From: Candidatus Fermentibacteraceae bacterium | GTDB lineage: Bacteria > Fermentibacterota > Fermentibacteria > Fermentibacterales > JCC-6 | NCBI GenBank assembly: GCA_041750285.1 | Contig: JBGSZS010000002.1 | Location: 76,910-140,909, forward strand | Length of the DNA: 64,000 nucleotides | Direction of reading: 5' to 3' | Shown here: positions 1-64,000 of the stretch, one piece after another | Numbering within the stretch: the stretch's first letter is position 1 | How the letters are laid out: each line of letters opens with the position of its first letter | Position numbers and translations under genes: made by a program | Notes under the pieces: generated by a model | Told to the model about the DNA's origin: nothing | Seen by the model: only the letters and a program-made list of their open reading frames with translations | Database searches by the model: none

Positions 1-1
1 C

Positions 2-625
2 GACGAGCTTCCCGAGTTCAACCGAAGCGCCCTCGAGGCGATGCGCCAGCCCATGGAATCATGCCGGGTGACTGTTTCACGGGCAGTGACCTCCACCGAC
101 TTCCCGGCAAGGTTCATGCTGCTGGCCGCGATGAACCCATGCCCCTGCGGCTACCTCACCCATCCCTCAAGGGCATGCAACTGCAGCTCTTCACAGGTTC
201 AGCGCTACCTCGCACGGATATCCGGTCCCCTGCTCGACCGCATCGACATTCACCTCGAAGTTTCCCCTCTCGAGGGCAAACACCTCGGCCCCGAGACCGA
301 ACCCGGGGAGCCATCGCTGCCGATAAGGGAGCGGGTTGCCGCGGCAAGGGCCATTCAGGGGGAAAGGTATGCGGGCATGAAGGAAGTGTTCTGCAATGCA
401 GGCATGCCCCCCTCCATGCTGCGGAAGCACTGCTCCATCGATCCCGCTGGCAGAAAGCTGCTCGATACCGCCGCTTCGCGCTTCGGTTTCTCCGCAAGGG
501 CATATTGCAGGGCGCTCAGGGTGTCACGAACCATCGCCGACCTCGAAGGTCAGGACCGGATAAACTCGACCCACGTCGCCGAGGCCGTTCAGTTCAGGGC
601 TCTGGAGAAGGACTACTGGGTGTAG
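2..625 (+). CDS. comM: YifB/ComM family Mg-chelatase-like AAA+ ATPase, C-terminal part (5' truncated by window edge)
   Basis: Frame open from position 2: DELPEF..LEAMRQPME, AAMNPCPCGY, ISGPLLDRIDI, FSARAYCRALRVSRTIADL, HVAEAVQFR are characteristic YifB/ComM motifs. Confidence 0.93.
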   Translation, partial: DELPEFNRSALEAMRQPMESCRVTVSRAVTSTDFPARFMLLAAMNPCPCGYLTHPSRACNCSSSQVQRYLARISGPLLDRIDIHLEVSPLEGKHLGPETEPGEPSLPIRERVAAARAIQGERYAGMKEVFCNAGMPPSMLRKHCSIDPAGRKLLDTAASRFGFSARAYCRALRVSRTIADLEGQDRINSTHVAEAVQFRALEKDYWV

Positions 626-648
626 GAATGGGGAAGCCCCCGCCGGTA

Positions 649-680
649 TTGCACCCGAGTTCCCCGGGGATGTATACAAT
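649..680 (+). promoter_or_regulatory. Putative sigma70-type promoter for the FG-GAP gene
   Basis: TTGCAC (649-654) followed by TGTATACAAT (671-680); GGGGAGG RBS at about 693-699. Confidence 0.4.
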
Positions 681-705
681 GCTGCAGCGTGAGGGGAGGC
701 CATAT

Positions 706-1896
706 CTGAATGCTCTTTTACTTATAGCTCTCCCGGCTTTTCCTGGGCTTGTGGAGTTCCATGCCGAGGGACCGATAGCCGATGGTGGCAAACAACTCGA
801 CGTGGGAAGTTACGCGGCGCCGCTGATGACGGACTGGGACGGCGATGGTCTTGAAGACCTCCTTGTGGGCCAGTTCGACGGGGGAAGGATCAGGTTCTAC
901 CCCAATCTGGGATCCCGGCAGGCACCGGTGTTCGATGGTTTCGAGTATCTGATGGACGGGGAAGACTACCTCTCGGTTCCCTACGATTGATGCACCGGGG
1001 CCACGGATCCACAGGCTGTGGATTGGGACGGCGACGGCAGACCCGACATTCTGGTGGGAGACCGGGAGGGAAACATCCACTTCTTCAGACGCCTCGAGTA
1101 CGGGGTGGTCAACCTTGAGGAGCAGGACCCGGTCGAAGTCGGCGGCAGGCCGATTGACGTGGGCTACAACTCCGCACCGTGCGTCACCGACTGGAATGCC
1201 GACGGTCTTCCGGACCTTGTCGTTGGCAGCCTGAGCGCGGTTCCCGCCGCGGTCTTCCTGTTCATTGACGAGGGGTCGCCGTACTCTCCGTTGTACGTTC
1301 AAACCGACACCGTTCTCTGCCAGGGGGCACCCATCCAGTTGACGGCAGCCTACCCCGACATCCATGACCTGACAGGCGACGGCCTGGAGGAGCTGCTTGT
1401 GGGCTCGGCCAACGGGAACGTCCTGTGCTGCGTCAACACCGGAACACCCGGAAACCCGGTCTACGGATACTCGGAGAACCTGAGGGCCGATGGCGGGGAG
1501 ATATACTTCTGTTCGTACGTCAGGCCCTCCATCTGCCAATGGAACGGCGACGGCATCCCCGACCTGCTCCTTGCGGACGACAGCGGGATGGTCCACCTGT
1601 TCACCGGGGTGCCTCCGGAAGGTGTTCCGGAATACCCCGCGGCTTCGGTGAGGTTGCTGCGGAACCCGGCAACAGGTTCCGTGAACCTGAGGGTTAACCT
1701 TCCCGAGCCCTCGCAGGTGGGAACGGCGCTGTTCTCCCTGGACGGAAGGCTTCTCGGATCGGTGGAAAGCGGCATTCTGCCTGCGGGTCCGAATACGGTG
1801 ACTGTTGCCTGCGGGCCGCTGCCAGCGGGGCTCTACGTACTGCGCGTGACCGCCGGAAACAGCGCTGAAATCCTCAGGGTGGCAATCATTCCCTGA
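706..1896 (+). CDS. Secreted FG-GAP/VCBS-repeat protein with T9SS-like C-terminal domain; in-frame UGA at 988-990, candidate selenocysteine (U95-C96)
   Basis: ORFs 61..990 and 1018..1896 are in the same frame, joined by TGA-TGC-ACC-GGG-GCC-ACG-GAT-CCA-CAG-GCT-GTG. Five DWDGDG-type repeats span the junction. Hydrophobic N-terminus LNALLLIALPAFPG after the RBS (probable CTG start at 706). C-terminal NPA..FSLDGRLL..LPAGLYVLRV sorting-like domain. Confidence 0.8.
1001..1026 (+). promoter_or_regulatory. Candidate bacterial SECIS element
   Basis: Perfect stem ATCCACA (1007-1013)/TGTGGAT (1017-1023) closing a G-starting loop (GGC) 23 nt downstream of the UGA; extendable by a G-U pair and CC/GG. Confidence 0.55.
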
Positions 1897-1909
1897 GAGC
1901 CGACGGAAA

Positions 1910-1931
1910 GGGGCGCCCGGATGGGCGCCCC
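1910..1931. terminator. Hairpin between convergent genes, probable bidirectional terminator
   Basis: GGGGCGCCC-GGAT-GGGCGCCCC, a 9-bp stem between stops at 1896 (+) and 1948 (-). Confidence 0.7.
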
Positions 1932-1947
1932 CGTTAGGTCGTGGAGA

Positions 1948-4320
1948 CTACCTGATGACCATCAGACCGGTGGTGGCGGTGAAGTCACCGGCGGTGATCC
2001 TGACCCTGTAGGCCCCGTTGGGAACCGGCGAGCCGGAGGGGCCGGCAAGGTCCCACGTGAGTGTGTGGGCGCCGGCGGGAAGCTCGCCCTGGTTGACGGT
2101 CGTTACCAGGCGTCCGCTGATGTCGTAGACCTGCATGCTCATGACAGCGGCTCCGGCCAGATCGACCGGGATCGAGACGATGGATGCAGCCGGGCTGGGA
2201 TAGGGCATTCCCACGCTGTTCTCGAACCCGGAGAGACCCTCGGCCGAGTGCTCGATCTCGGTGCCCGATACGGTGGCCGTTCCGAGGTAGGTCAGGTGGT
2301 TCTGCTTCCAGGCCGTGACGTACATGGTTCCAGTCGAGCCGGGGGTGGGGGTGAAGGTGGCCTGTCCCGATGCGTTGGTGGTGGCGACGAGGTAGACGTC
2401 GGCGGTCTCGAAGCTGGTGCCCTTGTAGAGTGTCACCCTTGCTCCGCTGACCGGAGAGCCTCCCGCAGTCACCGTAACGGTGAAGCTCCCGCCGGTGAAC
2501 GTGGAGGGGTGGGAGCCGCTGAGCTGGGTCGGGGATGCTGACCACAGCGGAAGTTCGGGGCAGCCGAAAAGGTTGTACTCCATGATGCACCAGTGACGGT
2601 AGGCATTCGATGGGGGACAGATGCTGTATCGGCCCATGAAGTGCATGGCGCCCAGTGTGCTCTGACCGCTGATGAAGTGGCTGTAGTAGATCTTCTGGCA
2701 GAGTATTTCGCTGTCGCCGTTCCCGGGGCTGCTGGGGTTCCCCCAGCCGTACCTGGCACATGCGCCTCCGAAACCCCCGCCGTTGACGTTCGATGTCCAT
2801 GCGTCGAGCATGCACTCGGTTCCGTCGAGGTGGCCGATGAGGCAGCTTATGCTGTTCCAGATCGCTGGAAGGCCGCCGGAAGAGATGTTCGTAAGGGCCA
2901 GAATGTTGCTGTTTGTGAAGCTGCCGCCGGGAACGCCGAACGACTGCTCGCTTCCGTGGGCGGCCACGTAGACATGGTGGGGGCCGGCGTTGAACATGGA
3001 GTTGGTTGCAGCCCAGTTGTTGGTTCCATTGGATTCGTAGCGCTTGTCCTGGCTCCAGTTTGCCGGGATGTAGCCCGATATGATCTACGCGCCCGCGCTG
3101 CCGTAGCACCCCGGCCATAGCATAGACGTGCTGTAGCCAATGCGCAGCTCACGTACCGCTGTTGTGGGCTCGTCGGAAAGCGAGACCTGCTCGTAGGCGA
3201 GGACCTTGTTCACGAAGGTGTTGGCCTCGGCTGCAGTGTTTACGCTGGCGCGGCCAGTGAAGATGGCGGGAGTGTAGCTCATCTGGTCTATGTTGTACTC
3301 GCCCCACACATTGTTGTTGTTGGAGTCCCACCGGTCGGCTGCCGGCGCGGTGTCGTTCAGATCGGACCAGTAGTAGTCGACAGGGGGATACTCGTTGTAG
3401 CCGCCGGCGCTGATCTTGACATCGCGCCCCGCGACCTTGTCGTCGTCGCCGAAGATGAGGGCGAACTCCACGCCATTGTCACTGGCTTCGTGGAGAAACA
3501 TCCTGATCTCATGCTGAAGGTCGTCACCGGTGTACTGGGCCTGGATCTCGGTGGTGGTTATCACTGTGGCGGGGATGCCCTTGCGGGTCTTCCAGTTTGC
3601 AAGCGTGTTGGCCTGGGCGACGTAGTCGGGGTGGGTGATGATGACGTACTCGCCGAAGGTGAGGTCACGGCTCTCCACTATGGCAGCACCGCTTGACAGG
3701 ACGTCTTCGGGGTTCACCACGGCGTTCCTGACGACATCGGAGGTCCGGGCTTCGCTCTGGGCGCTGCGAACCTGAACCGTCCTCATGGAGGGGTCGGCAA
3801 CATACTCGACGTGAAGAGTCACGCTTTCGAGCACTTCGATGGTTCCATCGGCCGGGTTCCAGCGAACCGGGTATACCGACACTCTGGCGACAGGAAATCC
3901 CAGAAGGACGCTGGAGTTCTCAAACCTGGCGATGGCGCCCGGGAAGGTCTCGGTGGAGTTGTAGATGCCTGGGTCGGGGCGTGGCATCGGGATGGTGGCG
4001 CCTTCCATGAGGCTCAGGGGAACCTGTTCGACGGCCGGAAGGATGTTGTACCTGCCCCTCAAAGGAGCGTAGGAGGCTTCGACGACCGAGACTGAAACCG
4101 CACGGCTCTCAGGGGGAAGCGCAACATGCACAGGCAGCACCGGGAGGGCCGGGGCTCCGATCGCTGAGAGCGGGTAGGTGGAAGGGGAGGAAACAGTCGT
4201 GTATCCCGCGAGATCAGTCATGGAAACCGAAGAACCATCGAACGGGACGGTTACGGTGAGTTCCCCGGCGAATGCCGTAGCCGAGGCGAGAATGACCAGC
4301 ATAACGATCTTCACAGCCAT
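1948..4320 (-). CDS. Peptidase C25 (gingipain-like) with propeptide and FlgD/T9SS-like C-terminal domain, interrupted by one in-frame TAG at 3085-3087 (read-through, nonsense mutation or sequencing error)
   Basis: Signal peptide, C25 propeptide (GAPALPV), EYVIIT..LANWKTRKG, DYYWSDL, TGRASV..FVNKVLAYE. After the TAG the same frame continues IISGYIPANW.. into catalytic AAHGS and NSISCLIG, EYNLFGCPEL, and a C-terminal YDISGRLVTTV..HTLTWD..PNGAY domain. Confidence 0.85.
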
Positions 4321-4363
4321 GAAGGCCTCCGTTTCATTTCAGGGTTCTGGAAACTGGTGTTTT

Positions 4364-4392
4364 TTTATAACTCTGCCATGATGGAAAAGCAA
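4364..4392 (-). promoter_or_regulatory. Putative sigma70 promoter of the C25 protease gene
   Basis: Minus strand TTGCTT (4392-4387), 17 nt, TATAAA (4369-4364); GGAGG RBS before the ATG at 4320. Confidence 0.5.
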
Positions 4393-4407
4393 TTGCTCCC
4401 ATTTGGA

Positions 4408-5016
4408 TTACCGCAGTGACGGCGTTTCCGTTAGGAGTTCGACTGCGGCGTTCCTGACCGGGAGCGAATCCCATGATGCGACGCGGGTCGACCAGACAAC
4501 TGTCTGCCCCCGGGTGAAAAGGTTCAGTGATGAGTCTCCCGCCGCGACGAACCAGGAAAAACCGAGGAAGTCGTCCGCCATGGCTGCCTGCTCGGCCATG
4601 GGAATGGCTCCGAGGTTTACGGGGTCGCCCCCGAAGGTGAAGCCTTCGTCCTCGAGGGGAAGAAGGAGCTTCTGGAAGTACTGGGCGAGCGCCCAGCCGT
4701 TCTCCCCGGGAAAAACTGAAACGCCGATCGAGACGGATGATTCCACCGGTCCGGCTTGAAGCTGCGTCCAGTCTATCCCGGTGCTGTCGACGGTTTCCAA
4801 GGCTTCGGGCGTCACGGCCAGGGTTTCCCCATTGTCCCTGACGACGTCCCAGATAAGCAGACCCGCCACCATTGCAGCGGCTCCGAGGGCAAGCCAGCCC
4901 TCGATGCTTTCGTCCGCCGAGTCAGAGGATGAACCGCTGCCCGATCCCGAGGGAAAGGCGCCTGCGGTGGTGGACACCAGGAACACCACCGCGAGGAGGA
5001 TTGCGCCCTGCTTCAC
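4408..5016 (-). CDS. Hypothetical exported/membrane protein
   Basis: GTG start overlapping the fusA stop (GTGA); signal peptide, Ser/Gly linker and one hydrophobic helix (WLALGAAAMVAGLLIW). Confidence 0.65.
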   Translation of the reverse strand: MKQGAILLAVVFLVSTTAGAFPSGSGSGSSSDSADESIEGWLALGAAAMVAGLLIWDVVRDNGETLAVTPEALETVDSTGIDWTQLQAGPVESSVSIGVSVFPGENGWALAQYFQKLLLPLEDEGFTFGGDPVNLGAIPMAEQAAMADDFLGFSWFVAAGDSSLNLFTRGQTVVWSTRVASWDSLPVRNAAVELLTETPSLR

Positions 5017-7061
5017 TGCTCGTCCGACTTGTATTCGGCCTGGATGCGATCCTGCACCTCTCTCGGAACAGGGTCGTAGTGGCTGAACTCCTGTGTGAAG
5101 CTGCCCCTGGCCTGCGTGAGGGAACGCAGTGAACTCGTGTACTGGTAAAGCTCGGCCTCGGGGACCAGGGCCTTGATGATCTGGAAAGCGCCCTGCCCCT
5201 CCATGCCCTGTATCTTTCCACGCCGGGAGTTGAGGTCACCCATGACGTCACCCATGAACTCTTCGGGCACCGTGACCTCGAGGGCCATGATCGGCTCGAG
5301 AAGGGTGGGTCCCGCCTGCATCATGACCTCCTGGAAGCACTTGCTTGAGGCGAGCTTGAACGCCATGTCCGATGAATCAACCGAGTGCGAGCTTCCATCG
5401 AAGACCACGGCCTTCACATCCACCACGCGGCTGCCGGATACCGGACCCTTGTGGAGGGTTTCGAGCACGCCCTTTTCCACCGCGGGTATGAACTTGGTGG
5501 GAACGGTCCCGCCGACAACCTCGCTGGTGAACTGGAAACCGGTTCCCCTGGGAAGCGGATCGAGCCTGAGGTAGACATGGCCGTACTGACCCCTGCCGCC
5601 GGACTGCTTCTTGTGCTTGTAGCTTCCCTGTGCGCTTTTCGAGATGGTCTCGTGGTAGGCGATCCGGGGCTTGAAGATCTCGGCGTCGACACCGGTGAGG
5701 TCTTTCAGGCGGTTGAGCATCGTGTTGAGATGAAGCTCGCCCATGCCGCTGACCGTGGTCTGGTTGATGTCGGGCTCCATGCGGGAGATGAATGTCAGGT
5801 CCATGCTGGCGAGCTTGTTGAGCCCAACGCCCATCTTGTCCTCCTCACCGCGTTTTTTCGGGGCGATGGCAGCCCTGTAGACGGGGTTGGGGAAGACGAT
5901 GGGGGTCAGTGTGATCCCGGCGGACTTGTCGGCGAGGGTGTCGTTGGTGGAGGTGTTCTTGAGCTTCGCAACGGCGATAATGTCGCCGCAGACCATGGAG
6001 GAGGCGTCCACCCGGTTCGGGCCGTGCATGTGGTAGTAGTTTCCAAGCCTTTCGCCCGAGTTCTTCTCCATGTTGTGCACTTCCTTCGAACCCTCAAGGG
6101 CGCCGCTCACCACCCTGATGTAGACCATTTCGCCGACATGTCTGTCCAGCTTGGTGCTGAAAGCCCTTGCGACGAACGGTCCCCTCGGGTTGGCCTGCAG
6201 AATGTCGCCGCCCTGAACCCTGGCGCCCCTGAATTCGAGGGCCGAAGGAATGCACTGCAGGATGCCGTCGAGCAGGGCTTCCTGGCCTGCGGCGGGAATC
6301 GCCACGCCGGCGAACAGCGGGAAGAGCCCCCTGCTGCTCACGGCCCCCCGGATTCCCCGGGCCAGTTCCTCCGGCGTGAGGCTGTCGTTGGCGAAGTACT
6401 GCTCCATGAGTTCTTCGTCGGCCTCGGCCGCCTGTTCCGTCAGCTCCGCCATGTATTCCTCGATCTTCTCGGCGGAACTGGCGGGAAGGGGAATCTCCTT
6501 TCCGGAGAGGTCGTAGGCCTTGCCCGTGAGAAGGTGCACCAGTCCCTTGCAGCCGTCGCTCTCCATGATGGGAAAGACGAAGGGGATGACCGCCTTGGAA
6601 AGCATTTCCCGGGCCTGGAGCAGGGCGCGTTCGAAGTCGGCGTTGTCGCGGTCCACACGGTTCACGAACAGCATGCAGGGAGTGTTCATCTCTTCCGCAT
6701 ACTTCCAGGTCTTGTACGAACCGACCTCGACGGCATCGGTGCAGTCAAGCACGATGAGGGCGCCGTCCGAGGCGCTTATCGCCGCAATGGTGTCGCCGTG
6801 GAAGTCTGCCAGCCCGGGAGTGTCGATGAGATTGATCTTGGTGTCGTTCCACTCGCAGATGCCAACGGTGGAAGTGAGACTGTGCTTTTTCTCGCGGCTT
6901 TCGGTCGTGTAGTCGAACAGGCTTGTACCGTCGTCCACGCTGCCCTGTCTTTCCGCTCCTCCCGAGCGAAAGACCAGCGAATCGCAAAGGCTTGTCTTGC
7001 CGACCGATCCGTGGCCGCAAACGGCTATCGTGCGAAGTTTGTCGGGGGTGTAGGTTTTCAT
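5013..7061 (-). CDS. fusA: Elongation factor G, EF-G2-like paralog
   Basis: GHGSVGKT (G1), DTPG, NRVD, MGELHL, HKKQSGGRGQYG, DGSSHSVDSSDMAF, LLEPIM, LRSLTQARG. Lacks the canonical RGITI switch-I motif and is outside the str operon. Start reassigned to the ATG at 7061 (GGAG RBS). Confidence 0.93.
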   Translation of the reverse strand: MKTYTPDKLRTIAVCGHGSVGKTSLCDSLVFRSGGAERQGSVDDGTSLFDYTTESREKKHSLTSTVGICEWNDTKINLIDTPGLADFHGDTIAAISASDGALIVLDCTDAVEVGSYKTWKYAEEMNTPCMLFVNRVDRDNADFERALLQAREMLSKAVIPFVFPIMESDGCKGLVHLLTGKAYDLSGKEIPLPASSAEKIEEYMAELTEQAAEADEELMEQYFANDSLTPEELARGIRGAVSSRGLFPLFAGVAIPAAGQEALLDGILQCIPSALEFRGARVQGGDILQANPRGPFVARAFSTKLDRHVGEMVYIRVVSGALEGSKEVHNMEKNSGERLGNYYHMHGPNRVDASSMVCGDIIAVAKLKNTSTNDTLADKSAGITLTPIVFPNPVYRAAIAPKKRGEEDKMGVGLNKLASMDLTFISRMEPDINQTTVSGMGELHLNTMLNRLKDLTGVDAEIFKPRIAYHETISKSAQGSYKHKKQSGGRGQYGHVYLRLDPLPRGTGFQFTSEVVGGTVPTKFIPAVEKGVLETLHKGPVSGSRVVDVKAVVFDGSSHSVDSSDMAFKLASSKCFQEVMMQAGPTLLEPIMALEVTVPEEFMGDVMGDLNSRRGKIQGMEGQGAFQIIKALVPEAELYQYTSSLRSLTQARGSFTQEFSHYDPVPREVQDRIQAEYKSDEQ

Positions 7062-7132
7062 TGGGCACTCCTGGGTTTTAGCTTGGATATCTATAAGTAA
7101 AATATAATTACCGCTTTTGTAACGGGAACACA

Positions 7133-7162
7133 ATATTACCGCTTCAACGGGATGCCTGTCAA
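7133..7162 (-). promoter_or_regulatory. Putative sigma70 promoter of fusA
   Basis: Minus strand TTGACA (7162-7157), 18 nt, TAATAT (7138-7133), in an AT-rich intergenic region. Confidence 0.5.
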
Positions 7163-7201
7163 CGCCATTCCGATCCATCGTCACGGGCAACCACGGAGAG
7201 A

Positions 7202-7501
7202 GTGATGAGCGGACTTCTCGAGACCCTTCCAGTAGCCGGCGCTGTTGCGGCGGGAGCCTTCGTGCTGCTCCGCGCGTTCCGGGAGCTGTTTGGGGGAACC
7301 AGCCGGCAGGACGCCTACAGGCGCATGAACCAGGAGTACGAAAAAAAGAGGATCACCGGCAGGAATACCCCCAAATGCCCCCTTTGCGGCGGCTTCACTG
7401 AAAAGGTGCCTTACAGGTTCATAAGCGTCTGGCGGTGTATCCGCTACCCCGAATGCAGGGGATTCGTAAGGGCGAAGAGGGGCAAACCCCGCTTCAGGTA
7501 G
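7202..7501 (+). CDS. Small membrane-anchored protein with C4 zinc ribbon (topoisomerase zinc-finger-like)
   Basis: N-terminal hydrophobic helix, then CPLCGG..WRCIRYPECRGF. Confidence 0.65.
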   Translation: MMSGLLETLPVAGAVAAGAFVLLRAFRELFGGTSRQDAYRRMNQEYEKKRITGRNTPKCPLCGGFTEKVPYRFISVWRCIRYPECRGFVRAKRGKPRFR

Positions 7502-7590
7502 GCAAACGGTCTGGTGTTGCTGTTGCTTTCACCAGTTCGAACCGGGGTTCCTGCTCGTCGGGAACAGAAACGGAAATCGGAGCAGCTCAA

Positions 7591-9666
7591 GTGCAACAGG
7601 ATGGCAGAATAACTTCCCACCCCATATTGCCCTCTCCGGAAGGGAAATGGGTTCGATTCCTCCTCAACGGCAGAGAATGCATCGGGCGTGAGGGGGAAAT
7701 GGTTTCATCGGCGGTGTTCGCCACAGGTCAGAGGGTTTTCGGCCACCATCCCAAAGATGGCTCCCCGCAGGGGCTTTTCTGTGCAAACGGTCAGTGTTCC
7801 CAGTGTACCCTGGTGATTGACGGCGTCGCAAGGAAAAGCTGCATTACGCCCCTCGTGGAAGGGATGCGGGTGTGCACGCTCGAAGGTCTTCCCGAACTCG
7901 GAATGGCTTCCCGTGAGATCGTGAAGCCGCCGGTTTCGATCGAAACCGATGTTCTGGTGATAGGCGCCGGTCCGGCAGGGATGGCAGCTGCCGACGAGAT
8001 GGGCAGCGCCGGTCTCGGTGTCATCCTTGTCGATGACAAGGACAGGCCCGGCGGCAAGCTCGTTCTTCAGACGCACAAGTTCTTTGGTTCAGTTGCGGAC
8101 TGCCACGCGGGAACAAGGGGCGTGCGGATAGCGGAAATGCTTTCAGGGAGCCTGGCCGCCCACCCATCGGTCAAGGTCTGGCTTTCCTCGACGGTTCTCG
8201 CGGTGTTCAGCGACGGGGTCGTGGGGATCCAGCGGCCGGAGGGCTATGCCATGGTCAGGCCCAGGCGTCTGCTCGTGGCTGCCGGCGCCCGCGAGAAGTC
8301 CCTTCCGTTTCCGGGGTGCACACTCCCGGGAGTTTACGGCGCCGGAGCCTTCCAGACCCTTGTGAACCGTGACCTGATAAGATGCAGTTCCCGGATCTTC
8401 ATCCTTGGCGGGGGCAACGTCGGGCTCATAGGGGCCTACCACGCCCTGCAGGCTGGGATGACCGTCGTGGGGATAGCCGAGGGGGCTGCCCGCTGCGGCG
8501 GCTACAAGGTCCACGCGGACAAGATCAGAAGGATGGGAGTGCCGATATACACGGGACACTCGGTGATCTCCGCCCATGGCGGCGAAAAGCTTGAAGCCGT
8601 TACCCTCTGCGCCGTTGACCCGGCTTTCCGCAGCATTCCCGGCACTGAGAAGAGCTTTGCCGTCGACACTCTCCTCGTGGCCGTGGGGCTCAATCCAGTG
8701 AACGAGTTCCACACCAGGGCCGTGGAGTTCGGCATGGATTCCAGACTTGCCGGAGACGCCGAAGAGATAGCGGAAGCGAGCGCGGCGATGTTCGGCGGAA
8801 GGATAAGGGGCAGGGAGATCGCCTGCGAGCTTGCCCCGTCAACCGCTGCCTGTCCCGTGGACTGGTCCGGGAAGGCCATGATCCTCAAGAGCCCCGGGGG
8901 CGAAGTTCTGCCGTATTCCCCTCCCGGCCTTCAAACCGGTGTGTTCCCCGTGCTCCACTGCACTCAGGAGATACCCTGCAATCCGTGCATGACATCCTGT
9001 CCGAAAGACCTCATAGGCACCTCCGGCCACCCCATACTCGGAGTTCCGGAGTACTCCGGCGGATGCATCGGCTGCAGGAAATGCGTTGCTGTATGTCCGG
9101 GGCTGGCGGTCACCCTGGCGGACTTCCGTCGTGACCCCCTGAATCCCACGGTGACGCTTCCCTGGGAGTTCTCCGACGACCTCCTGAAATCCGGCGAAAC
9201 AGTGGAAGTCATGGACTGGGAGGGGGAATCGCTGGGCGGGGGCAGGGTTCTGGGAATCAAACCTGCGCCCGGCTATCCCGGGACCCGGCTGCTCGACCTC
9301 ATCGTCGATTCCGCCATCGCTGACCGGGTGGCGGGTGTCAGGGTTCAGAAGGCCACGGTCACGCTTCCACTGGACAAGCCCCTCGCGACCATTCCCGCAG
9401 ACGATGCCGTGGTGTGCCGGTGCGAAAGGGTCACCGCCGGCGAGATCAGGGCACTTCTCCGAAACGGCGTGCGCGACATGAACCAGCTGAAGGCGCTCAC
9501 AAGGGCGGGTTTCGGCGCCTGCGGGGGAAAGACCTGCAGAACCCTCATTGAATCGGTGATCCGATCCGAGGGCATCCCGCCGGATGAGGTCACGGGCTTC
9601 ACCGAAAGACCGCTGTTCGCCGAGGTGGAACTGGGCCATTTCGCCGGCCCGGGGGAGGATGCGTAA
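7591..9666 (+). CDS. Sarcosine oxidase/proline dehydrogenase alpha-like flavo-iron-sulfur protein (2Fe-2S + FAD/NAD + 4Fe-4S + BFD-like domains)
   Basis: FCANGQCSQC, GAGPAG, GGGNVG, CTQEIPCNPCMTSCP, CIGCRKCVAVCP, VCRCERV..GACGGKTC; probable GTG start at 7591 after GGAG. Confidence 0.85.
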   Translation: MQQDGRITSHPILPSPEGKWVRFLLNGRECIGREGEMVSSAVFATGQRVFGHHPKDGSPQGLFCANGQCSQCTLVIDGVARKSCITPLVEGMRVCTLEGLPELGMASREIVKPPVSIETDVLVIGAGPAGMAAADEMGSAGLGVILVDDKDRPGGKLVLQTHKFFGSVADCHAGTRGVRIAEMLSGSLAAHPSVKVWLSSTVLAVFSDGVVGIQRPEGYAMVRPRRLLVAAGAREKSLPFPGCTLPGVYGAGAFQTLVNRDLIRCSSRIFILGGGNVGLIGAYHALQAGMTVVGIAEGAARCGGYKVHADKIRRMGVPIYTGHSVISAHGGEKLEAVTLCAVDPAFRSIPGTEKSFAVDTLLVAVGLNPVNEFHTRAVEFGMDSRLAGDAEEIAEASAAMFGGRIRGREIACELAPSTAACPVDWSGKAMILKSPGGEVLPYSPPGLQTGVFPVLHCTQEIPCNPCMTSCPKDLIGTSGHPILGVPEYSGGCIGCRKCVAVCPGLAVTLADFRRDPLNPTVTLPWEFSDDLLKSGETVEVMDWEGESLGGGRVLGIKPAPGYPGTRLLDLIVDSAIADRVAGVRVQKATVTLPLDKPLATIPADDAVVCRCERVTAGEIRALLRNGVRDMNQLKALTRAGFGACGGKTCRTLIESVIRSEGIPPDEVTGFTERPLFAEVELGHFAGPGEDA

Positions 9667-9667
9667 T

Positions 9668-10810
9668 ATGAATGCCGATGTGATCGTTATCGGAGCTGGA
9701 AGTGTTGGCACCCCCCTGGCTATGTACCTTTCCGAGGCAGGTGTTCGAACCCTCGTCATCGATGCCGGAGCATCCGCCGGACAGGGCAACAACAAATGTG
9801 CCATCGGGGGTATCCGGGCCACCCATGGCGACCCTGCGAAAGTTGCGCTGTGCCTCGACTCTCTGGCCGTGTTCCGCACCTGGCAGGAAGAACACGGAGA
9901 GTCGATCGGCTGGCATCAGGGCGGTTACTCCTTCGTGGCCTACACGCGTGAGATCGCCGATTCGCTTCGGGGAATGATCCCCTCTCAAAGGCAGGCGGGG
10001 CTCGACATCGACTGGCACGACCCCGGTTTCATCCGCGAACTCGTTCCAGGGATCAACCCCGATGGGCTTCTGGGCGGAACCTTCTCCCCCGGCGACGGCA
10101 GCGCCAGCCCCATGAAAAGCTGCTACGCCTTCCACTCGAGGGCGGCGGCGCTGGGCGCCCGCTTCCTGTTCAGGGAGCGCGTGACCGGAATCGAAGGAAG
10201 CGCGGGTGTATACACGGTCAGAACCAATCTCGGCTCGCACCGGTCCGGGGTACTGGTGAACTGCGCCGGTTCCAGCGCACGGGAAATCGGGCGCATGGTC
10301 GGCATTGACCTTCCGGTCGTACCCGACAGCCATGAAGCCGGAATAACCGAACCGGTCAGAAGATTCTTCCACCCCATGGTGGTTGACCTCAGGCGTGTGC
10401 CGGGTTCGTCCAACTACTACTTCTACCAGTACGACTCAGGCCAGGTGGTTTTCTGCGTGTCGCCCGACCCCTTGATCACCGGCACCGATCACAGGGAAAC
10501 CTCGGTCTTCCTGCCACAGGTAGCCTCGAGAATGGTCAACCTGTGGCCCGCTCTGGCCAACCTGAAGGTCCGCCGGACATGGCGGGGGTGCTACCCCCAG
10601 ACACCGGACGGGTCTCCCATCATTGGTCAGGCGGGGCCCGAGGGAAGCTACGTGGCTGTGGGTATGTGCGGACAGGGCTTCATGCTGGGTCCCGGGGCCG
10701 GTTCGGCCCTGGCACGGTTGATCACCGGACAGCCCACCCCGACGGATCTCATGGTGATGGAGTCGATGAGGGCGGACAGGGAGTTCGTCAGCACCGAGGC
10801 TCTGAAGTAG
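9668..10810 (+). CDS. FAD-dependent oxidoreductase, sarcosine oxidase beta/DAO family
   Basis: VIVIGAGSVG, GGIRA, VRRTWRGCYPQTPDGSPIIG, GMCGQGFMLGPG; starts 1 nt after the alpha-subunit stop. Confidence 0.88.
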   Translation: MNADVIVIGAGSVGTPLAMYLSEAGVRTLVIDAGASAGQGNNKCAIGGIRATHGDPAKVALCLDSLAVFRTWQEEHGESIGWHQGGYSFVAYTREIADSLRGMIPSQRQAGLDIDWHDPGFIRELVPGINPDGLLGGTFSPGDGSASPMKSCYAFHSRAAALGARFLFRERVTGIEGSAGVYTVRTNLGSHRSGVLVNCAGSSAREIGRMVGIDLPVVPDSHEAGITEPVRRFFHPMVVDLRRVPGSSNYYFYQYDSGQVVFCVSPDPLITGTDHRETSVFLPQVASRMVNLWPALANLKVRRTWRGCYPQTPDGSPIIGQAGPEGSYVAVGMCGQGFMLGPGAGSALARLITGQPTPTDLMVMESMRADREFVSTEALK

Positions 10811-10811
10811 C

Positions 10812-11225
10812 TCAGAGGGAGATCAGCACACCGGCCGCAAGAGCCATTGCTATTCCCGCGTAGTTCAGTGCGGAGAGCCGTTCCTTCAGGAACAGGACCC
10901 CGAAGGCAACCGCGAATATCGGGTAAAGGGCGCTGATGGCCGTTGTGGTGCTTACGGGACCCTCCGACAGGGCCTTCTGGAAGAACACCACCGCAAGGCC
11001 GCCCAGAATGCCGGCAAACACGGCAATCGCAACTCCGGTTGTGTCCATTCCCCTGAGGCTCTTCCCCAGGCTCGTGAATATTACCACGGTCGTGGTTACC
11101 GATGCTATGGTGTACACCATTACCGATGGCCAGTGCCCGATCCGCTGGGCCGACAGTTTTATGAGAATGGCCCATACCCCCCACATGCTGGTGGCGGCAA
11201 GGCTGTAGAGAATGTGCTTCTGCAA
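10812..11225 (-). CDS. EamA/DMT family small transporter
   Basis: MWGVWAILIK, FQKALSEGPVS..ISALYP..LFLKERLS; TTG start after GGAGG. Confidence 0.85.
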   Translation of the reverse strand: MQKHILYSLAATSMWGVWAILIKLSAQRIGHWPSVMVYTIASVTTTVVIFTSLGKSLRGMDTTGVAIAVFAGILGGLAVVFFQKALSEGPVSTTTAISALYPIFAVAFGVLFLKERLSALNYAGIAMALAAGVLISL

Positions 11226-11375
11226 CGCAATACCTCCTGAACCCCCGATCATCGCTCCAAGGCCACGGTTGCGCAAGGAGCGCCGCTTCGGAACACCGGC
11301 TTTCTGCCGGGGATACTGAAGGCTATAATCCTTTCTTCGCAACAGTTCATGAAACTCTCCCGGGAGGCTTGAAAA

Positions 11376-13043
11376 GTGATAAACAGGTATCTTTTTCTGA
11401 TCCTTGTCGTTGCCCTTGCACAGGGGCTTTACGCCGAGATGTCGGTCTGCGGGACCGAAGAGCTGATGCCCATCGGCTTCACCGAGTCGGAACTTGCCAA
11501 GCTTCCCATGCGGGGCGGCAGGTTCGAACCCACTGCGCCGCCTCCCGCCGGGGTGCGGAACCCGGGCGAGTTCGAGGCGGCCACGGGGATAATGGTGAGA
11601 TGGCCTCTGGGCGTGCCCTACAGCTTCCTCACCGATGTCTCCAACAACTCATACCTGTGGGTGATAGTGTCCAGCACCCAGCAGACAACGGCTTACAACT
11701 CCCTCCAGAGCGCCGGGGTGAACATGGACAACACCGGCTTCATCATAGCCCCGACGAATTCGGTCTGGGTGAGGGACTACGGCCCATGGTTCATCACACT
11801 GCCGGACGGCACCCAGGGAATATTCAACTACGAATACAACCGTCCCGAGCGCCCGCAGGACAACCTGATCCCAATCGCCATCGGCGCGGCCTGGGGAATC
11901 CCCGTCTACTCTTCGTCCATAATCCACACCGGCGGCAACTACATGTCGGGAGGGCTCGGTGAATCCATGTCCACCAACCTCGTCTACGTTGAGAACGACG
12001 AGCCCGATACATGGGTGGACCTTCAGATGTATGATTACCTGGGCGTTACCGACTACAGCACCTTCCCTGACCCACAGGGCAGCTACATCGACCACATCGA
12101 CTGCTGGTCGAAGATGCTTTCTCCGGACCGCCTGATGGTCCTTCAGGTGCCGCCATCCCATCCCGACTACGCCGCCCTCGAAGCCGTCGCGAGCCTGATG
12201 GCCACAATGGAGTGCCCGTACGGATACCCCTGGGATGTCTACAGGGTCTACTCGAGCGGAACCGAGGGCTACGTGAACGGTCTGCTCCACAACGACACGT
12301 ACTACATGCCAATATGGAATACCGGCAACGACTCACCTGCGGTGGCATCCTTCCAGCAGGCCCTGCCGGGCTACACGGTCAAGACCGTCTTCTATTCGGG
12401 ATTCCAGAACACGGACGCCCTTCACTGCCGGAGCCGCAACGTGATGGACCGCTACGCGCTCTGGGTTGACCACACTCCCGTGAATCAGGAACAGGGCACG
12501 GGCGCGGTGACCGTCGAGGCCTTCATAAGACCCCATCCCGACAACACGCTCACCAGCCACAACCTCAACTACCGCACGGGCTCGGGAAGTTTCACGACCG
12601 TGGCCATGACCTCCATGGGCGGCAACATCTACTCGGCCCAGATCCCGGGTTACGGTCCGGGAACCACGGTGGAGTACTACATCTCCGCTTCCGACAACTC
12701 AGGTCGCACTGCCCAGCATCCCCTCTTCGCCCCCGATTCGTGGTTCAACACGTACTCCACGGGCGGAACGGGGATCTCGGACCTCGAGAATCCCGTAATG
12801 GGTGTTTCGATGCTGTCCCCCAACCCTTTCAGCACCGCGATGGTTTTTTCCACCGAAGGCAGGCCGGGAGACATGATGGTGTTCGACGCATCCGGAAGGC
12901 TCGTCCACCGCACCACCACGACGGGAGAGGCTCTTCTGCAGTGGGTTCCCGCTTCCGGCATCCCAAGCGGGGTCTACTTCGCCGTTCTTGAGATCCAGGG
13001 CAACACCAGTTCACGGGCTCTGGTCTACCTTGAGGGAAGGTAA
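11376..13043 (+). CDS. Secreted agmatine deiminase/peptidylarginine deiminase (PPAD-like) with T9SS-like C-terminal domain
   Basis: Signal peptide, PGEFE, WVRDYGP, GGNYM, DHIDCW, DALHCRS catalytic motifs; C-terminal SPNPF..FDASGRLV..SGVYF. Confidence 0.88.
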   Translation: MINRYLFLILVVALAQGLYAEMSVCGTEELMPIGFTESELAKLPMRGGRFEPTAPPPAGVRNPGEFEAATGIMVRWPLGVPYSFLTDVSNNSYLWVIVSSTQQTTAYNSLQSAGVNMDNTGFIIAPTNSVWVRDYGPWFITLPDGTQGIFNYEYNRPERPQDNLIPIAIGAAWGIPVYSSSIIHTGGNYMSGGLGESMSTNLVYVENDEPDTWVDLQMYDYLGVTDYSTFPDPQGSYIDHIDCWSKMLSPDRLMVLQVPPSHPDYAALEAVASLMATMECPYGYPWDVYRVYSSGTEGYVNGLLHNDTYYMPIWNTGNDSPAVASFQQALPGYTVKTVFYSGFQNTDALHCRSRNVMDRYALWVDHTPVNQEQGTGAVTVEAFIRPHPDNTLTSHNLNYRTGSGSFTTVAMTSMGGNIYSAQIPGYGPGTTVEYYISASDNSGRTAQHPLFAPDSWFNTYSTGGTGISDLENPVMGVSMLSPNPFSTAMVFSTEGRPGDMMVFDASGRLVHRTTTTGEALLQWVPASGIPSGVYFAVLEIQGNTSSRALVYLEGR

Positions 13044-13046
13044 GCG

Positions 13047-13403
13047 ATGAAAAGGGCATTGACAGTTGTTCTGCTTGCGGCCGTTCTTGCGCACGCTGCA
13101 ACGGTTACGCTGGTGAACGGAACGAGGGGCTGGGTCCTCAGTGACGTTTTCGTGAGGCCTGCCGGTTCCGGCTCGGATTGGGGTGAGGACCGTCTGGGTG
13201 ACGGGGGTTTCATAGGCATCGGGGCCAGCTGGTCACTTGAAGTGGACCCCGGCGTCTACGACATCAGGGTCGAGGATACGGACGGCGATGGCTACATACG
13301 TCTTTCGGTCCCCCTGGAAACGGCCTTCCGCTGGAAGGTGACCCTCGAGGACATGAACGATCCTCTCCAGACGGCGAACCCGGTATACACGTGGGGTGGT
13401 TGA
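13047..13403 (+). CDS. Small secreted hypothetical protein (beta-sandwich-like)
   Basis: Signal peptide MKRALTVVLLAAVLAHA; DWGEDRLG..YDIRVEDTDGD. Confidence 0.75.
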   Translation: MKRALTVVLLAAVLAHAATVTLVNGTRGWVLSDVFVRPAGSGSDWGEDRLGDGGFIGIGASWSLEVDPGVYDIRVEDTDGDGYIRLSVPLETAFRWKVTLEDMNDPLQTANPVYTWGG

Positions 13404-13414
13404 CAGTAGCAAAT

Positions 13415-13430
13415 GCCTTCAGTTGAAGGC
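13415..13430. terminator. Short hairpin between convergent genes
   Basis: GCCTTC-AGTT-GAAGGC between stops at 13403 (+) and 13430 (-). Confidence 0.4.
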
Positions 13431-14512
13431 TATACGTTGACTATCCGGTACTCCCTGGCGCCCAACCCCATGCGTTCACCGAGCTCAAGGGCTTTCGTGC
13501 CGTCGGTCTGGGGTCTGTGAGCCCTGAACTTGTCAGTACCCGCGGGGCATGTGACGGGCGATCCCTGGATCGTTTCCGCGGCAGTGACCATGTCCAGGGA
13601 TGCCTGGTCGAGAGCTACCGGGTCCTTTGACGCAAGGACTCCGATGTCGGCCACCATCGGGTTTCCACCGTTCCTCATGCAGTCGCAGTCCGGCGTGACG
13701 TTCAGAAGGAAGTTCACGCAGTACTTCACCCTGACGGTGAGGGTAACGGCAAGGGCGTATTCTGTGAGCCTCCGCAGGAACTCGCCCGATTCCTGATTCC
13801 AGTCCACCCCTATCGCGCCGACCGGGCACCTCTGCAGGCATTCGCCGCAGCCCGTGCACCGTGAAGCGTTCAGAACCGCGAGCCCTTCCTGCATCGAAAG
13901 GGCTCCCGATCCGCAGGCCTCAATGCATGTGCCGCACCCCGAGCAGAACTTTGCCTTCACCCGAGGTTTCACCGACGAGTGCTGGAAGAGCTTCCCGCCT
14001 CTGGAGGCGAAACCCATCCCCAGGTTTTTCAGGGTCCCCCCGAAACCGGCCAGCAGATGCCCCTTGAAATGGCTTAGAACGACTGCCGCATCGACTTCGG
14101 AGAGTATCGACGCAAGCCTTGCAGTTCGTGTTTCGCACCAGCTCGGAAGGTCGACCTTGATCTCGCTGGTGCCCCTCAGGCCGTCGGCAACAATGAAGGG
14201 GGGAAGCCCCGGCATTGAGAACCCGTGCTGATGGGCCAGAACATGGTAATCGGGTGCCGTCATCCTTCTTCCGCCGTAGAGAACGGTTGTGTCGGTCAGA
14301 AATGCGCGTCCAGCGGGGAGATCGAATGCATCGACGACCTGTTTCACGATCCGGGCCGGGATGAAGGTGGTGTTTCCATCCTCTCCGGGGTGGATCTTGA
14401 AAGCGGCAATGCTCGTGCCCTTTTGCGGAATCACGGCGCCAGCCGGCATTACAAGCCTTTTAAAGCCCTCGGGGTTCATCTCGGACACGGGGAGGAAATA
14501 CACATCAGCCAT
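13430..14512 (-). CDS. DUF362 domain protein with 2x[4Fe-4S] ferredoxin domain
   Basis: KIHPGEDGN, TDTTVLYGGRR, SHFKGH..GFGGTLKNLGMG, CSGCGTCIEAC, CTGCGECLQRCP, PDCDC, DPVALDQAS. Confidence 0.88.
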   Translation of the reverse strand: MADVYFLPVSEMNPEGFKRLVMPAGAVIPQKGTSIAAFKIHPGEDGNTTFIPARIVKQVVDAFDLPAGRAFLTDTTVLYGGRRMTAPDYHVLAHQHGFSMPGLPPFIVADGLRGTSEIKVDLPSWCETRTARLASILSEVDAAVVLSHFKGHLLAGFGGTLKNLGMGFASRGGKLFQHSSVKPRVKAKFCSGCGTCIEACGSGALSMQEGLAVLNASRCTGCGECLQRCPVGAIGVDWNQESGEFLRRLTEYALAVTLTVRVKYCVNFLLNVTPDCDCMRNGGNPMVADIGVLASKDPVALDQASLDMVTAAETIQGSPVTCPAGTDKFRAHRPQTDGTKALELGERMGLGAREYRIVNV

Positions 14513-14595
14513 TTTCACCGCCTTTCGGAGAATGGAATATAACCGAATGCCGCAGTTTGCTTGCGGCTCTTTTCCTTTCAAAGTATTCTTCGGCC

Positions 14596-15738
14596 ATGAG
14601 CAGTCTAGTCTGGGTGGAACTCGAAGCCGGCGCTCCCGATCACAACCTGCGGGAGATCCGCCGAAGCCATGGTTTCAGCGGCATACACTGCGCGGTGCTG
14701 AAGAGCAACGCATACGGTCACGGCATCAGGGAGATGCGGACGCTTGTTGACGGGGCCCACTGGCTTGCCGTGAACTCCCTCGACGAGGGCCTTGAACTGA
14801 GGGGGCTGGGGGAAACCAGACCAGTCCTCCTTCTGGGACATGTTGACCTGGCCAGGCTTTCCGAAGCGCGCGAGGCCGACCTCAGGCTGATCGTCTACAA
14901 CAGTGAAACGCTGGAGGCCATCGCCGCACTGCCTTCTTCCGGCAGAAAACTCAGGTTGCACCTTCATCTGGAAACGGGCACCTGGCGTCAGGGAGTGCTT
15001 CCTGAACACGCCTGCGGTTTCGCCGGGCGGATAATGAACACCCCCGGCGTCTTCCTCGAGGGCATCAGCACTCATTTCGCCAACATCGAGGACACTCTGG
15101 AACACAACTACGCAAGGATGCAGCTCGATACGTTTGAAAAGGTATGCCGTGATCTTTCCTCGGCGGGCATCGACCCGCCCGTGCGCCACACTGCCTGCAC
15201 GGCGGCAGCCATCCTCTTCCGCAACACTCATTTCAGCATGCTCAGGACAGGAATTGGCGTTTACGGGCTCTGGCCCTCAAGGGAGACCAGACTCTCCGCG
15301 GAAACCGCAGGTCTTCCCATTCCAGCCCTGAAACCCGTGATGACCTGGAAGACCAGGGTCGTTCAGGTGAAGGACGTTCCCAGGGGGTGTTACATAGGCT
15401 ACGGGGGCACTTTCCGCACAACAAGGCCAACCGTTCTGGCGGTCCTGCCCGTGGGCTACGCCGATGGCTACAGGCGCGCTGCGGGGAACGTCGGGTGGGT
15501 TCTTGTAAAGGGCATGCGGGCCCCGGTTCTGGGAAGGGTCTGCATGAACCTCATCATGGTCGACGTGACCGACATTCCCGGCGTGCGTCTCGAGGAAGAG
15601 GTCACCCTTCTCGGTTCTTCCGGTGATGAGAGCATTTCAGCGGAACTCATGGGCTCATGGTGCGGAACCATAAACTACGAGATCGTAACAGGGGTGTCGC
15701 CGCTTCTGCCCCGGCTGATAGTTGGGGGAGAGCGTTGA
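14596..15738 (+). CDS. alr: Alanine racemase
   Basis: AVLKSNAYGHG PLP-lysine motif, GYGG, VGYADGY, GRVCMN, TINYEIV. Confidence 0.95.
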   Translation: MSSLVWVELEAGAPDHNLREIRRSHGFSGIHCAVLKSNAYGHGIREMRTLVDGAHWLAVNSLDEGLELRGLGETRPVLLLGHVDLARLSEAREADLRLIVYNSETLEAIAALPSSGRKLRLHLHLETGTWRQGVLPEHACGFAGRIMNTPGVFLEGISTHFANIEDTLEHNYARMQLDTFEKVCRDLSSAGIDPPVRHTACTAAAILFRNTHFSMLRTGIGVYGLWPSRETRLSAETAGLPIPALKPVMTWKTRVVQVKDVPRGCYIGYGGTFRTTRPTVLAVLPVGYADGYRRAAGNVGWVLVKGMRAPVLGRVCMNLIMVDVTDIPGVRLEEEVTLLGSSGDESISAELMGSWCGTINYEIVTGVSPLLPRLIVGGER

Positions 15739-16496
15739 ACTTCAGGGTCATAGGCTGCGAAGGTTCCAGGCTCGAGGAGAGCAGGCTGGTGACGATGCTT
15801 CTCGGGCACCGGGTGATGCTGGATGCGGGCAGCGCCTGCAGCGTGCCTCCCAGGGTGCAGGACGGACTGGAAATGGTCCTCCTGACGCACGCTCACCTCG
15901 ATCATCTTCTCGAACTGGGCTTTCTGCTTGACAACGTAATCGGTTTCAGAAAGCGGCCGCTCACGGTAATGGGAAGCTCCGCGTGCATATCCATAATCAG
16001 GGAACACTACATGAACGACCGCCTCTGGCCCGACTTCAGCCGCATATCCTCAGGGGGCGTTCCCGTTCTCAGATATCTGGAAATGCCCGATCTTTCGTGG
16101 TTCGAGCTTCCGGGGGGAATAATGGCCATGTCGGTGCCAGTGAATCATCCCGCCGGAGCCCGGGGCTTCATTTTCCGTGCGGGGAACTCGGCCATGGTCT
16201 ACAGCGGTGATACCGGACCAACCGAAGAGCTGTGGCGAAGGGCCCGGGAAATTCCCGAGCTCGCCATGGCATGGGTGGAGTGTTCGTTTCCTGACCGGCT
16301 GCGTGACCTTGCGATAGCCAGTGACCACCTCTGTCCCAGCCTCGCCCGCGACCAGATGACGCTGCTCGGTAGACCCGATATTCCCCATTACGCCTTTCAC
16401 CTGAAGAAACGGCTTCGGGAAGAGACACTCTCCGAGCTGGGAACCGATTTCGTCGTGCCCTCCAACGGAGACAGCTTCCTTCTGGGTGGTCCGTGA
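15735..16496 (+). CDS. Metallo-beta-lactamase-fold hydrolase, class II cyclic-nucleotide phosphodiesterase-like
   Basis: VIGCEGS, LDAGS, LTHAHLDH, MNDRLWPDF, VNHP, SGDTGPT, ECSFP; TTG start overlapping the alr stop. Confidence 0.82.
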   Translation: MNFRVIGCEGSRLEESRLVTMLLGHRVMLDAGSACSVPPRVQDGLEMVLLTHAHLDHLLELGFLLDNVIGFRKRPLTVMGSSACISIIREHYMNDRLWPDFSRISSGGVPVLRYLEMPDLSWFELPGGIMAMSVPVNHPAGARGFIFRAGNSAMVYSGDTGPTEELWRRAREIPELAMAWVECSFPDRLRDLAIASDHLCPSLARDQMTLLGRPDIPHYAFHLKKRLREETLSELGTDFVVPSNGDSFLLGGP

Positions 16497-17596
16497 ACTT
16501 CGGCGCCCTGGCGGGCAGGCGGGTCTGCCTGCTCTCCCATTGCGCGGCCGTGGGAGCCGACCTTCACACCACCGCAAGGGCCTTGCACCGGGAAGGCCTG
16601 TTGCATGCGGTTCTCGGCCCCCAGCACGGGTACTGGGCCGAAACCCAGGACAACATGGTGGAGTGGGAGGGTTTTCTGCACCCTGGGCTCGGGGTTCCCC
16701 TGCACAGCCTGTACGGCGCCACGAGGGTTCCCACCGATGCCATGCTGGAGGGCTCCGATGCCCTACTTGCAGACATCATCGACGTGGGCAGCCGCTACTA
16801 CACCTACATCTACTCCATGGCGTCCACGATGCGGAAATGCAGCGAAAAGGGTATCCCCGTTTTTGTGGTGAACAGACCCAATCCCCTCGGGAACGTCCTG
16901 GTCGAGGGGCCCATCCTCGACCCTGCCTATGAAAGCTTTGTGGGAATGTACCCCATCCCGGTCAGGCACGGGCTTTCGGTCGGGGAACTGGCCCTCCTGT
17001 TCGCCCGGCTCGACGGGCTTCCCGAACCGCATCTGATACAACCCGACGACAGCCCCTGGGTCATGCCAAGCCCCAACATGCCGACACCCGGCACTGCGCT
17101 GGTTTACCCGGGCATGTGTCTGCTCGAGGCCACCAACCTGTCCGAGGGCAGGGGAACCACCAGACCGTTCGAGATATTCGGAGCCCCATGGATCGACCCG
17201 TGGCATCTCGCGGAGGCTCTGGAGGGAACCCCTTTCCTCAGGGGGGCCAGGCTTCGCCCGCTCTATTTCATTCCCACCTTTCAGAAGCATGCCGGAGTGA
17301 AGTGCGGTGGCGCACAGATCCATGTAACCGACCCCGACTCGTTCAGACCCTTTCTCACCGGTCTTGGAATCCTCGAATACTGCTTCAGGTCGGGAGAGAC
17401 CCGCTGGAACCCGCCTCCCTACGAGTACGAGTACCAAAAGATGCCCATCGACATCCTCGCGGGCTCCCCCGGTGTTCGGGAAGCAGTTGACAGCCACGAC
17501 GCCGGGGCTTTGCAGGAGTTGTCGGTCACCCCCCTCTCCAGTTATCGCCGCACCCTCTCAGGGGTGATCGGGGACCCCTTCAGGTTCAGGAACTGA
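16493..17596 (+). CDS. namZ: DUF1343/NamZ exo-beta-N-acetylmuramidase family
   Basis: GPQHG, HSLYG, DVGSRYYTY, NRPNPLG, RHGLSVGELA, PSPNMPT, SEGRGTTRPFE. Confidence 0.9.
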   Translation: MNFGALAGRRVCLLSHCAAVGADLHTTARALHREGLLHAVLGPQHGYWAETQDNMVEWEGFLHPGLGVPLHSLYGATRVPTDAMLEGSDALLADIIDVGSRYYTYIYSMASTMRKCSEKGIPVFVVNRPNPLGNVLVEGPILDPAYESFVGMYPIPVRHGLSVGELALLFARLDGLPEPHLIQPDDSPWVMPSPNMPTPGTALVYPGMCLLEATNLSEGRGTTRPFEIFGAPWIDPWHLAEALEGTPFLRGARLRPLYFIPTFQKHAGVKCGGAQIHVTDPDSFRPFLTGLGILEYCFRSGETRWNPPPYEYEYQKMPIDILAGSPGVREAVDSHDAGALQELSVTPLSSYRRTLSGVIGDPFRFRN

Positions 17597-17657
17597 GTTT
17601 TCGGTCCGGCAGTCCCTTATATTCCCGCTTCACAACCTGCCGGAACGGAAAAAACCT

Positions 17658-18443
17658 GTGCGCATAGCGGTGATAAGCGACATTCACGGCAACATTCCCG
17701 CGCTGGAAGCTGCGTGGCGGTCCGTTGCGACGTTTTCCCCCGACATGACGGTCTGCCTGGGAGACCTGGTCCAGTTCGGGCCTTCGCCGGACCAGGCGGT
17801 TTCGTTCATACGAACCCACGGGATCGAAACGGTCCAGGGCAACTGCGACAGGGCCGCCGGCCGTGGACGGACCGACAGCGGTGACGAGTTCGAAAACCCG
17901 CACTGGCGAAAGCTTGCCGCTGAAACGCTTCGCTGGACCCGTGAGAATCTCTCCCCCGAATCGATCGCTTTCCTCAGGGGTCTTCCCGACGGAAAACGCT
18001 TTCTCCTCGACAGACAGAGCACCCTTTTCGTTCACGGTCAGCCAGGCAGGCTGAACGAGGGCCTCCCCGCTGAAACCGCCCACGAGGTCCACGACATGGT
18101 GCTCAGCCGCAACGACTGCAGGATTCTGGTCTGCGGACACACCCATGAGCCCATGGTGGTGAGAAGGCCGGGAGGGATCATCGTGAACCCCGGCGGTGTG
18201 GGGGTTGGAACCCGCCCCGGCGGCGGAACTCTGGCCGTCATCGACATTGGGAACGGGATCGAACCCGTGGTCGAGATCGTGGGTTTCGACTACGACATCA
18301 GAGCGCTCGAGCTGGATTTCAGGGATTCAGGAATTCCCGAGACTTTCTATCACTGCGCAAGGCTCGGGAGGGATCCAAGGGGGCCTTGGCACACCGAAGA
18401 CCCCCGCCTGAGGCAGGAGTGGGCAAGGTTAGTCCCGCTTTGA
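17658..18443 (+). CDS. Calcineurin-like metallophosphoesterase (YfcE/MJ0936 type)
   Basis: ISDIHGN, CLGD, GNCD, VHG, GHTH, NPGGVG. Confidence 0.9.
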   Translation: MRIAVISDIHGNIPALEAAWRSVATFSPDMTVCLGDLVQFGPSPDQAVSFIRTHGIETVQGNCDRAAGRGRTDSGDEFENPHWRKLAAETLRWTRENLSPESIAFLRGLPDGKRFLLDRQSTLFVHGQPGRLNEGLPAETAHEVHDMVLSRNDCRILVCGHTHEPMVVRRPGGIIVNPGGVGVGTRPGGGTLAVIDIGNGIEPVVEIVGFDYDIRALELDFRDSGIPETFYHCARLGRDPRGPWHTEDPRLRQEWARLVPL

Positions 18444-19860
18444 CGCCTTTCGCCTGCGGTTCATCTTCCTGATCCGGGAATCCCCGGGGCGGCCAGATCT
18501 CGTCGGAGATGATGACTCCCTTCCAGGTCCTGTAATACATAATCTCCTCAATGACTTCCATTCGCGGCATCGAGAAAACCCCGTGGTTCGCCGCTATCCA
18601 CGAAAGGGAGTGGAGCAGGCCGGTGAAGGCCAGGAAAAGCACGGCGAGGGTCATGGCGCCGGAACGGCGCAGCAGGAGCAGGTTTCTCCATGCCAGCACC
18701 GAGGGCGGTATCGCAGCCACGGCAATCAGATTCCAGTCGAAATAGGGTCCGAGCCCCAGCCGCCATCCGTATGCCATCGCAAGGAAGCCCGCCGAAGCGG
18801 CTCCCAGAAACCGGTTGAAACCGTCGTTCTTCATGTTCCCGGTCAGGATGAGAACGATCGGCACCCACCAGAAGGGGAACAGGAGGAACAGAACACTCGT
18901 GACCGCGTTGTAGTAGGTGATCGATGGTCGCGCAAGCATGTCGATGGTTGTCCGGTCCACTCCCGAGCCCATGAAATGGCTGTTCTGGAGGTTACGGAAG
19001 TCAAGCCCGCTGTATGCGGCGATAATGAAGACCAGAAAAAGTACCGTGAGCATCACGGCAACCGATGCCGCGACATGAGCCCGGGCTTTCATCCTCCACG
19101 CCCTGATCCACAGGAGAAGGTGCGCCGGCATCATGCACAGGGCCAACAGGTGCATGGACATCGCAAGCGCCAGCACAAGGCTTGGCGTGACGACACTGAG
19201 CCGGTCGTCGAGGTATTCCCGGGAAACCAAGATGTATGCCATGCAGAGGGTCATCACTCCTGCGTAGTTCTCGACGTCCCCGAAGAATGCCTGCATGAAC
19301 CCCCCCGAGACCATCAGCAGAACGAAGAAGGGCCACCTTCGGCCGAGTTCGCGGCATGCGAACAGGACGGTTGCCAGCACGAAGATGAACCCCATTCCCG
19401 ACGAATAAGCCGAATACACATCAAACGGATTGAAGCGAACGGGATCGCCGAAGGTCTGCCAGATCGACCGGATGACCGAGCAGGAAAGCATTTCGTCGAA
19501 AGTTGCCCTGAATCCGCCGCACAGAAGGTTGAACGTGTGCACCAGGCCGTCATCGTTGACGAATCCGTTCGAAAGGGCAAGGAAGACGAAGAGGGCAGGG
19601 ACTGCGACTGCGATGGAGTACAGGGCGGCCCTTTTGAAGGGGACGGGATCGTTGTCCGGCAGCTGACGCCCCGTTTTTTTCACGAGGAGGAACACACCGG
19701 CAAAGACGACGAAGATGCCCAGCAAAGTCACCGGCGCCGTGTGCCTGAGCTGATTGAAACCGTAGCGCGGTGATTCCGAAAGGTACGCTGAGTAGAGGTA
19801 GAACGAAAGCTGCAGGGCAGTGAGAACAATGATCGGGATGGCGGGGTTCTTCTTTTTCAT
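18319..19860 (-). CDS. Polytopic membrane protein, possibly GT-C-fold glycosyltransferase-like
   Basis: About 11-12 hydrophobic segments; acidic loop NDDG after the early helices, FFGDVENY, MSMHL, FDWNL. Confidence 0.65.
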   Translation of the reverse strand: MKKKNPAIPIIVLTALQLSFYLYSAYLSESPRYGFNQLRHTAPVTLLGIFVVFAGVFLLVKKTGRQLPDNDPVPFKRAALYSIAVAVPALFVFLALSNGFVNDDGLVHTFNLLCGGFRATFDEMLSCSVIRSIWQTFGDPVRFNPFDVYSAYSSGMGFIFVLATVLFACRELGRRWPFFVLLMVSGGFMQAFFGDVENYAGVMTLCMAYILVSREYLDDRLSVVTPSLVLALAMSMHLLALCMMPAHLLLWIRAWRMKARAHVAASVAVMLTVLFLVFIIAAYSGLDFRNLQNSHFMGSGVDRTTIDMLARPSITYYNAVTSVLFLLFPFWWVPIVLILTGNMKNDGFNRFLGAASAGFLAMAYGWRLGLGPYFDWNLIAVAAIPPSVLAWRNLLLLRRSGAMTLAVLFLAFTGLLHSLSWIAANHGVFSMPRMEVIEEIMYYRTWKGVIISDEIWPPRGFPDQEDEPQAKGVKAGLTLPTPASGGGLRCAKAPLDPSRALRSDRKSREFLNP

Positions 19861-19954
19861 GGAGCTATACTATCTGTTCATCAGACCACGAAGCAATGTT
19901 ACGGCAAACGTCTCTGAAGTCGATTGATCGCCCGACGAGCGGAAGGGTCCAGGG

Positions 19955-22105
19955 TTGAGGGAAGTAGAGACCGTCTGCAGCACGCCTCCCGGGTGTCATT
20001 GCGGCTGCGGTGTGTGCCTCGGCGTTTGCGGCGGCAGGGTCACGGGTGTCAGGGGAAACCCCTCGAATCCGTACAACCGGGGTTACATGTGCCGAAGGGG
20101 GCTTGCGGTCACCGGCACGCTCTACAATCCCGACCGTGTGCTTCATCCCATGGTCCGCAGCAGGGCGGGGGCATGGCGAAAAGCCTCCTGGAAGGAAGCC
20201 CTCGGTCGTGCAGCCGATTCCTTTCTCAGTGCCCGTGAGAAACTCGGACCGCGTTCCGTTCTCTTCATGAAAGGGACGGGCCGGGACATCGGCCCCTGGC
20301 TTTCACGTCTCGCATACGGTTTCGGAACCCCCGAGTATTACGCCCTGGGGCCGGGTTCGGGTTCCGCCTGCCTGATGCCGCGGATGAGCGTGTGCGCTTC
20401 GGTTTTCGGGGGCTGGTTCACGGCCGACTGCTCCCAGTACTTCCCCGACAGGTACGACAATCCATCCTGGAGGCTTCCCGAGTGCATCCTGGTCTGGGGC
20501 TCGAACCCCATTGTTTCGAACCCCGACGGTTTTCTGGGGAAGTGGATAATGGACTGCATCAGGATGGGGTCCAAACTGGTGGTGGTGGACCCCAGGAACA
20601 CATGGCTTGCCGGAAGGGCCGATGTTCACCTGAGGTTAAGGCCGGGCACCGACGGAGCTCTTGCCATGGCTTTTGTCAACAGGATGCATGCCACCGGGAA
20701 CTGGGACCACGATTTCGCCGGCAAATGGGTAAGCGGCTCGGAGGAGACCTTTCTGGCCTGCTCGTCATGGAGCCCCGAATCCGCTTCACGCGAGTGCGGA
20801 ATCCCCTCCGAAAGCATAATCAGGGGGGCCGACCTCTGGCTCAACGCCTCGCCGGGCGCTCTTCAATGGGGCGTGTCGGTTGACATGAGCGCTTCGGCTC
20901 TGGGTACGGCCCACGCGCTGACCTCACTCGTGGCACTTTCGGGGAACCTGGATGTGCCTGGAGGGTGCGTTGTTGTTTCGGACCCATTTGGCATTCCCAG
21001 GAGGGGAGGCCTTGAAGCTCCCCCCGGGAAGACGGGCGCATCGCTGTACCCCATGACAACAATGGGCTACCCCTACGCAAGTTCCGATGTCCTTCTCGAC
21101 GAAATGGAGGCGGGAAGGCATGTCGCCTGCGCCTGGGTGCAGGGCTCGGGGACCGTGGTGAACGGCTTCGCTGCTCCGGACAGGGCTGCCCGGCTCCTGT
21201 CGCGAATCGACGAGGTGGTTGTGTGCGACCTTTACATGACGACGACGGCCGAGCAGTTTGGAACGGTGTTCCTGCCTGTGGCGTGCTATCCTGAACGCAA
21301 CGGCATCCGAAACTGGTGGTACCAGCTTGCTGCCGTGAACAAGGCGGTCGAGCCGTTGGGTGAAGCCCGAAGCGACATGGAGATCATCCTGGATTTCGGC
21401 CGCAGGGTCGCACCCGGGCATTTTCCCTGGACAGACGTGGAGGGCTGGTTCGACCACGTCCTCGAGCCGTCGGGGATGAGCTGGAAAGAGCTGTCGGAAA
21501 GGGGATGGGTGATGCCCGGGATCATGTACGGGAAGCATGAATCGGGTCTCTCCAGATCCGACGGGGAACCGGGGTTCCCGACCCCTTCGGGGAAGGTCGA
21601 GCTTCAGCCGATGATAATGGAGAGGGCCGGTCTGCTTCCGGCCCCCTGGTACGTGCCTCCCCCGGCTCTCTCCGCAGCTTGCCCGCTCACGCTCACAACG
21701 GGGGCCAGGTCCCTGTTCTTCTTCCATTCCGAGCACAGGAACGTGCAGTGCCTTCTGGAGGGGAACCCGCTTCCACTTGTGGAGGTCAACCCAGTTGACG
21801 CCAGAGCCTGCGGCGTTCGCGAAGGGGAGTGGGTGACCCTGTCCTCACCCTGGGGAAGCTGCGGAAGGGTGGTCCGCATGACCGAAACGGTTCCGCCCGG
21901 CACCGTTATGGCCCAGCACGGATGGTGGCCCCCGGGGCTCCCCGAAGAGACGGGCCGGCTCCTGAACATCAACAACCTTCTGCCCGGGGGGATGCAGGGC
22001 AGGGGCGGGCTTGGTTACCCCTTCAGGTGCATTCCGTGCGGAATTGCGCCCGGACCGGCGCTTCTTCCCGTTCCAGAACCCGTCGAAAAGAACAGGGGAG
22101 ACTGA
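19955..22105 (+). CDS. Molybdopterin (bis-MGD) oxidoreductase, DMSO reductase family, resembling the catechol dehydroxylase/acetylene hydratase branch
   Basis: CSTPPGCHCGC..C Fe-S motif, GTGRD, SACLMPR, DRYDNP..VWGSNP..SNPDGF, RPGTDGALA, GFPTPSGKVEL, TTGAR..FHSEHR, QHGWW; no Tat signal. Confidence 0.85.
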   Translation: MREVETVCSTPPGCHCGCGVCLGVCGGRVTGVRGNPSNPYNRGYMCRRGLAVTGTLYNPDRVLHPMVRSRAGAWRKASWKEALGRAADSFLSAREKLGPRSVLFMKGTGRDIGPWLSRLAYGFGTPEYYALGPGSGSACLMPRMSVCASVFGGWFTADCSQYFPDRYDNPSWRLPECILVWGSNPIVSNPDGFLGKWIMDCIRMGSKLVVVDPRNTWLAGRADVHLRLRPGTDGALAMAFVNRMHATGNWDHDFAGKWVSGSEETFLACSSWSPESASRECGIPSESIIRGADLWLNASPGALQWGVSVDMSASALGTAHALTSLVALSGNLDVPGGCVVVSDPFGIPRRGGLEAPPGKTGASLYPMTTMGYPYASSDVLLDEMEAGRHVACAWVQGSGTVVNGFAAPDRAARLLSRIDEVVVCDLYMTTTAEQFGTVFLPVACYPERNGIRNWWYQLAAVNKAVEPLGEARSDMEIILDFGRRVAPGHFPWTDVEGWFDHVLEPSGMSWKELSERGWVMPGIMYGKHESGLSRSDGEPGFPTPSGKVELQPMIMERAGLLPAPWYVPPPALSAACPLTLTTGARSLFFFHSEHRNVQCLLEGNPLPLVEVNPVDARACGVREGEWVTLSSPWGSCGRVVRMTETVPPGTVMAQHGWWPPGLPEETGRLLNINNLLPGGMQGRGGLGYPFRCIPCGIAPGPALLPVPEPVEKNRGD

Positions 22106-22107
22106 AC

Positions 22108-22875
22108 ATGCAAGGGGATGGTGCTGTCCGTTCAATGGCGTCCGTACCGCAAAGGCTTGGATTTCGGACTGCGGGGTTGCGCGGAGTTCCGCTGGACCGG
22201 GCGCTGGGTATCATTGCCGAGGCAGAGTACGCCCTGGTCGAGTTCTGCATGGAGCATCGGGATGCGTCGTCCTACAATGGCAGCCTGGCGGGGCTTGGTG
22301 TGTCATCGGTGAGTTATCACGGGAAGAAAGACTCTCCCGATGTTCGTAAAAGAATGATCCGTTCGGCTGTCGGGAAGGCGTGTGATCTCGGAGCCGGGGT
22401 TCTGGTCCTCGGCTCTCCCCTGAGTTCCCTGTGCAGCCGCGAGGCCTTTTACGAGGAGTGCTCCAGCGTGATGAACCTTCTTCCAGAGGGAGTCAGACCG
22501 GCATGGGAACCCGAGCCCGGAACCGTTCTAAAGGATCTTTCGGCCTTCGGGGAACTGGCGGATCACCTGGGTTCGGAAGCCGGGCTCAACCTCGATTTCG
22601 GTCACGCCTTCCTCGACGGACTGAGCCCTTCCGGGGCGGTGCTTCAACATGGTTCAAAAATCCTTCATACGCATATTGAGGACGTTGCGCGCGGGGTCCA
22701 CGAACACCTCATACCCGGTCGGGGTGAGTTTCCATGGGAGTCTTTACTGTTGGCTCTTGATCATGCAAATTATGTGGGTCCTCTTATTGTTGATCTGTTC
22801 AAGATTCCAGACAATCCTGTTCCGTACGTCAAGGCTTCGTACCTCGGGGTTCTGGGCGCATTGGGGGATGCATGA
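22108..22875 (+). CDS. Sugar phosphate isomerase/epimerase (AP endonuclease 2 TIM barrel)
   Basis: WEPEPG, LNLDFGH, HTHIEDV..HEHLIPGRGE metal-binding motifs. Confidence 0.8.
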   Translation: MQGDGAVRSMASVPQRLGFRTAGLRGVPLDRALGIIAEAEYALVEFCMEHRDASSYNGSLAGLGVSSVSYHGKKDSPDVRKRMIRSAVGKACDLGAGVLVLGSPLSSLCSREAFYEECSSVMNLLPEGVRPAWEPEPGTVLKDLSAFGELADHLGSEAGLNLDFGHAFLDGLSPSGAVLQHGSKILHTHIEDVARGVHEHLIPGRGEFPWESLLLALDHANYVGPLIVDLFKIPDNPVPYVKASYLGVLGALGDA

Positions 22876-23906
22876 CTGCAAAGGGTTACTCCATCGGGGT
22901 CGGTCTCACCTCCGCCTGTCCTTTCTCGTGCAGTCACTGCTATTCGGGGGCAGGCCGTAATCCTGTTGATCTTGATCCCTCAAGGCTGTTCCGCTTCATG
23001 GACGGCTTTCCTGTTTCGGCAATAAACCTCGGAACGGGTGAATCGTGCATGCACCCGCAGTTTCTGCCCGTTGTGAACGAGATACTCGATCGCGGCGTCC
23101 CCCTGGCGCTGACAACGGCCGGTCCCAGCCTTTCTGCGCTGCCTGACGAAACACTGGCCAGGCTGCATGACGTCGACCTTTCACTCGATTATCCGCTTGC
23201 AGGGCTTCATGACGCGGTGAGGGCTCCGGGGGCTTTCGGCATGGTTCTCGATGGTATCGAGCGATGCAGGGAACTCGGTGTGACGGTCTCACTTGCCATG
23301 TGTCTCATGAAGGGCAATGCGGAACACATGGAGGGCATGTGCCGGTTTGCCCGCAGACTTGGCATTTCCATCCGTGTCAACGTTTACAAGCCCGTTTTCG
23401 GTAACGGCCCGAAGCCTTCCTTCCATTCGTTCTGGAACTCTGTCTCGACGCTCTTCAGGGAGACGAAGGTCGTTTCCTGCTCCGAGCCCGTGGTAAGCGC
23501 CGCACTTGCCTGCCACGGCAATCCCTGCGCAACGGAAGGATCACCCTGCGGGGTTCACGGTTTCAGGATCTCCCCGGGTGGTGAGGTCCTGCCGTGCGTG
23601 TACTGGGGGTCAACGGGGATCAGCATGGAGCGGGTCATCGACGAGCCTGGGCTTCTGGAAGCGTGCGGAATGATGTGTCATGGTGCTGCGCTTCCCGCCG
23701 AGTGTTCGGAATGCCCCTGGAAGGGCGTCTGTGCGGGCGGGTGCGCCGGGCGAAGGTATTACACCGGGCTTGACCGCCCTGACGAGTACTGCTTTCACCT
23801 GAGGGGCGTTCGTCCCCCGGAACTTGAACCAGCTTCGGGAACCGGCGAAGGCTTCATCCACGCCGGGTACCTGTGCACCATGATCGGCTGTCCAATTGAA
23901 AGCTGA
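22872..23906 (+). CDS. Radical SAM/SPASM domain protein
   Basis: CPFSCSHC, LGTGE, HDAVR; SPASM CG..ISPGGEVLPCVY, CSECPWKGVCAGGC..C; extra C-terminal YLCT. Confidence 0.9.
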   Translation: MTAKGYSIGVGLTSACPFSCSHCYSGAGRNPVDLDPSRLFRFMDGFPVSAINLGTGESCMHPQFLPVVNEILDRGVPLALTTAGPSLSALPDETLARLHDVDLSLDYPLAGLHDAVRAPGAFGMVLDGIERCRELGVTVSLAMCLMKGNAEHMEGMCRFARRLGISIRVNVYKPVFGNGPKPSFHSFWNSVSTLFRETKVVSCSEPVVSAALACHGNPCATEGSPCGVHGFRISPGGEVLPCVYWGSTGISMERVIDEPGLLEACGMMCHGAALPAECSECPWKGVCAGGCAGRRYYTGLDRPDEYCFHLRGVRPPELEPASGTGEGFIHAGYLCTMIGCPIES

Positions 23907-25194
23907 CGCTTTTCTCCATCGGTTCGTCTCACCCCGGGGAGTGTGCGCCGTTTTCAACGCACTCACGCTCGAGTTGACAACCGATACCGGAAGCCCGTCT
24001 CCATTCGATCCTGAAGCCGTTCTGGCAAGCTACAGGAGGTTCTGTTCATCTCCTCCGGTCTCCATGGCCACTTTTTTCGTGACCGGCGACTGCCCCAGGA
24101 AATGCGGCTACTGCTTCGTACCCGGCACGCTGGGAACCATGACCGCCACCGAGGTCGATCACGGGCTTGAAATGCTCTCGGACCTTGCACCCGGAAAGGC
24201 TGACATACTCATATACGGCGGTGAACCGCTTCTCAAGCCGGAGATCGTTCTGCGGATAATCCGGGGAACGGGGGATGACCGCAATCTGTGCCTGGCCACT
24301 GGCGGATGGGATGTCTCCCGGGAGCTGGCCTGTGCACTGGCGGAACGCAACGGATTCGTGATCGTCAGCATCGACGGCGCAAGTGACGTCCACAACGATC
24401 TGCGGCCGCTTTCGGAAGGTGACTCTTACCGGTCCGCCGTACGGACGTTCCACGCTTTCCGGGATGCAGGTTGCCGGGTCGGGATCAGTCTGACGGTCAC
24501 CAAGGGGAATGCCCGCAGGGTGAGGGATGATTTCACATTCCTTTTGGACACCCTGAAACCCGATGACATGGGACTTAACGCATGGATGCACCCAAAGCCC
24601 GGCCTCGGTGCGAATCCGTTCGAGGCTCGCTGGGAGGATGTGTTCGATGCCGTAACCGGTTGTCTCTCCGATGCCCTTTCCGCGGGGATGTACGTGGAGC
24701 AGCTCTTTCGGCGGCTCAGACCGCTGGTCACACGCTCACCAAGGCTCAGGGACTGCCCCTCCAGGGGTGGCAGGCTCGTTTTCGTTCCGGGAGGCAGAGT
24801 GAGCCCGTGTGACTGCATGGCAGCCGCGGGAGTGAATGCTGTCAATGACAGGAAAGGGATACTGGAGCTTCTCTCCGACTTTTCCAGGCTGGTCCCCGTT
24901 TTCAGGGAAGGGTGCCTTTCCTGCCCCTGTGTTGCACTTTGCGGCGGCGGGTGCCTTTACGACGTGCTTGCGTGCACCGGTTGCCTTTCCGGTGTCAGGG
25001 AGGAGCGGTGCAGGTACGAGAGGGCCCTTCTGGGGTGGATGGTGGGCACCATTCTTGATGACCAGCCCCGGGACAGGGCACCCGGGATCCTGTCCATCGG
25101 GGAGATGACAGCTTTTCTCCCCGGGGGAATCCTCGACAAGGCCAGGATGCCGCAACCCGAGGCCATGCTTGGGGGGGAGATGACATGCCTGTGA
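23896..25194 (+). CDS. Radical SAM/SPASM domain protein
   Basis: CPRKCGYC, YGGEPLL, VSIDG; SPASM DCPSRGG..SPC, CLSCPCVALCGGGC..C. Confidence 0.9.
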   Translation: MKADAFLHRFVSPRGVCAVFNALTLELTTDTGSPSPFDPEAVLASYRRFCSSPPVSMATFFVTGDCPRKCGYCFVPGTLGTMTATEVDHGLEMLSDLAPGKADILIYGGEPLLKPEIVLRIIRGTGDDRNLCLATGGWDVSRELACALAERNGFVIVSIDGASDVHNDLRPLSEGDSYRSAVRTFHAFRDAGCRVGISLTVTKGNARRVRDDFTFLLDTLKPDDMGLNAWMHPKPGLGANPFEARWEDVFDAVTGCLSDALSAGMYVEQLFRRLRPLVTRSPRLRDCPSRGGRLVFVPGGRVSPCDCMAAAGVNAVNDRKGILELLSDFSRLVPVFREGCLSCPCVALCGGGCLYDVLACTGCLSGVREERCRYERALLGWMVGTILDDQPRDRAPGILSIGEMTAFLPGGILDKARMPQPEAMLGGEMTCL

Positions 25195-26360
25195 CGGGCT
25201 GGGTCGAATTGAGGGACAACTGCTTTGTGAACCCTTTCTCAGTCGAGTTCTTCTTTGGCGGGATTCCCCCGCTGGACGGGCCGTTCTCGCCGCCACCAGA
25301 ACCACCTCTGCGGATCAGGGCAGTTCAGGCGGTTGTCACCGGCAGGTGCAACCTCTTGTGCACCTACTGCAGTGCCCGGATCGCGGGGGGGTTCGAGGGC
25401 GACATGGAACCCGCCACCTTCGATGCGGTTCTGTCACACTCCCATCCTGATTCGCTGCTTCTGGTGACCGGGGGCGAACCGCTCCTTCACCCGGCGGCAG
25501 TGAGAACCCTTATCAGGGGCTGGAGCGGCCAGGCCGTTCTTTTCACCAACGGGTCACTTCTTGACAGGGAGACCGTCCAGTTCCTGAAGGAACACGGTAC
25601 GGCACTTGTCGTCTCAATGGATGGCTTCGAGAGGGAACACAACCTCTATAGGGGCGATTCCTGGAAGGCCGCAGCCGCAGCCCTCGATCTGGCACGGGAA
25701 AATGGATTGCCCGCCGGGATCTCACTGGTTGCAGGGTCCCATAACGCAGGTTCACTGCCGGAATGCCTCTACGGGATTCTGGAAAGGTTCGGGCCCTCGA
25801 GTTTCGGTATAAACATTCAGCACTACACCCCTCATTCCTTTTCGCCCATCAGTGCCGATGAGTATTCAAGGATCATCCTCGGTGCATACAGGTTCAGCCT
25901 TGAAACGGGTGTGTTCGTCGACCAGGTTGCAAGGAGGCTGCTGCCAGTCGTTACGGGGCTTTTCCGGCACAGGGACTGCGCAGCCCAGGGCGGGAAGATC
26001 GTGTTCCATCCTGACGGCTCCGTCAGCAGTTGTGTTAACACAAGGGGAATCGAGGAGTGGGGAAGCAGAAATCCTGTTAACTGCCCTTTTTGCCGGGGTT
26101 GCCCCGCCCTTGGCATCTGCGGCGGAGGGTGCACCTGGGACGGAATTCACCTGGCCCCGGAAGGATGTGGTCCCGACCCGAGAAACTGCGTCTGGACGCT
26201 CGACCTTCTCAGAGCAGTCAGTGAAACCGTGGAGGAGAGGCTTCCCCGCTCCGTCGTTCGACCCTCACGCGAATTCCTTGCCTCCCTGTTCGAAAACCTC
26301 TGCAGAAGGGCAGGATCGCCACTCGCGCAATCGCTGGGGCATGGAGAGGAAGACCGGTGA
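25185..26360 (+). CDS. Radical SAM/SPASM domain protein (paralog of the upstream gene)
   Basis: CNLLCTYC, TGGEPLL, FTNG, VSMDG; DCAAQGG..SSC, CRGCPALGICGGGC..C. Confidence 0.9.
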   Translation: MPVTGWVELRDNCFVNPFSVEFFFGGIPPLDGPFSPPPEPPLRIRAVQAVVTGRCNLLCTYCSARIAGGFEGDMEPATFDAVLSHSHPDSLLLVTGGEPLLHPAAVRTLIRGWSGQAVLFTNGSLLDRETVQFLKEHGTALVVSMDGFEREHNLYRGDSWKAAAAALDLARENGLPAGISLVAGSHNAGSLPECLYGILERFGPSSFGINIQHYTPHSFSPISADEYSRIILGAYRFSLETGVFVDQVARRLLPVVTGLFRHRDCAAQGGKIVFHPDGSVSSCVNTRGIEEWGSRNPVNCPFCRGCPALGICGGGCTWDGIHLAPEGCGPDPRNCVWTLDLLRAVSETVEERLPRSVVRPSREFLASLFENLCRRAGSPLAQSLGHGEEDR

Positions 26361-26968
26361 AGGGCTGGAGCCGGGAAAAGGTTGAGGCGTATTCCGGGGG
26401 AAGACGTTCTTCGCCTGCCGATGACTGGGTGGTTGACGCCCTTCGGGGGAGGGAACGGGTTCTTGAACTGGGTTGTGGTCCGGCACTGGCATCCGGCAGG
26501 CTTTCAGCACCACTGCTGGTGTGCACCGACATCACCGAGGGCTTTCTGCCCGTGGCGAAAGTTAACGCACCTGCGTCAACAGTCCTTTGTGCGGATCCTG
26601 TGACGTTGCCGTTCCAGGACGGGGTGTTCGACAGCGTTCTTGCCATGGCGGTGCTTCATCACCTTGAAAGGTCGTGCCTCGATGCGGCTCTCAAGGAATC
26701 ATGGCGCGTTCTGGACCCACGGGGCTGGTTCCTTCTGCTTGAGGACTGGTCCTTCACCGATCCCACCCCGGTCGAACTGGAAGCGAAACAGCAGCGGTTT
26801 GAAAAAGGCCACGACGAGTTCCACCTGACCTGGGCAGAATGGGACGAAGCTTTTAAAAAAGCAGGATTCGGGCTTTTGAGACGGCAATGGCCCGAAAGAC
26901 GGTTTGGCGACCCCTCCGGTGGAAGAAGCGTGAGGATGATGGCCGCCCTTTACTCGAGGCTGTCCTGA
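26357..26968 (+). CDS. Class I SAM-dependent methyltransferase
   Basis: VLELGCGP, LPFQDGVFDSV, VLHHL, RVLDPRG. Confidence 0.88.
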   Translation: MKGWSREKVEAYSGGRRSSPADDWVVDALRGRERVLELGCGPALASGRLSAPLLVCTDITEGFLPVAKVNAPASTVLCADPVTLPFQDGVFDSVLAMAVLHHLERSCLDAALKESWRVLDPRGWFLLLEDWSFTDPTPVELEAKQQRFEKGHDEFHLTWAEWDEAFKKAGFGLLRRQWPERRFGDPSGGRSVRMMAALYSRLS

Positions 26969-28113
26969 AGACGCTCCTGGTTCAATCATGGCTGGGGCGG
27001 GCACAGCATCCTGTTGTGCCTCTGGGATTGCTTTCCGTGGCATCTTCAATGGGGTCGGGCAACGTCGAGGTCCTTGACCTCAACGTCGTGGATGGTCCCC
27101 TGAGATTCCTCGCAGAAAGGCTTGATTCCCTGAAGCCCGACATGGTGGGCATTTCCCTTCGGAATGCCGACACCACGAACTTTTTTGATCCTTTCAGCTA
27201 TCTGCCCGCTTTTCTGGAACAGGTTCGCATCGTCGCTGAAAGGGCTCCACGGGCTCAAATCCTGGCCGGGGGGGCGGGTTACAGCCTCTTCCGCAGCGAG
27301 CTTGACGCTGAAGCACGCGTGATCAGCGCCGGGACGGTCGGCCATTACGAACGAAGCATTCCACAGCCCTGCTGGGACCTGATCGATCTTGAGCCCTACC
27401 TTCCGTTCCAGAAAAACCTGTCGATTGGTGTTGAAGTCAGCCGGGGCTGTGACCTCAAGTGCTCATACTGTGTTTACCCATCATTGTCCGGGGCGCACAA
27501 GCAGGACAAACCCCCTGAATCCATCCGTTCCGAAGTGCTTATGTTGAAAGCCAGGGGAGCAGGGCACCTGTTCCTGTCCGCCCCGGTTCTAAACCACAGG
27601 CCGGGCAGGGGCATGGAAGTGGCACAGGCTATGGCCGTAACGGGAGTGACCTGGGAGGCCTACCACTCTCCGCTGGGTTTTTCGGAAGAATACGCCATCA
27701 TGGCCCGGGAATCGGGATGTACATCGGTCAGTTTCAGTCCCGACGGCGGAAGCGATTTCGACATGAAAGCCATCGGGAAGGACTTCACAACCCGCGATAT
27801 GGAGACCGCGATCGGAAACGCCGCCCGGGCCGGCCTCAAAGTGTGCATTGGCCTGTTTCCCTACCTGCCCTGGTCATCTCCAGTGTCAATGATCCGGGCG
27901 TTCATCACGGGACGGAAGTGGGGAGAACTGGCCGGAACCCGTCTTGCACGATTGCGCTTCAGCGCTGTGAGAAGGCTTCCGGGAAGCATGTTCGGTCCGG
28001 GCAGACCCGCGCTTCATGGAGCAGTTCCCCCTTGCGAGTTCGTTTTGCCCCGAAAGCCATGGACTGCCGTATTCAGGCTCTTCAGGGCGGCATTTGAAAA
28101 GAGGCTGGGTTGA
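26965..28113 (+). CDS. Cobalamin-binding radical SAM protein
   Basis: B12-domain PLGL..DLN..PDMVGISLRN..GGAGYS, then SRGCDLKCSYCVYP; probable CTG start overlapping the upstream TGA. Confidence 0.85.
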   Translation: MKTLLVQSWLGRAQHPVVPLGLLSVASSMGSGNVEVLDLNVVDGPLRFLAERLDSLKPDMVGISLRNADTTNFFDPFSYLPAFLEQVRIVAERAPRAQILAGGAGYSLFRSELDAEARVISAGTVGHYERSIPQPCWDLIDLEPYLPFQKNLSIGVEVSRGCDLKCSYCVYPSLSGAHKQDKPPESIRSEVLMLKARGAGHLFLSAPVLNHRPGRGMEVAQAMAVTGVTWEAYHSPLGFSEEYAIMARESGCTSVSFSPDGGSDFDMKAIGKDFTTRDMETAIGNAARAGLKVCIGLFPYLPWSSPVSMIRAFITGRKWGELAGTRLARLRFSAVRRLPGSMFGPGRPALHGAVPPCEFVLPRKPWTAVFRLFRAAFEKRLG

Positions 28114-28585
28114 TCTCCGTGTCGGTCTCTTCCAATCTGGATACCAGTATTCCGGAGAACTCCGAGTCCCTTCGCAGGACCTGTCCGACTCCCGCCTTTC
28201 CCGACCAGGCAAGCCGCAGGGTCGCAACGACCGTTCCGGTGGAGAGGACCGTGAGCTCCCCGGGTGGGCCGTATTTCGGAAGAAGATCCAATGGAAATGC
28301 GAACGGAGCGCAGGAACTGAAGAGGTGGCCGCCGCGAAGGGTGTAAAGGAAGTAGGGAAGCCTTGCTTCGACGATCGTTTCGAACCTTATCGTGTGGAAG
28401 CCGCTTCCGCCGTCCCTGAAAGCCCCGGCCCAAAGCTTTTTTCCGGACACGACCTTGAAGAAGCTTTCGATTGGCCTTTCCCTGCGAATGGAAAGCGGGG
28501 AAACTGGAAACTGCGTCTCCAAGTCATTTGATCCTTCGGGAGTCCGTATTTCGGTTGCGTACCCTTTTTCCTTTACTCCCAGCAT
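28082..28585 (-). CDS. Hypothetical protein
   Basis: ATG preceded by GGGAGG; protein-like composition, no recognised motif. Confidence 0.5.
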   Translation of the reverse strand: MLGVKEKGYATEIRTPEGSNDLETQFPVSPLSIRRERPIESFFKVVSGKKLWAGAFRDGGSGFHTIRFETIVEARLPYFLYTLRGGHLFSSCAPFAFPLDLLPKYGPPGELTVLSTGTVVATLRLAWSGKAGVGQVLRRDSEFSGILVSRLEETDTEINPASFQMPP

Positions 28586-28650
28586 GCGCCCCTCCCTTGA
28601 TTGCGCCATAATGGAGGGGTTCTGTTAAGGATGTGTTTCCCGTATGTGAA

Positions 28651-28680
28651 TTGACTTTCACGCACGCTGTTCCTTATTGT
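28651..28680 (+). promoter_or_regulatory. Putative sigma70 promoter for the NTP-transferase operon
   Basis: TTGACT (28651-28656), 18 nt, TATTGT (28675-28680). Confidence 0.45.
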
Positions 28681-28744
28681 CATTCTTGACAGGGTCTGCC
28701 CGAGATCACCCGAACCTTTCTACTTACCAAGTACTTATGAGAAA

Positions 28745-29458
28745 ATGACTTACTTCAATAATCTCCAATACCTTGGTCCGTCCCCGATCATTCTCGCGGC
28801 TGGTGCGGGCAGGCGGATGGGCGGGGTGGAGAAGGCATGCCTGAAGGTCGGTGGGAGAACCCTTCTGGAGAGGCACTTCGGAAACTTCGCAGAACTGGGT
28901 CTCAATGCGGAAAGGGTTTCGGTCGTCTACGGCACCGAAGGGGTGCTGCGGGAGACGGAAAGACTTGGCGGCAGGCCGGTTAAGTCGGGTTCGGCCGGCG
29001 CTGAGGGAACACTGGGTTCCTTCATGGCGTGTTTTCCGCCGGGTGACTGCCTCGTGGTCCACGGCGACCTGCTCTGGGAAGCTGACATGGCCCGGGCAGC
29101 GATGATGTGTACCGCCGACGCCGTGATACCCGTCGATCCCCGTTCGGCTGACCGCGAGGCCATGAAGGCCGAGGTCCGCGACGGACTTCTTGTCGGGCTG
29201 TCCAAGGAAATGAGGCCCGAGGTGTGCTCGGGTGAATCGATGGGCATTTTCCTTTTCCGAAAAGCTGCTCTGCCCGACCTGCTGACCTGTTGTGCAGAGG
29301 CGAGGGAACGGTTCGGCAGCCGGGCTGCGCTCGATGACGCGGTGACCCTTCTCGCGAGGATCAGGAAGGTTGCAGTGGTCTTCATCTCGGGAAGCAGGTG
29401 GGACGAGGTCGATACCCCGGACGACCTCGCAAGGGCTGAGAGAGTCTTCCATGGATGA
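28745..29458 (+). CDS. Nucleotidyltransferase (LicC/IPCT-like cytidylyltransferase)
   Basis: IILAAGAGRRMG..K, VHGDLL, EAMK, GESMGI, WDEVDTPDDL. Confidence 0.85.
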   Translation: MTYFNNLQYLGPSPIILAAGAGRRMGGVEKACLKVGGRTLLERHFGNFAELGLNAERVSVVYGTEGVLRETERLGGRPVKSGSAGAEGTLGSFMACFPPGDCLVVHGDLLWEADMARAAMMCTADAVIPVDPRSADREAMKAEVRDGLLVGLSKEMRPEVCSGESMGIFLFRKAALPDLLTCCAEARERFGSRAALDDAVTLLARIRKVAVVFISGSRWDEVDTPDDLARAERVFHG

Positions 29459-30206
29459 GATCAATGCGTGGGACCAGGTCTGGAGGGATTTCCCAACCCG
29501 GAGCCCGTTGCACGGGCTGGGAGAGTTCCTCTCCCGCCGGGCCGAACTGAAGAGGCTCGTTCTGGCAGAGCTGTTTCGGGGGGGACGGGTGCCCCGGGAT
29601 GGTGCTGTTCTTGAGGCCGGATGCGGGACGGGCAGTGTGATGGGCCTTCTTGCCGAGAGGGGTTTTCGCGTTGCAGGTGTCGATCTTTCCCCCGAAGCGC
29701 TGGTGCATGCCTCGTCTCATTCCAGCGAGCTCTCGGTCGCCACGGTCACCAGCCTGCCCTTCGCGGATGGAACCTTCGACCTGGTGTACAGCACCGGAGT
29801 ATTCGATCTTCTTGACGATTCCGACCTTTCCGCTGCGTTGGGGGAGGCGCTTCGGGTGACTGTCCCGGGTGGGCGCATCGTTCTGATCAATGCAGCACCC
29901 TGCCCGCTTCACCGCAGGGTCATGCGCCGGCTCGAGAGCAGGAACAGGTGGAGGTACGGTCCCAAGAGGGAGATCGAATCGCTTTCCGGGATCGTGCTGG
30001 GCCACCGCCCCGACGCCCTGGTGACAGAGAAGGGAAGGGGCTTCGCCCTTCAGCTGAGATTCCTTGTATACCTTGTGGAGCACCGGCCGCTTCTCCGCAG
30101 GCTGGCCCACGGTCTGTTCATGCTCGTCTCGATGCTTCTTTGGCCACTGAACGCGTTGCCGGGGATGGTGCTGGTCACAACGGTGCGGCTGCCGGAGGAG
30201 GCCTGA
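29451..30206 (+). CDS. Class I SAM-dependent methyltransferase
   Basis: VLEAGCGTG, GVDLS, LPFADGTFDLVYS, RVTVPGG. Confidence 0.88.
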   Translation: MDEINAWDQVWRDFPTRSPLHGLGEFLSRRAELKRLVLAELFRGGRVPRDGAVLEAGCGTGSVMGLLAERGFRVAGVDLSPEALVHASSHSSELSVATVTSLPFADGTFDLVYSTGVFDLLDDSDLSAALGEALRVTVPGGRIVLINAAPCPLHRRVMRRLESRNRWRYGPKREIESLSGIVLGHRPDALVTEKGRGFALQLRFLVYLVEHRPLLRRLAHGLFMLVSMLLWPLNALPGMVLVTTVRLPEEA

Positions 30207-30958
30207 TGAAGTCCATACGGGAATTGAGAAGCATCTGCCAGCCTCCCGGTCTGGACATGTGCCTCTACAGAAGGTTCGTGATCAGACCCGTGAGCATCCA
30301 TCTCTCGAGGTTGTTCATCGCTGCGGGAATAGGGGCTGACACGGTTTCGATCCTCAAGGGGATCATCGCCATGGCCGGGGCGGTGCTCTTCGGTCTGCGG
30401 CCCATTCCCGCCGCCCTTCTCCTCCAGTTTTCCTATCTCCTCGACGCCTGCGACGGCGAAGTGGCACGCTTCACCGGAAGCTGCTCACGAGCCAGGGGCG
30501 AGTACATCGACAAGCTGGGAGATGCTGGTTCCCGCAGTCTTTTCCATCTCTCCTGGGGGATCGGCGCCTTCCTTGCCGGGGGAGGTTGGCCCGCCCTTGC
30601 AGCCGGGGCGGTCGTGGGATGCCTTTGGCTCACCGTGAGGTTCTGCTCTGTAGAAACGCTTCTGGAAAGTTATTCGAACCATTCGGGCTCCGAGGGAACG
30701 GCAGGAGAGAAATCAGCGCTGGAAAGGCTTTTTGTCAGGAAACCCGGGTCGGGAAGGATCGAACACTTCTTCTCGCTCCTCATCCACCCTTGGGTGAACC
30801 TTGCTCTGCTGGCTGCAGCCGCTTCCCTCATCACGTACCGGGGAGTCTCCGGCCTGACGGCCCTTCTGTGGGCATACACCGCGCTCTGGGTGGCAAACAC
30901 CGTTCGCAAGGTCATCACCTGCGCCGAAGTGATGAACTTTCCCCGACACGGCCAGTGA
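30206..30958 (+). CDS. CDP-alcohol phosphatidyltransferase family
   Basis: Signature LDACDGEVARF..GEYIDKLGD plus multiple TM helices. Confidence 0.88.
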   Translation: MKSIRELRSICQPPGLDMCLYRRFVIRPVSIHLSRLFIAAGIGADTVSILKGIIAMAGAVLFGLRPIPAALLLQFSYLLDACDGEVARFTGSCSRARGEYIDKLGDAGSRSLFHLSWGIGAFLAGGGWPALAAGAVVGCLWLTVRFCSVETLLESYSNHSGSEGTAGEKSALERLFVRKPGSGRIEHFFSLLIHPWVNLALLAAAASLITYRGVSGLTALLWAYTALWVANTVRKVITCAEVMNFPRHGQ

Positions 30959-31938
30959 ACGGGCTTCTTGCCTTACTGGGCGCGGTTCTGGCCGTTATCG
31001 GCTCGGGTGCTGACAGGGCTTTGCTCCTCTCCGGCACACCGGTGGGCATCACAGCCCTCGGAGGGGAGTACTGGCTGGTTTCATGCGTGGCACCGGCAGG
31101 TGTATTCCTCGTTGACAGAAGTGCCTGGACAGTTCTGGAGTACCCCGGCTCTTTCAGTGAGCCACAGGGGACAGGGCTGCTCGAAGGGGAACCTCTGGTA
31201 TGCGACCGGGGAGCGAACCGGCTTCATCTTGGATTGCCAGGTGCCTCCAGGGCGCTGCTGATTCCGGGGGGCCCTTTTTCCGTGACTGCGGCGGACTTGA
31301 CCGGGAAGGGGGAATTGTTTTCAGTGGTTACGCTGAGGGATTCGGGTCGGGTTGTCCTTCTTACGGATACAGGTACGGTTGAGCTGGCTGCGCTGCCGGG
31401 AGCCCGGATGGCTGCGGCGGCCGACACCGACTGCAACGGCGACGATGAGCTGTTTGTGGCATGCTGCGGTACGGGGCTCCATCTCGTTGCAGTCATTGAA
31501 GAAGATGGCGGTCCCGTTGAGCGTCGAATCGGTGTTCTTGGGGACGGTGTGAAGGGAGTTGCTTCCGCGGACATTGACGATGACGGAGACCCCGATGCAG
31601 TAGGGATAGCATGCGCGGAGGGTGGCGTGTGCTGGTGGGAGAATCCCGGACCGACAGGGTCGGAATGGTTCAGGCACGACCTTGATCCCGGGGTCTCGGG
31701 CCCCAAATCCATCGCGGTTTTCGGCGGGAATATCCTTGTCGCGGCGCTTTTCAGCCCTTCAATGCTCTACTGCCCGGGCGGGACCCGTTCCCTTCCGACA
31801 GGTTGCACGGCATGTGCATTCGACGATGACGGAGCATTCGTCCTGGGGCATCGTGCGGGTTTCATCATGGAGTTCCAGGCTCCCACCGGGCTTACAATGA
31901 CTGATCGGCACTATTCTGAAGTTATTGTATGTCAATGA
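30955..31938 (+). CDS. Exported FG-GAP repeat protein
   Basis: Hydrophobic N-terminus; DLTGKG, DTDCNGDDEL, DIDDDGDPD, WWENPG motifs; Cys-rich. Confidence 0.65.
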   Translation: MNGLLALLGAVLAVIGSGADRALLLSGTPVGITALGGEYWLVSCVAPAGVFLVDRSAWTVLEYPGSFSEPQGTGLLEGEPLVCDRGANRLHLGLPGASRALLIPGGPFSVTAADLTGKGELFSVVTLRDSGRVVLLTDTGTVELAALPGARMAAAADTDCNGDDELFVACCGTGLHLVAVIEEDGGPVERRIGVLGDGVKGVASADIDDDGDPDAVGIACAEGGVCWWENPGPTGSEWFRHDLDPGVSGPKSIAVFGGNILVAALFSPSMLYCPGGTRSLPTGCTACAFDDDGAFVLGHRAGFIMEFQAPTGLTMTDRHYSEVIVCQ

Positions 31939-31961
31939 TATGCCTTATCAATCTAAGTTAT

Positions 31962-32636
31962 CTAAGTCCGTCCCCCATCCATCAGCCCGCGTTCCCTGAG
32001 GCTGATCACTCCGGAGTCGGTCACGATGAAATGGTCGAGCACGCGGAAGCCAAGCTCGTCACCGAGCTTCGTGAGGGCCCTGGTGAGGGATAGGTCCTGC
32101 GGGCTCGCCTCGAGCCGGCCGCCGGGGTGGTTGTGTACCAGGATGACCCCCGTGGCGTTGTGGGCGATCACCTTTTCAACGAGGTTCCTGGGGTGCACCG
32201 TTGCCCTGTCGACGGTTCCGAACTCAAGTTCGGCCTCGGACAGCAGCCTGTTGTCCTGGTCGAGGAGGAAGGCGCAGAACAGCTCCTTCCTGCGGGTTCC
32301 CAGGCGTGTCTTCAGGTAGTCCCTCACGACTTCCGGGCCAGTGATCTGCAGTCTGCCCCTTTCGGGGGTCAGGGCCATCGAGTTCATGGAATGTACCAGC
32401 GTTATGAGCGCGGCCGCCGAAGGCCCCACGCCCTCAACCGTCTGAAGGTTGTCCGGTGACTGCCTCAGAGTGTTCCCGAGGGTTCCGAACCTTTCCAGAA
32501 GGGCTGAGGAAAGCTGCCTGGTGTCACGGCGGGGTGCGGCGTAGGTCAGGAGCAGTTCAAGGGCCTCCCGCTGGGTGAAACCCCCTATGCCGACGCGCAG
32601 GAGCCTGTTCCTGAGCCTCTCCCTGTGGCCCTCCAC
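31962..32636 (-). CDS. radC: RadC/UPF0758 JAB-domain protein
   Basis: GHRERLR, ELLL, VEGVGP HhH, GTVDRATVHPR, HNHPGG..SPQD, LDHFIV; GTG start at 32636. Confidence 0.92.
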   Translation of the reverse strand: MEGHRERLRNRLLRVGIGGFTQREALELLLTYAAPRRDTRQLSSALLERFGTLGNTLRQSPDNLQTVEGVGPSAAALITLVHSMNSMALTPERGRLQITGPEVVRDYLKTRLGTRRKELFCAFLLDQDNRLLSEAELEFGTVDRATVHPRNLVEKVIAHNATGVILVHNHPGGRLEASPQDLSLTRALTKLGDELGFRVLDHFIVTDSGVISLRERGLMDGGRT

Positions 32637-32638
32637 CC

Positions 32639-33691
32639 TCAGCCCCCCATGTGGATGGTCCGGGTGGGGAAGGCGAACTCCATGCCGGCACCGCTCACGG
32701 CGTTCATCACCGAAAGGTTTATCTCCTCGCGCATCCGCAGCCATTCCACATAGTCGGTGGTCTTCACGAAGAACCTCATCTCGATGTTCAGCGATGAACT
32801 CCCGAACTCGGTGAAGAACACGAGGATCGTTTCGTCGTCCACATCGGGGTTGTCCACCAGAAGCTTTCTCAGACTGGCCAGCAGTGACTCCAGCATGGCG
32901 GGGGTGGACCCGTACGTGACACCCACCGTGATCTCCGTGCGCCGCATTGGTCTTTGCGAGAGGTTGTCGATGATCGAGTCGACAACCTCCTTGTTCGGAA
33001 TGGACACAAGGGTCTTGCCTATGGTCCGTATCCTGGTGGACCTGAGGCCTATCTCTTCCACGGTGCCCGTGGTGCTTCCGATCTGCACGAAGTCACCCAC
33101 CATGAAGGGCTTGTCCATGAAGAGGATGATCGAGCTGAAGAAACCGCTCAGGCTGTCCTGGGCGGCCAGGGCGACAGCAAGGCCGCCGATCCCGAGGCCG
33201 GCGATGATGCCGCTGAGGGGGTATCCAAGCATTTGAAGGAAGAATCCGGCGCCGAGGGCTCCCGCGAGGATCTTCGCCAGTTTCCTGAGCACCGGGACCA
33301 TCTGGTTGTCCAGCCGTGACCCCCCGGCATCGCCGGTCGAACATCTCCGGGACGCGACCGAATCGATGAGTATCCACACCGTCCAGACCACGCCGGCCAG
33401 GACCAGGAACAGAAACAGCTTCAGGGCGACCGCCGAAAGCCCCGGCGAGATTCCCAGAAGCCTGAGCGATGCGTAGAGACCGCCCCAGAATACTATCATC
33501 CCGACTGGTCTTGCCGCGTCCCGCAGAAAGCATGCCAGAACGCCGTCTCCCCTGCCGGCGCTCCTGCGCATGACAAAGGCCGCAAGCTTCCGGGCAAGGA
33601 AGGATGCCGCAGCCAGAACCACGAAGGCAGCCAGCCTGCCCAGGGGGATCCCGGCCACCCCGTAACCTGTGTAATCGTCAAGAAAGCCCAC
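32639..33691 (-). CDS. mscS: Small-conductance mechanosensitive channel (MscS family)
   Basis: GLGIGGLAVALAAQDSL, DKPFMVGD, GTVEEIGLRSTRIRT, FAFPTRT. Confidence 0.92.
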   Translation of the reverse strand: MGFLDDYTGYGVAGIPLGRLAAFVVLAAASFLARKLAAFVMRRSAGRGDGVLACFLRDAARPVGMIVFWGGLYASLRLLGISPGLSAVALKLFLFLVLAGVVWTVWILIDSVASRRCSTGDAGGSRLDNQMVPVLRKLAKILAGALGAGFFLQMLGYPLSGIIAGLGIGGLAVALAAQDSLSGFFSSIILFMDKPFMVGDFVQIGSTTGTVEEIGLRSTRIRTIGKTLVSIPNKEVVDSIIDNLSQRPMRRTEITVGVTYGSTPAMLESLLASLRKLLVDNPDVDDETILVFFTEFGSSSLNIEMRFFVKTTDYVEWLRMREEINLSVMNAVSGAGMEFAFPTRTIHMGG

Positions 33692-33742
33692 TGAGCCGCC
33701 TCCCCAAGATGATGACCAAAGTCCGCATACCTGTGCGATTCA

Positions 33743-33802
33743 ACATTACAGCAGTCCCGCGGGGTGTCAACCGTTGACGAAAGGGGATTCTCTGCCCATT
33801 AT
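33743..33802. promoter_or_regulatory. Back-to-back divergent promoters for mscS and lepB
   Basis: Plus strand TTGACG (33774-33779), 17 nt, CATTAT; minus strand TTGACA (33770-33765), 16 nt, TAATGT. The two -35 boxes form the palindrome GTCAAC-C-GTTGAC. Confidence 0.55.
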
Positions 33803-33823
33803 GGGCGTTCGGAAAGGGGAATC

Positions 33824-34561
33824 ATGACGGACAAATCCCTGAAGACCTACAACTGGTTTCTGCAGGTGGCCCTTGCGCTCCTTATCTTCTTCGGCTGCCT
33901 CAGACCCTACATCATCGAGGCATTTAGAATACCGACACCGAGCATGGAGCGCACCCTTCTCGTGGGGGATCACCTTCTGGTCCTGAAGGTCGCAAAAGGT
34001 CAGTACATCCCCTGGACGGACAGGGCAAGACCTCTTCTGCACGGCTTCAGGGGAGGCCCGCACGGTCTTCTCATGCCCGGCACGGGCACGGTCAGGCTTG
34101 GCGAGGTGATCGTTTTCAGATACCCTGCCCAGCCCGACACCGACTTCGTCAAGAGGGTGGTTGCCCTTTCCGGCGACACCGTGAAGGTAATGGGCGATAC
34201 CCTGTTCGTGAACGGCTCACCTTCCCCCTGGCACGGCATGTTCCAGGATGCCCTTAGCGCAAGCATCATCGACGACGACTGGCCTGCATGCCTTCCCATG
34301 CTCAGGGGAAGGGTTCCAGACCTCGCCTTCGAGGTCCTCGCACGCACCGTCGTTCTCGACAGCCGGGGCGATCCGGCATACGTCGTACCCGAGGGTCACA
34401 TCTTCATGATGGGTGATAACCGGGATCATTCCAGCGACAGCAGGATATGGGGTCCCCTCGACGAGAACCTCATCAAGGGCAAAGCCCTTGTCATTTACTG
34501 GTCCTGGCTCCCGGGAAGGGGTTTTCCCGACCTGTCCAGGGTGACCATGCTTGTGAGGTGA
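33824..34561 (+). CDS. lepB: Signal peptidase I
   Basis: IPTPSMERTLLVGD (catalytic Ser), FVKRVVALSGD (Lys), MGDNRDHSSDSRIWG. Confidence 0.93.
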   Translation: MTDKSLKTYNWFLQVALALLIFFGCLRPYIIEAFRIPTPSMERTLLVGDHLLVLKVAKGQYIPWTDRARPLLHGFRGGPHGLLMPGTGTVRLGEVIVFRYPAQPDTDFVKRVVALSGDTVKVMGDTLFVNGSPSPWHGMFQDALSASIIDDDWPACLPMLRGRVPDLAFEVLARTVVLDSRGDPAYVVPEGHIFMMGDNRDHSSDSRIWGPLDENLIKGKALVIYWSWLPGRGFPDLSRVTMLVR

Positions 34562-34568
34562 GGTTCAA

Positions 34569-35495
34569 ATGACGATTCTGCCCTATTCCGAGGTTCTTTT
34601 CGGGCGGATCCCCGTCGAATTCCTCAAGCTGAAGAAGGTCCTGGACAGCGCCATGGACAACCGTGATTACCGGCGGGACGGCTACTGGGAGGTGTCCTCC
34701 GACGACGAGGTCCTGGCAAGGCTCATCCTGAAGGGCGGGCGTCCCTACTACATCCACGGAAACCCCAGCCTCGATTCGGCGGCCTTCATCAACTGGATGG
34801 AACACGAGACCCGTGAGATCAGCCTAACGGTCCGCTTTCTGGCGGAAGGCTGCCTTCCCTCCCTGATGAAATACCTCAGGGACGACCCCGTCCTGACCGA
34901 CCTCGAGAACGGACAGGGCGAGGTCCTTCAGCTCCTTCACTCACTTCGGACTTCGGGCGAGAGCGGTCTTGTCAGCCTTCGTTACCCTCAGGGCACGCTC
35001 CTCATTCCGGTAAGGGAGGGGAAGGTGTCTCGGGGGTGGGGCTCGGGTTGCACCTTCATGGGAAGGAAACTCGTCGATTTCCTGAAGGACGGCGAAACCA
35101 TCGATGGTGTCGCCGAGTTCAGGGAGGGCGATGTGAAGGATCTTTCTCCACTCGGCATTGCCGAGGTTTCCGTGATCCTCGGATCCGTGAACTCGTGGCT
35201 CGATTCACTCAGACCGGTCTGGCCCCAGTGCGAGGGCGCCATCCCCGAGCTTCTGGCAAAGCTCAAGAAACGCGATGAATGGATGAGTCCTCTCGATTAC
35301 GAGAGCGGCGACAACCTGTTCCTTCGGGAACAGCTGTCGGACACCAGCCTCTTCCCCGACGCAATGGCAACGTTCGTGAGCAACCTGTGCAAGAAACACC
35401 CTTCCCCGACCACAGCGATGAAGCTCTTCACCAGCATCAACCGCGGCAGGGAGGCCGTCCTCTCCTCGGTGGGCATGCTGGAGAAACTGGTTTGA
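34569..35495 (+). CDS. Hypothetical cytoplasmic protein
   Basis: 308-aa ORF with GAGG RBS and host-like codon use; no recognised motif. Confidence 0.7.
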   Translation: MTILPYSEVLFGRIPVEFLKLKKVLDSAMDNRDYRRDGYWEVSSDDEVLARLILKGGRPYYIHGNPSLDSAAFINWMEHETREISLTVRFLAEGCLPSLMKYLRDDPVLTDLENGQGEVLQLLHSLRTSGESGLVSLRYPQGTLLIPVREGKVSRGWGSGCTFMGRKLVDFLKDGETIDGVAEFREGDVKDLSPLGIAEVSVILGSVNSWLDSLRPVWPQCEGAIPELLAKLKKRDEWMSPLDYESGDNLFLREQLSDTSLFPDAMATFVSNLCKKHPSPTTAMKLFTSINRGREAVLSSVGMLEKLV

Positions 35496-35502
35496 TGCGG
35501 GG

Positions 35503-36159
35503 CTACGAAAGCCTGTCGAAATCCTCGCGGCTGCCGATCAGCCAGAGAAGGTCACCCTCTTCAAGGAGATCGTCGGGAAGAGGCACGCGGTAGTCGTACC
35601 CGTCCTCTATCTTCTTTCCGAAGAAAGCAATGTTGACCCCGTAGATCCTTCTGATGTCAAGGTCTTTGATGCGCTTGTTGAGCATCTCGCGGGCGGGTTC
35701 GGTGATCCTGAGCTCGATGCCCGACCTGAGGGGCACGTACTCCTTCACGCCGGTGTAGGTGATCGCCCTGGCCTTGTTGATCCCCTGTTCGTGTTCGGGT
35801 CTGTAAACCTCGTCGGCTCCGACTGCAACGAGTATGCGCTGTTCCCTGTCCGACCCGGCGCGGCTGATGACCCTGAGCCCCATGTCCTTCAGGATACGGG
35901 TGACAAGTACGTTCGTGCCGAAATCCTCACCGATCGCCACGACGGCCAGGTCAACCGAAGCCAGACCGTGCCCCCTCAGCAGGCTTTCATCGGCGCAGTC
36001 GAAACAGACCGCATTGTAGACCCTGTTGCTTATCTCCTGGATCTTCTTCTCGTTCCTGTCGATGGCGATGACCTCGACGCCCTGCCGTTCCAGTTCCATC
36101 GCAAGGCTGCTGCCAAAGGCACCAAGGCCTATCACAGCTATCTTGGCGGGTTTGTCCAT
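35503..36159 (-). CDS. ktrA: Potassium uptake NAD-binding subunit KtrA/TrkA
   Basis: IAVIGLGAFGSSLA Rossmann motif, VVAIGED, RCK-C tail. Confidence 0.9.
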   Translation of the reverse strand: MDKPAKIAVIGLGAFGSSLAMELERQGVEVIAIDRNEKKIQEISNRVYNAVCFDCADESLLRGHGLASVDLAVVAIGEDFGTNVLVTRILKDMGLRVISRAGSDREQRILVAVGADEVYRPEHEQGINKARAITYTGVKEYVPLRSGIELRITEPAREMLNKRIKDLDIRRIYGVNIAFFGKKIEDGYDYRVPLPDDLLEEGDLLWLIGSREDFDRLS

Positions 36160-36169
36160 TCTTTCCTGC

Positions 36170-37951
36170 CTACCCTATCGTGACCCTTGCTTCAGGATAG
36201 AGATACTTCGAAGAATCCACCCTGAAGGTTGCCGCAGCCAGCGTTGCCGGTACCGTACGCCCTATGAACATGGTAATGATAACGATCCACCTTCCCAAAG
36301 TGGTAAGGCCCGGTGTGACCCCGGTGGAGAGCCCCACGGTACCGAAGGCGCTCATGGACTCGAAAACATACTCCATGGGTTCCCGGGAACCCATGGAGGA
36401 CTTTTCCGAAAGGAGCAGGGAAAACGCCGACACGGAGAAAACCAGGAAACCTATCGTGAACATGGCTCCCGCCCTTCTCAGGTCGAAGTTCGGGATCCTT
36501 CTCTTCCAGATCTCGGGGTTCAGCCTTCCCGTAAGAAGCGACCTGGTGGAGAGGAGCATGAGACCGAGGGCTGTTGTTTTCACGCCGCCTCCGGTACCTC
36601 CCGGGGAGGCTCCCACGAACATCAGAAGGATGAACAGCCAGCGGATCTGTGGCAGAAGGGAAGCCGTGGGCACCGTGTTGAAACCCGCCGTTCTCGGTGT
36701 GACGGCCTGAAGGAATGAGTTTGCCAGCTTGTCTTCGAGGTTCATCCCCTTCAGGGTGTTGTTCCACTCCAGACCGAGGAACGCCGTGAAAGCAAGTACG
36801 ATCAGTATGAAGGTCATCAGGCAGACGAAACGGGCCTGAATGGGAAGCTGGGTCCGGCGTCCCGTCCTGATGAACCCGACCCACCGCATGGCTATCGCGG
36901 TGAGCACCCCGAAACCCATGCCTCCCAGGACGATGAGCGAGCCGATGATCACCGATGTCGCAGGAGACCCGCTGAAGCCCTCGAGTCCGTTCGAGTTGAG
37001 GCTGAAACCGGCGTTGCAGAATGCGCTTACGCTGTGGAAAACGGACTGCCATATCAGCTCGCCGGTGCCCCATTGCGGTCTCAGGCCCCTCCATGTGGAC
37101 ATGAGCATCAGGGCTCCCACGATCTCGATGACCAGAGTCCACATGATTATGGAGAGGATGATCTGCTTCAGGTCGCTTATGAAGTCGCTGTCCATCAGAC
37201 GGCTCAGAGAAAAGGCGTCGCGAAGGCTCAGGTTCTTCCCGAGGGAAAGGGCGAAGAATGCGGCGAAGGTCATTATTCCCAGCCCACCGGTCTGGATGAG
37301 CAGCAGTATTATGGACTGTCCGAACACGGTGTAGCCGTTCTCGGTGTCGATCACTGTGAGACCCGTGACGCAGGTGGCGCTTGCGCTTGTGAAGAAGGCA
37401 TCGGTGAAGGTGATCGTGAAGCCCTCGGGCGTGGCCTTCGGATGCATCAGAAGCAGTGCTCCCAGCAGGATCGTGATGAGAAAGCTAGCGGGAAGGACCA
37501 GGGCGGGGTTGAGTCTGCCGGCGAGCCTGATGATCATTCTCAGTATGACACGGCCAGCCATCAGGAAGGCGTAGAAGGAAGCCGTAACGCCCGGTGCGGG
37601 AATCCAGCCGGCATCCCACCCCGCAAGCCCCGCAGTGAAATGGAGCAGGACACCGGAAAGCATGAGGACGCTCATGACCAAAAACCACGGTGTGTGCCTG
37701 TCCGGAACGAAACCGTCCCGTTTTGTCAGGAGGGGCACAAGGGCGAACAGCACGCTCTCCAGCACGAAGAAAAGGGTAATGGACTGAAGCAGGCTTCCGC
37801 CGCTGATCTGGAAGTAGTGCCTGGTGGCAAACAAAACCATGACCAGCAGGCAGTTGGCGAATCCGTAGACCAGTCTGCCGAACCTCTTCAAGGATGCTTT
37901 CCCTTCCGCTGCGGATTGGAGCATATTTATCCATAACCGCCCAAAGGTCAA
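36170..37951 (-). CDS. ktrB: Potassium uptake membrane subunit KtrB/TrkH (start uncertain)
   Basis: SATCVTGL, SAFCNAGF, PRTAGFN, GASPGGTGGGVKTT, SAFGTVGLS selectivity-filter repeats. Confidence 0.92.
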   Translation of the reverse strand: MTFGRLWINMLQSAAEGKASLKRFGRLVYGFANCLLVMVLFATRHYFQISGGSLLQSITLFFVLESVLFALVPLLTKRDGFVPDRHTPWFLVMSVLMLSGVLLHFTAGLAGWDAGWIPAPGVTASFYAFLMAGRVILRMIIRLAGRLNPALVLPASFLITILLGALLLMHPKATPEGFTITFTDAFFTSASATCVTGLTVIDTENGYTVFGQSIILLLIQTGGLGIMTFAAFFALSLGKNLSLRDAFSLSRLMDSDFISDLKQIILSIIMWTLVIEIVGALMLMSTWRGLRPQWGTGELIWQSVFHSVSAFCNAGFSLNSNGLEGFSGSPATSVIIGSLIVLGGMGFGVLTAIAMRWVGFIRTGRRTQLPIQARFVCLMTFILIVLAFTAFLGLEWNNTLKGMNLEDKLANSFLQAVTPRTAGFNTVPTASLLPQIRWLFILLMFVGASPGGTGGGVKTTALGLMLLSTRSLLTGRLNPEIWKRRIPNFDLRRAGAMFTIGFLVFSVSAFSLLLSEKSSMGSREPMEYVFESMSAFGTVGLSTGVTPGLTTLGRWIVIITMFIGRTVPATLAAATFRVDSSKYLYPEARVTIG

Positions 37952-37975
37952 GCACCCTGCCTGGAAGGAGCCTCA

Positions 37976-39238
37976 ATGCACCCGGCAAAGTACGAGAAGT
38001 TCCTTGGTCTGCGTCCGGTGAACGTGCGGAACGCCATGCCCGGAAGCCTTTGCGGCCTGGCATCGGGAAGGGACATCGCTCTCGCCGCCCTGCGGTCCGA
38101 CGCTATCGTCATGGCCTGCAACATACGCCACCACATGTGCATCCCCGGCATATTCAGGGCCGCCCGCAGGGCCGACTCAGTCGTGATGCTCGAGCTTGCC
38201 AAGTCCGAAGCCACGTATACCGGGGTTTCCTTCGAGAACCTTCCGGGAGCCGCAGCCCATGTTTCGAGCCTCCTCGGCGACGGGATCGTCTTCGGCCTCC
38301 ACATGGATCACTACGCGGTTAAGTCCCCGGCGGAGCGTGATCACGCCATGAAGGCAATTCCGGCTGCGATAGGCTGCGGCTGGACCAGCGTCGCGATAGA
38401 CGCAAGCCACAACCCGGACTGGGAGAACCTTTCCTACACCCGCGACGTTGCCCTGAGCATCCCCCCCTACATCGGTCTCGAGGCGGAAGTGGGAGAGATC
38501 CGGGGTGGAGACGTGCTCACGACCGTTCAGGAGGCCGAGTACTTCGTCGGCGGTTTGAACAGCTGGGGGGTCTTTCCCGATTTTCTTGCAATAAGCAACG
38601 GCTCGAAGCACGGCACGTACGACAGCGCTTCAGGCGAATCCGAGGGGATCAACCTCGGACGCACGGGCGAGATCGCCCGGGCCATCGAGCCTTACGGCTG
38701 CGTCATCGCACAGCACGGGATAAGCGGCACTCCGCTCCACAAAGTGGGGCTTTTCACGAAGTACGGCATACGCAAGGGCAACGTGGGAACCCTCTGGCAG
38801 AACATCCTCTTCGGTCTTGACGTCGATCCGGAGAGCGGCAACGCCTACACGGAGAACGGCAGGTGGGTCAAGAGACCGGACCGCGGCATCCCCACGGAAC
38901 TCTGGAACGAGATGACCGCCCATGCTGATTCCATGGGCATGTCCGGCAACTCCGGAGACTACAAGAAGCTCAACCTTCCGTTCCACCACCGGATCATGGC
39001 CGTGGGCGGGGAATACCGGACCAGGATCATCGACGAGACAGAGCGCTGGGCCCTCAGGTTCTTCGAAGCCTTCAACTCGGTCGGAACCGCGACCGCTCTT
39101 GTGGACGCGGTGGTGGAGAGGGGCGACTGGAACAGCTCGCCCTGCAGGAAGATCATTGTGGACAGGGGCGTTTTCGGAGCACACAACCCGCCCGACGCAG
39201 GAACGGCCGAAGCCGTGAAGGGTGATTTCTCTGACTGA
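37976..39238 (+). CDS. fba: Class II fructose-bisphosphate aldolase
   Basis: HMDHY, IDASH, EAEVGEI, NGSKHG, AQHGISG, KGNVGT. Confidence 0.88.
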   Translation: MHPAKYEKFLGLRPVNVRNAMPGSLCGLASGRDIALAALRSDAIVMACNIRHHMCIPGIFRAARRADSVVMLELAKSEATYTGVSFENLPGAAAHVSSLLGDGIVFGLHMDHYAVKSPAERDHAMKAIPAAIGCGWTSVAIDASHNPDWENLSYTRDVALSIPPYIGLEAEVGEIRGGDVLTTVQEAEYFVGGLNSWGVFPDFLAISNGSKHGTYDSASGESEGINLGRTGEIARAIEPYGCVIAQHGISGTPLHKVGLFTKYGIRKGNVGTLWQNILFGLDVDPESGNAYTENGRWVKRPDRGIPTELWNEMTAHADSMGMSGNSGDYKKLNLPFHHRIMAVGGEYRTRIIDETERWALRFFEAFNSVGTATALVDAVVERGDWNSSPCRKIIVDRGVFGAHNPPDAGTAEAVKGDFSD

Positions 39239-40496
39239 CCTTTACCTGTCCGGCCCACGGGTTCTCAACCCGGCCCGGGGAACCGATTCGGTCTCGGATG
39301 TTCTGATCCGCGGCGGAAAGGTGGTCTGCCCCGTCTCCGGCCCTGTCCCTCCGGGTTGCGAGATGATGGACTGCAGGGGTCTCTGGGTATTGCCGGGACT
39401 CGTGGACATGCACGTACACCTGAGAACGCCCGGCAACACGGGCGCAGAAACGCTCGAGTCCGGTCTCAGGGCGGCTATCGCCGGGGGGGTCACGACCGTG
39501 GCGTTCATGCCCAACACCACGCCTCCCGTCGACGATCCGGAGCTCGCTGAGAGGCTCATGCGCACGGCCGAAAGCCTGAAACTGGCGGCAGCGATCCCCG
39601 TGCCCTGCGTCACCGTGGGCGGCGCCGGCGGTCCCCTTGCCGACCTCGAGGCGTTTGCTTCCCTGGGCATCAGAGCCTTCTCGGATGACGGCCGTCCCGT
39701 GGTGCCCGACAGTTCATTCCGGCAGGCATGCGAGCGGATAGCCTCCTTCGGGGGCGTTCTCATCGAGCACCCGGAGGACACTGAACTCGCAGCCGGCGGA
39801 GTCGTGAACCTCGGTCCCGTTTCGACGGCCCTTGGCGTTCCGGGCCTCTCCGAGGAGTCGGAGTGGTCGGATGCGGCGAGGTGCGTATCCCTTCTCGAAG
39901 GCACCGGCGCCAGGCTGCACCTTACCCATCTTTCAAGCCCGGAATCCGTGAGGATCGCCAGCCGAGCCGCTTTGAACGGGCTTTCCGTCACCTGCGACGT
40001 CACGCCGCACCACCTTGCGCTCAACCACCATGTCGTCCAGGCTCTCGGAAGCAACGCTAAGATGAACCCCCCGCTTCGCTCGGAGGAGAGCAGACGGGAA
40101 CTGGTGTCCATGTGTGCCCGGGGTCTCGTTGGTGTGGTGGCGAGTGATCATGCACCCCACACCCGGGAATCGAAGGAACGTCCCCTTGAGTCCGCCGCGT
40201 TCGGGGTCACCGGCCTCGAAACCCTCCTTCCTGTAACGATGGGCGTTCTGTCAGGTGAGGGGGGGATGTCGCCCCTTGCAGTCACGGCCATGCTTTCCAC
40301 CGCGCCGGCCTCAGTGCTGGGCATTGCGGTTCCGGACCTGTGCAGTGATGCCTGCGATTCTCTGGTTCTTTTCGATCCGGGAGAGGAGTGGGTCTATCAG
40401 GGCGGCTGCTCGCTTTCACGTAACACGCCGTTCCTGGGCACCCGGCTCACGGGAAGGGTGGTCATGACGCTCTGCAGGGGGAGGGTCTTCCAATGA
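39222..40496 (+). CDS. pyrC: Dihydroorotase
   Basis: DMHVHLRTPG, MPNTTP, FSDDG, DVTPHHL, KMNPPLR, SDHAPH. Confidence 0.93.
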   Translation: MISLTDLYLSGPRVLNPARGTDSVSDVLIRGGKVVCPVSGPVPPGCEMMDCRGLWVLPGLVDMHVHLRTPGNTGAETLESGLRAAIAGGVTTVAFMPNTTPPVDDPELAERLMRTAESLKLAAAIPVPCVTVGGAGGPLADLEAFASLGIRAFSDDGRPVVPDSSFRQACERIASFGGVLIEHPEDTELAAGGVVNLGPVSTALGVPGLSEESEWSDAARCVSLLEGTGARLHLTHLSSPESVRIASRAALNGLSVTCDVTPHHLALNHHVVQALGSNAKMNPPLRSEESRRELVSMCARGLVGVVASDHAPHTRESKERPLESAAFGVTGLETLLPVTMGVLSGEGGMSPLAVTAMLSTAPASVLGIAVPDLCSDACDSLVLFDPGEEWVYQGGCSLSRNTPFLGTRLTGRVVMTLCRGRVFQ

Positions 40497-42142
40497 GGAG
40501 GCTTGCGGGATTCGCGCTGCTTCTGGTTTTCCTGCCGGGCTGCGCATACTTCAACACCTTCTACAATGCCAGGAGGAAATACGACGAGGCTCTGGTGCTG
40601 TACCGCGCCAACCCCGACAACCCTTCCGCAAACGAAGAGGCCCTGCTCGACGATGCCATCTACGGGGCCGGCAAGGTTCTGGCCAACTACCCCGAAAGCC
40701 GGTGGGTCGACGACGCACAGCTTCTGCTGGGTGACGCATTCCTTCTCAAGGGGCAGCGCACGTTGACCGGCAGCGGCACCTCCAGCTTCCAGGATGCAAT
40801 GATGGCATACGGGGCCGTTCTTGTGATGAGCGGAGACCAGCGGGTACTGGACAGGGCAAGCCTGGGAATGGGCAGGGCCGCAATGCTTCTCGGGCGTTAC
40901 AGCGACGCCGCCGCCGCCTTCCGCGAGGTGAGTTCGCAGGACCGCAGGCTTCACGCACAGTCCAGGCTTCTGCTTTGCGAAGCGTTGCTTCAGTCGGGGC
41001 TTGGCGGGATGGCGCTGTCGGTGCTCGACACGCTTACGCCCCGCGGAGGCGACAGCCTGAGGGCAGAGTACTACATAACCCTGGGCAGGACACTGACGGA
41101 GATGGGGCTGCCAGACAGCGGCGCCGTTACCGCCCTTCGGGCCGTCGAAATAGAAACCCGTGGAACTGTTTACTACAGGGCCAACATGGTGTCCGCCGAA
41201 GCATGGATATCGGCGGGCCGGGCCGACATGGCCTCAGCGGTCCTCAACCGCCTTCTTGGCAGCTACCGCACGAACAGTGAGATGGCCGCCATATCGCTTC
41301 TGAAGGGCAAGGCGGACCAGGCCGCCGGAAACATCGGGGGAGCTCTCCAGGCATACCTCGACGCGTCTGAGTACGATACGAACCGTGAGTCTGGCGCCGA
41401 AGCCCTCTATCTGAGGGCGCTGCTTCTGGAAGAGCAGGGCAGGATAGACGACGCCCTCGATGCCCTGGCCTCCCTTGCATCGCGTTCGGGTACCAACCTC
41501 TGGACCAGGGTCGCGGCGGACAGGCAGCGTGAGCTTTCGCTTCTCAGGCAGTACCAGGAGAAACTCGCTCTTTCGGGGAGTGAGGAAAGGTACAGGTACC
41601 GTCTTCTCATGGCGGAGAAGAGCCTCGACCTGTACGGCCGCACGCCCGAAACTGTGCTCGAACTCAGGGACATCGCACGAAACGCCGACCCCCTTCGAAT
41701 GGCCATGGCGATGAGCCTTCTGGCGGATATCGAGGGCACTCCGCCCGATTCCGCGGCCCAACTCCGCCTTTCCGTGCTTTCCATAGCCGACAGCTCGGAC
41801 CTTGCGGGAAGGATCGAAACACTTCTCGGGCTCCCTCCCGGCCCCTCCGCGAACGTCAGACCCGGGGCCGTCATCGAAAGGGCCTTTCGCGACATGGAGG
41901 CGGGAAGGTACAGTGCCGCATGGGAGTCGATCGATGCGCTGCTCGATTCCCACTGGAGCTACGAGATCAGGGAACAGGCTCTCTGGGCGGCGTACAAGGC
42001 AGCTGACGGCGCCGGCATGGAGCACACCCTTGTCGAATCCTACCTCCGTGAACTGCTGAGGGACTATCCCGACACTATCGAGGGCGCACAGGCCGCCCTA
42101 AGGCTGAATGCTGCCCGCGATGAAGGCGGGGAGGAGGAGTAG
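40493..42142 (+). CDS. TPR-repeat lipoprotein
   Basis: Lipobox LPGC followed by AYFNTFYNA; YPESRWVDDA; helical TPR-like repeats. Confidence 0.8.
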   Translation: MRRLAGFALLLVFLPGCAYFNTFYNARRKYDEALVLYRANPDNPSANEEALLDDAIYGAGKVLANYPESRWVDDAQLLLGDAFLLKGQRTLTGSGTSSFQDAMMAYGAVLVMSGDQRVLDRASLGMGRAAMLLGRYSDAAAAFREVSSQDRRLHAQSRLLLCEALLQSGLGGMALSVLDTLTPRGGDSLRAEYYITLGRTLTEMGLPDSGAVTALRAVEIETRGTVYYRANMVSAEAWISAGRADMASAVLNRLLGSYRTNSEMAAISLLKGKADQAAGNIGGALQAYLDASEYDTNRESGAEALYLRALLLEEQGRIDDALDALASLASRSGTNLWTRVAADRQRELSLLRQYQEKLALSGSEERYRYRLLMAEKSLDLYGRTPETVLELRDIARNADPLRMAMAMSLLADIEGTPPDSAAQLRLSVLSIADSSDLAGRIETLLGLPPGPSANVRPGAVIERAFRDMEAGRYSAAWESIDALLDSHWSYEIREQALWAAYKAADGAGMEHTLVESYLRELLRDYPDTIEGAQAALRLNAARDEGGEEE

Positions 42143-42152
42143 GGCCGTTATT

Positions 42153-42905
42153 ATGGCAGCCCCCCGTGATTTCGACGGAATCGTGACCTGCGTGGAAGGG
42201 CTTTGTCCGGGCGTTCTGCGGATCGCCGTGAAGGCGCATGATTTTGCGGGTGAGCCCGGCCAGTTCGTGGAGATGGAGCCCTCGCCGGACTGCTTTCCCA
42301 TGACAAGACGCCCCTTCACCATAAACAGGCTTCTCCCGGGGGGGTTCGAGGTGGTCTTCGAGGTCCTTGGCCGGGGCACCGGACTTCTTGGGAGGCTCGA
42401 ACCGGGTGACGGGGTTCGCACCCTTGGCCCCCTGGGCAGAGGGTGGCGGCTCTCTCCCGGAAGATGGCTGCTCGTGGGAGGCGGGATGGGCGCCGCGGGT
42501 TTTCCATTCCTCGCCGCTTCCCTTTCCGAACCTCCCCTTGTCCTTCTGGGCGCCTCCACGTCGGAGAGGCTTCTGCACACGGGCGGCGACCAGCGCACGA
42601 TAACCGACGACGGCACATCCGGAGTGAAGGGCAGGGTGACGGACCTTCTCGGGTCCGTGGATCTCGATGCCTTCTCGACCGTTGCCGTCTGCGGTCCCCT
42701 CCGGATGCTGAAGGCCGTGTGGACTTCCCTTCCCGACCGGCACAGACACAAGGTTCAGGTCTCCACCGAGAGCAGGATGGGGTGCGGCTGGGGCGTGTGC
42801 GAGGGCTGCTCCATACCTGTCCCGGGTGGCGGCTACAGGAAGTGCTGCACCGACGGACCGGTTTTCACGGGTGAGGAACTGGATTGGGACAGGTGGTCCG
42901 AATGA
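42153..42905 (+). CDS. pyrK: Dihydroorotate dehydrogenase electron transfer subunit
   Basis: PGQFV, RRPFT, GPLGRG, GGGMG, CGP, MGCGWGVCEGC..C.DGPVF. Confidence 0.92.
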   Translation: MAAPRDFDGIVTCVEGLCPGVLRIAVKAHDFAGEPGQFVEMEPSPDCFPMTRRPFTINRLLPGGFEVVFEVLGRGTGLLGRLEPGDGVRTLGPLGRGWRLSPGRWLLVGGGMGAAGFPFLAASLSEPPLVLLGASTSERLLHTGGDQRTITDDGTSGVKGRVTDLLGSVDLDAFSTVAVCGPLRMLKAVWTSLPDRHRHKVQVSTESRMGCGWGVCEGCSIPVPGGGYRKCCTDGPVFTGEELDWDRWSE

Positions 42906-43783
42906 CGGCTTTTCCACCATCACTTTCAAGACGCCTCTGGGGGAGGTCCTTCGATTCACCGATCATCCTTGCCGGCGGAACGGCCGGGTTCGGCGCAGAG
43001 CTTTTCGTGACCGACGGGGGCTGTTTCGGCGGAGTCGCCGCCGTGGTGTCCAAATCCGTCACGCTCAATCCCAGGGCCGGAAACGAGCCTCCCCGGATAC
43101 AGGAGACCGAATTCGGTCTTCTGAATTCGATAGGCCTTGCGAATCCTGGTGTTTACTCTGTTGTCAGTCAGGTACTTGAGAAAGCAGTTAACATGCCGTG
43201 CCCCCTCATCGTGAACGTGGCCGGCGAGACCGAGGACGAGTTCGCCCGGGTGGTTCAGGTTCTTGAGGGGTCCCCGGTGCCCTGGGCTTACGAGATCAAC
43301 GTATCGTGCCCCAACGTGGCTTGCGGAGGGCTTCCATTCGGTTCCGACCCCGGATCGGTCGAAAGGATCGCACGCACGGTCGCGGAAGTCACCCGGAAAC
43401 CATTCTGCGTGAAACTGACTCCCAACGCCGGGAGCATCGTGGAAACGGCCGTTGCGGCACAGGAGGGCGGGGCGGCCGGGGTCACGGTCTGCAACACCTT
43501 TCTGGGCATGAAGATGGACTGGAGAACGGGAACCACGCTTCTCAGGAAGAAAGTCGCGGGCTATTCGTCCCCCGCACTCCTTCCCCTGGTGGTTGCCCGG
43601 GTGTGGCAGGTGTCCCGGGCGGTCTCCGTGCCGGTCCTCGCGTCGGGCGGGGTTGCGCGGGGCGGGGACGTGCTCGAGCTTCTTGCCGCGGGAGCGGAAA
43701 TGGTCCAGGTGGGATCAAGACTGATGCGCCGCCCCCGCGCTGCACGGGAGCTGCTTCAGGAAGCTCGGGAGCTCCTGGAATGA
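42902..43783 (+). CDS. pyrD: Dihydroorotate dehydrogenase family 1B catalytic subunit
   Basis: [37 protein letters not shown]. Confidence 0.93.
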
Positions 43784-44190
43784 GGCGCGGGGCCGCGGTT
43801 ACCGCCGCGATCCTCCTTTTTTCGGGCTGCGTTCTAGTGTCGAGCCCCGTTTACAGGTATACCGGAACCTCGGCCCGCCAGGCCGTTACTTCCGGGCTTT
43901 CCCTCAGGGGCTACGCAAGCTGGTACGGCGAGGCCTTCCATGGCAGAAAGACGGCCAGCGGCGAGCCCTTCGACATGAACGCGCTCACGTGCGCCCATCG
44001 TTCGCTGCCGTTCGGAACCATGCTGTTGGTGACCAATACCGCCAACAGCAGAACCGTCACGGTGAGGGTCAACGACAGGGGACCCTATGTTTCCGGCCGG
44101 ATCGTCGACCTTTCAAGGGGCGCCGCCTCGCGGCTCGACATGCTGGAGAGCGGTACGGTACTCGTGGACATGAAGGTGGTGGACCAATGA
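43780..44190 (+). CDS. rlpA: RlpA-family lytic transglycosylase lipoprotein
   Basis: Lipobox [38 protein letters not shown]. Confidence 0.92.
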
Positions 44191-44888
44191 GCGGAATCGC
44201 CCGGGTTTTCGTCGCGGTGACAAGTGACTGCGGCAATAGCGCCACGAAGATCATTTCTCCCCTGAGGGGTCTTCCCGTCGGGATAAAGATCGGTCTGGAA
44301 CTCTTCACCAGGGAGGGACCCCCGATCGTTGAGCGGGTAAGGGACCTTGGCTTCCAGGTGTTCCTCGACCTCAAGTTCCACGACATTCCCCACACCGTTG
44401 AGGGAGCAGTGCGTTCCGCCTGCCTCCTGAAGCCCGACCTGCTGAACGTGCACGCTTCCGGGGGGACCGGGATGATGAGGGCTGCCGCCGGCGCCGCATC
44501 GGCCGGTACGAAGCTCATAGCCGTGACTGTCCTCACAAGTCTCGACTCCTCCGACCTTGCCCTTCTCGCACCGGGACTCACCCCCCGTGACGCATCGGTC
44601 CGTCTGGCGGTCGCCGCACATTCAGCCGGACTTGGCGGCGTTGTCTGCTCCCCGCACGAGGTCGGACCGGTAAGGGAAGCCACCTGTCCCGGGTTTTTCA
44701 TCATCACCCCGGGGGTCAGGCCGGCCGATTCCTCCCCCGACGATCAGAAGAGGGTGATGACGCCCCGTGGAGCGATAATGGCCGGAGCCGACTCGCTGGT
44801 CGTGGGAAGGCCCGTCACAGGCGCTCCCGACCCCCGGCGTGCGGCCCTCGATATCCTGCGTGAGGTCGAAGAAGCCCTTCAGGGCTGA
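44187..44888 (+). CDS. pyrF: Orotidine-5'-phosphate decarboxylase
   Basis: [40 protein letters not shown]. Confidence 0.95.
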
Positions 44889-44891
44889 CTC

Positions 44892-46823
44892 ATGATATCC
44901 CCCGCGCTTTCCATCGTCCGGACGATCATCGTCACTGTTGCCGTGCTGGCGATGCTGACGGTTGTTTCATCGGTCCTTGTGCACGGCATGACTGTCCGTA
45001 CGCTCTCGAGACTCGACGCGGGGGTTTCGGTTGCCCGGGTGACCGCCACGCCGGAAGCCATTCTTCTGACAGGTGTGTCCTTCCCCGCAAGGGGCGTCCG
45101 GGCCGATTCGGCCTGGGTGCTTCTTGACGGTTTTCCGCTGGCCCTCGAGGCCACGGGCGTCGTGATGACTGACGTCACAGTCCTTCCTGTCACGCGGCAA
45201 GGGTCGGATCCCCCGGGGAGGGGTCCCGAACCTGGCGCTCCACCGGTTTCCATTCTCAGCGGGACCCTTGTTACGGACGGGCAGGAGAGCGACCTGTTCG
45301 CCCGGTACGATTCGGGCGTCATCGTCTTCGACCTGGCAGGTCCCTGGGGCCGGGCCTGGGGAGAACGGAGCGACGGCGGCGGTATTTCCGTGGTTTTTCG
45401 CGACTGTACGGGATTTCCGGGAACACCGGGCCTTCCAGGCATCCTTGAGGGTAACTCGTTCTGCGGGGTCGCCAGGGGACGACAGAACGGAAGGGATGCC
45501 ACTCTCAGCGGAGCATTCACCAGTTTCAACGGCCGTCCGGTGAACATGTCCTTCAACATGGAGATGGTTCAGGGAAGGCCGGGGTTCGAGATAGGCTCGG
45601 ATTTCAGCCAGGTGGCGCCCCAGGTCTCCGACTTCGTTTTCGGGATCACGAGGGGCGCTGTCTCGGGAGCCGAACCCGGGGGGACCTTCACGATTGCCAC
45701 CACCGGGGGTGACACCCTGTTCTTCACCTTCGACGTGTCCTTCGGAAGCCTTCGGGTCTTTCATCCATCCCTGGCGCGGGACACTGTTTTCATCTCGTGC
45801 TCCTCCTCGGGCAGGGGATTCGTCCTGCCCTCTTCGGGCACATTTTCGGTGGATTCGGCGGCGTTTCTGCTTGGAACCGCAGGTTGCGGCTATTCGATTC
45901 GGGGGGGATGGGGTGAAAGGCGTTTCCTGCGGCTTGACGTTTTCAACGACTCCCTTCGTGGCGAAGCCATTGCAGCCTCAGTTCCCGGACCGCTTCTTGG
46001 GAGGCTGAGGGGACTGAGGCTTTCCGGCGCCATTTCCTTCGACATCGGCCTGTTTCTCGACTGGGACCATCCCGACAGCTCCGACGTTACGATCGACATC
46101 GACGCCTCGGGCCTGAGGGTCGATCACAGCCCGGTGAGTTTCGGGCGGCTGGCTTCCCGTTCCGGAGAAACGGTTCTCATGAGGGACAGCTGGGGAAACT
46201 CGCGGATCATCGGCCTTGATTCCATCTCCCGCCCGGGGTTCGTCCCGGTTCGAAGCTTCCCGCCGTGGCTGGAACCCCTGATCTGCGCCGCAGAGGACGG
46301 CACGTTCAGGCACCACGGCGGATTCAGCGAGTTCCATCTCCGAAACAGCATTAGGGCCGACATGAGCCAGGGAAGGTTCGTCAGGGGCGGGTCCACCCTT
46401 TCGATGCAGCTCGTCAAGAACCTTTTCCTGAGCAGGGAGAAGACCCTGGCCAGAAAGCTGCAGGAGGTTTTTCTGACCTGGCGCATGGAGGCTCACCTGA
46501 GCAAGGACAGGATCCTCGAGCTCTATGTCAACGTTGTTGAACTCGGACCAGGCGTGTTCGGCTTCGGCGAAGCGGCCGCGTACTATTTCGGGACCACCGC
46601 CGAGAGCCTTTCGGTGAGGGAGACGGCATTTCTCGTTTCGATACTTCCCGGCCCGAAGCTTTATCACAGGTTCGCGGTCGCCGGTGCGCTCCCGGGTTAC
46701 TGGAACGACTACCTCGACAGGCTTGTGAACGCCGCGGCGAGCCGCACCGGCCTTGACTGCCAGGCCGCGCGTTCGGGGCTTTGTGAAAGCCTTGTGTTCG
46801 ATGGGTCGGTTTCGGGTATCTGA
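44892..46823 (+). CDS. Monofunctional peptidoglycan transglycosylase (GT51) with long N-terminal beta-rich region
   Basis: AEDGTF.HHGG, GGSTLSMQLVKNLFL, RKLQE, KDRILELYVN; no transpeptidase domain. Confidence 0.85.
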   Translation: MISPALSIVRTIIVTVAVLAMLTVVSSVLVHGMTVRTLSRLDAGVSVARVTATPEAILLTGVSFPARGVRADSAWVLLDGFPLALEATGVVMTDVTVLPVTRQGSDPPGRGPEPGAPPVSILSGTLVTDGQESDLFARYDSGVIVFDLAGPWGRAWGERSDGGGISVVFRDCTGFPGTPGLPGILEGNSFCGVARGRQNGRDATLSGAFTSFNGRPVNMSFNMEMVQGRPGFEIGSDFSQVAPQVSDFVFGITRGAVSGAEPGGTFTIATTGGDTLFFTFDVSFGSLRVFHPSLARDTVFISCSSSGRGFVLPSSGTFSVDSAAFLLGTAGCGYSIRGGWGERRFLRLDVFNDSLRGEAIAASVPGPLLGRLRGLRLSGAISFDIGLFLDWDHPDSSDVTIDIDASGLRVDHSPVSFGRLASRSGETVLMRDSWGNSRIIGLDSISRPGFVPVRSFPPWLEPLICAAEDGTFRHHGGFSEFHLRNSIRADMSQGRFVRGGSTLSMQLVKNLFLSREKTLARKLQEVFLTWRMEAHLSKDRILELYVNVVELGPGVFGFGEAAAYYFGTTAESLSVRETAFLVSILPGPKLYHRFAVAGALPGYWNDYLDRLVNAAASRTGLDCQAARSGLCESLVFDGSVSGI

Positions 46824-46892
46824 CGGGGTTTCCCGCTGGTCTGTTGGCATTATGTTTTGTGTGCCAACCGTTCGGGAAGGGGAGGGGGTTCC

Positions 46893-47924
46893 ATGGCTGA
46901 AAGCGAAGCTTACGAGCTCGAACACCAGGGCGAAGTGCACAGGGCCCGGGATTTCGATGTTCTCCTGAAGTGGGCGGAAGACCTTAGAATGAGTGTTTCC
47001 GACCGGTTCAGACCTGCCGGCACGGAGGACTGGACACCGGTGATGCAGGATCCCCGTTTGAAGGCCCTTCTTTCACCCGAGAACCAGTGGCGGGTGAGGA
47101 TGGCTTCGGGCGATTTCGCCGCGGGCAGTTTCGAGGTCGTCATTCGATGGGCGCGTGAAGGCAGGCTGTCCACCGACGCCGTAGTGGAGGGCCCCAGGAC
47201 CCCCCCGGGCGGTGTGCTCGCATCTGCCCTGCCGGCGTTGTCCGGGCATCTCGTGGAAGCCGGAGCCGCGAACGAGAAGCTTCCGCGCCTTCTCATCGAC
47301 GGCAGGATCTACCCGGCTCCCGATGTGGAGACCATCAGCAGATGGATCAGCGAATCCAGGGTACCCCTCGACGCCCAGATCTCCCTCGCGGAAGGACCAT
47401 GGGAACCGGTGGGAAGCTGCGGTCTGTTCGACCTTGAGAAGTGGCCGCAGGCAGCCCTCGGGGAAACCGACGAACCCCCCGAAGCAGTTGCTCAACCGGC
47501 TCCCGCAGATAACAGGGACGCCCCGGCCGCTGTCGTTCCCGCCGCGGTCGTGCCTGAACCCGGAGTTCCGCCCGAATGTGCGGAGCGGGAGGAAACCGAT
47601 GACGACGAAGAGCCCTCCGAACCGGAGGAGGACGCGCCGGAGCCGTTCCTGGTGATCACCGCGTCCGGTGTCGAGCATGCCTTCGAGGACCCTGCCGAGA
47701 TCATCCGCCTTCTTCGCAAACGCAGGATAATGGAGTATGACGAGGTCAGGCATTCCTCACTTCCCGACGGATCCGCGAGCGTCGGCGCCCTGGCCGACCT
47801 GGTGCGGAAGAACAGGAAGGGGAAAGGTCTGGGGTGGCGCATCGCAGCAGGATTGCTTCTCGCTGCCGCCGGCGTCTACCTCGCCGACACATTCGGTCTG
47901 ATAGAGGTTCCATGGCTTCCGTGA
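46893..47924 (+). CDS. Hypothetical protein with four GYF_2-like repeats, an acidic/Pro linker and a C-terminal TM helix
   Basis: Repeated unit [aromatic-x-hydrophobic..G....hydrophobic-x-x-W...R....D..W.P]; C-terminal WRIAAGLLLAAAGVYL. Confidence 0.65.
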   Translation: MAESEAYELEHQGEVHRARDFDVLLKWAEDLRMSVSDRFRPAGTEDWTPVMQDPRLKALLSPENQWRVRMASGDFAAGSFEVVIRWAREGRLSTDAVVEGPRTPPGGVLASALPALSGHLVEAGAANEKLPRLLIDGRIYPAPDVETISRWISESRVPLDAQISLAEGPWEPVGSCGLFDLEKWPQAALGETDEPPEAVAQPAPADNRDAPAAVVPAAVVPEPGVPPECAEREETDDDEEPSEPEEDAPEPFLVITASGVEHAFEDPAEIIRLLRKRRIMEYDEVRHSSLPDGSASVGALADLVRKNRKGKGLGWRIAAGLLLAAAGVYLADTFGLIEVPWLP

Positions 47925-49192
47925 CAGATCTTCTCGCATTGAAGAGGGATGGAGGGCGGCTTTCCCCCGGGGATCTTTACGGTCTGGCATCCGGGATTGC
48001 TTCGGGTGAGGTCCCTCCGTATCAGGCCTCGGCATTCCTGATGGCGGCCTACATCCGGGGGCTTTCACCTGATGAGACCACCGCGCTAACCATGGCGATA
48101 CGTGACAGCGGCCGAGTAATGGAGTGGAGCCCCTCCCTTTCCCCTCTTGCAGACAAGCACTGCACCGGCGGTGTGGGCGACAAGGTTTCGATCGTTCTGG
48201 CTCCCCTGGCTGCATCGATGGGGATAAGGGTGCCCATGATAAGCGGAAGGAGCCTCGGGCACACCGGGGGAACCCTCGACAAGCTTGTGAGCATACCCGG
48301 GTTTCGCGTGGACCTGTCCATGGAGAGGTTTAAAAGGCAGATCGAGGAGACTGGCGTATGCATGATCGGTCAGACCCCTGAACTGGCCCCTGCGGACGGC
48401 ATTCTCTATGCTCTTCGGGACGCCACGGCCACGATCACTTCCGTCCCCCTCATCTGCGCCAGCATTCTGGGGAAGAAACTGGCGGAGAACCCGGATTTCA
48501 TCGTTTTCGACGTGAAATGCGGCTCGGGCGCCTTCATGAAGACGCCGGAGCAGGCCGGGGCCCTCGCCCGGATGCTCGTTGATACCGCAGTTCAGGCCGG
48601 GAAGGGTGCCTCGGCCCTCGTCACTTCCATGAACCAGCCAACAGGCCTTTCGGTCGGAAACGCTCTTGAGGTGGCTGAGGCCATCGAAGTGCTCGAAGGC
48701 CGTGGTCCCCGGGACACGAGAGAGATAACCCTGATCCTCGCAGCCGAGATGGGCAGGCTTGCCGGTCTTTCCAGCCCTCACGAAAAGGCCCTGGAGATGC
48801 TTGACGGCGGCGCGGCGCTTCGGGTGTTCGGAAAAATGGTGGAAGCCCAGGGGGGCGATCTCGACCGCTTCAACGAGCTGGAGGGCGCTCCGGTGAGAGT
48901 TGAGATAAGGGCCTCACGCAGCGGTTTCTGGAAGGGTCCCGAGGCCCTTGTCCTGGGCGAGGCGGTACGAAGGCTCGGAGGCGGCAGGTACAGGATGGAC
49001 GATATCGTGGACCCGAGGGTTGGCTGGCTGCAGGAAGTTCCCTGCGGAACCCCGGTCGAGGCGGGCTGCCTGCTTGGCGTCGTCCACGGGGCCGACCGCC
49101 AGTCGGCCGAGCATGCCGCCGGGTCGATCGAAAACGCCTTTCAGTGGGATGCTCCTTCGGATCATCTGGTTCTTGAAAGGATTCCGGGATGA
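47912..49192 (+). CDS. pdp: Pyrimidine-nucleoside/thymidine phosphorylase
   Basis: KRDG, YQASAFLMA, DKHCTGGVGDK, MISGRSLGHTGGTLDKL, DVKCGSGAFMK, GNALEV. Confidence 0.93.
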   Translation: MASVTDLLALKRDGGRLSPGDLYGLASGIASGEVPPYQASAFLMAAYIRGLSPDETTALTMAIRDSGRVMEWSPSLSPLADKHCTGGVGDKVSIVLAPLAASMGIRVPMISGRSLGHTGGTLDKLVSIPGFRVDLSMERFKRQIEETGVCMIGQTPELAPADGILYALRDATATITSVPLICASILGKKLAENPDFIVFDVKCGSGAFMKTPEQAGALARMLVDTAVQAGKGASALVTSMNQPTGLSVGNALEVAEAIEVLEGRGPRDTREITLILAAEMGRLAGLSSPHEKALEMLDGGAALRVFGKMVEAQGGDLDRFNELEGAPVRVEIRASRSGFWKGPEALVLGEAVRRLGGGRYRMDDIVDPRVGWLQEVPCGTPVEAGCLLGVVHGADRQSAEHAAGSIENAFQWDAPSDHLVLERIPG

Positions 49193-50892
49193 GATGGCTT
49201 GAGACCGACCAGCTGCCGGCCGTTCTGGCGCGGGACGGCATAATCACGCAGGCTTCCCTCGAAAGGTACAACAGGCTTACGGCGGGAAGCTCGGAAGACC
49301 CCATGGTTCTTCTCGTGAAGAGCGGGATCATCGGTGAGGAGGCCCTCTACAGGTACGCCGCCGAACTGGTGGGCCTCCCCTACAAGGAGCTCGATCCCCT
49401 CGAACTCGATTACGAAACGGTCACCAGCAGCCTTCCCGGCAAGTTCGCCCAGGCACACAGGCTCGTGGCCTTCAGGAGGGATGGCAACATCCTCCATGTC
49501 GCGACATGCAACGTTTCCGGCACAACGCTCGACCAGGACCTGAAGCTCATGCTGGGGCTCGAAGTTCAATTCCACATTTCCCGTCCCGCGGAGATCGAGA
49601 GGGTGATAAGGCAGTTCTACGGCCTTCACAGCAGCATAGTCGCGGCCGTGAAGCAGCTCAACGACGATGACGGCGTGGACCTCGGCAACCTGGAAAGGTT
49701 AGTGAACAGCGAGACCTCCCAGAGCATCGAACCCACCGACAAACCAGTGGTGAACGCCGTGAACCACCTTTTTCAGTACGCCTTCGAGGAGAGGGCCAGC
49801 GACATTCATCTCGAGCCTCATCGTGAGAACACCATAGTAAGGCTCCGGATCGACGGACTGCTCCACACGATCTACAGGATCCCCAAAAGGCTTCACCTGC
49901 CCATAAGCAGCCGGATAAAGATGATAGCGGGTCTCAACATCGCCGAGAAAAGACGTCCGCAGGACGGCAGGATCCGTACCCACTTCGACGGCAAGCCCGT
50001 GGAGATCAGGTGCTCCACCGTGCCGATGGCGTTCGGGGAGAAAACCGTTCTCAGGGTCCTCGACCCTCAGATACTAATGCAGGACATGTCCAATCTGGGC
50101 TTCGAACCGGACGACCTCGTGAAGTACCGCAGAATGCTTGGCGCCCCGAACGGCCTCATCCTTGTCACCGGACCGACGGGAAGCGGTAAGACCACGACGC
50201 TCTACTCGTCCCTTACCGCCATCTCCAGGGAAACGGTGAACATCACGACAATCGAGGACCCTGTGGAATTCGTCACTGACGAGTTCAACCAGATCTCCGT
50301 CCAGAGCGCCGTCGACCTCACCTTCACCTCCGCGCTCAGACACATTCTCAGACAGGACCCCGACATCATCATGGTGGGCGAGATCAGGGACGTGGAAACG
50401 GCAGTCAGCGCCATGCGAAGCGCCCTGACCGGGCATCTGGTGCTCAGCACCCTCCACACCAACGACACAGCCACCACGGCGGTGAGGTTGATGGACATGG
50501 GCGTTCAGCCCTACCTTCTCATGAGCACCCTTCAGGGCATCATCGCCCAGAGGCTGGTGAGGCTTACCTGTACCGAGTGCGCGGAAAGCTACGTGCCTGA
50601 GGATTCGATCGCCGATTCCATCGAGATCCCCCGGGGTTCCGTCCTGAAAAGGGGGGTGGGCTGCCGGGCCTGCAGGAACACTGGCTACAAGGGCCGCACT
50701 GGTGTGTACGAGGTCATGGAGATCAACGAGGCCCTGAGGATCGCCCTGGCCGAAAGGGCTCGTGTGGACGATATTCGAAGGCTGGCGGTCAGCCAGGGTA
50801 TGAAAACGCTTCGGGACTCGGCCAGGCTGAAAGTGCTGGCGGGAATCACCACCCCGGAGGAGATGCTCAAGGTAACCCTTGGGGGGGAATGA
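49189..50892 (+). CDS. GspE/PilB family secretion/pilus assembly ATPase
   Basis: ASDIHLEP, PQDGR, GPTGSGKTTTLY, TIEDPVE, LRQDPDIIMVGEIRD, TGHLVLSTLHTN, tetracysteine motif. Confidence 0.92.
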   Translation: MRWLETDQLPAVLARDGIITQASLERYNRLTAGSSEDPMVLLVKSGIIGEEALYRYAAELVGLPYKELDPLELDYETVTSSLPGKFAQAHRLVAFRRDGNILHVATCNVSGTTLDQDLKLMLGLEVQFHISRPAEIERVIRQFYGLHSSIVAAVKQLNDDDGVDLGNLERLVNSETSQSIEPTDKPVVNAVNHLFQYAFEERASDIHLEPHRENTIVRLRIDGLLHTIYRIPKRLHLPISSRIKMIAGLNIAEKRRPQDGRIRTHFDGKPVEIRCSTVPMAFGEKTVLRVLDPQILMQDMSNLGFEPDDLVKYRRMLGAPNGLILVTGPTGSGKTTTLYSSLTAISRETVNITTIEDPVEFVTDEFNQISVQSAVDLTFTSALRHILRQDPDIIMVGEIRDVETAVSAMRSALTGHLVLSTLHTNDTATTAVRLMDMGVQPYLLMSTLQGIIAQRLVRLTCTECAESYVPEDSIADSIEIPRGSVLKRGVGCRACRNTGYKGRTGVYEVMEINEALRIALAERARVDDIRRLAVSQGMKTLRDSARLKVLAGITTPEEMLKVTLGGE

Positions 50893-52277
50893 AAAAGGCG
50901 TTCGTTCTCGGCATCATCGCCCTTATGTCAGGCTGCGGCAGCGGCGGGCGGTCGCAGGACACCGAGGCCGCGACACCCGATACGCTGATAAGGGTGATTC
51001 CGCGCACACCCATCGAGACGGGTCTGCTTTTCAGCAATGCGCTCCTGATGAACGACCCGGCGTGCTATGGGTTTCTCGCTCCCGTTTTCCGCGACTCGAT
51101 CGAGTCTCAGGGGCTTTCCCCGTGGGAGGTTTTCGGACGGTGGAGGGCCTTTGACCCCGACGGAAGGCTCACCGAAGTGGCGCAAACCCCCGACGGCATG
51201 CGGACGACAAGCTACTACTGCTCCATAGCAAGGCTCGAAGAGCTGCCGCCCGTCGTCAGGTTCGATTTCGTAGTGGTCGGCGGCGAGTGGCTGATCTCCG
51301 GTCTGGGCTACGGCAACACCTCTGGAATGGGTGATTCGCTGGCCCTCGAACAGCAGGTCGGTCTTATCCTTTCCGACCCCGTTCTGCTCAGGGAGATCAG
51401 AATCGCGCGAATGCTCCTGGACGACGTTGATCACGACTCGTCACAGAGCTGGGCGTCCTGGCAGGCAGCCTCGGCCTCGGGGGAAAGCTTTGCAGCCTAC
51501 ATCACCGGGTTGTCGCAGGAAAGCTATAACATGCTGGCGGAAAGTAATATAAGGCAATCAGGCAAGCTGCAGATCATACAGGACCGTGCCACCTTCCAGA
51601 TCACGAACCCTCCGCTGGAACTGCGGGAGCTGATCGCCGCATGGCGCGAGCTTGCCTACCTGCGAAAGGCCGTTCTGAGGGCCCGTCATGAGGCCATGCA
51701 AAACCTCAGGCAGACCGGTGTCTGGATGGAGCCCGACCTCACGCAGGAAGCCGCCCGGATCCAATACCTTACAGGAATATTCATCCCGGTAAGCGATCTC
51801 GTGGAAGCCCGTGACACTCTTTCCCTGACCTTTCCGGCACTTCTCACCACCGGCTCCGGCGAACCCCTCGAAGCCATGACCATCGAGCTCGATCCCCACA
51901 CCGTCGAGCAGAAGGTCGAGAACGACATCGGCGTTCCCGTCTGGCGGGCCCTGGGAGTTGACATGAACGGCGACCCCGACCCGGAGAGGGTTGTCTACTG
52001 GGCGGGAGACCTGTTCCTTTTCCTCGGCACACCCACCGGCTACCGCCTGGTCTTCAGAACCTATTCGGGCTACGACAGCGACTTCCACGGGCAGTTCGGA
52101 ACCGGAACCAGCCCGTCCGGGCACAGCAGCGTGAACCTGATCGGGAACTCAAGGACCGTCGAGTACAACCTCCACCTCGAAGGCGGCGTTCCCAGGCTCA
52201 CCGCAACACCTCTGGGGCAGGACGAGGAGAGAAGCCTCGATTCCTACTCCGATCAGGTCATTCCGGAGGACTGGTGA
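50889..52277 (+). CDS. Hypothetical lipoprotein
   Basis: Lipobox MSGC after a hydrophobic leader; translationally coupled at both ends. Confidence 0.75.
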   Translation: MKKAFVLGIIALMSGCGSGGRSQDTEAATPDTLIRVIPRTPIETGLLFSNALLMNDPACYGFLAPVFRDSIESQGLSPWEVFGRWRAFDPDGRLTEVAQTPDGMRTTSYYCSIARLEELPPVVRFDFVVVGGEWLISGLGYGNTSGMGDSLALEQQVGLILSDPVLLREIRIARMLLDDVDHDSSQSWASWQAASASGESFAAYITGLSQESYNMLAESNIRQSGKLQIIQDRATFQITNPPLELRELIAAWRELAYLRKAVLRARHEAMQNLRQTGVWMEPDLTQEAARIQYLTGIFIPVSDLVEARDTLSLTFPALLTTGSGEPLEAMTIELDPHTVEQKVENDIGVPVWRALGVDMNGDPDPERVVYWAGDLFLFLGTPTGYRLVFRTYSGYDSDFHGQFGTGTSPSGHSSVNLIGNSRTVEYNLHLEGGVPRLTATPLGQDEERSLDSYSDQVIPEDW

Positions 52278-54487
52278 ACAGGGTATTTGCAAGGATCCTT
52301 CTGTGGGCGTTCCTGACAGCGGTCGTCTTCTGTTCGTTCGGCGCCGGGTTTCTGTTCCGGGTCTGGCACGACAGCGCCAGGGCTTTCCGCGAATCCCACG
52401 GCAACCTGCTTGTGGCTTCGCTGAGGGGGCATGAGCCCGCCAGCGCAACCCGCATCTATGACATGTACGGTGACCAGCTCGCGGTGGCTTTCGTCGAGAA
52501 CCGCTACCCCGTAACGCTTGACCAGGTGAGCCCCTGGGTGATCGAGGGCTTCATCGCCACGGAGGACAGGAACTTCTACAGCCACAAGGGCCTTGATCTG
52601 AGGGGCATCGTCCGTTCCGTGCTGCACAACATCAGAACCGGCTCCAGGCATGGCGGCAGCACGATAACCCAGCAGCTCGCAAGGGGACTGTTCCTCGAGC
52701 CCGACCAGACCATCCAGAGGAAGATACAGGAAGCCTTCATAGCCCTTGAGATCGAGAGGCAGTTCACCAAGAACGACATTCTCGAAATGTACCTGAACCA
52801 GATCTACTTCGGAGCGGGAGCCCACGGGATCGAGGCCGCCGCCAGAACGTACTTCGGCGGCATATCGGCCGCCGAGCTCACCCTCAACCAGTCCGCCCTG
52901 TTGGTGAGAATGGTCAAGAACCCTTCGGGCTTCAATCCCATGAACAACCCTTCCCGTGCTCTCGCCCAGCGGAACATCGCCCTCGGCATGATGACCGACC
53001 ATGGGGTGATAAGCGCGGAACAGCGCGACCGGGCGATGCAGGAACCCCTTGGCGTCGATGTTCATCGCTCCGAGCTCGAGCAGGACTGGAACTACTTCAC
53101 CGAATTCGTAAGGCAGTACCTGGTGGGAAGGTACGGATGGTCGGCGGTCTACGAACAGGGGCTGGTCGTCTACACCACGCTCGACCCCGACATGCAGTCG
53201 GCGGCCGAATTGGCTCTCGACAGCGTTCTCACGCTTAAGGAACCGGTCTGGGACTCCGAAACGCAGCAGTGGCTGCCGGACGGCCAGCGGCTGCGATACG
53301 AGAGTTCGAGGCTTTACTGGCAGACCGTTCGCGACACCACGACCAGCGCTCCCGATTACATTCAGGGCGCCCTCGTTGCCGTTGACCCCCGGACGGGGTA
53401 CATCCGGGCCATGGTCGGCGGAAGGGACTTCCAGGACAGCGAGTTCAACAGGGCCGTCCAGACCAGCAGGCAGCCCGGAAGCTCGTTCAAGGCCTTCGTT
53501 TACGCCGAGGCCATCGAACAGGGCTGGTCGCCCGGCAACGTGGTGCTCGATCAGCCCGTGGTCATCGACCTCAGCCCGGGAGAGTGGCGACCCCGGAACT
53601 ACGACATGCAGTTCCACGGAATGGTGACACTGAGGGAAGCCTTCGCCAGGTCCTACAATGTGGCCGCGGTAAGGCTGGGCATGGCGGTGGGCATCGAAGC
53701 CGTTGCCGCAAGGGCCGCCTCGATGGGGATCTCATCGCGGCTGCCGATAGTCAATTCCCTTCCGCTGGGAAGCTGCATGATAAACCCGCTGGAGATGGCC
53801 AGAGCCTACATACCGTTCGCCACGGGAGGGCTGGCAAGGAGCACCACGGCCATCATCAGGGTCGAGGACCGCTACGGCAACCTGCTGGAGAGCAACGAAC
53901 AGCCCGACCCCGGAAGACGGGTGATGAGCCGGACCGGAGCCTATCTGATGAACAGCCTCCTCCAGTCGGTGTTCCGTTCCGGAACGGCGTCTCCCGCCAG
54001 ATGGTACTGGGACGGCCCGTTCGCCGGCAGGGAAGCCGGCGGCAAGACCGGCACGACCAGCGATTATGCCGATGCATGGTTCGTGGGCTTCACCCCCGAC
54101 CTTGTCACTGCCGTGTGGGTCGGGTATGACAACCACGTCATCCGCATGCGCACGCGCAACGGGGCTGGGCAGGCCGGCGGCTCCATAGCGCTTCCAATAT
54201 GGAACGGATTCATGCGCAGGGCATTCGCCGATGCCGACCCGGCATCCGCTCCCTCGTTCCCGGGTCCCGATCAGGGTGGGGTCGAACAGGCCGTCGTCTG
54301 CGGTCTCAGCGGTCAGCTCGCGGTGGCGGGCTGCGGTGAGCACGCTCGTGAGGAGCTTTTCTGGGCGGGGACCGCGCCCGCCACGTTCTGCATGATCCAC
54401 GGGGAAGGGTCCGGTTTCGGGGCCGACTCCACCATGGGCAGTTTCAGCGATTTCGACCGGCGTCTCCGGGAAACGCAATCCCCCTGA
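52274..54487 (+). CDS. mrcA: Class A penicillin-binding protein (PBP1A family)
   Basis: GT51 motifs TEDRNF, GGSTITQQL, RKIQE; transpeptidase motifs SSFK, SYN, KTG. Confidence 0.92.
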   Translation: MNRVFARILLWAFLTAVVFCSFGAGFLFRVWHDSARAFRESHGNLLVASLRGHEPASATRIYDMYGDQLAVAFVENRYPVTLDQVSPWVIEGFIATEDRNFYSHKGLDLRGIVRSVLHNIRTGSRHGGSTITQQLARGLFLEPDQTIQRKIQEAFIALEIERQFTKNDILEMYLNQIYFGAGAHGIEAAARTYFGGISAAELTLNQSALLVRMVKNPSGFNPMNNPSRALAQRNIALGMMTDHGVISAEQRDRAMQEPLGVDVHRSELEQDWNYFTEFVRQYLVGRYGWSAVYEQGLVVYTTLDPDMQSAAELALDSVLTLKEPVWDSETQQWLPDGQRLRYESSRLYWQTVRDTTTSAPDYIQGALVAVDPRTGYIRAMVGGRDFQDSEFNRAVQTSRQPGSSFKAFVYAEAIEQGWSPGNVVLDQPVVIDLSPGEWRPRNYDMQFHGMVTLREAFARSYNVAAVRLGMAVGIEAVAARAASMGISSRLPIVNSLPLGSCMINPLEMARAYIPFATGGLARSTTAIIRVEDRYGNLLESNEQPDPGRRVMSRTGAYLMNSLLQSVFRSGTASPARWYWDGPFAGREAGGKTGTTSDYADAWFVGFTPDLVTAVWVGYDNHVIRMRTRNGAGQAGGSIALPIWNGFMRRAFADADPASAPSFPGPDQGGVEQAVVCGLSGQLAVAGCGEHAREELFWAGTAPATFCMIHGEGSGFGADSTMGSFSDFDRRLRETQSP

Positions 54488-55269
54488 TGGAGCACCTCCC
54501 CATCATACTGGCGGCGGCGTTCCTGCTGTTGGGCGCGTTCGTCGCCACAAGGATCCTCAAGTCTCCGTTCTGGAAGAGAAGGCAGCTCAGAAAAGCTTCG
54601 CTCATGGCTGCCCGTGGCAACATCACAGGGATGATCGGATACCTCAGGGCCAACATGGACAAGGGCAGGGTCTCGTGCCCCCTCACCAACGCGCTTGTGT
54701 ACTTCTACATCCGCTCGGGTGACCTGGACAGCGCCGAAAGGATAGTGACCGATGCCATGGGAATGGGCGACAGCTCCGGCGGCGCACTCGCCCAGCTCGC
54801 GTACATCGCCCAGGGCCGGAATGAATGGGAAAACGCCGAGAAGCTCTACAGGAAAGCCATGGAGGCCGAGCCGGCCCTTGCCCCCACCCTGGGGATGAAC
54901 ATCGCAGGCTCGCTCATCCAGCGCAACACAAGGCTCGATGAGGCCGAAGATCTTCTGAACAGTGCCCTCGAATCCGGGAACGGGCCTTCCCGGAGCTCGG
55001 TCCACCTGAACCTTGCAATGTTGAACACGTTGCGGGGCAGCCACTCCCAGACCAAGGTCCATGCCCTGACAGCGTACGAACTCATGCAGGACATAGAGAT
55101 CACCCGCCTCGGAAGGGCTCAGGCCCTTGGCCTGGCCGCCGGGGCGTCCAGAAGGATGAAGGATCCGGTCGAAGCAGCGAGGCTTTCCCAGAAGGCCCTG
55201 AAGGTCCTGGGGGACACATCGGGCGCGGACAGGCTTCGCACCGAGCTTCAGGAAATGGCTGGCAGTTGA
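54487..55269 (+). CDS. Membrane-anchored TPR-like protein
   Basis: N-terminal TM helix followed by helical TPR-like repeats (AEKLYRKAME, LDEAEDLLNSAL). Confidence 0.75.
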   Translation: MEHLPIILAAAFLLLGAFVATRILKSPFWKRRQLRKASLMAARGNITGMIGYLRANMDKGRVSCPLTNALVYFYIRSGDLDSAERIVTDAMGMGDSSGGALAQLAYIAQGRNEWENAEKLYRKAMEAEPALAPTLGMNIAGSLIQRNTRLDEAEDLLNSALESGNGPSRSSVHLNLAMLNTLRGSHSQTKVHALTAYELMQDIEITRLGRAQALGLAAGASRRMKDPVEAARLSQKALKVLGDTSGADRLRTELQEMAGS

Positions 55270-56198
55270 GGAAGGCACTCTGGGCCGTCATTCTTGGAGT
55301 GGCGGTCTACACCGCGCTGGTGCTCAGGTCCGATGTGGCAAGGGTGGGCCGGGCCGTCTCCGCGATCCATCCGGCATGGATCCCGGTCTTCCTGGCGCTT
55401 CCCCTCGCGAACTACTTCCTCAGGTTCCTGAAGTGGCACTACTTCCTGCACAGGGTCGGGGTCTTCCTCCCGAGGGGCGAGAGCATGGCGGTTTTCATCG
55501 CCGGCTTCTCGATGACGGTGTCGCCCGGAAAGTTCGGCGAGCTTGTGAAATGCGTCATACTGAGGGAAAGGCGGGGAGTGCCGGTATCCACTACGAGCCC
55601 CGTGGTGGTGGCAGAACGTATCACCGACCTTCTCAGCATGGTGTGCCTGGCCGCTGCCGGTGCGGCCCTGTCAGGGGGAGGGGCGGTGCTTCCCGCCATC
55701 GCCGCCGGTGTGGTATTCGTATCGTCGGCCATGATCTTCCTTCTCTGGACCCCTGCGTGGAGGCTGGCAGCCCGGACAGCCGCCCGGCTCCCCCTCCTGA
55801 GAACGAGGACTTCTGCCCTCGAAGCTTTCAGGCAGTCCGCCATCACCCTTCTGGACTTCAGAAGCATGCTTGTCTCGGTGCCCCTCGGGATTCTGGGATG
55901 GGGTCTCGAAGCACTTGTCCTGTGTGCCGTGGCAGCCTCGATGGGGGTTTCCCTTCCTGCGGGAGTCGCGCTGCTCAGTCACGCTGCGGGCACCATTGCC
56001 GGCGCAGTGAGCATGATCCCCGGAGGGCTGGGACTGACCGAGCTGACGATAGACGGGATCCTGGGCGGCTCGATGGATCACGCCCAGGCGGCTGTCACCA
56101 CCCTGCTCATGCGGTTCTGTACGCTGTGGTTCGGAGTCCTGCTGGGGCTTTCGTTCATTGCCGTGCAGGGAAGAATAAAATCAGACAAAACCGCATGA
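55266..56198 (+). CDS. Lysylphosphatidylglycerol synthase TM domain / UPF0104 flippase-like protein
   Basis: LRFLKW, SPGKFGELVK, ERITD, PGGLGLTE, RFCTLW. Confidence 0.88.
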   Translation: MRKALWAVILGVAVYTALVLRSDVARVGRAVSAIHPAWIPVFLALPLANYFLRFLKWHYFLHRVGVFLPRGESMAVFIAGFSMTVSPGKFGELVKCVILRERRGVPVSTTSPVVVAERITDLLSMVCLAAAGAALSGGGAVLPAIAAGVVFVSSAMIFLLWTPAWRLAARTAARLPLLRTRTSALEAFRQSAITLLDFRSMLVSVPLGILGWGLEALVLCAVAASMGVSLPAGVALLSHAAGTIAGAVSMIPGGLGLTELTIDGILGGSMDHAQAAVTTLLMRFCTLWFGVLLGLSFIAVQGRIKSDKTA

Positions 56199-56236
56199 CT
56201 GCGGCGGGCAATGTGCCGGTTGCCGGCGGAATGGAT

Positions 56237-56485
56237 CTACAGGCCTTCGCTTACTGCGTCGGGATCGAGGAGCCGCCCGGGGCTGCTCTTGTTGAACAGC
56301 GAGACCCCGAAGGGACCTGAACCGGAAATGCACTGGTTCGGGGGGCCGGGGCCTGGTCCTGCGCTGCAGTCAGGCCCTGTTCCGGGTCCGCCGCCGCCGG
56401 CGCACCTGGCATGCCAGCCCATTCCGCCGGCACTGGACAAGCCCTGCAGCTCTGGTTTCGTGTATTTTTCAGGAAAGACTGTCAT
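56237..56485 (-). CDS. Putative RiPP precursor peptide (YxxPxL leader, 3x CxxGxGP core)
   Basis: KYTKPEL leader; C28, C40 and C52 at exact 12-residue spacing; last gene of an RRE/rSAM cassette. Confidence 0.8.
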   Translation of the reverse strand: MTVFPEKYTKPELQGLSSAGGMGWHARCAGGGGPGTGPDCSAGPGPGPPNQCISGSGPFGVSLFNKSSPGRLLDPDAVSEGL

Positions 56486-56528
56486 CGCAAGATACGCATC
56501 CTTTCAGAACCATTCACAATGCAATATC

Positions 56529-56924
56529 CTAATGCCATCGCAACCTTCTGACAATGGCGCAATGAACCTTCACCGCGAACTTTGGAACGTGAACCGCCCA
56601 CACTGCCCTTCGGCGCGGCGAGCCGTACTTCCGCCGTCTCAGTACACCGGTTACTACCGGCAGGTCATCGGATTGTTCCAGAAGCAGCGGAGCGTCCCTT
56701 CCCGAACGGTCCCCCGCGGTGAAAAGAAGAACGCGACCGTCTTTCTTAACGGTTCTCAGCACCCTGTGAACGATCGGTTCTCCCGATTCGTGACCGAGAA
56801 CCACGACCTGCCCTGGAAGGACTTCATGGACCGGCTGCCTCTCGGCCCTGAGAATGTCGCCGGGTATCAGGGCCGGCCACATCGAAAGCCCCCTCACGAA
56901 GCCCCTCAGTGTTTCCGCAGCCAT
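56529..56924 (-). CDS. S24/S26-family peptidase lacking a membrane anchor (putative leader peptidase)
   Basis: VRGLSMWPALIPGD, IVHRV, TAGD. Confidence 0.8.
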   Translation of the reverse strand: MAAETLRGFVRGLSMWPALIPGDILRAERQPVHEVLPGQVVVLGHESGEPIVHRVLRTVKKDGRVLLFTAGDRSGRDAPLLLEQSDDLPVVTGVLRRRKYGSPRRRAVWAVHVPKFAVKVHCAIVRRLRWH

Positions 56925-57433
56925 TTTCGGATCAGATGGTCCGGGTCATCCGCCCCTCTTCGCAGAACAACCGCTGGATGACTGTTGAACAGGCTTTCCG
57001 TGAAAGCCCTGGCAGCGGTCCCCACCTGGCGGGGAACCATGTCGAGGACCATCAGGGAGCCCGTCCTCTCAGCCCTGTAGAAGCCGTAGGATGGCGTGAC
57101 CGGGATAAGCGCAGGTGAACCCTTCTCAAGAAGTACGATCCCGGAGAGGACCGCCGGCCGGATGTCGAAGTCTCCCGTCTTCATCCTGTGCGCTCCGCAG
57201 GGAAGGGTCCTCACGACGCCGTCGGTGCCCCGGGCCACGACAACCGTGTCGTCTCCGATCAGGCGCCAGCCCAGCGTCGCCAGGTGATAGGCCACGGTTG
57301 TCTTTCCGCCGTTCGAGGGGGCCAGGAACAGGACGGACCTGTCTTCAAGGGCTGCGGCAGCTCCGTGAAAAAGGGCGCCGACGGGGCAGACCGCCATCAG
57401 TTGCGCCCGCAGCAGGGACCTTCGGTTATCCAT
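56906..57433 (-). CDS. HPr-kinase/PEPCK-like P-loop protein (ScmC-like)
   Basis: FHGAA..LFLAPSNGGKTT..IGDD; ATG at 57433 overlaps the upstream stop region. Confidence 0.75.
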   Translation of the reverse strand: MDNRRSLLRAQLMAVCPVGALFHGAAAALEDRSVLFLAPSNGGKTTVAYHLATLGWRLIGDDTVVVARGTDGVVRTLPCGAHRMKTGDFDIRPAVLSGIVLLEKGSPALIPVTPSYGFYRAERTGSLMVLDMVPRQVGTAARAFTESLFNSHPAVVLRRGADDPDHLIRKWLRKH

Positions 57434-58484
57434 GGGTTCTCGACTCGGGGAAGAGCCCCAGCCGGTCCGCCAGATCGCAGAACCTGTGGGGGGAGGCGAA
57501 GCTGCCCCCGACAGAGTAGTTCTCCATAACGCACTTGCCCAGGCATGAGTTCGAATGGACGCACCGGGAACAGATGCCCCGGTCATGCTCCCGAAGGTCC
57601 CTTCGAAGCTCGGCGAGGAGGGGGGAGTTTTCCCAGATGTCCTTCAGCCTCTTTTCGGGCCAGGTTCCCATCGCGAGCCGGGGCAGGCTGTAGGCTATTC
57701 CACAGAACGACACGGTACCGTCGGGAAGGATACCCAGAAGGTTGAGAACGGAGCATCTGCCAGTGGACGCGAGCCTGTTCACGGGGATGAAGGCATGCGG
57801 TGCGTCGGGTATCACGCAGGATGGATACTCGCTGAAGACCCATTGCAGGAACTCGATCGATTCCGAGATGTGATCGGGATCGGCGAAATGGGAGGACGCC
57901 CCCCTGCCCACCGGTGTGATCAGGTTGATCTTCAGCGAAGACACGCCGCTGCCCTCGAGAAAGGCCACCATGTCGGCCACGGCCTTCCTGTCCGGCCGGC
58001 TGACCGACATTATTACCTGCGGGTTTACGGAAGCCCCTGAAACAAGCCCGTTGATGAAGCCGACAGTTCTGCGCCATGAGCCTTCGACACCCCTGAACGC
58101 ATCATGGACACCCGGGCGGCTCGAATCGAGGCTGACCGACACCTGGTACGGGGGCATCTCCTCCAGCAGGCTGAAGAGCCCGGGATGTGTCACTGTGCCG
58201 TTGGTTTCGAATGCCACTTCCGGGAAGATGCCGTGGGCGATCCTGTAGAGGTCGGGAAAACGGGGATGGAGGAGGGGTTCGCCGCCGGTGAACTTTGCGA
58301 AGCGTGCTCCCATGTCCGCGGCTTCCCGCATGACCGCCTCCCACGAGGGCACATCCATGGACGAACCCGCCACTCCCTCGTTGACCCAGCAGTGGGCGCA
58401 GTGAAGGTTGCACCCCGGATATGGATTCAGGTAGATGTTGCTCAGTTCAGGGATCTGAGCTCTTCCACAAGGTTCCTCAGGCAA
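57426..58484 (-). CDS. Radical SAM/SPASM protein (ScmF-like); start uncertain
   Basis: GCNLHCAHCW, KFTGGEPLLHP, ETNG, HDAFRG; SPASM CSVLNLLGILPDG..C, CSRC..CLGKC..C. Confidence 0.88.
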   Translation of the reverse strand: MPEEPCGRAQIPELSNIYLNPYPGCNLHCAHCWVNEGVAGSSMDVPSWEAVMREAADMGARFAKFTGGEPLLHPRFPDLYRIAHGIFPEVAFETNGTVTHPGLFSLLEEMPPYQVSVSLDSSRPGVHDAFRGVEGSWRRTVGFINGLVSGASVNPQVIMSVSRPDRKAVADMVAFLEGSGVSSLKINLITPVGRGASSHFADPDHISESIEFLQWVFSEYPSCVIPDAPHAFIPVNRLASTGRCSVLNLLGILPDGTVSFCGIAYSLPRLAMGTWPEKRLKDIWENSPLLAELRRDLREHDRGICSRCVHSNSCLGKCVMENYSVGGSFASPHRFCDLADRLGLFPESRTHG

Positions 58485-59485
58485 GAAATTTCATCCCTTC
58501 CCGTTGGCTCGCCCCGCAGAAGGGGGTTGACCGGGCAACCGCCCGGGCAGACGTCAAGGTATTCACAAAGCCCGCAAAAGGGATTTTCATCCCTTCGAGC
58601 CGCCAGTAACGAAAGGAACCGGGCGGCTCCCTCCGATGCAATGATTGTGTTCAGGGTCTGGTCGGGCAGCCGTCCCAGTACGAAGTCATCGAGGTAGTCG
58701 CAGGGGATGACACTGCCGTCGGCCGCCACTGCGATCTTTCCGGTACAGCCCCCGCAACTGAAAGCCCTGCCGCCGGTTCGCTCAGTCCTCCCGTCAAGGG
58801 CGTCCTGCGCCATGCGGGTGAGGTCCGGAAGGGGACCGTATACGCGGGGGTCTCCCAGTTCCAGCAGGTCTCGTCCCGCCTTCACGAGACCAGCCAGGTC
58901 GCCGTGGAACCCGTCCGGAACGGCGCACTGGGCGGCGAGTACCGGTGTGAACTTGGCTCCGCCTACCCCCAGGTCATCGAGTGCGAACCTGGCCGTCTCG
59001 ATCACCCTGTCATGGTTCAATCTGGTGACCGTGCAGTTTATGATGACGGGAAGACCTGCCTGGACAGCCCGCCGAATGCCCGCAACAGCCCTCCTGAAAA
59101 CTCCCGCACCCCTGAGGGCATCGTGGGTTGCCGCGTCGGGACCGTCGAGCCCGGCCATTATCATGGCAAGCCTCGGACCGGCGCTTCCCAGCAACGCAGC
59201 CGTTTCGGTCGCAAGAAGAGTGGCGTTGGTGTTCAGCGAAAACCTGAAGGGCCTTTCGGCGATCAACCTCACGAAGTCCCCGAAATCCCGTCTTGCCAGG
59301 GGCTCGCCGCCTGACACGACGAGTTCCAGCACCTTCGCTTCCACCAGTCTGTCGAGGATCTTCTCCCATGTGGATAATGGAAGGTCTTCGCCCGGTGGTC
59401 TGACCCCGCAGTGGGTGCATGAGAGGTTGCAGCGCCCGGTGATGAGAACGGTGGCAGTTCTGGGAGCCAGAGTGACTTCCGTCAC
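58442..59485 (-). CDS. Radical SAM/SPASM protein (ScmE-like)
   Basis: APR..ITGRCNLSCTHC, SGGEP, HDALRG; SPASM CGG..ADGSVIPC, CGLCEYLDVCPGGC..C. Confidence 0.88.
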   Translation of the reverse strand: MTEVTLAPRTATVLITGRCNLSCTHCGVRPPGEDLPLSTWEKILDRLVEAKVLELVVSGGEPLARRDFGDFVRLIAERPFRFSLNTNATLLATETAALLGSAGPRLAMIMAGLDGPDAATHDALRGAGVFRRAVAGIRRAVQAGLPVIINCTVTRLNHDRVIETARFALDDLGVGGAKFTPVLAAQCAVPDGFHGDLAGLVKAGRDLLELGDPRVYGPLPDLTRMAQDALDGRTERTGGRAFSCGGCTGKIAVAADGSVIPCDYLDDFVLGRLPDQTLNTIIASEGAARFLSLLAARRDENPFCGLCEYLDVCPGGCPVNPLLRGEPTGRDEISCLRNLVEELRSLN

Positions 59486-59733
59486 TCAATGACTCCGTTT
59501 TGGCGAAGCTGGTCCAGGAAGTCGTCAAGGTCCCGCTCGATCCCGGGTTGTTCGGGGTAGCTTTCGCGCAGGCGGGCCAGGATGTCCTCCCTGGAAGAGC
59601 GTTCGTCGATCAACGAGCAGATCGCCACGGCGACTTCCTCCACTATCTGAAGGGCACCGCTGTTGACGTTGAACAGGATGCCGCCTTCTGGCTCCCGGCG
59701 AAACACAACACCAGTGGCGAATGAGAGTTTCAT
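59482..59733 (-). CDS. PqqD-family RiPP recognition element (ScmD-like)
   Basis: 83 aa: VVFRREPEGGILFN..G..AICSLID..ILARL..Y..IERDLDDFLDQLRQNGVI. Confidence 0.88.
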   Translation of the reverse strand: MKLSFATGVVFRREPEGGILFNVNSGALQIVEEVAVAICSLIDERSSREDILARLRESYPEQPGIERDLDDFLDQLRQNGVIE

Positions 59734-59810
59734 CTGTTTCTCCCGGTGTCGAGGAACATTTGTGTTTTCCCTGCGTATTCGGTAATATACCCCCAACAGG
59801 GAGGGAAGGA

Positions 59811-60200
59811 ATGAGGATCAGCATCGCCTTTGCGTTTTGTCTTTCCTTTATCGCCATGGGATACGGGCTTTCCGAAGGCTCGTTCAACCTTCTCAACCCG
59901 CCCTCGTTCGGGGGTCAGGGTTTTCGGAACTTTCACAGCACTGCAAGCTTCAGCCTTGTATCGGGCTCGGGTGGATCCTGGGGCCAGGGCGCGTACGTGG
60001 GAACGATGAATTTCTCGCTGCATCCCAAGGTCACCGCGCTCGTCGACCTCGGCTACGCCCGCACCTTCGATTTCTCCGGCGGCGGGAACTTCGGCCACCT
60101 GCTCGGCGGGGTGCAGTTCCAGTGGAAACCCACCGACGGCAGCACCTTTGTCCTCCAGTACAACGGCGTGATACCCACGGGGCGTATCGAAGGGTTTTAG
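59811..60200 (+). CDS. Small exported beta-strand protein
   Basis: Signal peptide, alternating beta-strand pattern; upstream TTGTGT-17-TAATAT and GGAGGGAAGGA RBS. Confidence 0.7.
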   Translation: MRISIAFAFCLSFIAMGYGLSEGSFNLLNPPSFGGQGFRNFHSTASFSLVSGSGGSWGQGAYVGTMNFSLHPKVTALVDLGYARTFDFSGGGNFGHLLGGVQFQWKPTDGSTFVLQYNGVIPTGRIEGF

Positions 60201-61105
60201 GCACGCTACCCCTTCTTCTCGCACTGGCGGTCGGCACCCCCGCAGACTCGCTGTTTTCAAGGGGCGAGCTTTTGCCGGCCCTTCCCCTCTATGTGTCCGA
60301 ATACGGTCAGGATCCCACGGACTGGTGGGCCGCCTACAGGTCCTGCTGGATACTGAACCGTCTCGACCGCCCCGACTCCGCACTGGTCTGGGGGGGCAGG
60401 GCTCTCGGCCTGCGCCCCGGCAGTTCAGCCGTTCTCGGCGAGTTCCTGAGAGCGCACTCCGCCTCCCCCGACAGCGTGCTGAAGTACGGATACCTCGTTT
60501 CGGGCGGGGGTGTGTGCAGGTTCAGGCTGGCCCAGGCCGAACGGCGCCTGGGGCTTTCCGGTGAGCACAATGCCTACCTCCGGTCCGCCCTCTCCTCGGA
60601 AGACGATTCGGTGAGGGCCGATGCCGCTTGCTGGCTCAGCATGCTGCACCCCGACCGCTCCCTCGAGCTCATGGAACTGGCGGTCCTTCTCGCGCCGGAT
60701 GACGGGTTCTACCGTACGGTGCTTGCGGGCCTCTATGCTGAAGAGGGCATGCCTGACAGGGGATTCGAGGTCCTTGCCCCCCTGGCGCCCGAGGGTTGTT
60801 ACTACTGGCAGGCCGTCGCCCAATGCCATGAAGCTTCGGGAGAGGTGGAGCATGCCGCATCGGCCTACAGAAGGGCATTCCTTTCCCGGCAGAGCCCTGA
60901 CCTCGCGGCCGGTCTGGGCTGGTTTCTGTACCGTGCCGGACGCGACCTCGCAAGGTCGGACGATTGCCCGGGAGCGGTTTCCTACCTGCGGGAAGCGTCC
61001 GAACTCTGGCACCGCGACTCTTCGTGGGCAGTCGCTTCCGATTCCCTGCTCACGAGCATAAACGAGTTCCTGCGCCAGGAAAGTGGTTGGGAGAGATTAC
61101 ATTGA
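60197..61105 (+). CDS. Exported TPR-like protein (no canonical start codon at the apparent N-terminus)
   Basis: LGTLPLLLALAVG signal-like segment begins at the upstream stop; TPR-like helices follow. Confidence 0.6.
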   Translation, partial: LGTLPLLLALAVGTPADSLFSRGELLPALPLYVSEYGQDPTDWWAAYRSCWILNRLDRPDSALVWGGRALGLRPGSSAVLGEFLRAHSASPDSVLKYGYLVSGGGVCRFRLAQAERRLGLSGEHNAYLRSALSSEDDSVRADAACWLSMLHPDRSLELMELAVLLAPDDGFYRTVLAGLYAEEGMPDRGFEVLAPLAPEGCYYWQAVAQCHEASGEVEHAASAYRRAFLSRQSPDLAAGLGWFLYRAGRDLARSDDCPGAVSYLREASELWHRDSSWAVASDSLLTSINEFLRQESGWERLH

Positions 61106-61400
61106 AGAAAGGTCACTTCACAAGCCTCATGTGTTTGCTTATCTTCACCGCGGGATGCTCCGAACGGGTGCGTGACGACCTCTGGAGCCATTGCGTGTTC
61201 AGTGCCGCCGGCGCGGGGGCGCTGACGGCGTCCACGGGAGACTGCCTCGAAGGCGCGGCGGTGATGGTGGGAGTGGGCATCCTGAAAGAGGCTTACGATG
61301 CATTCCGGGGGTCGGGGTTCGGTCTCGACGACCTGGCTGCTGATATTGCGGGCGGCATCTTCGGCGCATTTGGCACCGGGATCGCCATGGAAGGATCATC

Positions 61401-61416
<16 letters not shown>
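61102..61416 (+). CDS. YfiM/DUF2279-like small lipoprotein
   Basis: Lipobox TAGC; H..FSA..G.LKEAYD..GSGF..DLAAD.AG. Confidence 0.65.

Positions 61417-64000
<2,584 letters not shown>

Follow-up and report, generated by a model that had tools for sequence, protein, structure and literature searches.

The window analysed here, a 64,000-nucleotide stretch from a Candidatus Fermentibacteraceae bacterium, carries on its forward strand two open reading frames (ORFs) in the same frame, the upstream one ending at a TGA at 988-990 and the downstream one running from 1018 to 1896. The first-pass annotation had described two same-frame ORFs split only by this TGA, with cysteine as the next codon, and both the sequence and the read-through translation (..LSVPYD-U-CTGATDPQAVDWDGDG.., with ..SVPYD-U-CTGATDPQAVDWDGDGR as the peptide across the site) bear this out, the codon at 991-993 (+) being TGC. 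Read through the TGA, the gene extends from an in-frame ATG at 670 or 679 to a TGA stop at 1894-1896 (670-1896, +) and its product is 408 or 405 amino acids long, respectively, with the putative selenocysteine (Sec, 988-990, +) as residue 104 counted from ATG 679. The start originally placed at 706 has to be given up, as this codon is CTG and an unlikely start. As had been foreseen, gene callers split the gene, and public databases contain only a 292-aa C-terminal fragment (P0002 and others) that starts at GTG 1018. We consider it very probable, from sequence comparison, that 670/679-1896 is one gene whose UGA at 988-990 specifies selenocysteine.

A GC-rich inverted repeat (GGGGCGCCC-GGAT-GGGCGCCCC; 1910-1931, no strand assigned) lies between the selenoprotein gene and a convergent gene. 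It was left unscored in the terminator scan because it has no T run, and the only match of that scan across 560-2000 was a chance-level one inside the gene. A sigma-70 promoter scan of the same interval found none, and these organisms may use other promoters. Among the nine runs containing the stretch there were no RNA runs.

The greater part of the product (751-1623, +; residues 25-315 from ATG 679) is predicted to form a five-bladed FG-GAP beta-propeller, with Pfam matches to FG-GAP_3 (5.5e-18, 65.8 bits) and FG-GAP (8.2e-12, 45.2 bits) above the gathering score and an AlphaFold model of pLDDT 93.2 whose strand pattern corresponds to five blades. VIA-align likewise superposes the model best on propellers with five blades, at up to Z 18.6 with an rmsd of 3.1 for 246 residues. 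Five repeats had been counted in the first pass and five are present, each with a calcium-binding-type loop of the form D-x-[DN]-x-D-G on the forward strand: DWDGDGLED in blade 1 (832-858), DWDGDGRPD in blade 2 (1021-1047), DWNADGLPD in blade 3 (1189-1215), DLTGDGLEE in blade 4 (1366-1392) and QWNGDGIPD in blade 5 (1537-1563), the columns of these loops being invariant or nearly so in family alignment A2. The invariant columns consist of the loop Asp and Gly together with turn residues, and no other conserved polar residue of the top face is found among them. Sec104 and Cys105 fall in the long loop by which blade 1 connects to the innermost strand of blade 2, and from the secondary structure and the usual propeller topology we infer that Sec104 would lie on the top face, close to the central channel.

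The FG-GAP/VCBS propellers of the integrin alpha headpiece, CRTAC1 and the BBSome share the Pfam FG-GAP models and D-x-D-x-D-G loops with this protein, and integrin alpha, BBS proteins and CRTAC1 (9etn) are its best Foldseek matches in the PDB (E 1e-9 to 1e-7). Integrin-type FG-GAP propellers are however seven-bladed while the model here is five-bladed, and Foldseek TM-scores to seven-bladed chains reach only 0.3-0.4. Superpositions on the GH43 protein 4mlg_A (Z 18.6) and the glutaminyl cyclase 3mbr_X (Z 15.6) come with 5-13% identity and reflect resemblance in shape alone. Sec is absent from all of these compared propellers (integrin alpha, BBS, CRTAC1, 4mlg_A and 3mbr_X).

The propeller is flanked by a signal-peptide-like N-terminus (MLQREGRPYLNALLLIALPAFPG..; 679-759, +), judged by eye and modelled with a pLDDT of 52-55 for residues 1-20, and by a C-terminal beta-sandwich resembling a T9SS type A sorting domain (1645-1893, +; residues 323-405), which is all-beta in the model. 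The first-pass annotation had assigned a signal peptide to the first fragment and a sorting domain to the second; the former is signal-like by eye, whereas the latter, in this copy, falls short of the curated cut-offs, with 19.4 against 27 bits for PF18962 (1.3e-3) and 21.1 against 23 bits for TIGR04183 (2.3e-4). Relatives carry precomputed PF18962 assignments, and the signal sequences of the paralogues are clearer than that of this copy (e.g. MKGFIALTLLSAGLAMA). The genome encodes the SprA translocon (453 bits summed, cut-off 200) and has a PorV-like match that reaches only 111.6 bits where 250 are required. Given the combination of a signal-like segment, a propeller and a T9SS-type sorting domain, the protein would most likely be exported and anchored at the cell surface.

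A candidate hairpin of the selenocysteine insertion sequence (SECIS) is found within the coding sequence at 1006-1024 (+), with a stem of eight pairs, one of them G-U (1006-1013 with 1017-1024), a GGC loop (1014-1016) that starts 23 nt after the UGA and a folding energy of -8.1 kcal/mol. A perfect 7-bp hairpin with a G-led loop 23 nt downstream had been proposed; the hairpin, loop and spacing stand, but the stem is one pair longer and includes the G-U. The bSECIS model (PMC13188914, section 5) describes loops of 3-9 nt with G in the first two loop positions, stems of 4-16 bp, a spacing of 16-37 nt and a minimum free energy of -7.5 or lower, and in its GGC loop, 8 bp, 23 nt and -8.1 kcal/mol the element at 1006-1024 agrees with this description. 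It is encoded here by the D-P-Q-A-V-D-W codons (D/N-P-Q-x-V-D-W across the family), and its 3' arm overlaps the calcium-binding-type loop of blade 2. Folded as a single sequence it does not go beyond chance (z = -1.03, with 29 of 200 shuffles folding as well), and it is the conservation in relatives, as read from the alignments, that lifts the predicted hairpin above chance.

The same stem-loop is found in the 58 family genes that were delineated. Codon choice within the hairpin departs strongly from that in the rest of the same genes: Pro is CCA in 49/58 and CCG in 9/58 and never CCC or CCT (elsewhere CCA is 10% and CCC and CCT together 55%), Asn is AAT in 48/48 (28% elsewhere), Val is GTG in 54/54 (30%) and Ala is GCT in 23/23 (21%). 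Changes from GTG to GCG are accompanied by CCG in 4/4 cases, and the alignment pair 24-32 is AU in 46 genes, GC in 4 and GU in 4, with none unpaired. Overall the helix is 92.8% paired across family genes, a figure that drops to 24-43% once the partners are shifted. In a shuffle control 4 of 500 shuffles reached the observed score, a result that overstates the support since the genes are kin and the counts are not independent. Covariation and synonymous constraint indicate that the putative RNA structure at 1006-1024 is under selection, and the hairpin conservation that the first pass had named as a check is seen together with compensatory changes. A possible lower extension of the helix (columns 8-15 with 43-50) is only 69% paired and was left out of the element. 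The TGA-free relative L061, from within the phylum, lacks the hairpin. An Rfam scan of 960-1080 at E<=10 gave no match, so far as this interval goes, and the element provides a compact and well-defined SECIS for a lineage without an Rfam model.

In genes of the bacterial SelB/SECIS type, of which E. coli fdhF is the prototype, an in-frame UGA is likewise combined with a downstream hairpin inside the coding sequence and with sel genes. The apical loop of E. coli fdhF reads AGGUC. The loop here reads GGC, or AGGUC/AGGUU when the closing A-U pair is open, with G in the first loop positions. The present gene is set apart from the known SECIS genes by the lack of an Rfam match, a host protein outside the known oxidoreductase selenoprotein families and a short hairpin that doubles as a conserved propeller-blade peptide, N-P-Q-V-V-D-W.

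All four of the selenocysteine genes that the first pass had named as a check, selA, selB, selC and selD, are present in the genome above curated cut-offs. A search of its contigs identified tRNA-Sec (selC) at 73.2 bits against a cut-off of 47, with the anticodon tca, and this is the only tRNA with that anticodon among the 48 of the genome. The scores of selA, selB and selD are 490, 306 and 341 bits, respectively, and selD is itself of the Sec type with its own in-frame TGA in ..CAGUAGK.., followed at similar spacing by the hairpin CCCGGC-AGGUU-GUCGGG (read by eye). A BNR/Asp-box propeller encoded elsewhere in the genome (G000 C9) also has an in-frame UGA, in G-S-G-U-G-G, with the hairpin CAGACGGA-GGU-UCCGUCUG at similar spacing. 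A GG[U/C]-containing apical loop is common to the UGA sites of the present gene, selD and the BNR propeller. We propose that the UGA at 988-990 would be decoded by the organism's own SelB and tRNA-Sec, directed by the SECIS hairpin at 1006-1024 within the coding sequence.

Leaky read-through of UGA occurs in bacteria. Insertion of a standard residue at the UGA (Trp, Cys, Arg or Gly), whether by near-cognate decoding or under a reassigned code, would be consistent with this and with the Gly that most TGA-free relatives have at the Sec column, but we regard such decoding as very unlikely, given that the anticodon UCA is found only on tRNA-Sec, that tRNA-Trp has CCA, and that purifying selection acts on the synonymous sites of a hairpin fitting the SECIS model. 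A reassigned genetic code was rejected as a candidate explanation: TGA terminates 25 of 57 family genes as well as the present one and is therefore not reassigned.

The family of the read-through protein is large. Contig C4 carries a tandem pair of paralogues (39% and 37% identity), and in both a single TGA falls at the same column, in ..LPYG-U-CTGATNPQVVDW.. and ..CSYG-U-CTGCTNPQVVDW... Matches at E<=1e-15 were obtained in 42 of 61 relative genomes and, across the phylum, in 62 of 70 Fermentibacteria-type genomes, with up to nine copies per genome. In both of these searches nearly every full-length match keeps the TGA. In the 70-genome search all but two of the site-spanning matches, among the matches listed, have exactly one TGA. 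All 49 distinct strict-motif loci have the TGA, and it lies at the same column in all 58 delineated genes; TGA or Cys in homologs was among the checks named in the first-pass annotation. The partner Cys directly after Sec is at least 90% conserved in family alignments A1 and A2. Clustering of 228 flanking ORFs from loci L020 to L060 gave no conserved neighbour that could be an operon partner; the clusters reflect only local synteny of close orthologues, in groups of 8-9 loci, and the window falls outside it.

As the genome is a 23-contig draft, a sequencing or assembly error might be suspected as the origin of the TGA. Against this, contigs of two runs from one study, assembled at depths of 56 and 9, cover the TGA-bearing gene with 0 differences; this study is possibly the source of the data and the comparison was made on assembled contigs. 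A contig from another study spans 987-1238 with five differences, none of them at 988-990. With the base upheld in this manner, and the same TGA present in paralogues and homologues, the probability of an error is close to nil.

The TGA could alternatively be a true stop, leaving either a pseudogene or two products, a secreted fragment of 106 aa and an internally started protein of 292 aa. TGA is an ordinary stop in this genome, and the split is what gene callers annotate, with the public fragment beginning at the GTG mentioned above. On the other hand 58 genes (down to ~30% identity) and 62/70 genomes would have to share the break at a single column, with no other stop or frameshift; a true break would cut through blade 2 of a confidently modelled propeller and part the signal peptide from the sorting domain, and it would leave the conserved hairpin and the Sec machinery without explanation. 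A true stop is accordingly judged highly improbable, and selenocysteine is the reading we retain for this UGA.

With a view to placing the family among known selenoproteins we compared it with the 119 families of prokaryotic selenoproteins catalogued in 2026 (PMC13188914, Table 1), and no FG-GAP, VCBS, propeller or T9SS protein is among them. NCBIfam selenoprotein models gave no match, the only matches being Por_Secre_tail and two weak domain matches. The BSepDB main text contains no term for such a family, and a literature search returned no relevant work on FG-GAP selenoproteins or on selenocysteine in Fermentibacteria among the matches listed. NCBIfam and the 119-family table both bear out the earlier statement that the protein belongs to no characterised selenoprotein class, and this is almost certainly, to judge from the sequences, a large selenoprotein family missing from published bacterial selenoprotein lists (PMC13188914 table, NCBIfam). 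The beta-propeller would represent a fold class absent from that table, most catalogued bacterial selenoproteins being thioredoxin-fold or metal-cofactor enzymes (PMC13188914), and the whole family is systematically truncated by gene callers. Its probable surface display, in up to nine copies per genome, occurs in a poorly known candidate phylum. Sec beside or near Cys is also a feature of the catalogued CopZ-type GxUC and CU, DUF1573 UGC, SaoL, HgcA, MbdU and KCU-star CU proteins (PMC13188914), for which redox or metal roles are predicted and whose folds and domains differ from those of this protein.

In the TGA-free relatives the usual replacement of Sec by Cys is seen only in part. Among ten of these the Sec column is Gly in six and Cys, Asp, Ser and Leu in one each, and the following column is Cys in nine. 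Sec had been expected to align with Cys in homologues; this column is instead mostly Gly, conservation being seen at the neighbouring Cys. The single Cys at the Sec column is that of P0067 (S-C-C-V-G). A shift of one column in the alignment of this loop is conceivable. In family variants the partner Cys is at -1 (C-U-P-K, C-U-D-Y) or +3 (U-G-Y-C), and the distance from Sec to the hairpin is constant while the position of the partner varies. One recent tandem copy has lost Sec and Cys together (U-C to E-T). These observations, and the lack of any other conserved polar residue on the top face, speak for a Sec-Cys pair.

An exported FG-GAP propeller displaying a vicinal Sec-Cys pair, as first proposed, is still the best reading of the gene, each of the refuting outcomes named in the first pass having been decided in favour of the selenoprotein, and from it we infer function. 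The pair may be a redox centre whose substrate would be an oxidant, disulfide or polysulfide outside the cell, an assignment that we put forward tentatively, and it would then cycle between selenol/thiol and selenenylsulfide in the manner of the Cys-Sec centre of thioredoxin reductase or of a peroxidase. Mammalian thioredoxin reductase has a C-terminal Gly-Cys-Sec-Gly redox centre, which can form a selenenylsulfide. The likeness lies in a vicinal Cys/Sec pair flanked by Gly, and there are family variants that read Y-C-U-P. In contrast to thioredoxin reductase, the order here is mostly U-C, the pair is placed in an internal propeller loop rather than a flexible C-terminal tail, and this family has neither a flavin domain nor a known reductant.

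A soft-metal or metalloid site (e.g. for Cu, Hg, As, Ni or Cd), with the protein acting as a surface receptor or scavenger, would leave the gene a selenoprotein gene all the same. The catalogue includes metal-related proteins with C-U or U-C (CopZ-type GxUC and CU, MerB-like SaoL CU, HgcA CU and MbdU CU; PMC13188914), up to nine diverged surface paralogues per genome would suit a family of binding proteins, and a reductant for a surface redox cycle is not evident. Two ligands alone would however make a weak site and there are no more invariant Cys, His or Met residues; moreover the TGA-free relatives retain a single Cys, and a partner at -1, +1 or +3 is easily tolerated by a resolving Cys. Metal binding is the main alternative but appears rather unlikely, and with the redox centre as the tentative preference the family raises a testable question as to the role of a lone selenol-thiol pair outside the cell of a strict anaerobe.

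On a wider scale, Fermentibacteria-type anaerobes together with some other T9SS lineages might export, by way of the type IX secretion system, a surface selenoproteome that includes the expanded FG-GAP Sec-Cys family and the BNR/Asp-box propeller and forms an extracellular selenium redox system, a proposal we hold to be speculative and rather improbable. If true, it would amount to extracellular selenium-based redox (e.g. of peroxide, disulfide or polysulfide outside the outer membrane), undescribed for any bacterium. The BNR protein is a second T9SS propeller with a conserved TGA in the same genome, and with it the use of selenium in this phylum looks surface-directed.

The TGA at 988-990 (+) closes one ORF and is in the same frame as a second at 1018..1896, and ORF and translation checks confirmed the first-pass annotation's description of two ORFs of one frame parted by this codon. 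Read as selenocysteine (Sec, U), it gives a single protein of 408 residues from the ATG at 670, or 405 from the ATG at 679, with ..LSVPYD-U-CTGATDPQAVDWDGDG.. around the predicted Sec. The start proposed at 706 is unlikely, the codon there being CTG; more plausible are two ATGs of the same frame, at 670 and 679. The gene's own stop codon is TGA. Pfam matches of the read-through protein to FG-GAP_3 (5.5e-18) and FG-GAP (8.2e-12) bear out the FG-GAP repeats reported at first, while the sorting domain reported with them was recovered at the C-terminus as Por_Secre_tail (Pfam) and TIGR04183 (NCBIfam), both sub-threshold. A sequencing or assembly error at the TGA was rejected, since Logan contigs from two studies carry the same codon: in two runs of one study, maybe the source of the genome, the gene is covered with 0 differences (depth 56 and 9), and a contig from the other spans 987-1238 with five differences, none within 988-990.

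The genome, a 2.55-Mb draft of 23 contigs, encodes all of selA (490 bits), selB (306 bits), selD (341 bits) and selC, the tRNA-Sec scoring 73.2 bits against a cut-off of 47, with anticodon tca in ARAGORN. This is the sole UGA-reading tRNA among the 48 that ARAGORN found, tRNA-Trp having anticodon CCA, and TGA is also an ordinary stop, being the final codon in 25 of 57 family genes. The selD product (C18:51102-52022, L009) is itself a selenoprotein with an in-frame TGA in ..CAGUAGK.., followed by a hairpin, CCCGGC-AGGUU-GUCGGG, whose loop begins ~22 nt past the UGA by a by-eye reading, not a minimum-energy fold.

Homologues keep the TGA at the Sec column. Two tandem paralogues on contig C4 of the same genome (39% and 37% identity) each have a single TGA in the same column, then Cys, and matches at E<=1e-15 occur in 42/61 related genomes; phylum-wide, among 70 genomes from one order and three families, 62 have matches, with as many as 9 copies per genome. 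Exactly one TGA is present in all listed site-spanning matches bar two (G010:C419 and G063:C35:13825-14973), scanning the homologous loci with a strict motif recovered it in 49/49 distinct genes, and looser rules delineated 58 genes, the studied gene counted among them. Variants that retain Sec with a shifted Cys read U-C-C-G, C-U-P-K-T-G, U-G-Y-C, U-C-G-P and C-U-D-Y. In one sub-family (loci L058 and L060, G008:C29 and G022:C12) Cys comes before Sec, ..GY-C-U-PKTGARNPQVVDW.., and one added codon gives 26 nt from UGA to hairpin rather than 23.

The putative SECIS has its stem at 1006-1013/1017-1024 (+) and a GGC loop at 1014-1016 that starts 23 nt after the UGA. The G-led hairpin noticed in the first pass is thus present, and on the studied sequence alone it is unremarkable, folding no better than chance (z -1.03; 29/200 shuffles fold as well). 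Across the 58 genes, however, it is kept with synonymous constraint and compensatory changes. The [N/D/S]-P-Q-x-V-D codons spell A/G-A-U CCA CAG GYU GUG GAU, a choice sharply unlike the remainder of the same genes: Pro is CCA in 49/58 against 10% elsewhere and CCG in 9/58, with CCC plus CCT falling from 55% elsewhere to 0, and AAT for Asn (48/48 against 28%), GTG for Val (54/54 against 30%) and GCT for Ala (23/23 against 21%) are used throughout. All 4 Val-to-Ala changes (GTG to GCG) are paired with CCG, which exchanges an A-U pair for G-C and alters one amino acid. In a gap-free alignment of 55 genes, three with other UGA-to-hairpin spacing being left out, the helix is 92.8% paired against 24-43% with slid partners; pair 24-32 is AU in 46, GC in 4 and GU in 4 and never unpaired, and pair 20-36 is AU in 38, GC in 4, GU in 1 and unpaired in 11. 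The observed pairing score was reached by 4/500 shuffles, the aligned genes being kin and their counts not independent events. Pairing is weak, at 69%, in a putative lower stem. The hairpin agrees in every respect with the consensus bacterial SECIS model of PMC13188914 (section 5), having an 8-bp stem, 23-nt spacing, an energy of -8.1 kcal/mol and a 3-nt loop with G first, or alternatively A-GGY-U read as N1-G-G-N-N2. Rfam has no model matching the region. A GG[U/C] apical-loop core lies at similar distance past two more in-frame UGA sites of this genome, in selD and in a BNR propeller gene. On this comparative evidence the locus is very probably a genuine selenoprotein gene.

The two copies without the TGA shed light on the site. 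Locus L061 reads ..LPTDDCPVSGATSPRMVDW.., with a single Cys, and the hairpin sequence is gone. In a tandem pair (L204, G063:C35:13400-16800, minus strand) the copy at 13825-14973 adjoins a U-C copy and reads ..LPYG-E-T-TGATNPQVVDF.., the same two codons being GAA ACC and the hairpin intact; it is a recent duplicate in which Sec and Cys were lost together. In an alignment of ten full-length TGA-free relatives taken from the protein database, the column after Sec was Cys in 9/10, as G-C-x-G, and the Sec column held Gly (6), Cys (1, in S-C-C-V-G), Asp (1), Ser (1) and Leu (1), which suggests that Sec adjoins a family-wide Cys and is not its plain replacement, the loop alignment being possibly one column off. 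As the invariant columns besides Sec and Cys are Ca-loop Asp/Gly and turn residues, the pair is the only conserved candidate functional site.

An AlphaFold model from a 59-row alignment (mean pLDDT 93.2) places a propeller at residues 25-315 and, at 323-405, a beta-sandwich where the T9SS sorting domain would sit; among T9SS components the genome has SprA, the translocon (453 bits), and a PorV-like protein scoring below cut-off. VIA-align matched the modelled propeller most closely to five-bladed ones, led by GH43 4mlg_A (Z 18.6; rmsd 3.1 across 246 residues); GH32/62/130 enzymes came next, with glutaminyl cyclase (Z 15.6), and identities were 5-13% throughout. The sequence-aware matches of Foldseek were to seven-bladed propellers of FG-GAP or BBS type, at TM of only 0.3-0.4; the repeats are thus of FG-GAP type but five in number, and the model has five blades. 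Sec104 and Cys105 (counted from ATG 679) have an isolated bridge residue on either side (103 and 106) and precede the innermost strand of blade 2 by five residues, in a loop several residues longer in sequence than its counterparts in the other four blades. In propellers generally, a loop linking the outer strand of one blade to the inner strand of the next is found on the top face close to the axis, at the substrate-binding site of propeller enzymes, and from this topology we infer the same position for the Sec-Cys loop.

Comparative evidence supports recoding of the UGA by SelB and the SECIS in this gene for a probably exported five-bladed FG-GAP propeller. We propose that the Sec-Cys pair would form a reversible selenenylsulfide whose target outside the cell may be an oxidant, a disulfide or a polysulfide. 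Thioredoxin reductase has a Cys-Sec centre, which the pair resembles. A redox function is favoured for this reason and because the partner Cys is always near Sec yet at -1, +1 or +3, and because one copy lost both residues together. The main rival is a soft-metal site, several catalogued C-U and U-C selenoproteins being metal-related (PMC13188914); the invariant columns contain no further ligand residues, which again argues for the redox reading. No conserved neighbour gene hinting at a pathway was found.

Public protein sets hold only a 292-aa C-terminal fragment, as 'hypothetical protein' or 'T9SS type A sorting domain-containing protein'. The first impression that this is no characterised selenoprotein class agrees with NCBIfam, which has no selenoprotein model matching the protein, and with Table 1 of a 2026 review (PMC13188914), where none of 119 families is an FG-GAP, VCBS, propeller or T9SS entry. 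Such a family is not mentioned in the portions consulted of the deep-Sep paper or of the BSepDB main text, and full-text literature searches returned nothing relevant. The propeller selenoprotein can be classed as a new family among SECIS-dependent bacterial selenoproteins, its fold, location and copy number all being unusual.

A 36-letter pattern (UGA-Cys plus hairpin), scanned over one genome per species, gave at least 123 stretches, 80 of them made into loci, where by our own arithmetic <1 is expected by chance. Among the matches listed, record names were mostly Fermentibacteria, Aegiribacteria, Sabulitectum or Hyd24-12; four others were Desulfuromonas sp. SDB, Desulfuromonadaceae, Stahlbacteria and Fibrobacteres, and a fifth only 'bacterium'. 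These five (G+C 35-50%) all encode full-length members with G-U-C-[T/I]-G. They may be mis-binned contigs; the family probably extends past the phylum.

Elsewhere in the same genome another propeller protein of T9SS type, P0122 (contig C9:49058-51472, minus strand; L205:159-2573), has BNR/Asp-box-like repeats, 805 codons as read and one in-frame TGA, ..LEGSG-U-GGVELYKSTDGG.., with an 8-bp hairpin after it whose loop is GGU (CAGACGGA-GGU-UCCGUCUG). Matches at E<=1e-30 occur in 46/70 phylum genomes, and most full-length ones, to ~37% identity, have one TGA, its column verified as the same in 6 loci of one genus; this is probably another uncatalogued selenoprotein family. The convergent neighbour of the studied gene (1948-4320, minus strand) encodes a gingipain-like T9SS protein, C25-type by eye, in one 790-codon frame broken by a single TAG at 3085-3087 (..YGSAGA-*-IISGYIP..), for which a pseudogene, an error and read-through are all conceivable. 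Upstream, the ORF at 2-625 (+) resembles by eye a YifB/ComM-type Mg-chelatase-like ATPase in its C-terminal portion.

Follow-up and report, generated by a model that had tools for sequence, protein, structure and literature searches.

The region described here lies within a window of 64,000 nucleotides, i.e. the whole stretch of DNA that was analysed, and contains eleven co-oriented genes (A–G and I–L), one antisense gene (H) and a divergent gene upstream (X). The features are as follows, the first block comprising A–G and the second I–L:

X, 18319–19860, minus strand: polytopic membrane protein, divergent upstream neighbour.
A, 19955–22105, plus strand: cytoplasmic Mo/W-bisPGD enzyme of the acetylene-hydratase/dehydroxylase-like branch, [4Fe-4S] motif at the N-terminus.
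B, 22108–22875, plus strand: TIM barrel of xylose-isomerase-like type, metal-dependent (an isomerase, an epimerase or a dehydratase).
C, 22872–23906, plus strand: radical SAM/SPASM enzyme, 344 aa.
D, 23896–25194, plus strand: radical SAM enzyme, 432 aa, Cys-rich and SPASM-like at the C-terminus.
E, 25185–26360, plus strand: radical SAM enzyme (Radical_SAM Pfam), 391 aa, paralogue of D.
F, 26357–26968, plus strand: soluble class I SAM methyltransferase (Methyltransf_11, 59.9 bits).
G, 26962–28113, plus strand: radical SAM enzyme, 383 aa, whose N-terminal domain is B12-binding-like.
H, 28082–28609, minus strand: accessory gene, antisense between G and I.
Promoter-like site, 28651–28680, plus strand: upstream of I, 9 of 12 consensus positions, weak evidence.
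I, 28745–29458, plus strand: IPCT-like nucleotidyltransferase (NTP_transf_3, 56.6 bits).
J, 29451–30206, plus strand: class I SAM methyltransferase, hydrophobic anchor at the C-terminus (Methyltransf_11, 73.3 bits).
K, 30206–30958, plus strand: CDP-alcohol phosphotransferase, multi-pass membrane protein.
L, 30955–31938, plus strand: beta-propeller of FG-GAP/VCBS-like type, hydrophobic signal or anchor at the N-terminus.

When the gene starts had been refined against orthologues, the junctions between successive genes were +2, -4, -11, -10, -4 and -7 bases from A to G (19955–28113) and -8, -1 and -4 bases from I to L (28745–31938), the start of L overlapping the end of K. The start of G at 26962 is backed by a full-length alignment of orthologues. 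The seven-gene block and the second coupled block recognised in a preliminary description of this DNA are therefore confirmed, and the enzyme classes named there (a molybdoenzyme, a TIM barrel, four radical SAM enzymes, two methyltransferases, a nucleotidyltransferase and a CDP-alcohol phosphotransferase) were all found by Pfam, while its heading omitted the last coupled gene, L, encoding an FG-GAP-like and putatively exported protein. Promoter-like sites are not significantly enriched in the region (3 found, 2.7 expected by chance).

G and I are 631 bases apart in the window, but the second block follows the first, on the same strand, in all 18 informative related loci, and in seven of these, of Aegiribacteria/Sabulitectum type, the gap between G and I is only 14–17 bases; in the compact loci the intergenic gaps are all about 75 bases or less. 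This adjacency together with the short gaps shows that A–G and I–L form one conserved operon of eleven co-oriented genes, of which L is a part. The genes are not scattered among relatives but collinear in all related loci fetched, in agreement with the earlier suggestion that the two blocks work as one unit. B–G are collinear in all loci spanning them except L019, which lacks F. A is absent from three of 16 informative loci (L014, L016 and L017), and L is located downstream of K, directly or after a gene M, in 14 of the 15 loci reaching past K, L018 being without it. These absences indicate that the steps of A, F and L are dispensable or encoded elsewhere. The gene M is MobA-like and is also included in the unit in some relatives.

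No family match was found for H in Pfam or NCBIfam. When compared with its orthologues the differences at codon positions 1/2/3 amount to 22/19/50, 17/13/41 and 45/46/80, a third-position bias showing that H is a real gene. It is found in L001, L003, L004 and L005, and is truncated in L008, whereas L002 and every locus of Aegiribacteria/Sabulitectum type lack it. The antisense gene noted earlier between the blocks is thus real but accessory, being a lineage-specific insertion that splits an otherwise single operon. The product of X has about ten hydrophobic segments according to hydropathy and no match in Pfam or NCBIfam; its look-alikes in the language-model atlas are unnamed clusters (0.98) and PMT/TMEM260/GT87-like clusters (0.94–0.95). 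It is polytopic and divergent, as had been stated, while its proposed GT-C/PMT-like nature is a lead only. X is found upstream only in L001, L003 and L005, its place being taken by Wzy_C proteins (L002 and L004) or a carbamoyltransferase (L008), and it is probably not core to the cluster. The flanking genes as such are unlike between Fermentibacteraceae-type and Aegiribacteria/Sabulitectum-type loci, while the cluster itself is kept. In four loci a sahR-like gene (SahR is described in PMC4239095) and ahcY are located directly upstream on the same strand, which fits a heavy use of SAM by the cluster.

Among the genomes scanned the operon is restricted to Candidatus Fermentibacterota, the phylum to which the window itself belongs. 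For G, 43 matches score at least 254 bits, after which the scores fall to 106 bits, and for K, 41 matches score at least 108 bits and the next single match 51 bits; in an exhaustive profile search the K orthogroup was tiny, with 7 representatives at E ≤ 1e-30 among 1.84 billion. The preference for T-ending codons pointed out earlier is real but modest, GC3 being 0.676 for the 11 cluster genes and 0.746 for 33 flank genes (Mann-Whitney p = 5e-4) and T3 0.192 and 0.138, respectively (p = 2e-4). Since the same offset was found in six out of six syntenic relatives it is old and gives no sign of recent import. We read the operon as vertically inherited. None of the cluster genes reaches any curated NCBIfam equivalog cut-off, all matches being far below, no gene maps to a known pathway and a literature search revealed no published description of such a cluster; the earlier remark that no described pathway with this combination was known is accordingly supported.

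The protein A matches PF00384 (Molybdopterin), PF01568 (Molydop_binding) and PF04879 (Molybdop_Fe4S4), each above the Pfam cut-off, while its top NCBIfam match, Fdh-alpha, gives 195.6 bits where the cut-off is 666. Among solved structures it lies nearest to acetylene hydratase (2e7z, E = 1.3e-43 with the single sequence), and with the family profile this enzyme scores 335 bits as compared to 289 for FdhF and 276 for Psr. The residues C139, P142 and R143 are invariant across 16 sequences, and Cys139 is a candidate metal ligand. No hydrophobic N-terminal segment was detected by hydropathy and no twin-arginine signal was seen by eye at the N-terminus; A is soluble and cytoplasmic. Most orthologues carry a two-cluster C-terminal ferredoxin tail, which is missing in the A of the window, and A shares 38% identity with a Gordonibacter molybdoenzyme over 96% of the length. 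What had been called a molybdoenzyme can be refined to an acetylene-hydratase/dehydroxylase-like enzyme that is usually ferredoxin-fused and not present in every locus. A natural fusion of A and B also exists (P0067, 1017 aa, from a cluster of 8 members). B itself matches PF01261 with 59.9 bits and IolE with 26.7 bits (NCBIfam cut-off 290), has E134, D163, H189 and E191 invariant across 13 sequences and gave an AF2 model (pLDDT 93) whose Foldseek neighbours include SCO6571, IolI, ketose 3-epimerases, IolE, UlaE and AsbF.

C, D and G all match PF04055. In C the SPASM domain TIGR04085 was identified with 29.5 bits (cut-off 27), and across 14 sequences the downstream Cys residues never vary and the CxxxCxxC motif hardly does. 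The top Foldseek match of its AF2 model, which is of moderate confidence (pLDDT 78), is the cytosyl-sugar decarboxylase BlsE (7vob, E = 3.9e-12), followed by SuiB, SkfB, anSME, viperins and DesII. D and E are paralogues (32% identity, E = 3e-34) with peptide maturases (such as FibroRumin, PapB and HxsB) as their best NCBIfam matches, those of D all being at most 56 bits against cut-offs of at least 225; the solved structures matching D, SkfB and anSME, do so weakly. In G the B12-binding domain PF02310 scores 27.7 bits, under the cut-off of 32.1, and the NCBIfam matches are BzaD (122–127 bits, cut-off 450) and TIGR04072 (113–144 bits, cut-off 360). The preliminary description had implied methylation by a B12-dependent radical SAM enzyme; G is a radical SAM enzyme with a B12-binding-like domain, but since its nearest solved relative, AprD4 (6fd2, E = 2e-9), is a non-methylating diol dehydratase, C-methylation is not assured. 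The G family appears to occur almost only in Candidatus Fermentibacterota. Its nearest context outside the phylum (L021) is a 28%-identical Desulfobacterales homologue beside a fused ketoacyl synthase and PlsY, a lipid-type setting that would suit a lipid tail over a head group.

The top NCBIfam match of I is the bifunctional IPCT/DIPPS with 47 bits, or 60 bits over the full length for the L009 orthologue (cut-off 580), and the nearest solved relative is IPCT of A. fulgidus (2xme, E = 1e-6), ahead of MobA (E = 8e-3); weak MobA/MocA matches were found as well. I is a nucleotidyltransferase closest to inositol-phosphate cytidylyltransferase. K matches CDP-OH_P_transf (PF01066) with 23.4 bits against a cut-off of 22, and 13 sequences all share the motif D80-x2-D83-G84-x2-A87-R88-x9-G98-x3-D102-x3-D106, K having an intact CDP-alcohol phosphotransferase active site. 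Its best solved relatives are AF2299 (4o6m) and IPCT/DIPPS (4mnd), and the proteins next in similarity to K lie nearest to AIPS, PIPS and DIPPS, one being fused to a GINT1_N domain. The proposed pair of a LicC/IPCT-type enzyme and a CDP-alcohol phosphotransferase is thereby recovered in IPCT/DIPPS-like form. Hydropathy places a hydrophobic segment at residues 218–242 of J and another at residues 1–25 of L, which matches FG-GAP_3 with 21.2 bits (30.6 bits for the L009 orthologue) and resembles FG-GAP/VCBS clusters in the language-model atlas (0.93–0.95).

Taken together, we predict, with a probability of roughly one half, that the operon encodes an oxygen-independent small-molecule pathway in which a radical-SAM-tailored, CDP-activated alcohol-phosphate is moved by K to a membrane acceptor. 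I would activate a phosphorylated alcohol with CTP, and the free or CDP-linked alcohol would be tailored by the SPASM-type radical SAM enzymes C, D and E and the B12-domain enzyme G. B may isomerise or dehydrate the same alcohol beside a carbonyl, and A could then follow with a hydration or with a reductive C-O step driven by ferredoxin. Methyl groups would be added by F and by the membrane-anchored J, K would pass the phospho-alcohol on to an acceptor hydroxyl located at the membrane and L would work outside the cytoplasm. The top fold match of C, BlsE, has a cytosine-linked sugar substrate and was counted in favour of the proposed chemistry, as was the best solved relative of G, AprD4, which acts on an aminoglycoside sugar. 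For the alcohol, a polyhydroxy ring of six members that is inositol-like or inositol-derived is most likely, as suggested by four independent similarities, each of them weak (25–60 bits or generic fold matches): that of I with IPCT, of K with AIPS/PIPS/DIPPS, of B with IolE/IolI/AsbF and of A with the acetylene-hydratase/catechol-dehydroxylase branch. Since Pfam and NCBIfam revealed in the cluster neither an inositol-phosphate synthase nor a kinase, a phosphatase, a glycosyltransferase or a gene for building lipids, any starting alcohol and any acceptor named here is a guess. The earlier interpretation is in this way partly supported, a polyol, sugar or lipid head group as product being what we likewise infer. 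The operon looks like a new oxygen-free pathway for making a heavily modified alcohol-phosphate and attaching it to the cell envelope in an uncultured phylum of anaerobic fermenters.

The same operon might instead make a soluble phosphodiester, a compatible solute like di-myo-inositol phosphate rather than a membrane or envelope component. The lack of a lipid-building gene would agree with this, and the closest solved relatives of K, AF2299 and IPCT/DIPPS, use soluble CDP-alcohols, the DIPPS product being soluble too. We consider it unlikely, as J is predicted to be membrane-anchored and L to be exported and translationally coupled to K, osmolytes are rarely so heavily tailored and the cluster is found in candidate genera from digester and marine settings (according to record titles) with no obvious tie to salt or heat. 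Slightly less probable still is an aromatic or cofactor-like product, for instance a methylated and methoxylated benzenoid, for which B would dehydrate a ring polyol, A dehydroxylate a catechol and G, F and J methylate the ring before a phosphate link is made. Here A, nearest to acetylene hydratase in a branch said to include catechol dehydroxylases, the ring C-methylase BzaD as top NCBIfam match of G in the window, and the catechol-making TIM-barrel dehydratase AsbF at rank 38 among the fold neighbours of B all point the same way; all these similarities are, however, far under the family cut-offs, and A is missing in three loci that retain everything else. To our knowledge, CDP-alcohol phosphotransferases are not known to accept phenols.

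That C, D and E mature peptides or proteins within a RiPP or enzyme-maturation system (e.g. for A or L), with I and K unrelated, is improbable. The peptide maturases heading the matches of D and E, and SkfB, SuiB and anSME among the fold and sequence neighbours of the radical SAM enzymes, speak for it, but all maturase matches are at most 72 bits (cut-offs 265–650), the gaps of the compact loci leave no space for a precursor gene, the flanks vary by clade and hold no conserved small ORF, and the radical SAM genes stay where A or L is absent. Very improbable, finally, is that the blocks are independent neighbours, an idea resting on the gap and the antisense gene in the window and largely refuted by synteny and the inserted nature of H, or that the set is catabolic, with A, B and the radical SAM enzymes breaking down polyols anaerobically, since catabolic dehydroxylases do occur among the relatives of A but the cytidylyltransferase, the CDP-alcohol phosphotransferase, the two methyltransferases and the neighbouring SAH hydrolase are anabolic features.

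Returning to the predicted transfer of a tailored alcohol-phosphate to the membrane, several known systems can be compared. The top NCBIfam families for G are TIGR04072 ('lipid biosynthesis B12-binding/radical SAM protein') and BzaD, but G is far under both cut-offs and shorter at 383 aa, and no ketoacyl synthase is located nearby in any Fermentibacterota locus. BlsE is the best fold match of C, similar to it in size and likewise with a SPASM/twitch-type C-terminus, AprD4 is the best sequence match of G, and DesII and viperin rank lower for C; the sequence identity is 12–21%, no pathway genes are in common and peptide maturases score almost equally. According to the available part of PMC7028382, catechol dehydroxylases are closest to acetylene hydratase, those of Gordonibacter type being small, without TAT signal and paired with a 4Fe-4S protein, and the biosynthesis of CC-1065 needs a homologue, a biosynthetic precedent. 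A likewise appears to be without TAT signal, is about 720–800 aa and has a 4Fe-4S module, here fused in most orthologues, while it differs in belonging to an anabolic operon and, in some genomes, in its fusion with a TIM barrel of sugar type; the comparison with Cldh and Dodh is by description only.

In Bacteroides an NTP transferase and a CDP-alcohol phosphotransferase have been proposed, so far unconfirmed, to form inositol lipids via CDP-inositol (PMC9246714). The alternative Bacteroides vulgatus cluster proposed for inositol lipids (an NTP transferase, a CDP-alcohol phosphatidyltransferase plus a HAD hydrolase), as given in the available part of that source and likened by description only, follows the same logic of a CDP-alcohol first and lipid transfer afterwards, and its host belongs, like Fermentibacterota, to the FCB superphylum. 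As there described it is located beside an inositol-phosphate synthase, lacks genes of the radical SAM, Mo and methyltransferase kinds and is itself unconfirmed in function. The best solved and NCBIfam relatives of I and K are the IPCT/DIPPS pair for di-myo-inositol-phosphate in Archaeoglobus and Thermococcales (2xme and 4mnd) together with AF2299 (4o6m). I and K score 26–60 bits against the equivalog cut-off of 580, are encoded separately on either side of a methyltransferase gene, belong to a mesophilic bacterial phylum and are accompanied by eight coupled tailoring enzymes, none of which is found in the DIP pathway; what the systems share is that a soluble alcohol phosphate is, or would be, first cytidylylated and afterwards transferred by a CDP-alcohol phosphotransferase that is small and polytopic, K having the full DxxDGxxAR...GxxxDxxxD motif.

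Among the open reading frames (ORFs) of the window a co-directional run was found on the plus strand between 19955 and 31938, broken solely by a minus-strand ORF at 28082-28609. With gene starts refined by comparison with orthologues, the junctions range from +2 to -11 bases within the first block of genes and are -8, -1 and -4 bases within the second, and 631 bases separate G from I.

Genes of the cluster and its neighbours, with domains found by Pfam
18319-19860, minus strand: X, divergent polytopic gene upstream of the run
19955-28113, plus strand: A (three molybdopterin-oxidoreductase domains), B (xylose-isomerase-like TIM barrel), C, D, E and G (Radical_SAM, G also with a sub-threshold B12-binding match) and F (class I methyltransferase)
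28082-28609, minus strand: H, ORF between G and I
28745-31938, plus strand: I (MobA-like NTP transferase), J (class I methyltransferase), K (CDP-alcohol phosphotransferase) and L

Each enzyme domain named in a preliminary description of this DNA was recovered by Pfam in A-G and I-K. NCBIfam gave no named equivalog for any cluster gene, all matches being far below the curated cut-off.

Database homologues of G bear the names of Candidatus Fermentibacteraceae, Aegiribacteria and Sabulitectum. A scan of the G alignment against 185,579 species genomes gave 23 loci (numbered with the prefix L below). Of these, 21 are of Fermentibacterota type, judged by title or by a G identity of 41-83% (two of the 21 are contig ends of one MAG), and the other two hold distant G homologues (28% identity) from Desulfobacterales/Desulfosarcina. 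When all window proteins were compared with the 23 loci by tblastn, B-G proved collinear in every spanning locus except L019, where F is missing, and the genes next to G, in the same orientation, are I, J and K in 18/18 loci extending past G (three further loci stop at or within G), so that the association of the two blocks, earlier only presumed, holds in the relatives. Between G and I lie 14-17 bases in seven loci (L006, L007, L009, L010, L013, L015 and L018), and also in L020 as judged from a partial copy; the gap is 92-124 bases in four and ~365-640 bases in the five bearing H or an H remnant, and in L014 the two genes are parted by a 1.7-kb insertion. Flanking genes are common only to the closest relatives and are different in the Aegiribacteria/Sabulitectum-type loci, hence the cluster stays together whatever its surroundings. 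It is one conserved, transcription-unit-like block, and we are highly confident that A-G and I-L form one operon.

The draft genome of Candidatus Sabulitectum silens JCC-6 has the operon in two pieces, broken inside G at two contig ends (L020 and L022), and for D, E, F and J the alignments cover only 58-69% of the protein length, which suggests assembly errors or decay.

The antisense gene H gave no family match in Pfam or NCBIfam. Compared with its copies in L001, L004 and L003 the differences at codon positions 1/2/3 are 22/19/50, 17/13/41 and 45/46/80, a pattern resembling that of G and I, and this bias towards the third position rules out a spurious ORF. The gene was found only in the window, L001, L003, L004 and L005, with a truncated copy in L008, and in neither L002 nor any of the compact (Aegiribacteria/Sabulitectum-type) loci. 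On comparative sequence grounds H is an accessory gene whose insertion divided an ancestral single operon. Since no Rfam match was obtained in 17500-33000 at E <= 1, the gap between G and I is not explained by a riboswitch or other RNA. A scan for promoters and terminators, with counts no higher than expected by chance, placed a single weak promoter-like site 5' of I.

A preference for T-ending codons had been noted by eye in the cluster genes, and it is correct, though small: GC3 is 0.676 in the 11 cluster genes versus 0.746 in 33 other genes (p ~5e-4) and T3 is 0.192 versus 0.138 (p ~2e-4). Elsewhere in the window are genes of ordinary bacterial functions, such as EF-G, penicillin-binding proteins, alanine racemase, signal peptidase and a C25 peptidase. 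The lower GC3 of the cluster is kept in 6/6 syntenic relatives, and the cluster proteins diverge faster (mean identity 61-84%) than those of the flanks (76-92%). Recent horizontal import was therefore rejected as the source of the codon shift, the GC3/T3 offset being shared by all six relatives, and this offset together with the divergence pattern argues for old vertical inheritance. Three long ORFs of the window, 61293-63920 (minus), 1985-3118 (minus) and 55376-56320 (plus), have GC1 of 0.76-0.84 and low GC3 and could be shadow ORFs, the real genes lying in another frame or on the other strand.

The closest solved relatives of I and K are A. fulgidus IPCT, AF2299 and IPCT/DIPPS. Over its full length the I protein of L009 aligns with the IPCT part of the bifunctional IPCT/DIPPS model, and I scores 47-60 bits against the corresponding equivalog NF041135 without reaching its cut-off of 580. 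The K protein has several hydrophobic segments and exceeds the cut-off for the CDP-alcohol phosphotransferase family PF01066 (23.4 bits versus 22); it remains below the cut-offs of NF041135 (26 bits versus 580) and of NF040950, archaetidylinositol-phosphate synthase (36-40 bits versus 180). Its signature D-x2-D-G-x2-A-R-x7-12-G-x3-D-x3-D is complete in 13/13 aligned orthologues. The cluster holds an IPCT-like nucleotidyltransferase and a transferase whose active site is intact. An exhaustive profile search with K found only 7 representatives at E <= 1e-30, followed by ~1,400 at E <= 1e-10. All 11 of the next-ranked matches that were scanned are nearest to AIPS, PIPS or DIPPS, below the cut-offs in every case, and ten of them score as CDP-alcohol phosphotransferases in Pfam; a fusion to a GINT1_N domain occurs in one. 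The boldest reading considered, with a probability of about 0.25, is that Fermentibacterota make a phylum-specific carbocyclic phospho-head group, tailored independently of oxygen, deoxygenated and C/O-methylated, with inositol as its source or with a ring closed by radical SAM chemistry. A soluble DIP-like solute, the kind of product that the IPCT/DIPPS likeness of I and K brings to mind, is considered unlikely.

The protein A falls within the DMSO-reductase (bis-PGD) family, its molybdopterin, dinucleotide-binding and Fe4S4 domains all exceeding the Pfam cut-offs. It has a Cys cluster at the N-terminus. All 16 sequences compared keep C139, which matches the metal-ligand Cys of Psr and FdhF in the alignment and opens an invariant C139-x2-P-R motif. 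Hydropathy gave no N-terminal hydrophobic segment, and inspection by eye no twin-arginine signal. In formate dehydrogenases the ligand Cys/Sec is followed by His; the residue following C139 is Leu. This residue, together with scores below the equivalogs for formate dehydrogenase (195.6 versus 666) and thiosulfate reductase (163 versus 694), led to the rejection of both functions. By single sequence as well as by family profile the nearest solved relative is acetylene hydratase (335 bits with the profile, versus 289 for FdhF and 276 for Psr). The A family, unlike G and K, reaches beyond the phylum, with matches at 47% identity, and homologues include a 44% identical Zixibacteria protein and a Gordonibacter enzyme 38% identical over 96% of the length.

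The acetylene-hydratase/catechol-dehydroxylase clade has been delimited by >30% identity at E <= 1e-34 to Cldh or Dadh and by a kinship with acetylene hydratase and the characterised dehydroxylases that is closer than that with any other characterised bis-MGD enzyme (PMC7028382). According to the same source acetylene hydratase is the closest kin of the catechol dehydroxylases, those of the Gordonibacter type are small, without a TAT signal and paired with a small 4Fe-4S protein, and the biosynthesis of CC-1065 needs a homologue (PMC7028382). For the operon studied here an aromatic or cofactor-like product is regarded as rather improbable.

Most A orthologues are of 763-826 aa and end in a tail, CxxCxxCxxxC...CxxCx4CxxxC, that scores as a 4Fe-4S dicluster domain (<=29.9 bits versus a cut-off of 27). 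The tail is present in the orthologues of L002, L008, L009 and L012 and in the homologous proteins P0052-P0073, and it has been lost in the window and in the two closest relatives (P0050 and P0051), so a separate electron carrier would be needed in this lineage. P0067, an eight-member protein cluster, is a genuine fusion of A with B. A is a soluble Mo/W enzyme, ferredoxin-linked and tied to B through gene fusion; it is missing from three (L014, L016 and L017) of the 16 loci in which the stretch 5' of B could be seen. The A-B and A-ferredoxin fusions offer direct biochemical handles on an uncharacterised branch of molybdoenzymes. The partner B exceeds the cut-off of PF01261 (59.9 bits versus 31.1) and its metal site E134, D163, H189 and E191 is invariant. 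All fold neighbours of the B model (pLDDT 93) are in the xylose-isomerase-like TIM-barrel family, among them sugar or inosose isomerases, ketose 3-epimerases, IolE and AsbF; the IolE equivalog was not reached (26.7 versus 290).

The enzymes C, D, E and G belong to the radical SAM superfamily (PF04055, 46-56 bits versus a cut-off of 29.5), and their translations contain CxxxCxxC, which is invariant across orthologues in G and nearly so in C. Taking as criterion the seven-Cys C-terminal domain TIGR04085 / PF13186, C reaches the SPASM domain (TIGR04085, 29.5 bits versus 27), and the paralogues D and E have a CxxCx(5-8)CxxxC-type C-terminus by eye and no scoring SPASM match. The best fold match of C, from a model of moderate confidence, is BlsE, whose substrate is a cytosine-linked sugar, with peptide maturases near behind. 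In the window copy of G the B12-binding domain PF02310 scores 27.7 bits versus a cut-off of 32.1, and it is listed for many orthologues. The best named families for G, BzaD (122 versus 450) and TIGR04072 (113-144 versus 360), were not reached, and its best solved relative is AprD4, which is not known to be a methylase. In a Desulfobacterales MAG (L021, 5900-9402) one of the distant G homologues, 449 aa long and 28% identical, combines a B12-binding with a radical SAM domain and comes right after a fused double ketoacyl synthase of 718 aa, with PlsY nearby; this is a lipid-type context, unlike the Fermentibacterota operon.

Radical SAM/SPASM enzymes could also belong to a RiPP or protein-maturation system, the peptide maturases being close to C in fold. 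No precursor-peptide gene was found next to these enzymes, and there is no room for one in the compact loci, where gaps are <= ~75 bases and flanks are unshared between clades. The radical SAM genes moreover survive without A or without L, and their persistence in the three loci devoid of A also rejected C, D, E and G as maturases of A. We therefore regard such a system as quite improbable.

Two further sets of radical SAM genes were observed. The window has a separate radical SAM/SPASM pair at 57426-59485 (minus); its members, of 352 and 347 aa, are similar to ScmF and ScmE from the SynChlorMet cassette, and with 229.8 and 147.5 bits they fall short of the cut-off of 400. The adjacent ORFs 59837-61105 and 56211-56981 gave no family match. 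The Aegiribacteria locus L010 has, at 14312-16418 (minus), genes for a methyltransferase of 268 aa and a radical SAM protein of 432 aa that are convergent with the operon end.

Several relatives carry additional genes within or beside the operon.

Additional genes in related loci
L008, 13705-14223: M, MobA-like gene between K and L
L009, 13399-13926: M
L012, 13287-13880: M
L013, 6935-7462: M
L014, 11190-11717: ORF of the size of M in the same place
L012, 550-2879: sahR-like gene and ahcY, directly upstream on the same strand
L018, 453-2806: the same pair
L016, 2704-5063: the same pair
L017, 2801-5160: the same pair

The four copies of M (172-197 aa) were recognised by Pfam, and the ORF in L014 by position and size alone. 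MobA is the best NCBIfam match in 3/3 copies scanned, at 57-61 bits below the equivalog cut-off of 151.85, so M is MobA-like rather than a confirmed MobA. Its presence is independent of A, since L014 has the ORF without A, and L010 and L018 have A without M.

The sahR-like gene encodes an ArsR HTH with a methyltransferase-like domain, which is the two-domain build of SahR, and ahcY encodes SAH hydrolase; in L016 and L017 the pair abuts B, A being missing there. SahR is a SAH-responsive regulator with ahcY as its core target (PMC4239095), and the upstream pair agrees with a SAM-hungry pathway. An arsenic-related reading, suggested by the ArsR-methyltransferase gene and weak ArsM matches, was dropped: an ArsR HTH/methyltransferase beside ahcY fits SahR, and the ArsM matches are those of a generic class I methyltransferase, far below the cut-offs.

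A hydrophobic anchor is found at the C-terminus of J and at the N-terminus of L, which is FG-GAP/VCBS-like. The upstream gene X had been described as polytopic and GT-C-like; the first holds, while the second comes solely from look-alikes in the language-model atlas, and X neighbours the operon in just three relatives. Genes for FG-GAP and peptidase C25 (gingipain-like) proteins were also seen at 1018-1896 and 3085-4320 in the window and at 81-2594 in L009, the latter with a secretion-tail domain, and these fit an FCB-type secretion system in the phylum. In L014, a Sabulitectum MAG, the insert between G and I codes (7439-8956) for a protein of 505 aa that combines beta-propeller repeats with a C-terminal sorting domain for type IX secretion.

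In the proposed pathway I would turn a phosphorylated alcohol into a CDP-alcohol; the cluster contains no kinase gene. The alcohol would then be tailored, probably in the nucleotide-linked state, for which BlsE, DesII, viperin and Fom3-type chemistry are precedents. Hydrogen abstraction, dehydration, methylation or ring chemistry could be carried out by C, D, E and G, and methylation by F and J. B may act before A, with a carbonyl-adjacent isomerisation or dehydration preceding a reductive C-O step or hydration. A hydroxyl-bearing acceptor in the membrane would receive the phospho-alcohol from K, and L presumably acts outside the cytoplasm. We give the CDP-alcohol pathway as a whole an even chance; that the alcohol is a six-membered polyhydroxy ring is a tentative choice, our best guess because four weak, independent signals concur. 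Independent or catabolic modules are largely refuted by the synteny and very improbable.

To our knowledge Fermentibacterota have no cultured member, and we know of nothing on their envelope chemistry. They are common in anaerobic digesters (PMC5030696) and widespread, with one marine-sediment member (PMC5763382). An operon of eleven to twelve genes, retained in the related loci across the phylum and nearly missing outside it, is a strong candidate for making a lineage-defining molecule. As a lipid head group the product would be a specific marker for geochemists and digester microbiologists, and a carbocyclic head group would amount to a new class of lipid or envelope component, usable as a biomarker for an uncultured phylum. 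In that event a soluble molybdoenzyme of the acetylene-hydratase/dehydroxylase type, together with a fused sugar-type TIM barrel, would for the first time be seen to build and not to degrade a polyhydroxy ring.

No published account of this cluster was found in the literature on Fermentibacteria or on the enzyme combination, including the accessible text of PMC5030696 and PMC5763382, nor a described counterpart of the tailoring half, in which a ferredoxin-fused acetylene-hydratase-like Mo/W enzyme and its TIM-barrel partner stand alongside two methyltransferases, a B12-domain radical SAM enzyme and three more radical SAM enzymes of SPASM type. At its transfer end the pathway is of a known kind, following IPCT/DIPPS or Kennedy-like logic, and an analogous CDP-alcohol scheme has been proposed, as yet unconfirmed, in Bacteroides (PMC9246714). 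Should the product be a lipid head group, the operon would add an anoxic tailoring toolkit to this simple cytidylyltransferase-plus-phosphotransferase scheme.

Follow-up and report, generated by a model that had tools for sequence, protein, structure and literature searches.

A compact six-gene RiPP cassette in Fermentibacteria, most likely a reduced and divergent branch of the SynChlorMet family

We found that six minus-strand genes in the genome of an uncultured Candidatus Fermentibacteraceae bacterium probably form a self-contained RiPP maturation operon, a reduced and divergent SynChlorMet branch that would cross-link, phosphorylate and trim a Cys-bearing peptide. The support comes from family models, conserved catalytic motifs, predicted folds and the conservation of both the precursor peptide and the chromosomal slot among relatives.

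Results

Organization of the locus

The cassette occupies positions 56237–59733 of the window, the 64,000-nucleotide stretch of DNA analysed here, and consists of six minus-strand ORFs. The features are as follows.

59482..59733, minus strand, PqqD-family RiPP recognition element (RRE), 83 aa, ScmD-like (PF05402)
58442..59485, minus strand, radical SAM/SPASM enzyme 1, 347 aa, ScmE-like (best NCBIfam match TIGR04250)
57426..58484, minus strand, radical SAM/SPASM enzyme 2, 352 aa, ScmF-like (best NCBIfam match TIGR04251)
56906..57433, minus strand, HprK-like P-loop protein, 175 aa (motifs and predicted fold, with sub-threshold HMM scores)
56529..56924, minus strand, putative anchor-less S26B-type leader peptidase (archaeal/ER-type signal peptidase I-like), 131 aa (motifs and predicted fold, with a sub-threshold HMM score)
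56237..56485, minus strand, precursor peptide, 82 aa (conservation after the peptidase gene in relatives)
56526..56554, minus strand, promoter-like site TTGTCA-17-TAGGAT, in the end of the peptidase gene and upstream of the precursor (consensus match only)
56190..56205, minus strand, terminator-like hairpin with a T-run after it, immediately 3′ of the precursor stop codon (consensus match only)

Four overlaps chain the first five genes, as the earlier note had described. The pqqD gene starts with ATG, with GGGAGA 7 nt upstream; the first radical SAM gene starts with GTG in a 4-nt GTGA overlap, the second with TTG in a 43-nt overlap, and the HprK-like gene with ATG in an 8-nt overlap (the start of its longest ORF would be 57586). 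The peptidase gene overlaps its predecessor by 19 nt, and a 43-nt gap separates it from the 82-aa ORF. Neither type of regulatory signal exceeds chance, with one promoter-like site against 0.7 expected in shuffles and three terminator-like hairpins in the region against 4.0 expected. Pfam and NCBIfam searches matched none of the six genes to transporter or nucleotidyltransferase families, the absence of which the earlier note had also pointed out.

Relation to the SynChlorMet models

The SynChlorMet cassette, which we take to be the set of NCBIfam/TIGRFAM models TIGR04248–TIGR04252 (ScmD, ScmC, ScmE, ScmF and ScmA), yielded no laboratory study in our literature searches. The NCBIfam cut-offs are 400 bits for ScmE and ScmF, 100 for ScmD, 125 for ScmC and 35 for ScmA, and all five models score below them at the locus, so that none of the five memberships can be assigned. 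Nevertheless, ScmE (147.5 bits) and ScmF (229.8 bits) are the best NCBIfam matches of the two radical SAM enzymes. ScmA gave no match to the 82-aa peptide at E ≤ 10, and a whole-genome search with it misses the locus; the peptide of one relative with a cassette of the same compact type (type A), L053, scores 19.9 bits. Profile–profile alignment (hhalign) of the precursor with ScmA-like peptides, which combine a YxxP leader with CxxG repeats, gave a probability of 96% (E 4.5e-9). In a further relative, L106, ScmF reaches 432.1 bits, an ScmA-like peptide directly follows scmF and an S26 gene lies downstream. The match to SynChlorMet that had been claimed from the letters, and for which an HMM search was the proposed check, was therefore right in kind and too strong in degree: judged by sequence, the cassette is a divergent relative and not a member by NCBIfam's rule.

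The encoded proteins

The earlier note had also read the genes as encoding an RRE, two radical SAM/SPASM enzymes, an ScmC-like protein reduced to its P-loop domain, a soluble, anchor-less signal-peptidase-like protein and a precursor with a YxxPxL-type leader, and these assignments agree with what we found. The PqqD protein scores 46.5 bits against PF05402 (cut-off 23.4), which places it in the PqqD/RRE family; against ScmD it reaches 19.0–19.5 bits, and generic PqqD models score higher. V10, F11, R12, E14, P15, G17, G18, I19 and F21 are among the residues invariant in 18 type A copies. A modelled complex with precursor residues 1–32 gave a median ipSAE of 0.49 over three runs, compared with 0.01 for the best of three controls, with contact agreement between runs of at least 92% and partner pLDDT of at least 55. 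Of 157 solved complexes, 116 pass the mark applied, as do 2 of 215 mismatched pairs, and an ipSAE of 0.60 or below was found for just 18 of those 157 solved complexes but for both mismatches that passed. The prediction lends weak support to a PqqD–leader complex, and its pass may mean only a likeness to known complexes, because RRE–leader complexes have already been solved.

Both radical SAM enzymes match PF04055 and PF13186 above the cut-offs (86 and 32.1 bits for the ScmE-like enzyme, 71 and 30.5 bits for the ScmF-like enzyme). Each carries the CxxxCxxC motif, as CNLSCTHC and CNLHCAHC respectively, together with both SPASM motifs that supply the auxiliary-cluster cysteines of radical SAM/SPASM maturases. 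These motifs are present in 17/17 type A copies of the ScmF-like enzyme and in 14/15 ScmE-like copies, the sole miss (L055) being an ORF call that starts ~30 residues late. In a quick tree, enzyme 1 was placed in the ScmE-side clade, and the E and F clades each divide into a compact type and a canonical-like type with branch supports of 90–100; from this parallel split it follows that the two enzymes were kept as a pair. Among solved radical SAM structures, the nearest relative of both is SkfB (E 6e-12 and 3e-14), a likeness that says nothing specific about their chemistry. Two related cassettes, L052 and L054, lack the ScmE-like enzyme and keep similar peptides, which counts against a simple account of how the two enzymes share the work.

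The HprK-like protein gave weak sequence matches to HprK_rel_A (E 3e-5), to ScmC (14.2 bits, E 0.02, in the P-loop region only) and to PF07475 (17.2 bits, cut-off 33.3). Among its 18 copies, H23, G43, K44, D62, G69, D71, R75, P78, E103, Y116 and R120 are invariant, and S40, G42, T46, D61 and T70 are retained in at least 90%. The best Foldseek match of an AF2 model (pLDDT 92.2) is the catalytic domain of Lactobacillus casei HprK/P (1kkl, 1jb1; E 2e-6, probability 1.00), with a TM-score of 0.47–0.50 over 171 aligned columns and targets of 161–168 residues. The P-loop, the Asp-Asp pair, the upstream His and the predicted fold are thus those of the HprK/P type, with HMM scores below cut-off, and by the model the protein is the catalytic domain only, without an N-terminal domain.

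The peptidase has no Pfam match, and its score against TIGR02228 (sigpep_I_arch; E 4.9e-8, 33 bits) falls below the cut-off of 51.85 for S26B signal peptidase I. All 22 copies compared, from both cassette types, carry G12, S14, M15, H53, R54, G71 and D72. Its AF2 model (pLDDT 92.5) is closest in Foldseek to the human SEC11 subunit (7p2q_A; E 4e-3, 30% identity; TM-score 0.57 to 7p2p_A), followed by LexA and SpsB; no match reached E 1e-3 or better. The predicted fold therefore presents S14, H53 and D72 as a Ser/His/Asp set on an S24/S26 scaffold. Hydropathy gives no sign of a hydrophobic anchor, with a 19-residue peak of 1.34 compared with 2.34 in a neighbouring membrane protein. The S26 and HprK assignments thus combine sub-threshold HMM scores, motifs and predicted folds.

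The precursor leader reads F4-P-E-K-Y8-T-K-P11-E-L13...G23-W24-x-A26, and in the core C28, C40 and C52 are each followed by x-x-G. M1, F4, Y8, P11, L13, G23, W24, A26, C28 and C40 are invariant across 19 peptides, and the C-terminal tail LLDPDAVSEGL is conserved.

Discussion

In the proposed pathway, the 82-aa peptide would first bind the PqqD-type protein through its leader, in which the motif F-P-E-x-Y-x-K-P-x-L is observed. The ScmE-like and ScmF-like enzymes would then act on the core, most likely forming thioether bridges to other residues from the invariant C28 and C40 and, in this copy, C52, with a change of −2 Da each, as the maturases of sacti- and ranthipeptides suggest. The HprK-like protein would phosphorylate the peptide on Ser or Thr, a step that we propose because the catalytic residues are retained and because HprK-like kinases serve the lasso and linear polyphosphorylated peptide (LPP) pathways. 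Finally, the anchor-less peptidase with Ser14/His53/Asp72 would remove the leader with help from the recognition protein. By analogy with the LPP peptidase LppS, which is reported to cut after F-E-T (PMC13381572), the cut would most likely fall after W24-x-A26, and the core would then begin x-Cys.

The third of these steps faces an alternative that is unlikely but deserves serious attention, namely that the peptide is not a substrate of the HprK-like protein, which could instead act as an NTP-dependent scaffold or on another substrate. Because the 19 precursors share no invariant Ser or Thr, the target of a kinase is not evident; the N-terminal domain of the 300–323-aa ScmC-like proteins is also missing, and the HMM matches are confined to the P-loop region. 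However, the Walker A lysine, the D61–D62 pair and His23 are kept in the 18 copies, the model covers the entire HprK/P catalytic domain, and HprK-like kinases are reported (PMC13381572) to phosphorylate LPP and paeninodin-type lasso precursors. We continue to favour phosphorylation of the peptide.

Radical SAM/SPASM enzymes carry out many chemistries, and we doubt, without dismissing the idea, that those encoded here do something other than thioether formation, such as a C–C or C–O cross-link to Trp24 or epimerisation, with the cysteines serving as disulfides or metal ligands. Trp24 is invariant in 19/19 type A precursors, and the matches of the ScmE-like enzyme include NF050035, a model for WgkB-type cross-linking maturases, which ranks second for canonical-like ScmE proteins. 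On the other hand, ScmA-like relatives hold I, W, F or other residues at the Trp24 position, Cys-x-x-Gly units are their repeated, conserved feature, and Trp24 would lie in the leader if cleavage follows W-x-A. These observations count against such a chemistry.

The position of the cassette bears on the role of its product. The genes on both sides are plus-strand: upstream they encode PBP1A, a TPR protein and LPG_synthase_TM, and downstream a 129-aa protein of no assigned family, a TPR protein and SecA. Both flanks carry the same genes in 13/17 distinct type A cassettes, three more retain only the flank with the 129-aa and TPR proteins, and one is a second-site copy that shares neither. The canonical-like cassettes L059 and L063, which come from another family within the phylum, sit in the same slot. 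The genes, coordinates and strands of the earlier note were correct, but its word "inserted" misleads: the cassette keeps one chromosomal position across several genera and so is not a recent insertion. This slot among envelope and secretion genes (PBP1A, TPR, LPG_synthase_TM, SecA), kept across genera and shared by two families, together with the lack of an exporter or immunity gene among the six in Pfam and NCBIfam searches and a peptide profile that matches in 38/70 genomes of the phylum, would suit a factor that is inherited vertically and stays with the cell (part of the envelope, for example, or a cofactor-like peptide, compare PQQ and mycofactocin) better than a secreted antimicrobial. 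We nevertheless regard such a factor as unlikely, given that core length and Cys number (2–5) vary and L012 has an internal duplication, as is typical of natural-product RiPPs and not of cofactors, that the second-site copy (L048) adjoins a 599-aa ABC-type protein (assigned by reading its sequence), and that the ScmF-like gene is absent from 20/70 genomes (E ≤ 1e-30). More speculative still, and improbable on present evidence, is a multi-thioether phosphopeptide whose slot has been kept since before the Fermentibacteria families diverged, as a lineage-wide physiological component (for instance an envelope-bound or cofactor-like peptide) and not a dispensable antibiotic. If this were true, the RRE–kinase–signal-peptidase module would show that a single ancestral toolkit lies behind both LPP- and lasso-type leader processing and radical SAM RiPPs.

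That the 82-aa ORF is merely a chance frame in G+C-rich DNA, with the enzymes' substrate encoded elsewhere, is highly improbable and effectively refuted: the ORF has no Pfam or NCBIfam family and 13 nt separate its ATG from the Shine-Dalgarno-like GAAAGGA, but in 5/5 fetched related loci the gene after the peptidase encodes a homologue of the peptide (identity down to 45%) with leader and Cys residues invariant, an exhaustive profile search of 1.84 billion representatives returned 47 clusters at E ≤ 1e-3, the profile recurs across the phylum, and the peptide is homologous to those that follow scmF elsewhere. The ORF is a real gene, and similar peptides do accompany orthologous cassettes, the absence of which the earlier note would have counted against it.

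Among known systems, what lasso peptides have in common with the cassette is limited to an RRE and the leader motif, with no match to a macrolactam synthetase or B2 cysteine peptidase among the six proteins. The GeoRSP/HPr-rel-A systems (TIGR04302, 04303, 04352, 04353, 04355), compared by database model names only, contain an HprK-related kinase and PqqD, to which GeoRSP, again judged by NCBIfam model name only, adds a radical SAM/SPASM enzyme. HprK_rel_A, HprK_rel_B, PqqD_rel_X and GeoRSP_rSAM are weak matches at the locus, but all their scores fall far short of the cut-offs (23 bits against 200, 97 against 400), and ScmE and ScmF score higher. Sacti- and ranthipeptide systems resemble the cassette in their radical SAM/SPASM enzymes with full auxiliary-cluster motifs, RRE and Cys-containing core, and the SkfB, StsB, AlbA and PapB models are among the weaker matches. 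They differ in that the cassette devotes two paralogous maturases to one peptide, has its RRE as a separate protein and includes a kinase as well as a signal-peptidase-like leader peptidase; its scores against characterised maturases fall far short of the cut-offs.

The LPP clusters of Bacillota, as described by Popov et al. (Nat Commun 2026; PMC13381572), offer an experimentally shown module of recognition protein, kinase and peptidase. There, the kinase phosphorylates core Ser3, and LppS (Ser29/His68/Asp93) cuts only with the RRE present. The catalytic Ser–His spacing is 39 residues in both systems, and the proposed W-x-A cut agrees with an aromatic residue at −3 and a small one at −1. The LPP core set makes a linear product with five components (RRE, HprK-like kinase, SpI-like peptidase, NTP transferase and MsbA-like exporter), of which only the first three are found here. 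In addition, LPP clusters contain no radical SAM enzyme, a term that does not occur in the paper, and their peptides are linear, whereas two such enzymes are present here, the Ser3 position is not conserved in the Fermentibacteria precursors, and the hosts belong to different phyla. The cassette thus joins an RRE–kinase–peptidase module of the LPP type to two radical SAM enzymes.

The closest resemblance is to SynChlorMet, a family already catalogued in databases, of which the compact cassette is a stripped-down branch. The two share the order PqqD–ScmE–ScmF, an HprK-like protein, a precursor homologous to ScmA-like peptides (YxxP leader, C-x-x-G units) and S26-like peptidases, which accompany 23/40 canonical-like cassettes in a metagenome sample (counting only those with at least 2.5 kb after scmF). 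In contrast, the kinase-like protein has 175 aa here compared with ~300–320 and the peptidase 131 aa compared with ~199, the NTP_transf_5 gene present in canonical-like L056 (PF14907) is absent, the precursor lies at the 3′ end instead of directly after scmF, and the peptide carries two features that ScmA-like peptides lack, namely the G-W-x-A-x-C junction and the conserved tail at its C terminus.

Gene layout

The Scm cassette family is already catalogued in NCBIfam, and the cassette in the window is a compact version of it. Its six minus-strand genes lie, exactly to the base, where the earlier note had placed them from the sequence alone.

Genes of the cassette, listed from the PqqD gene onward
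59482-59733, minus: PqqD-type recognition protein (RRE); ATG start, GGGAGA 7 nt upstream
58442-59485, minus: radical SAM/SPASM enzyme 1; GTG start, 4-nt GTGA overlap
57426-58484, minus: radical SAM/SPASM enzyme 2; TTG start, 43-nt overlap
56906-57433, minus: P-loop protein; best start the ATG at 57433, 8-nt overlap
56529-56924, minus: signal-peptidase-like protease; 19-nt overlap
56237-56485, minus: precursor, an 82-codon ORF preceded by a 43-nt gap

The flanking genes on both sides are on the plus strand: PBP1A, a TPR protein and an LPG_synthase_TM protein upstream, and a 129-aa protein without a family, a TPR protein and SecA downstream. The host genome (2.55 Mb, 23 contigs, 95% complete) has as its nearest public relatives MAGs labelled Candidatus Fermentibacteria / Hyd24-12. 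The sequencing runs listed as containing it comprise five of DNA, one of which may be the source sample, and none of RNA. Scans of the cassette region returned one promoter-like and three terminator-like sites, neither above shuffle expectation. The promoter-like site is sigma-70-like (TTGTCA-17-TAGGAT, 56526-56554, minus), falls within the final stretch of the peptidase gene and, though no better than the shuffle expectation, could serve as a separate promoter of the precursor gene.

Relatives and genomic slot

ScmF-like genes occur in 50 of the 70 genomes of the phylum (E ≤ 1e-30), and annotation of 25 enlarged loci revealed two architectures. Type A, the window's own, has the order PqqD, E (ScmE-like), F (ScmF-like), short kinase, short peptidase, precursor. 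In type B, PqqD, E and F are followed by the precursor, then by an HprK-like protein of ~310 aa and last by a 199-aa peptidase. Its scores come nearer to the Scm models, with 334 bits for ScmE and 367 bits for ScmF; an NTP_transf_5 gene lies alongside the type B cassette L056. In a quick maximum-likelihood tree of 46 E and F sequences, which omits the two ScmF-like fragments and the intact ScmE-like gene of locus L011 as well as the duplicate locus L045, E stood apart from F (support 100), and type A stood apart from type B within both enzymes (supports 98, 99, 99 and 90). Because the same split appears in E and in F, the two maturases have been inherited together as a pair.

Individual loci depart from this pattern. 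L011, from a related MAG, has its ScmF-like gene broken into overlapping ORFs of 133 and 294 aa (5902-7054, plus), through a frameshift or else a fault of assembly; the remaining cassette is intact, as are its two precursor genes. Two type A loci (L052:4738-7316 and L054:4753-7578) consist of PqqD, F, kinase, peptidase and precursor without an ScmE-like enzyme, and their peptides retain G-W-x-A-x-C and further cysteines, with a variant tail end (...DYMQQTE...).

The earlier note had described the cassette as inserted into its surroundings, a reading that we dropped. There is no clear G+C step at the borders (~0.58-0.66 inside, 0.60-0.66 outside) and the slot is conserved across type A loci, so the cassette is no recent insertion. 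Of the 17 distinct type A loci, 13 are flanked by the LPG_synthase_TM gene and, at the opposite end, by the 129-aa/TPR genes, three (L049, L053 and L055) retain the 129-aa/TPR side only, and one, the second-site copy L048, has neither flank. The type B cassettes L059 and L063, from another family of the phylum, occupy the same slot as type A. The 129-aa protein (59811-60200, plus; a divergent neighbour of the PqqD gene) has a hydrophobic N-terminus, matches no Pfam family and lies beside the cassette in 16 of the 17 type A loci.

The L048 locus (3683-8753) comes from another genus and has a 599-aa protein, assigned as ABC-type by sequence reading, convergent to the peptidase gene; no precursor was found in its surroundings, and the precursor match in that genome is on a different contig. 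L059 and L063 are canonical-like and both encode the long form of the ScmC-like protein. In L059 this is joined by a 199-aa peptidase and a tandem pair of precursor genes (4372-4605 and 4720-4977, minus); an S26 search of the L063 locus gave no match.

Beyond the phylum's genomes, a metagenome scan with the ScmF alignment yielded 529 confirmed stretches, of which the best 80 comprised 77 type B-like and three type A loci. Among the 40 type B-like loci of these best 80 that have at least 2.5 kb after scmF, 25 contain a strict precursor candidate ([YW]xxP leader, at least three Cys and at least two CxxG units), 23 an S26 match and 15 an HprK-like match, all under-counts because the phmmer queries were single sequences. 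Locus L106 exceeds the NCBIfam cut-off for ScmF (432 bits) and has an ScmA-like peptide directly 3' of scmF, with an S26 match downstream. Three other metagenome loci (L084:5844-6218, L108:6179-6538 and L124:5048-5392) encode much longer ScmA-like peptides, of 113-124 aa, with 12-15 cysteines, some of them in CC pairs and some in a Cys-rich C-terminal end.

The precursor peptide and its kinship with ScmA

Similar peptides beside orthologous cassettes were part of the test that the earlier note had set. Each of the five loci first fetched has a homologous small ORF 3' of its peptidase gene, and two of these loci have two copies. Across 19 precursors, drawn from 15 loci and the window, M1, F4, Y8, P11, L13, G23, W24, A26, C28 and C40 are invariant. 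The leader, F-P-E-x-Y-x-K-P-x-L-x-x-L, contains the YxxPxL-type motif that had been named at the outset, and is followed by the junction G-W-x-A-x-C and a core whose number of Cys ranges from two to five across relatives. Each Cys of the window's peptide is followed by x-x-G (C28-AGG, C40-SAG, C52-ISG). The conserved C-terminal tail, [LF]-[ILF]-[DNT]-[PS]-[DEG]-x-[VILMY]-x-x-[GST]-L, is specific to type A and reads LLDPDAVSEGL in the window. In one precursor (L012:7982-8260, plus) a 17-residue unit, NCSAGPSTPNT[IV]CVFLS, occurs twice in tandem, so that it has five Cys rather than three; duplication of units seems to be how the core evolves.

Word-seeded searching of 5.8 billion proteins with the initial alignment of seven peptides recovered eight, and exhaustive profile searching with the alignment of 19 peptides recovered 47 clusters among 1.84 billion representatives (E ≤ 1e-3). 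The 19-peptide profile matches in 38 of the 70 genomes of the phylum, including 26 of 46 high-quality genomes, and in eight of its 14 genera.

NCBIfam holds a precursor model, ScmA (TIGR04252), which does not match the window's peptide; it gives sub-threshold matches to some ScmA-like peptides (22.5 and 19.5 bits) and to the type A peptide of L053 (19.9 bits). When the type A profile was compared with a profile of 20 ScmA-like peptides, the probability was 96% (E 4.5e-9, 48 columns), and leader aligned on leader and Cys on Cys. Judged by these profiles, the window's precursor is homologous to the ScmA-like peptides.

Recognition protein and radical SAM enzymes

The PqqD protein scores above its Pfam threshold (46.5 bits versus 23.4). 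Using the PqqD alignment, we modelled its complex with precursor residues 1-32 in three runs with three controls, and obtained a median ipSAE of 0.49 against 0.01 for the best control, with at least 92% contact agreement among the runs and partner pLDDT of at least 55. The passing mark was met by 116 of 157 solved complexes and two of 215 mismatched pairs; an ipSAE of 0.60 or lower holds only 18 of the 157 solved complexes plus both passing mismatches, and the result was graded as weak support. Since RRE-leader complexes have already been solved, the pass may reflect mere likeness to them.

Both radical SAM enzymes exceed the PF04055 and PF13186 cut-offs and carry CxxxCxxC and both SPASM cysteine motifs. 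The proposed correspondence with the Scm set holds in that their best NCBIfam matches are ScmE (enzyme 1, 147.5 bits) and ScmF (enzyme 2, 229.8 bits), but both scores fall below the cut-off of 400. A sequence search of solved structures with the two enzymes returned generic relatives only, SkfB being the best.

Kinase-like protein and protease

The P-loop protein matches HprK-related models and ScmC across the P-loop stretch only (E 3e-5 to 0.02). In 18 copies H23, G43, K44, D62, G69, D71 and R75 are invariant, and S40, G42, T46, D61 and T70 are conserved in at least 90%. Its AlphaFold2 model (pLDDT 92.2) aligns from end to end with crystal structures of the L. casei HprK/P catalytic domain (probability 1.00, E 2e-6), with 171 aligned columns against HprK/P targets of 161-168 residues. 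By this predicted fold the protein is an entire kinase domain that lacks the N-terminal domain which ScmC-like proteins have.

The protease scores 33 bits against the archaeal signal peptidase I model, below the cut-off of 51.85, and retains G12-x-S14-M15, H53-R54 and G71-D72 in all 22 copies. Its structure model (pLDDT 92.5) has the human SEC11 subunit as its best match (30% identity, E 4e-3), with LexA and SpsB next; no match fell below 1e-3. Only 13 residues precede the catalytic Ser, leaving no room for a membrane anchor, and the maximum 19-residue hydrophobic window is 1.34, versus 2.34 in a neighbouring membrane protein; the enzyme is thus anchor-less, as had been claimed.

Discussion

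The gene set, its intact catalytic motifs, the conserved precursor with its ScmA-like homology and the co-inherited maturases frame a probable pathway. The RRE would bind the precursor leader, as the complex model weakly suggests, and the radical SAM enzymes would form thioethers at conserved Cys. The HprK-like protein may phosphorylate the peptide, with T36 or its neighbours as candidate sites, although the target is not evident because no Ser or Thr is invariant among the precursors. Leader removal would probably depend on the RRE. No exporter is encoded within the cassette.

Within 3.5 kb, six genes encode the substrate together with its recognition protein, both radical SAM enzymes, a kinase reduced to the catalytic domain and a leader peptidase of 131 aa. 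The cassette is therefore a minimal test system, among the smallest constructs for solving the chemistry of the whole Scm family, and comparison of its relatives yields testable predictions concerning the leader motif, W-x-A cleavage, the invariant Cys28 and Cys40 and the conserved C-terminal tail. In CC-licensed full text from PMC and bioRxiv we found nothing naming the Scm family, its TIGR accessions or its chemistry, and nothing pairing an HprK-type kinase with a SPASM enzyme.

The closest comparison is with the linear polyphosphorylated peptides (LPP) of Bacillota (Popov et al. 2026, PMC13381572). The LPP kinase polyphosphorylates Ser3 of the core, and the peptidase (S29/H68/D93), of a kind that the authors call previously undescribed in RiPP pathways, cuts after F-E-T only when the RRE is present; the RRE/HprK-kinase/signal-peptidase module was demonstrated experimentally only in 2026. 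The window encodes the same three-protein module, and the Ser-His spacing of the peptidase is 39 residues in both. The window's junction W24-x-A26 resembles F(-3)-E(-2)-T(-1) of the LPP, and type B peptides have [F/L/P]-x-G before [I/W/F]-C at the equivalent position. On this basis we predict a cut after A26, which would leave a core starting x-Cys, with G23 as the alternative point of cleavage. PMC13381572 mentions no radical SAM enzyme, whereas the window has two, and its cassette would unite radical SAM cross-linking with RRE/HprK-kinase/signal-peptidase leader processing.
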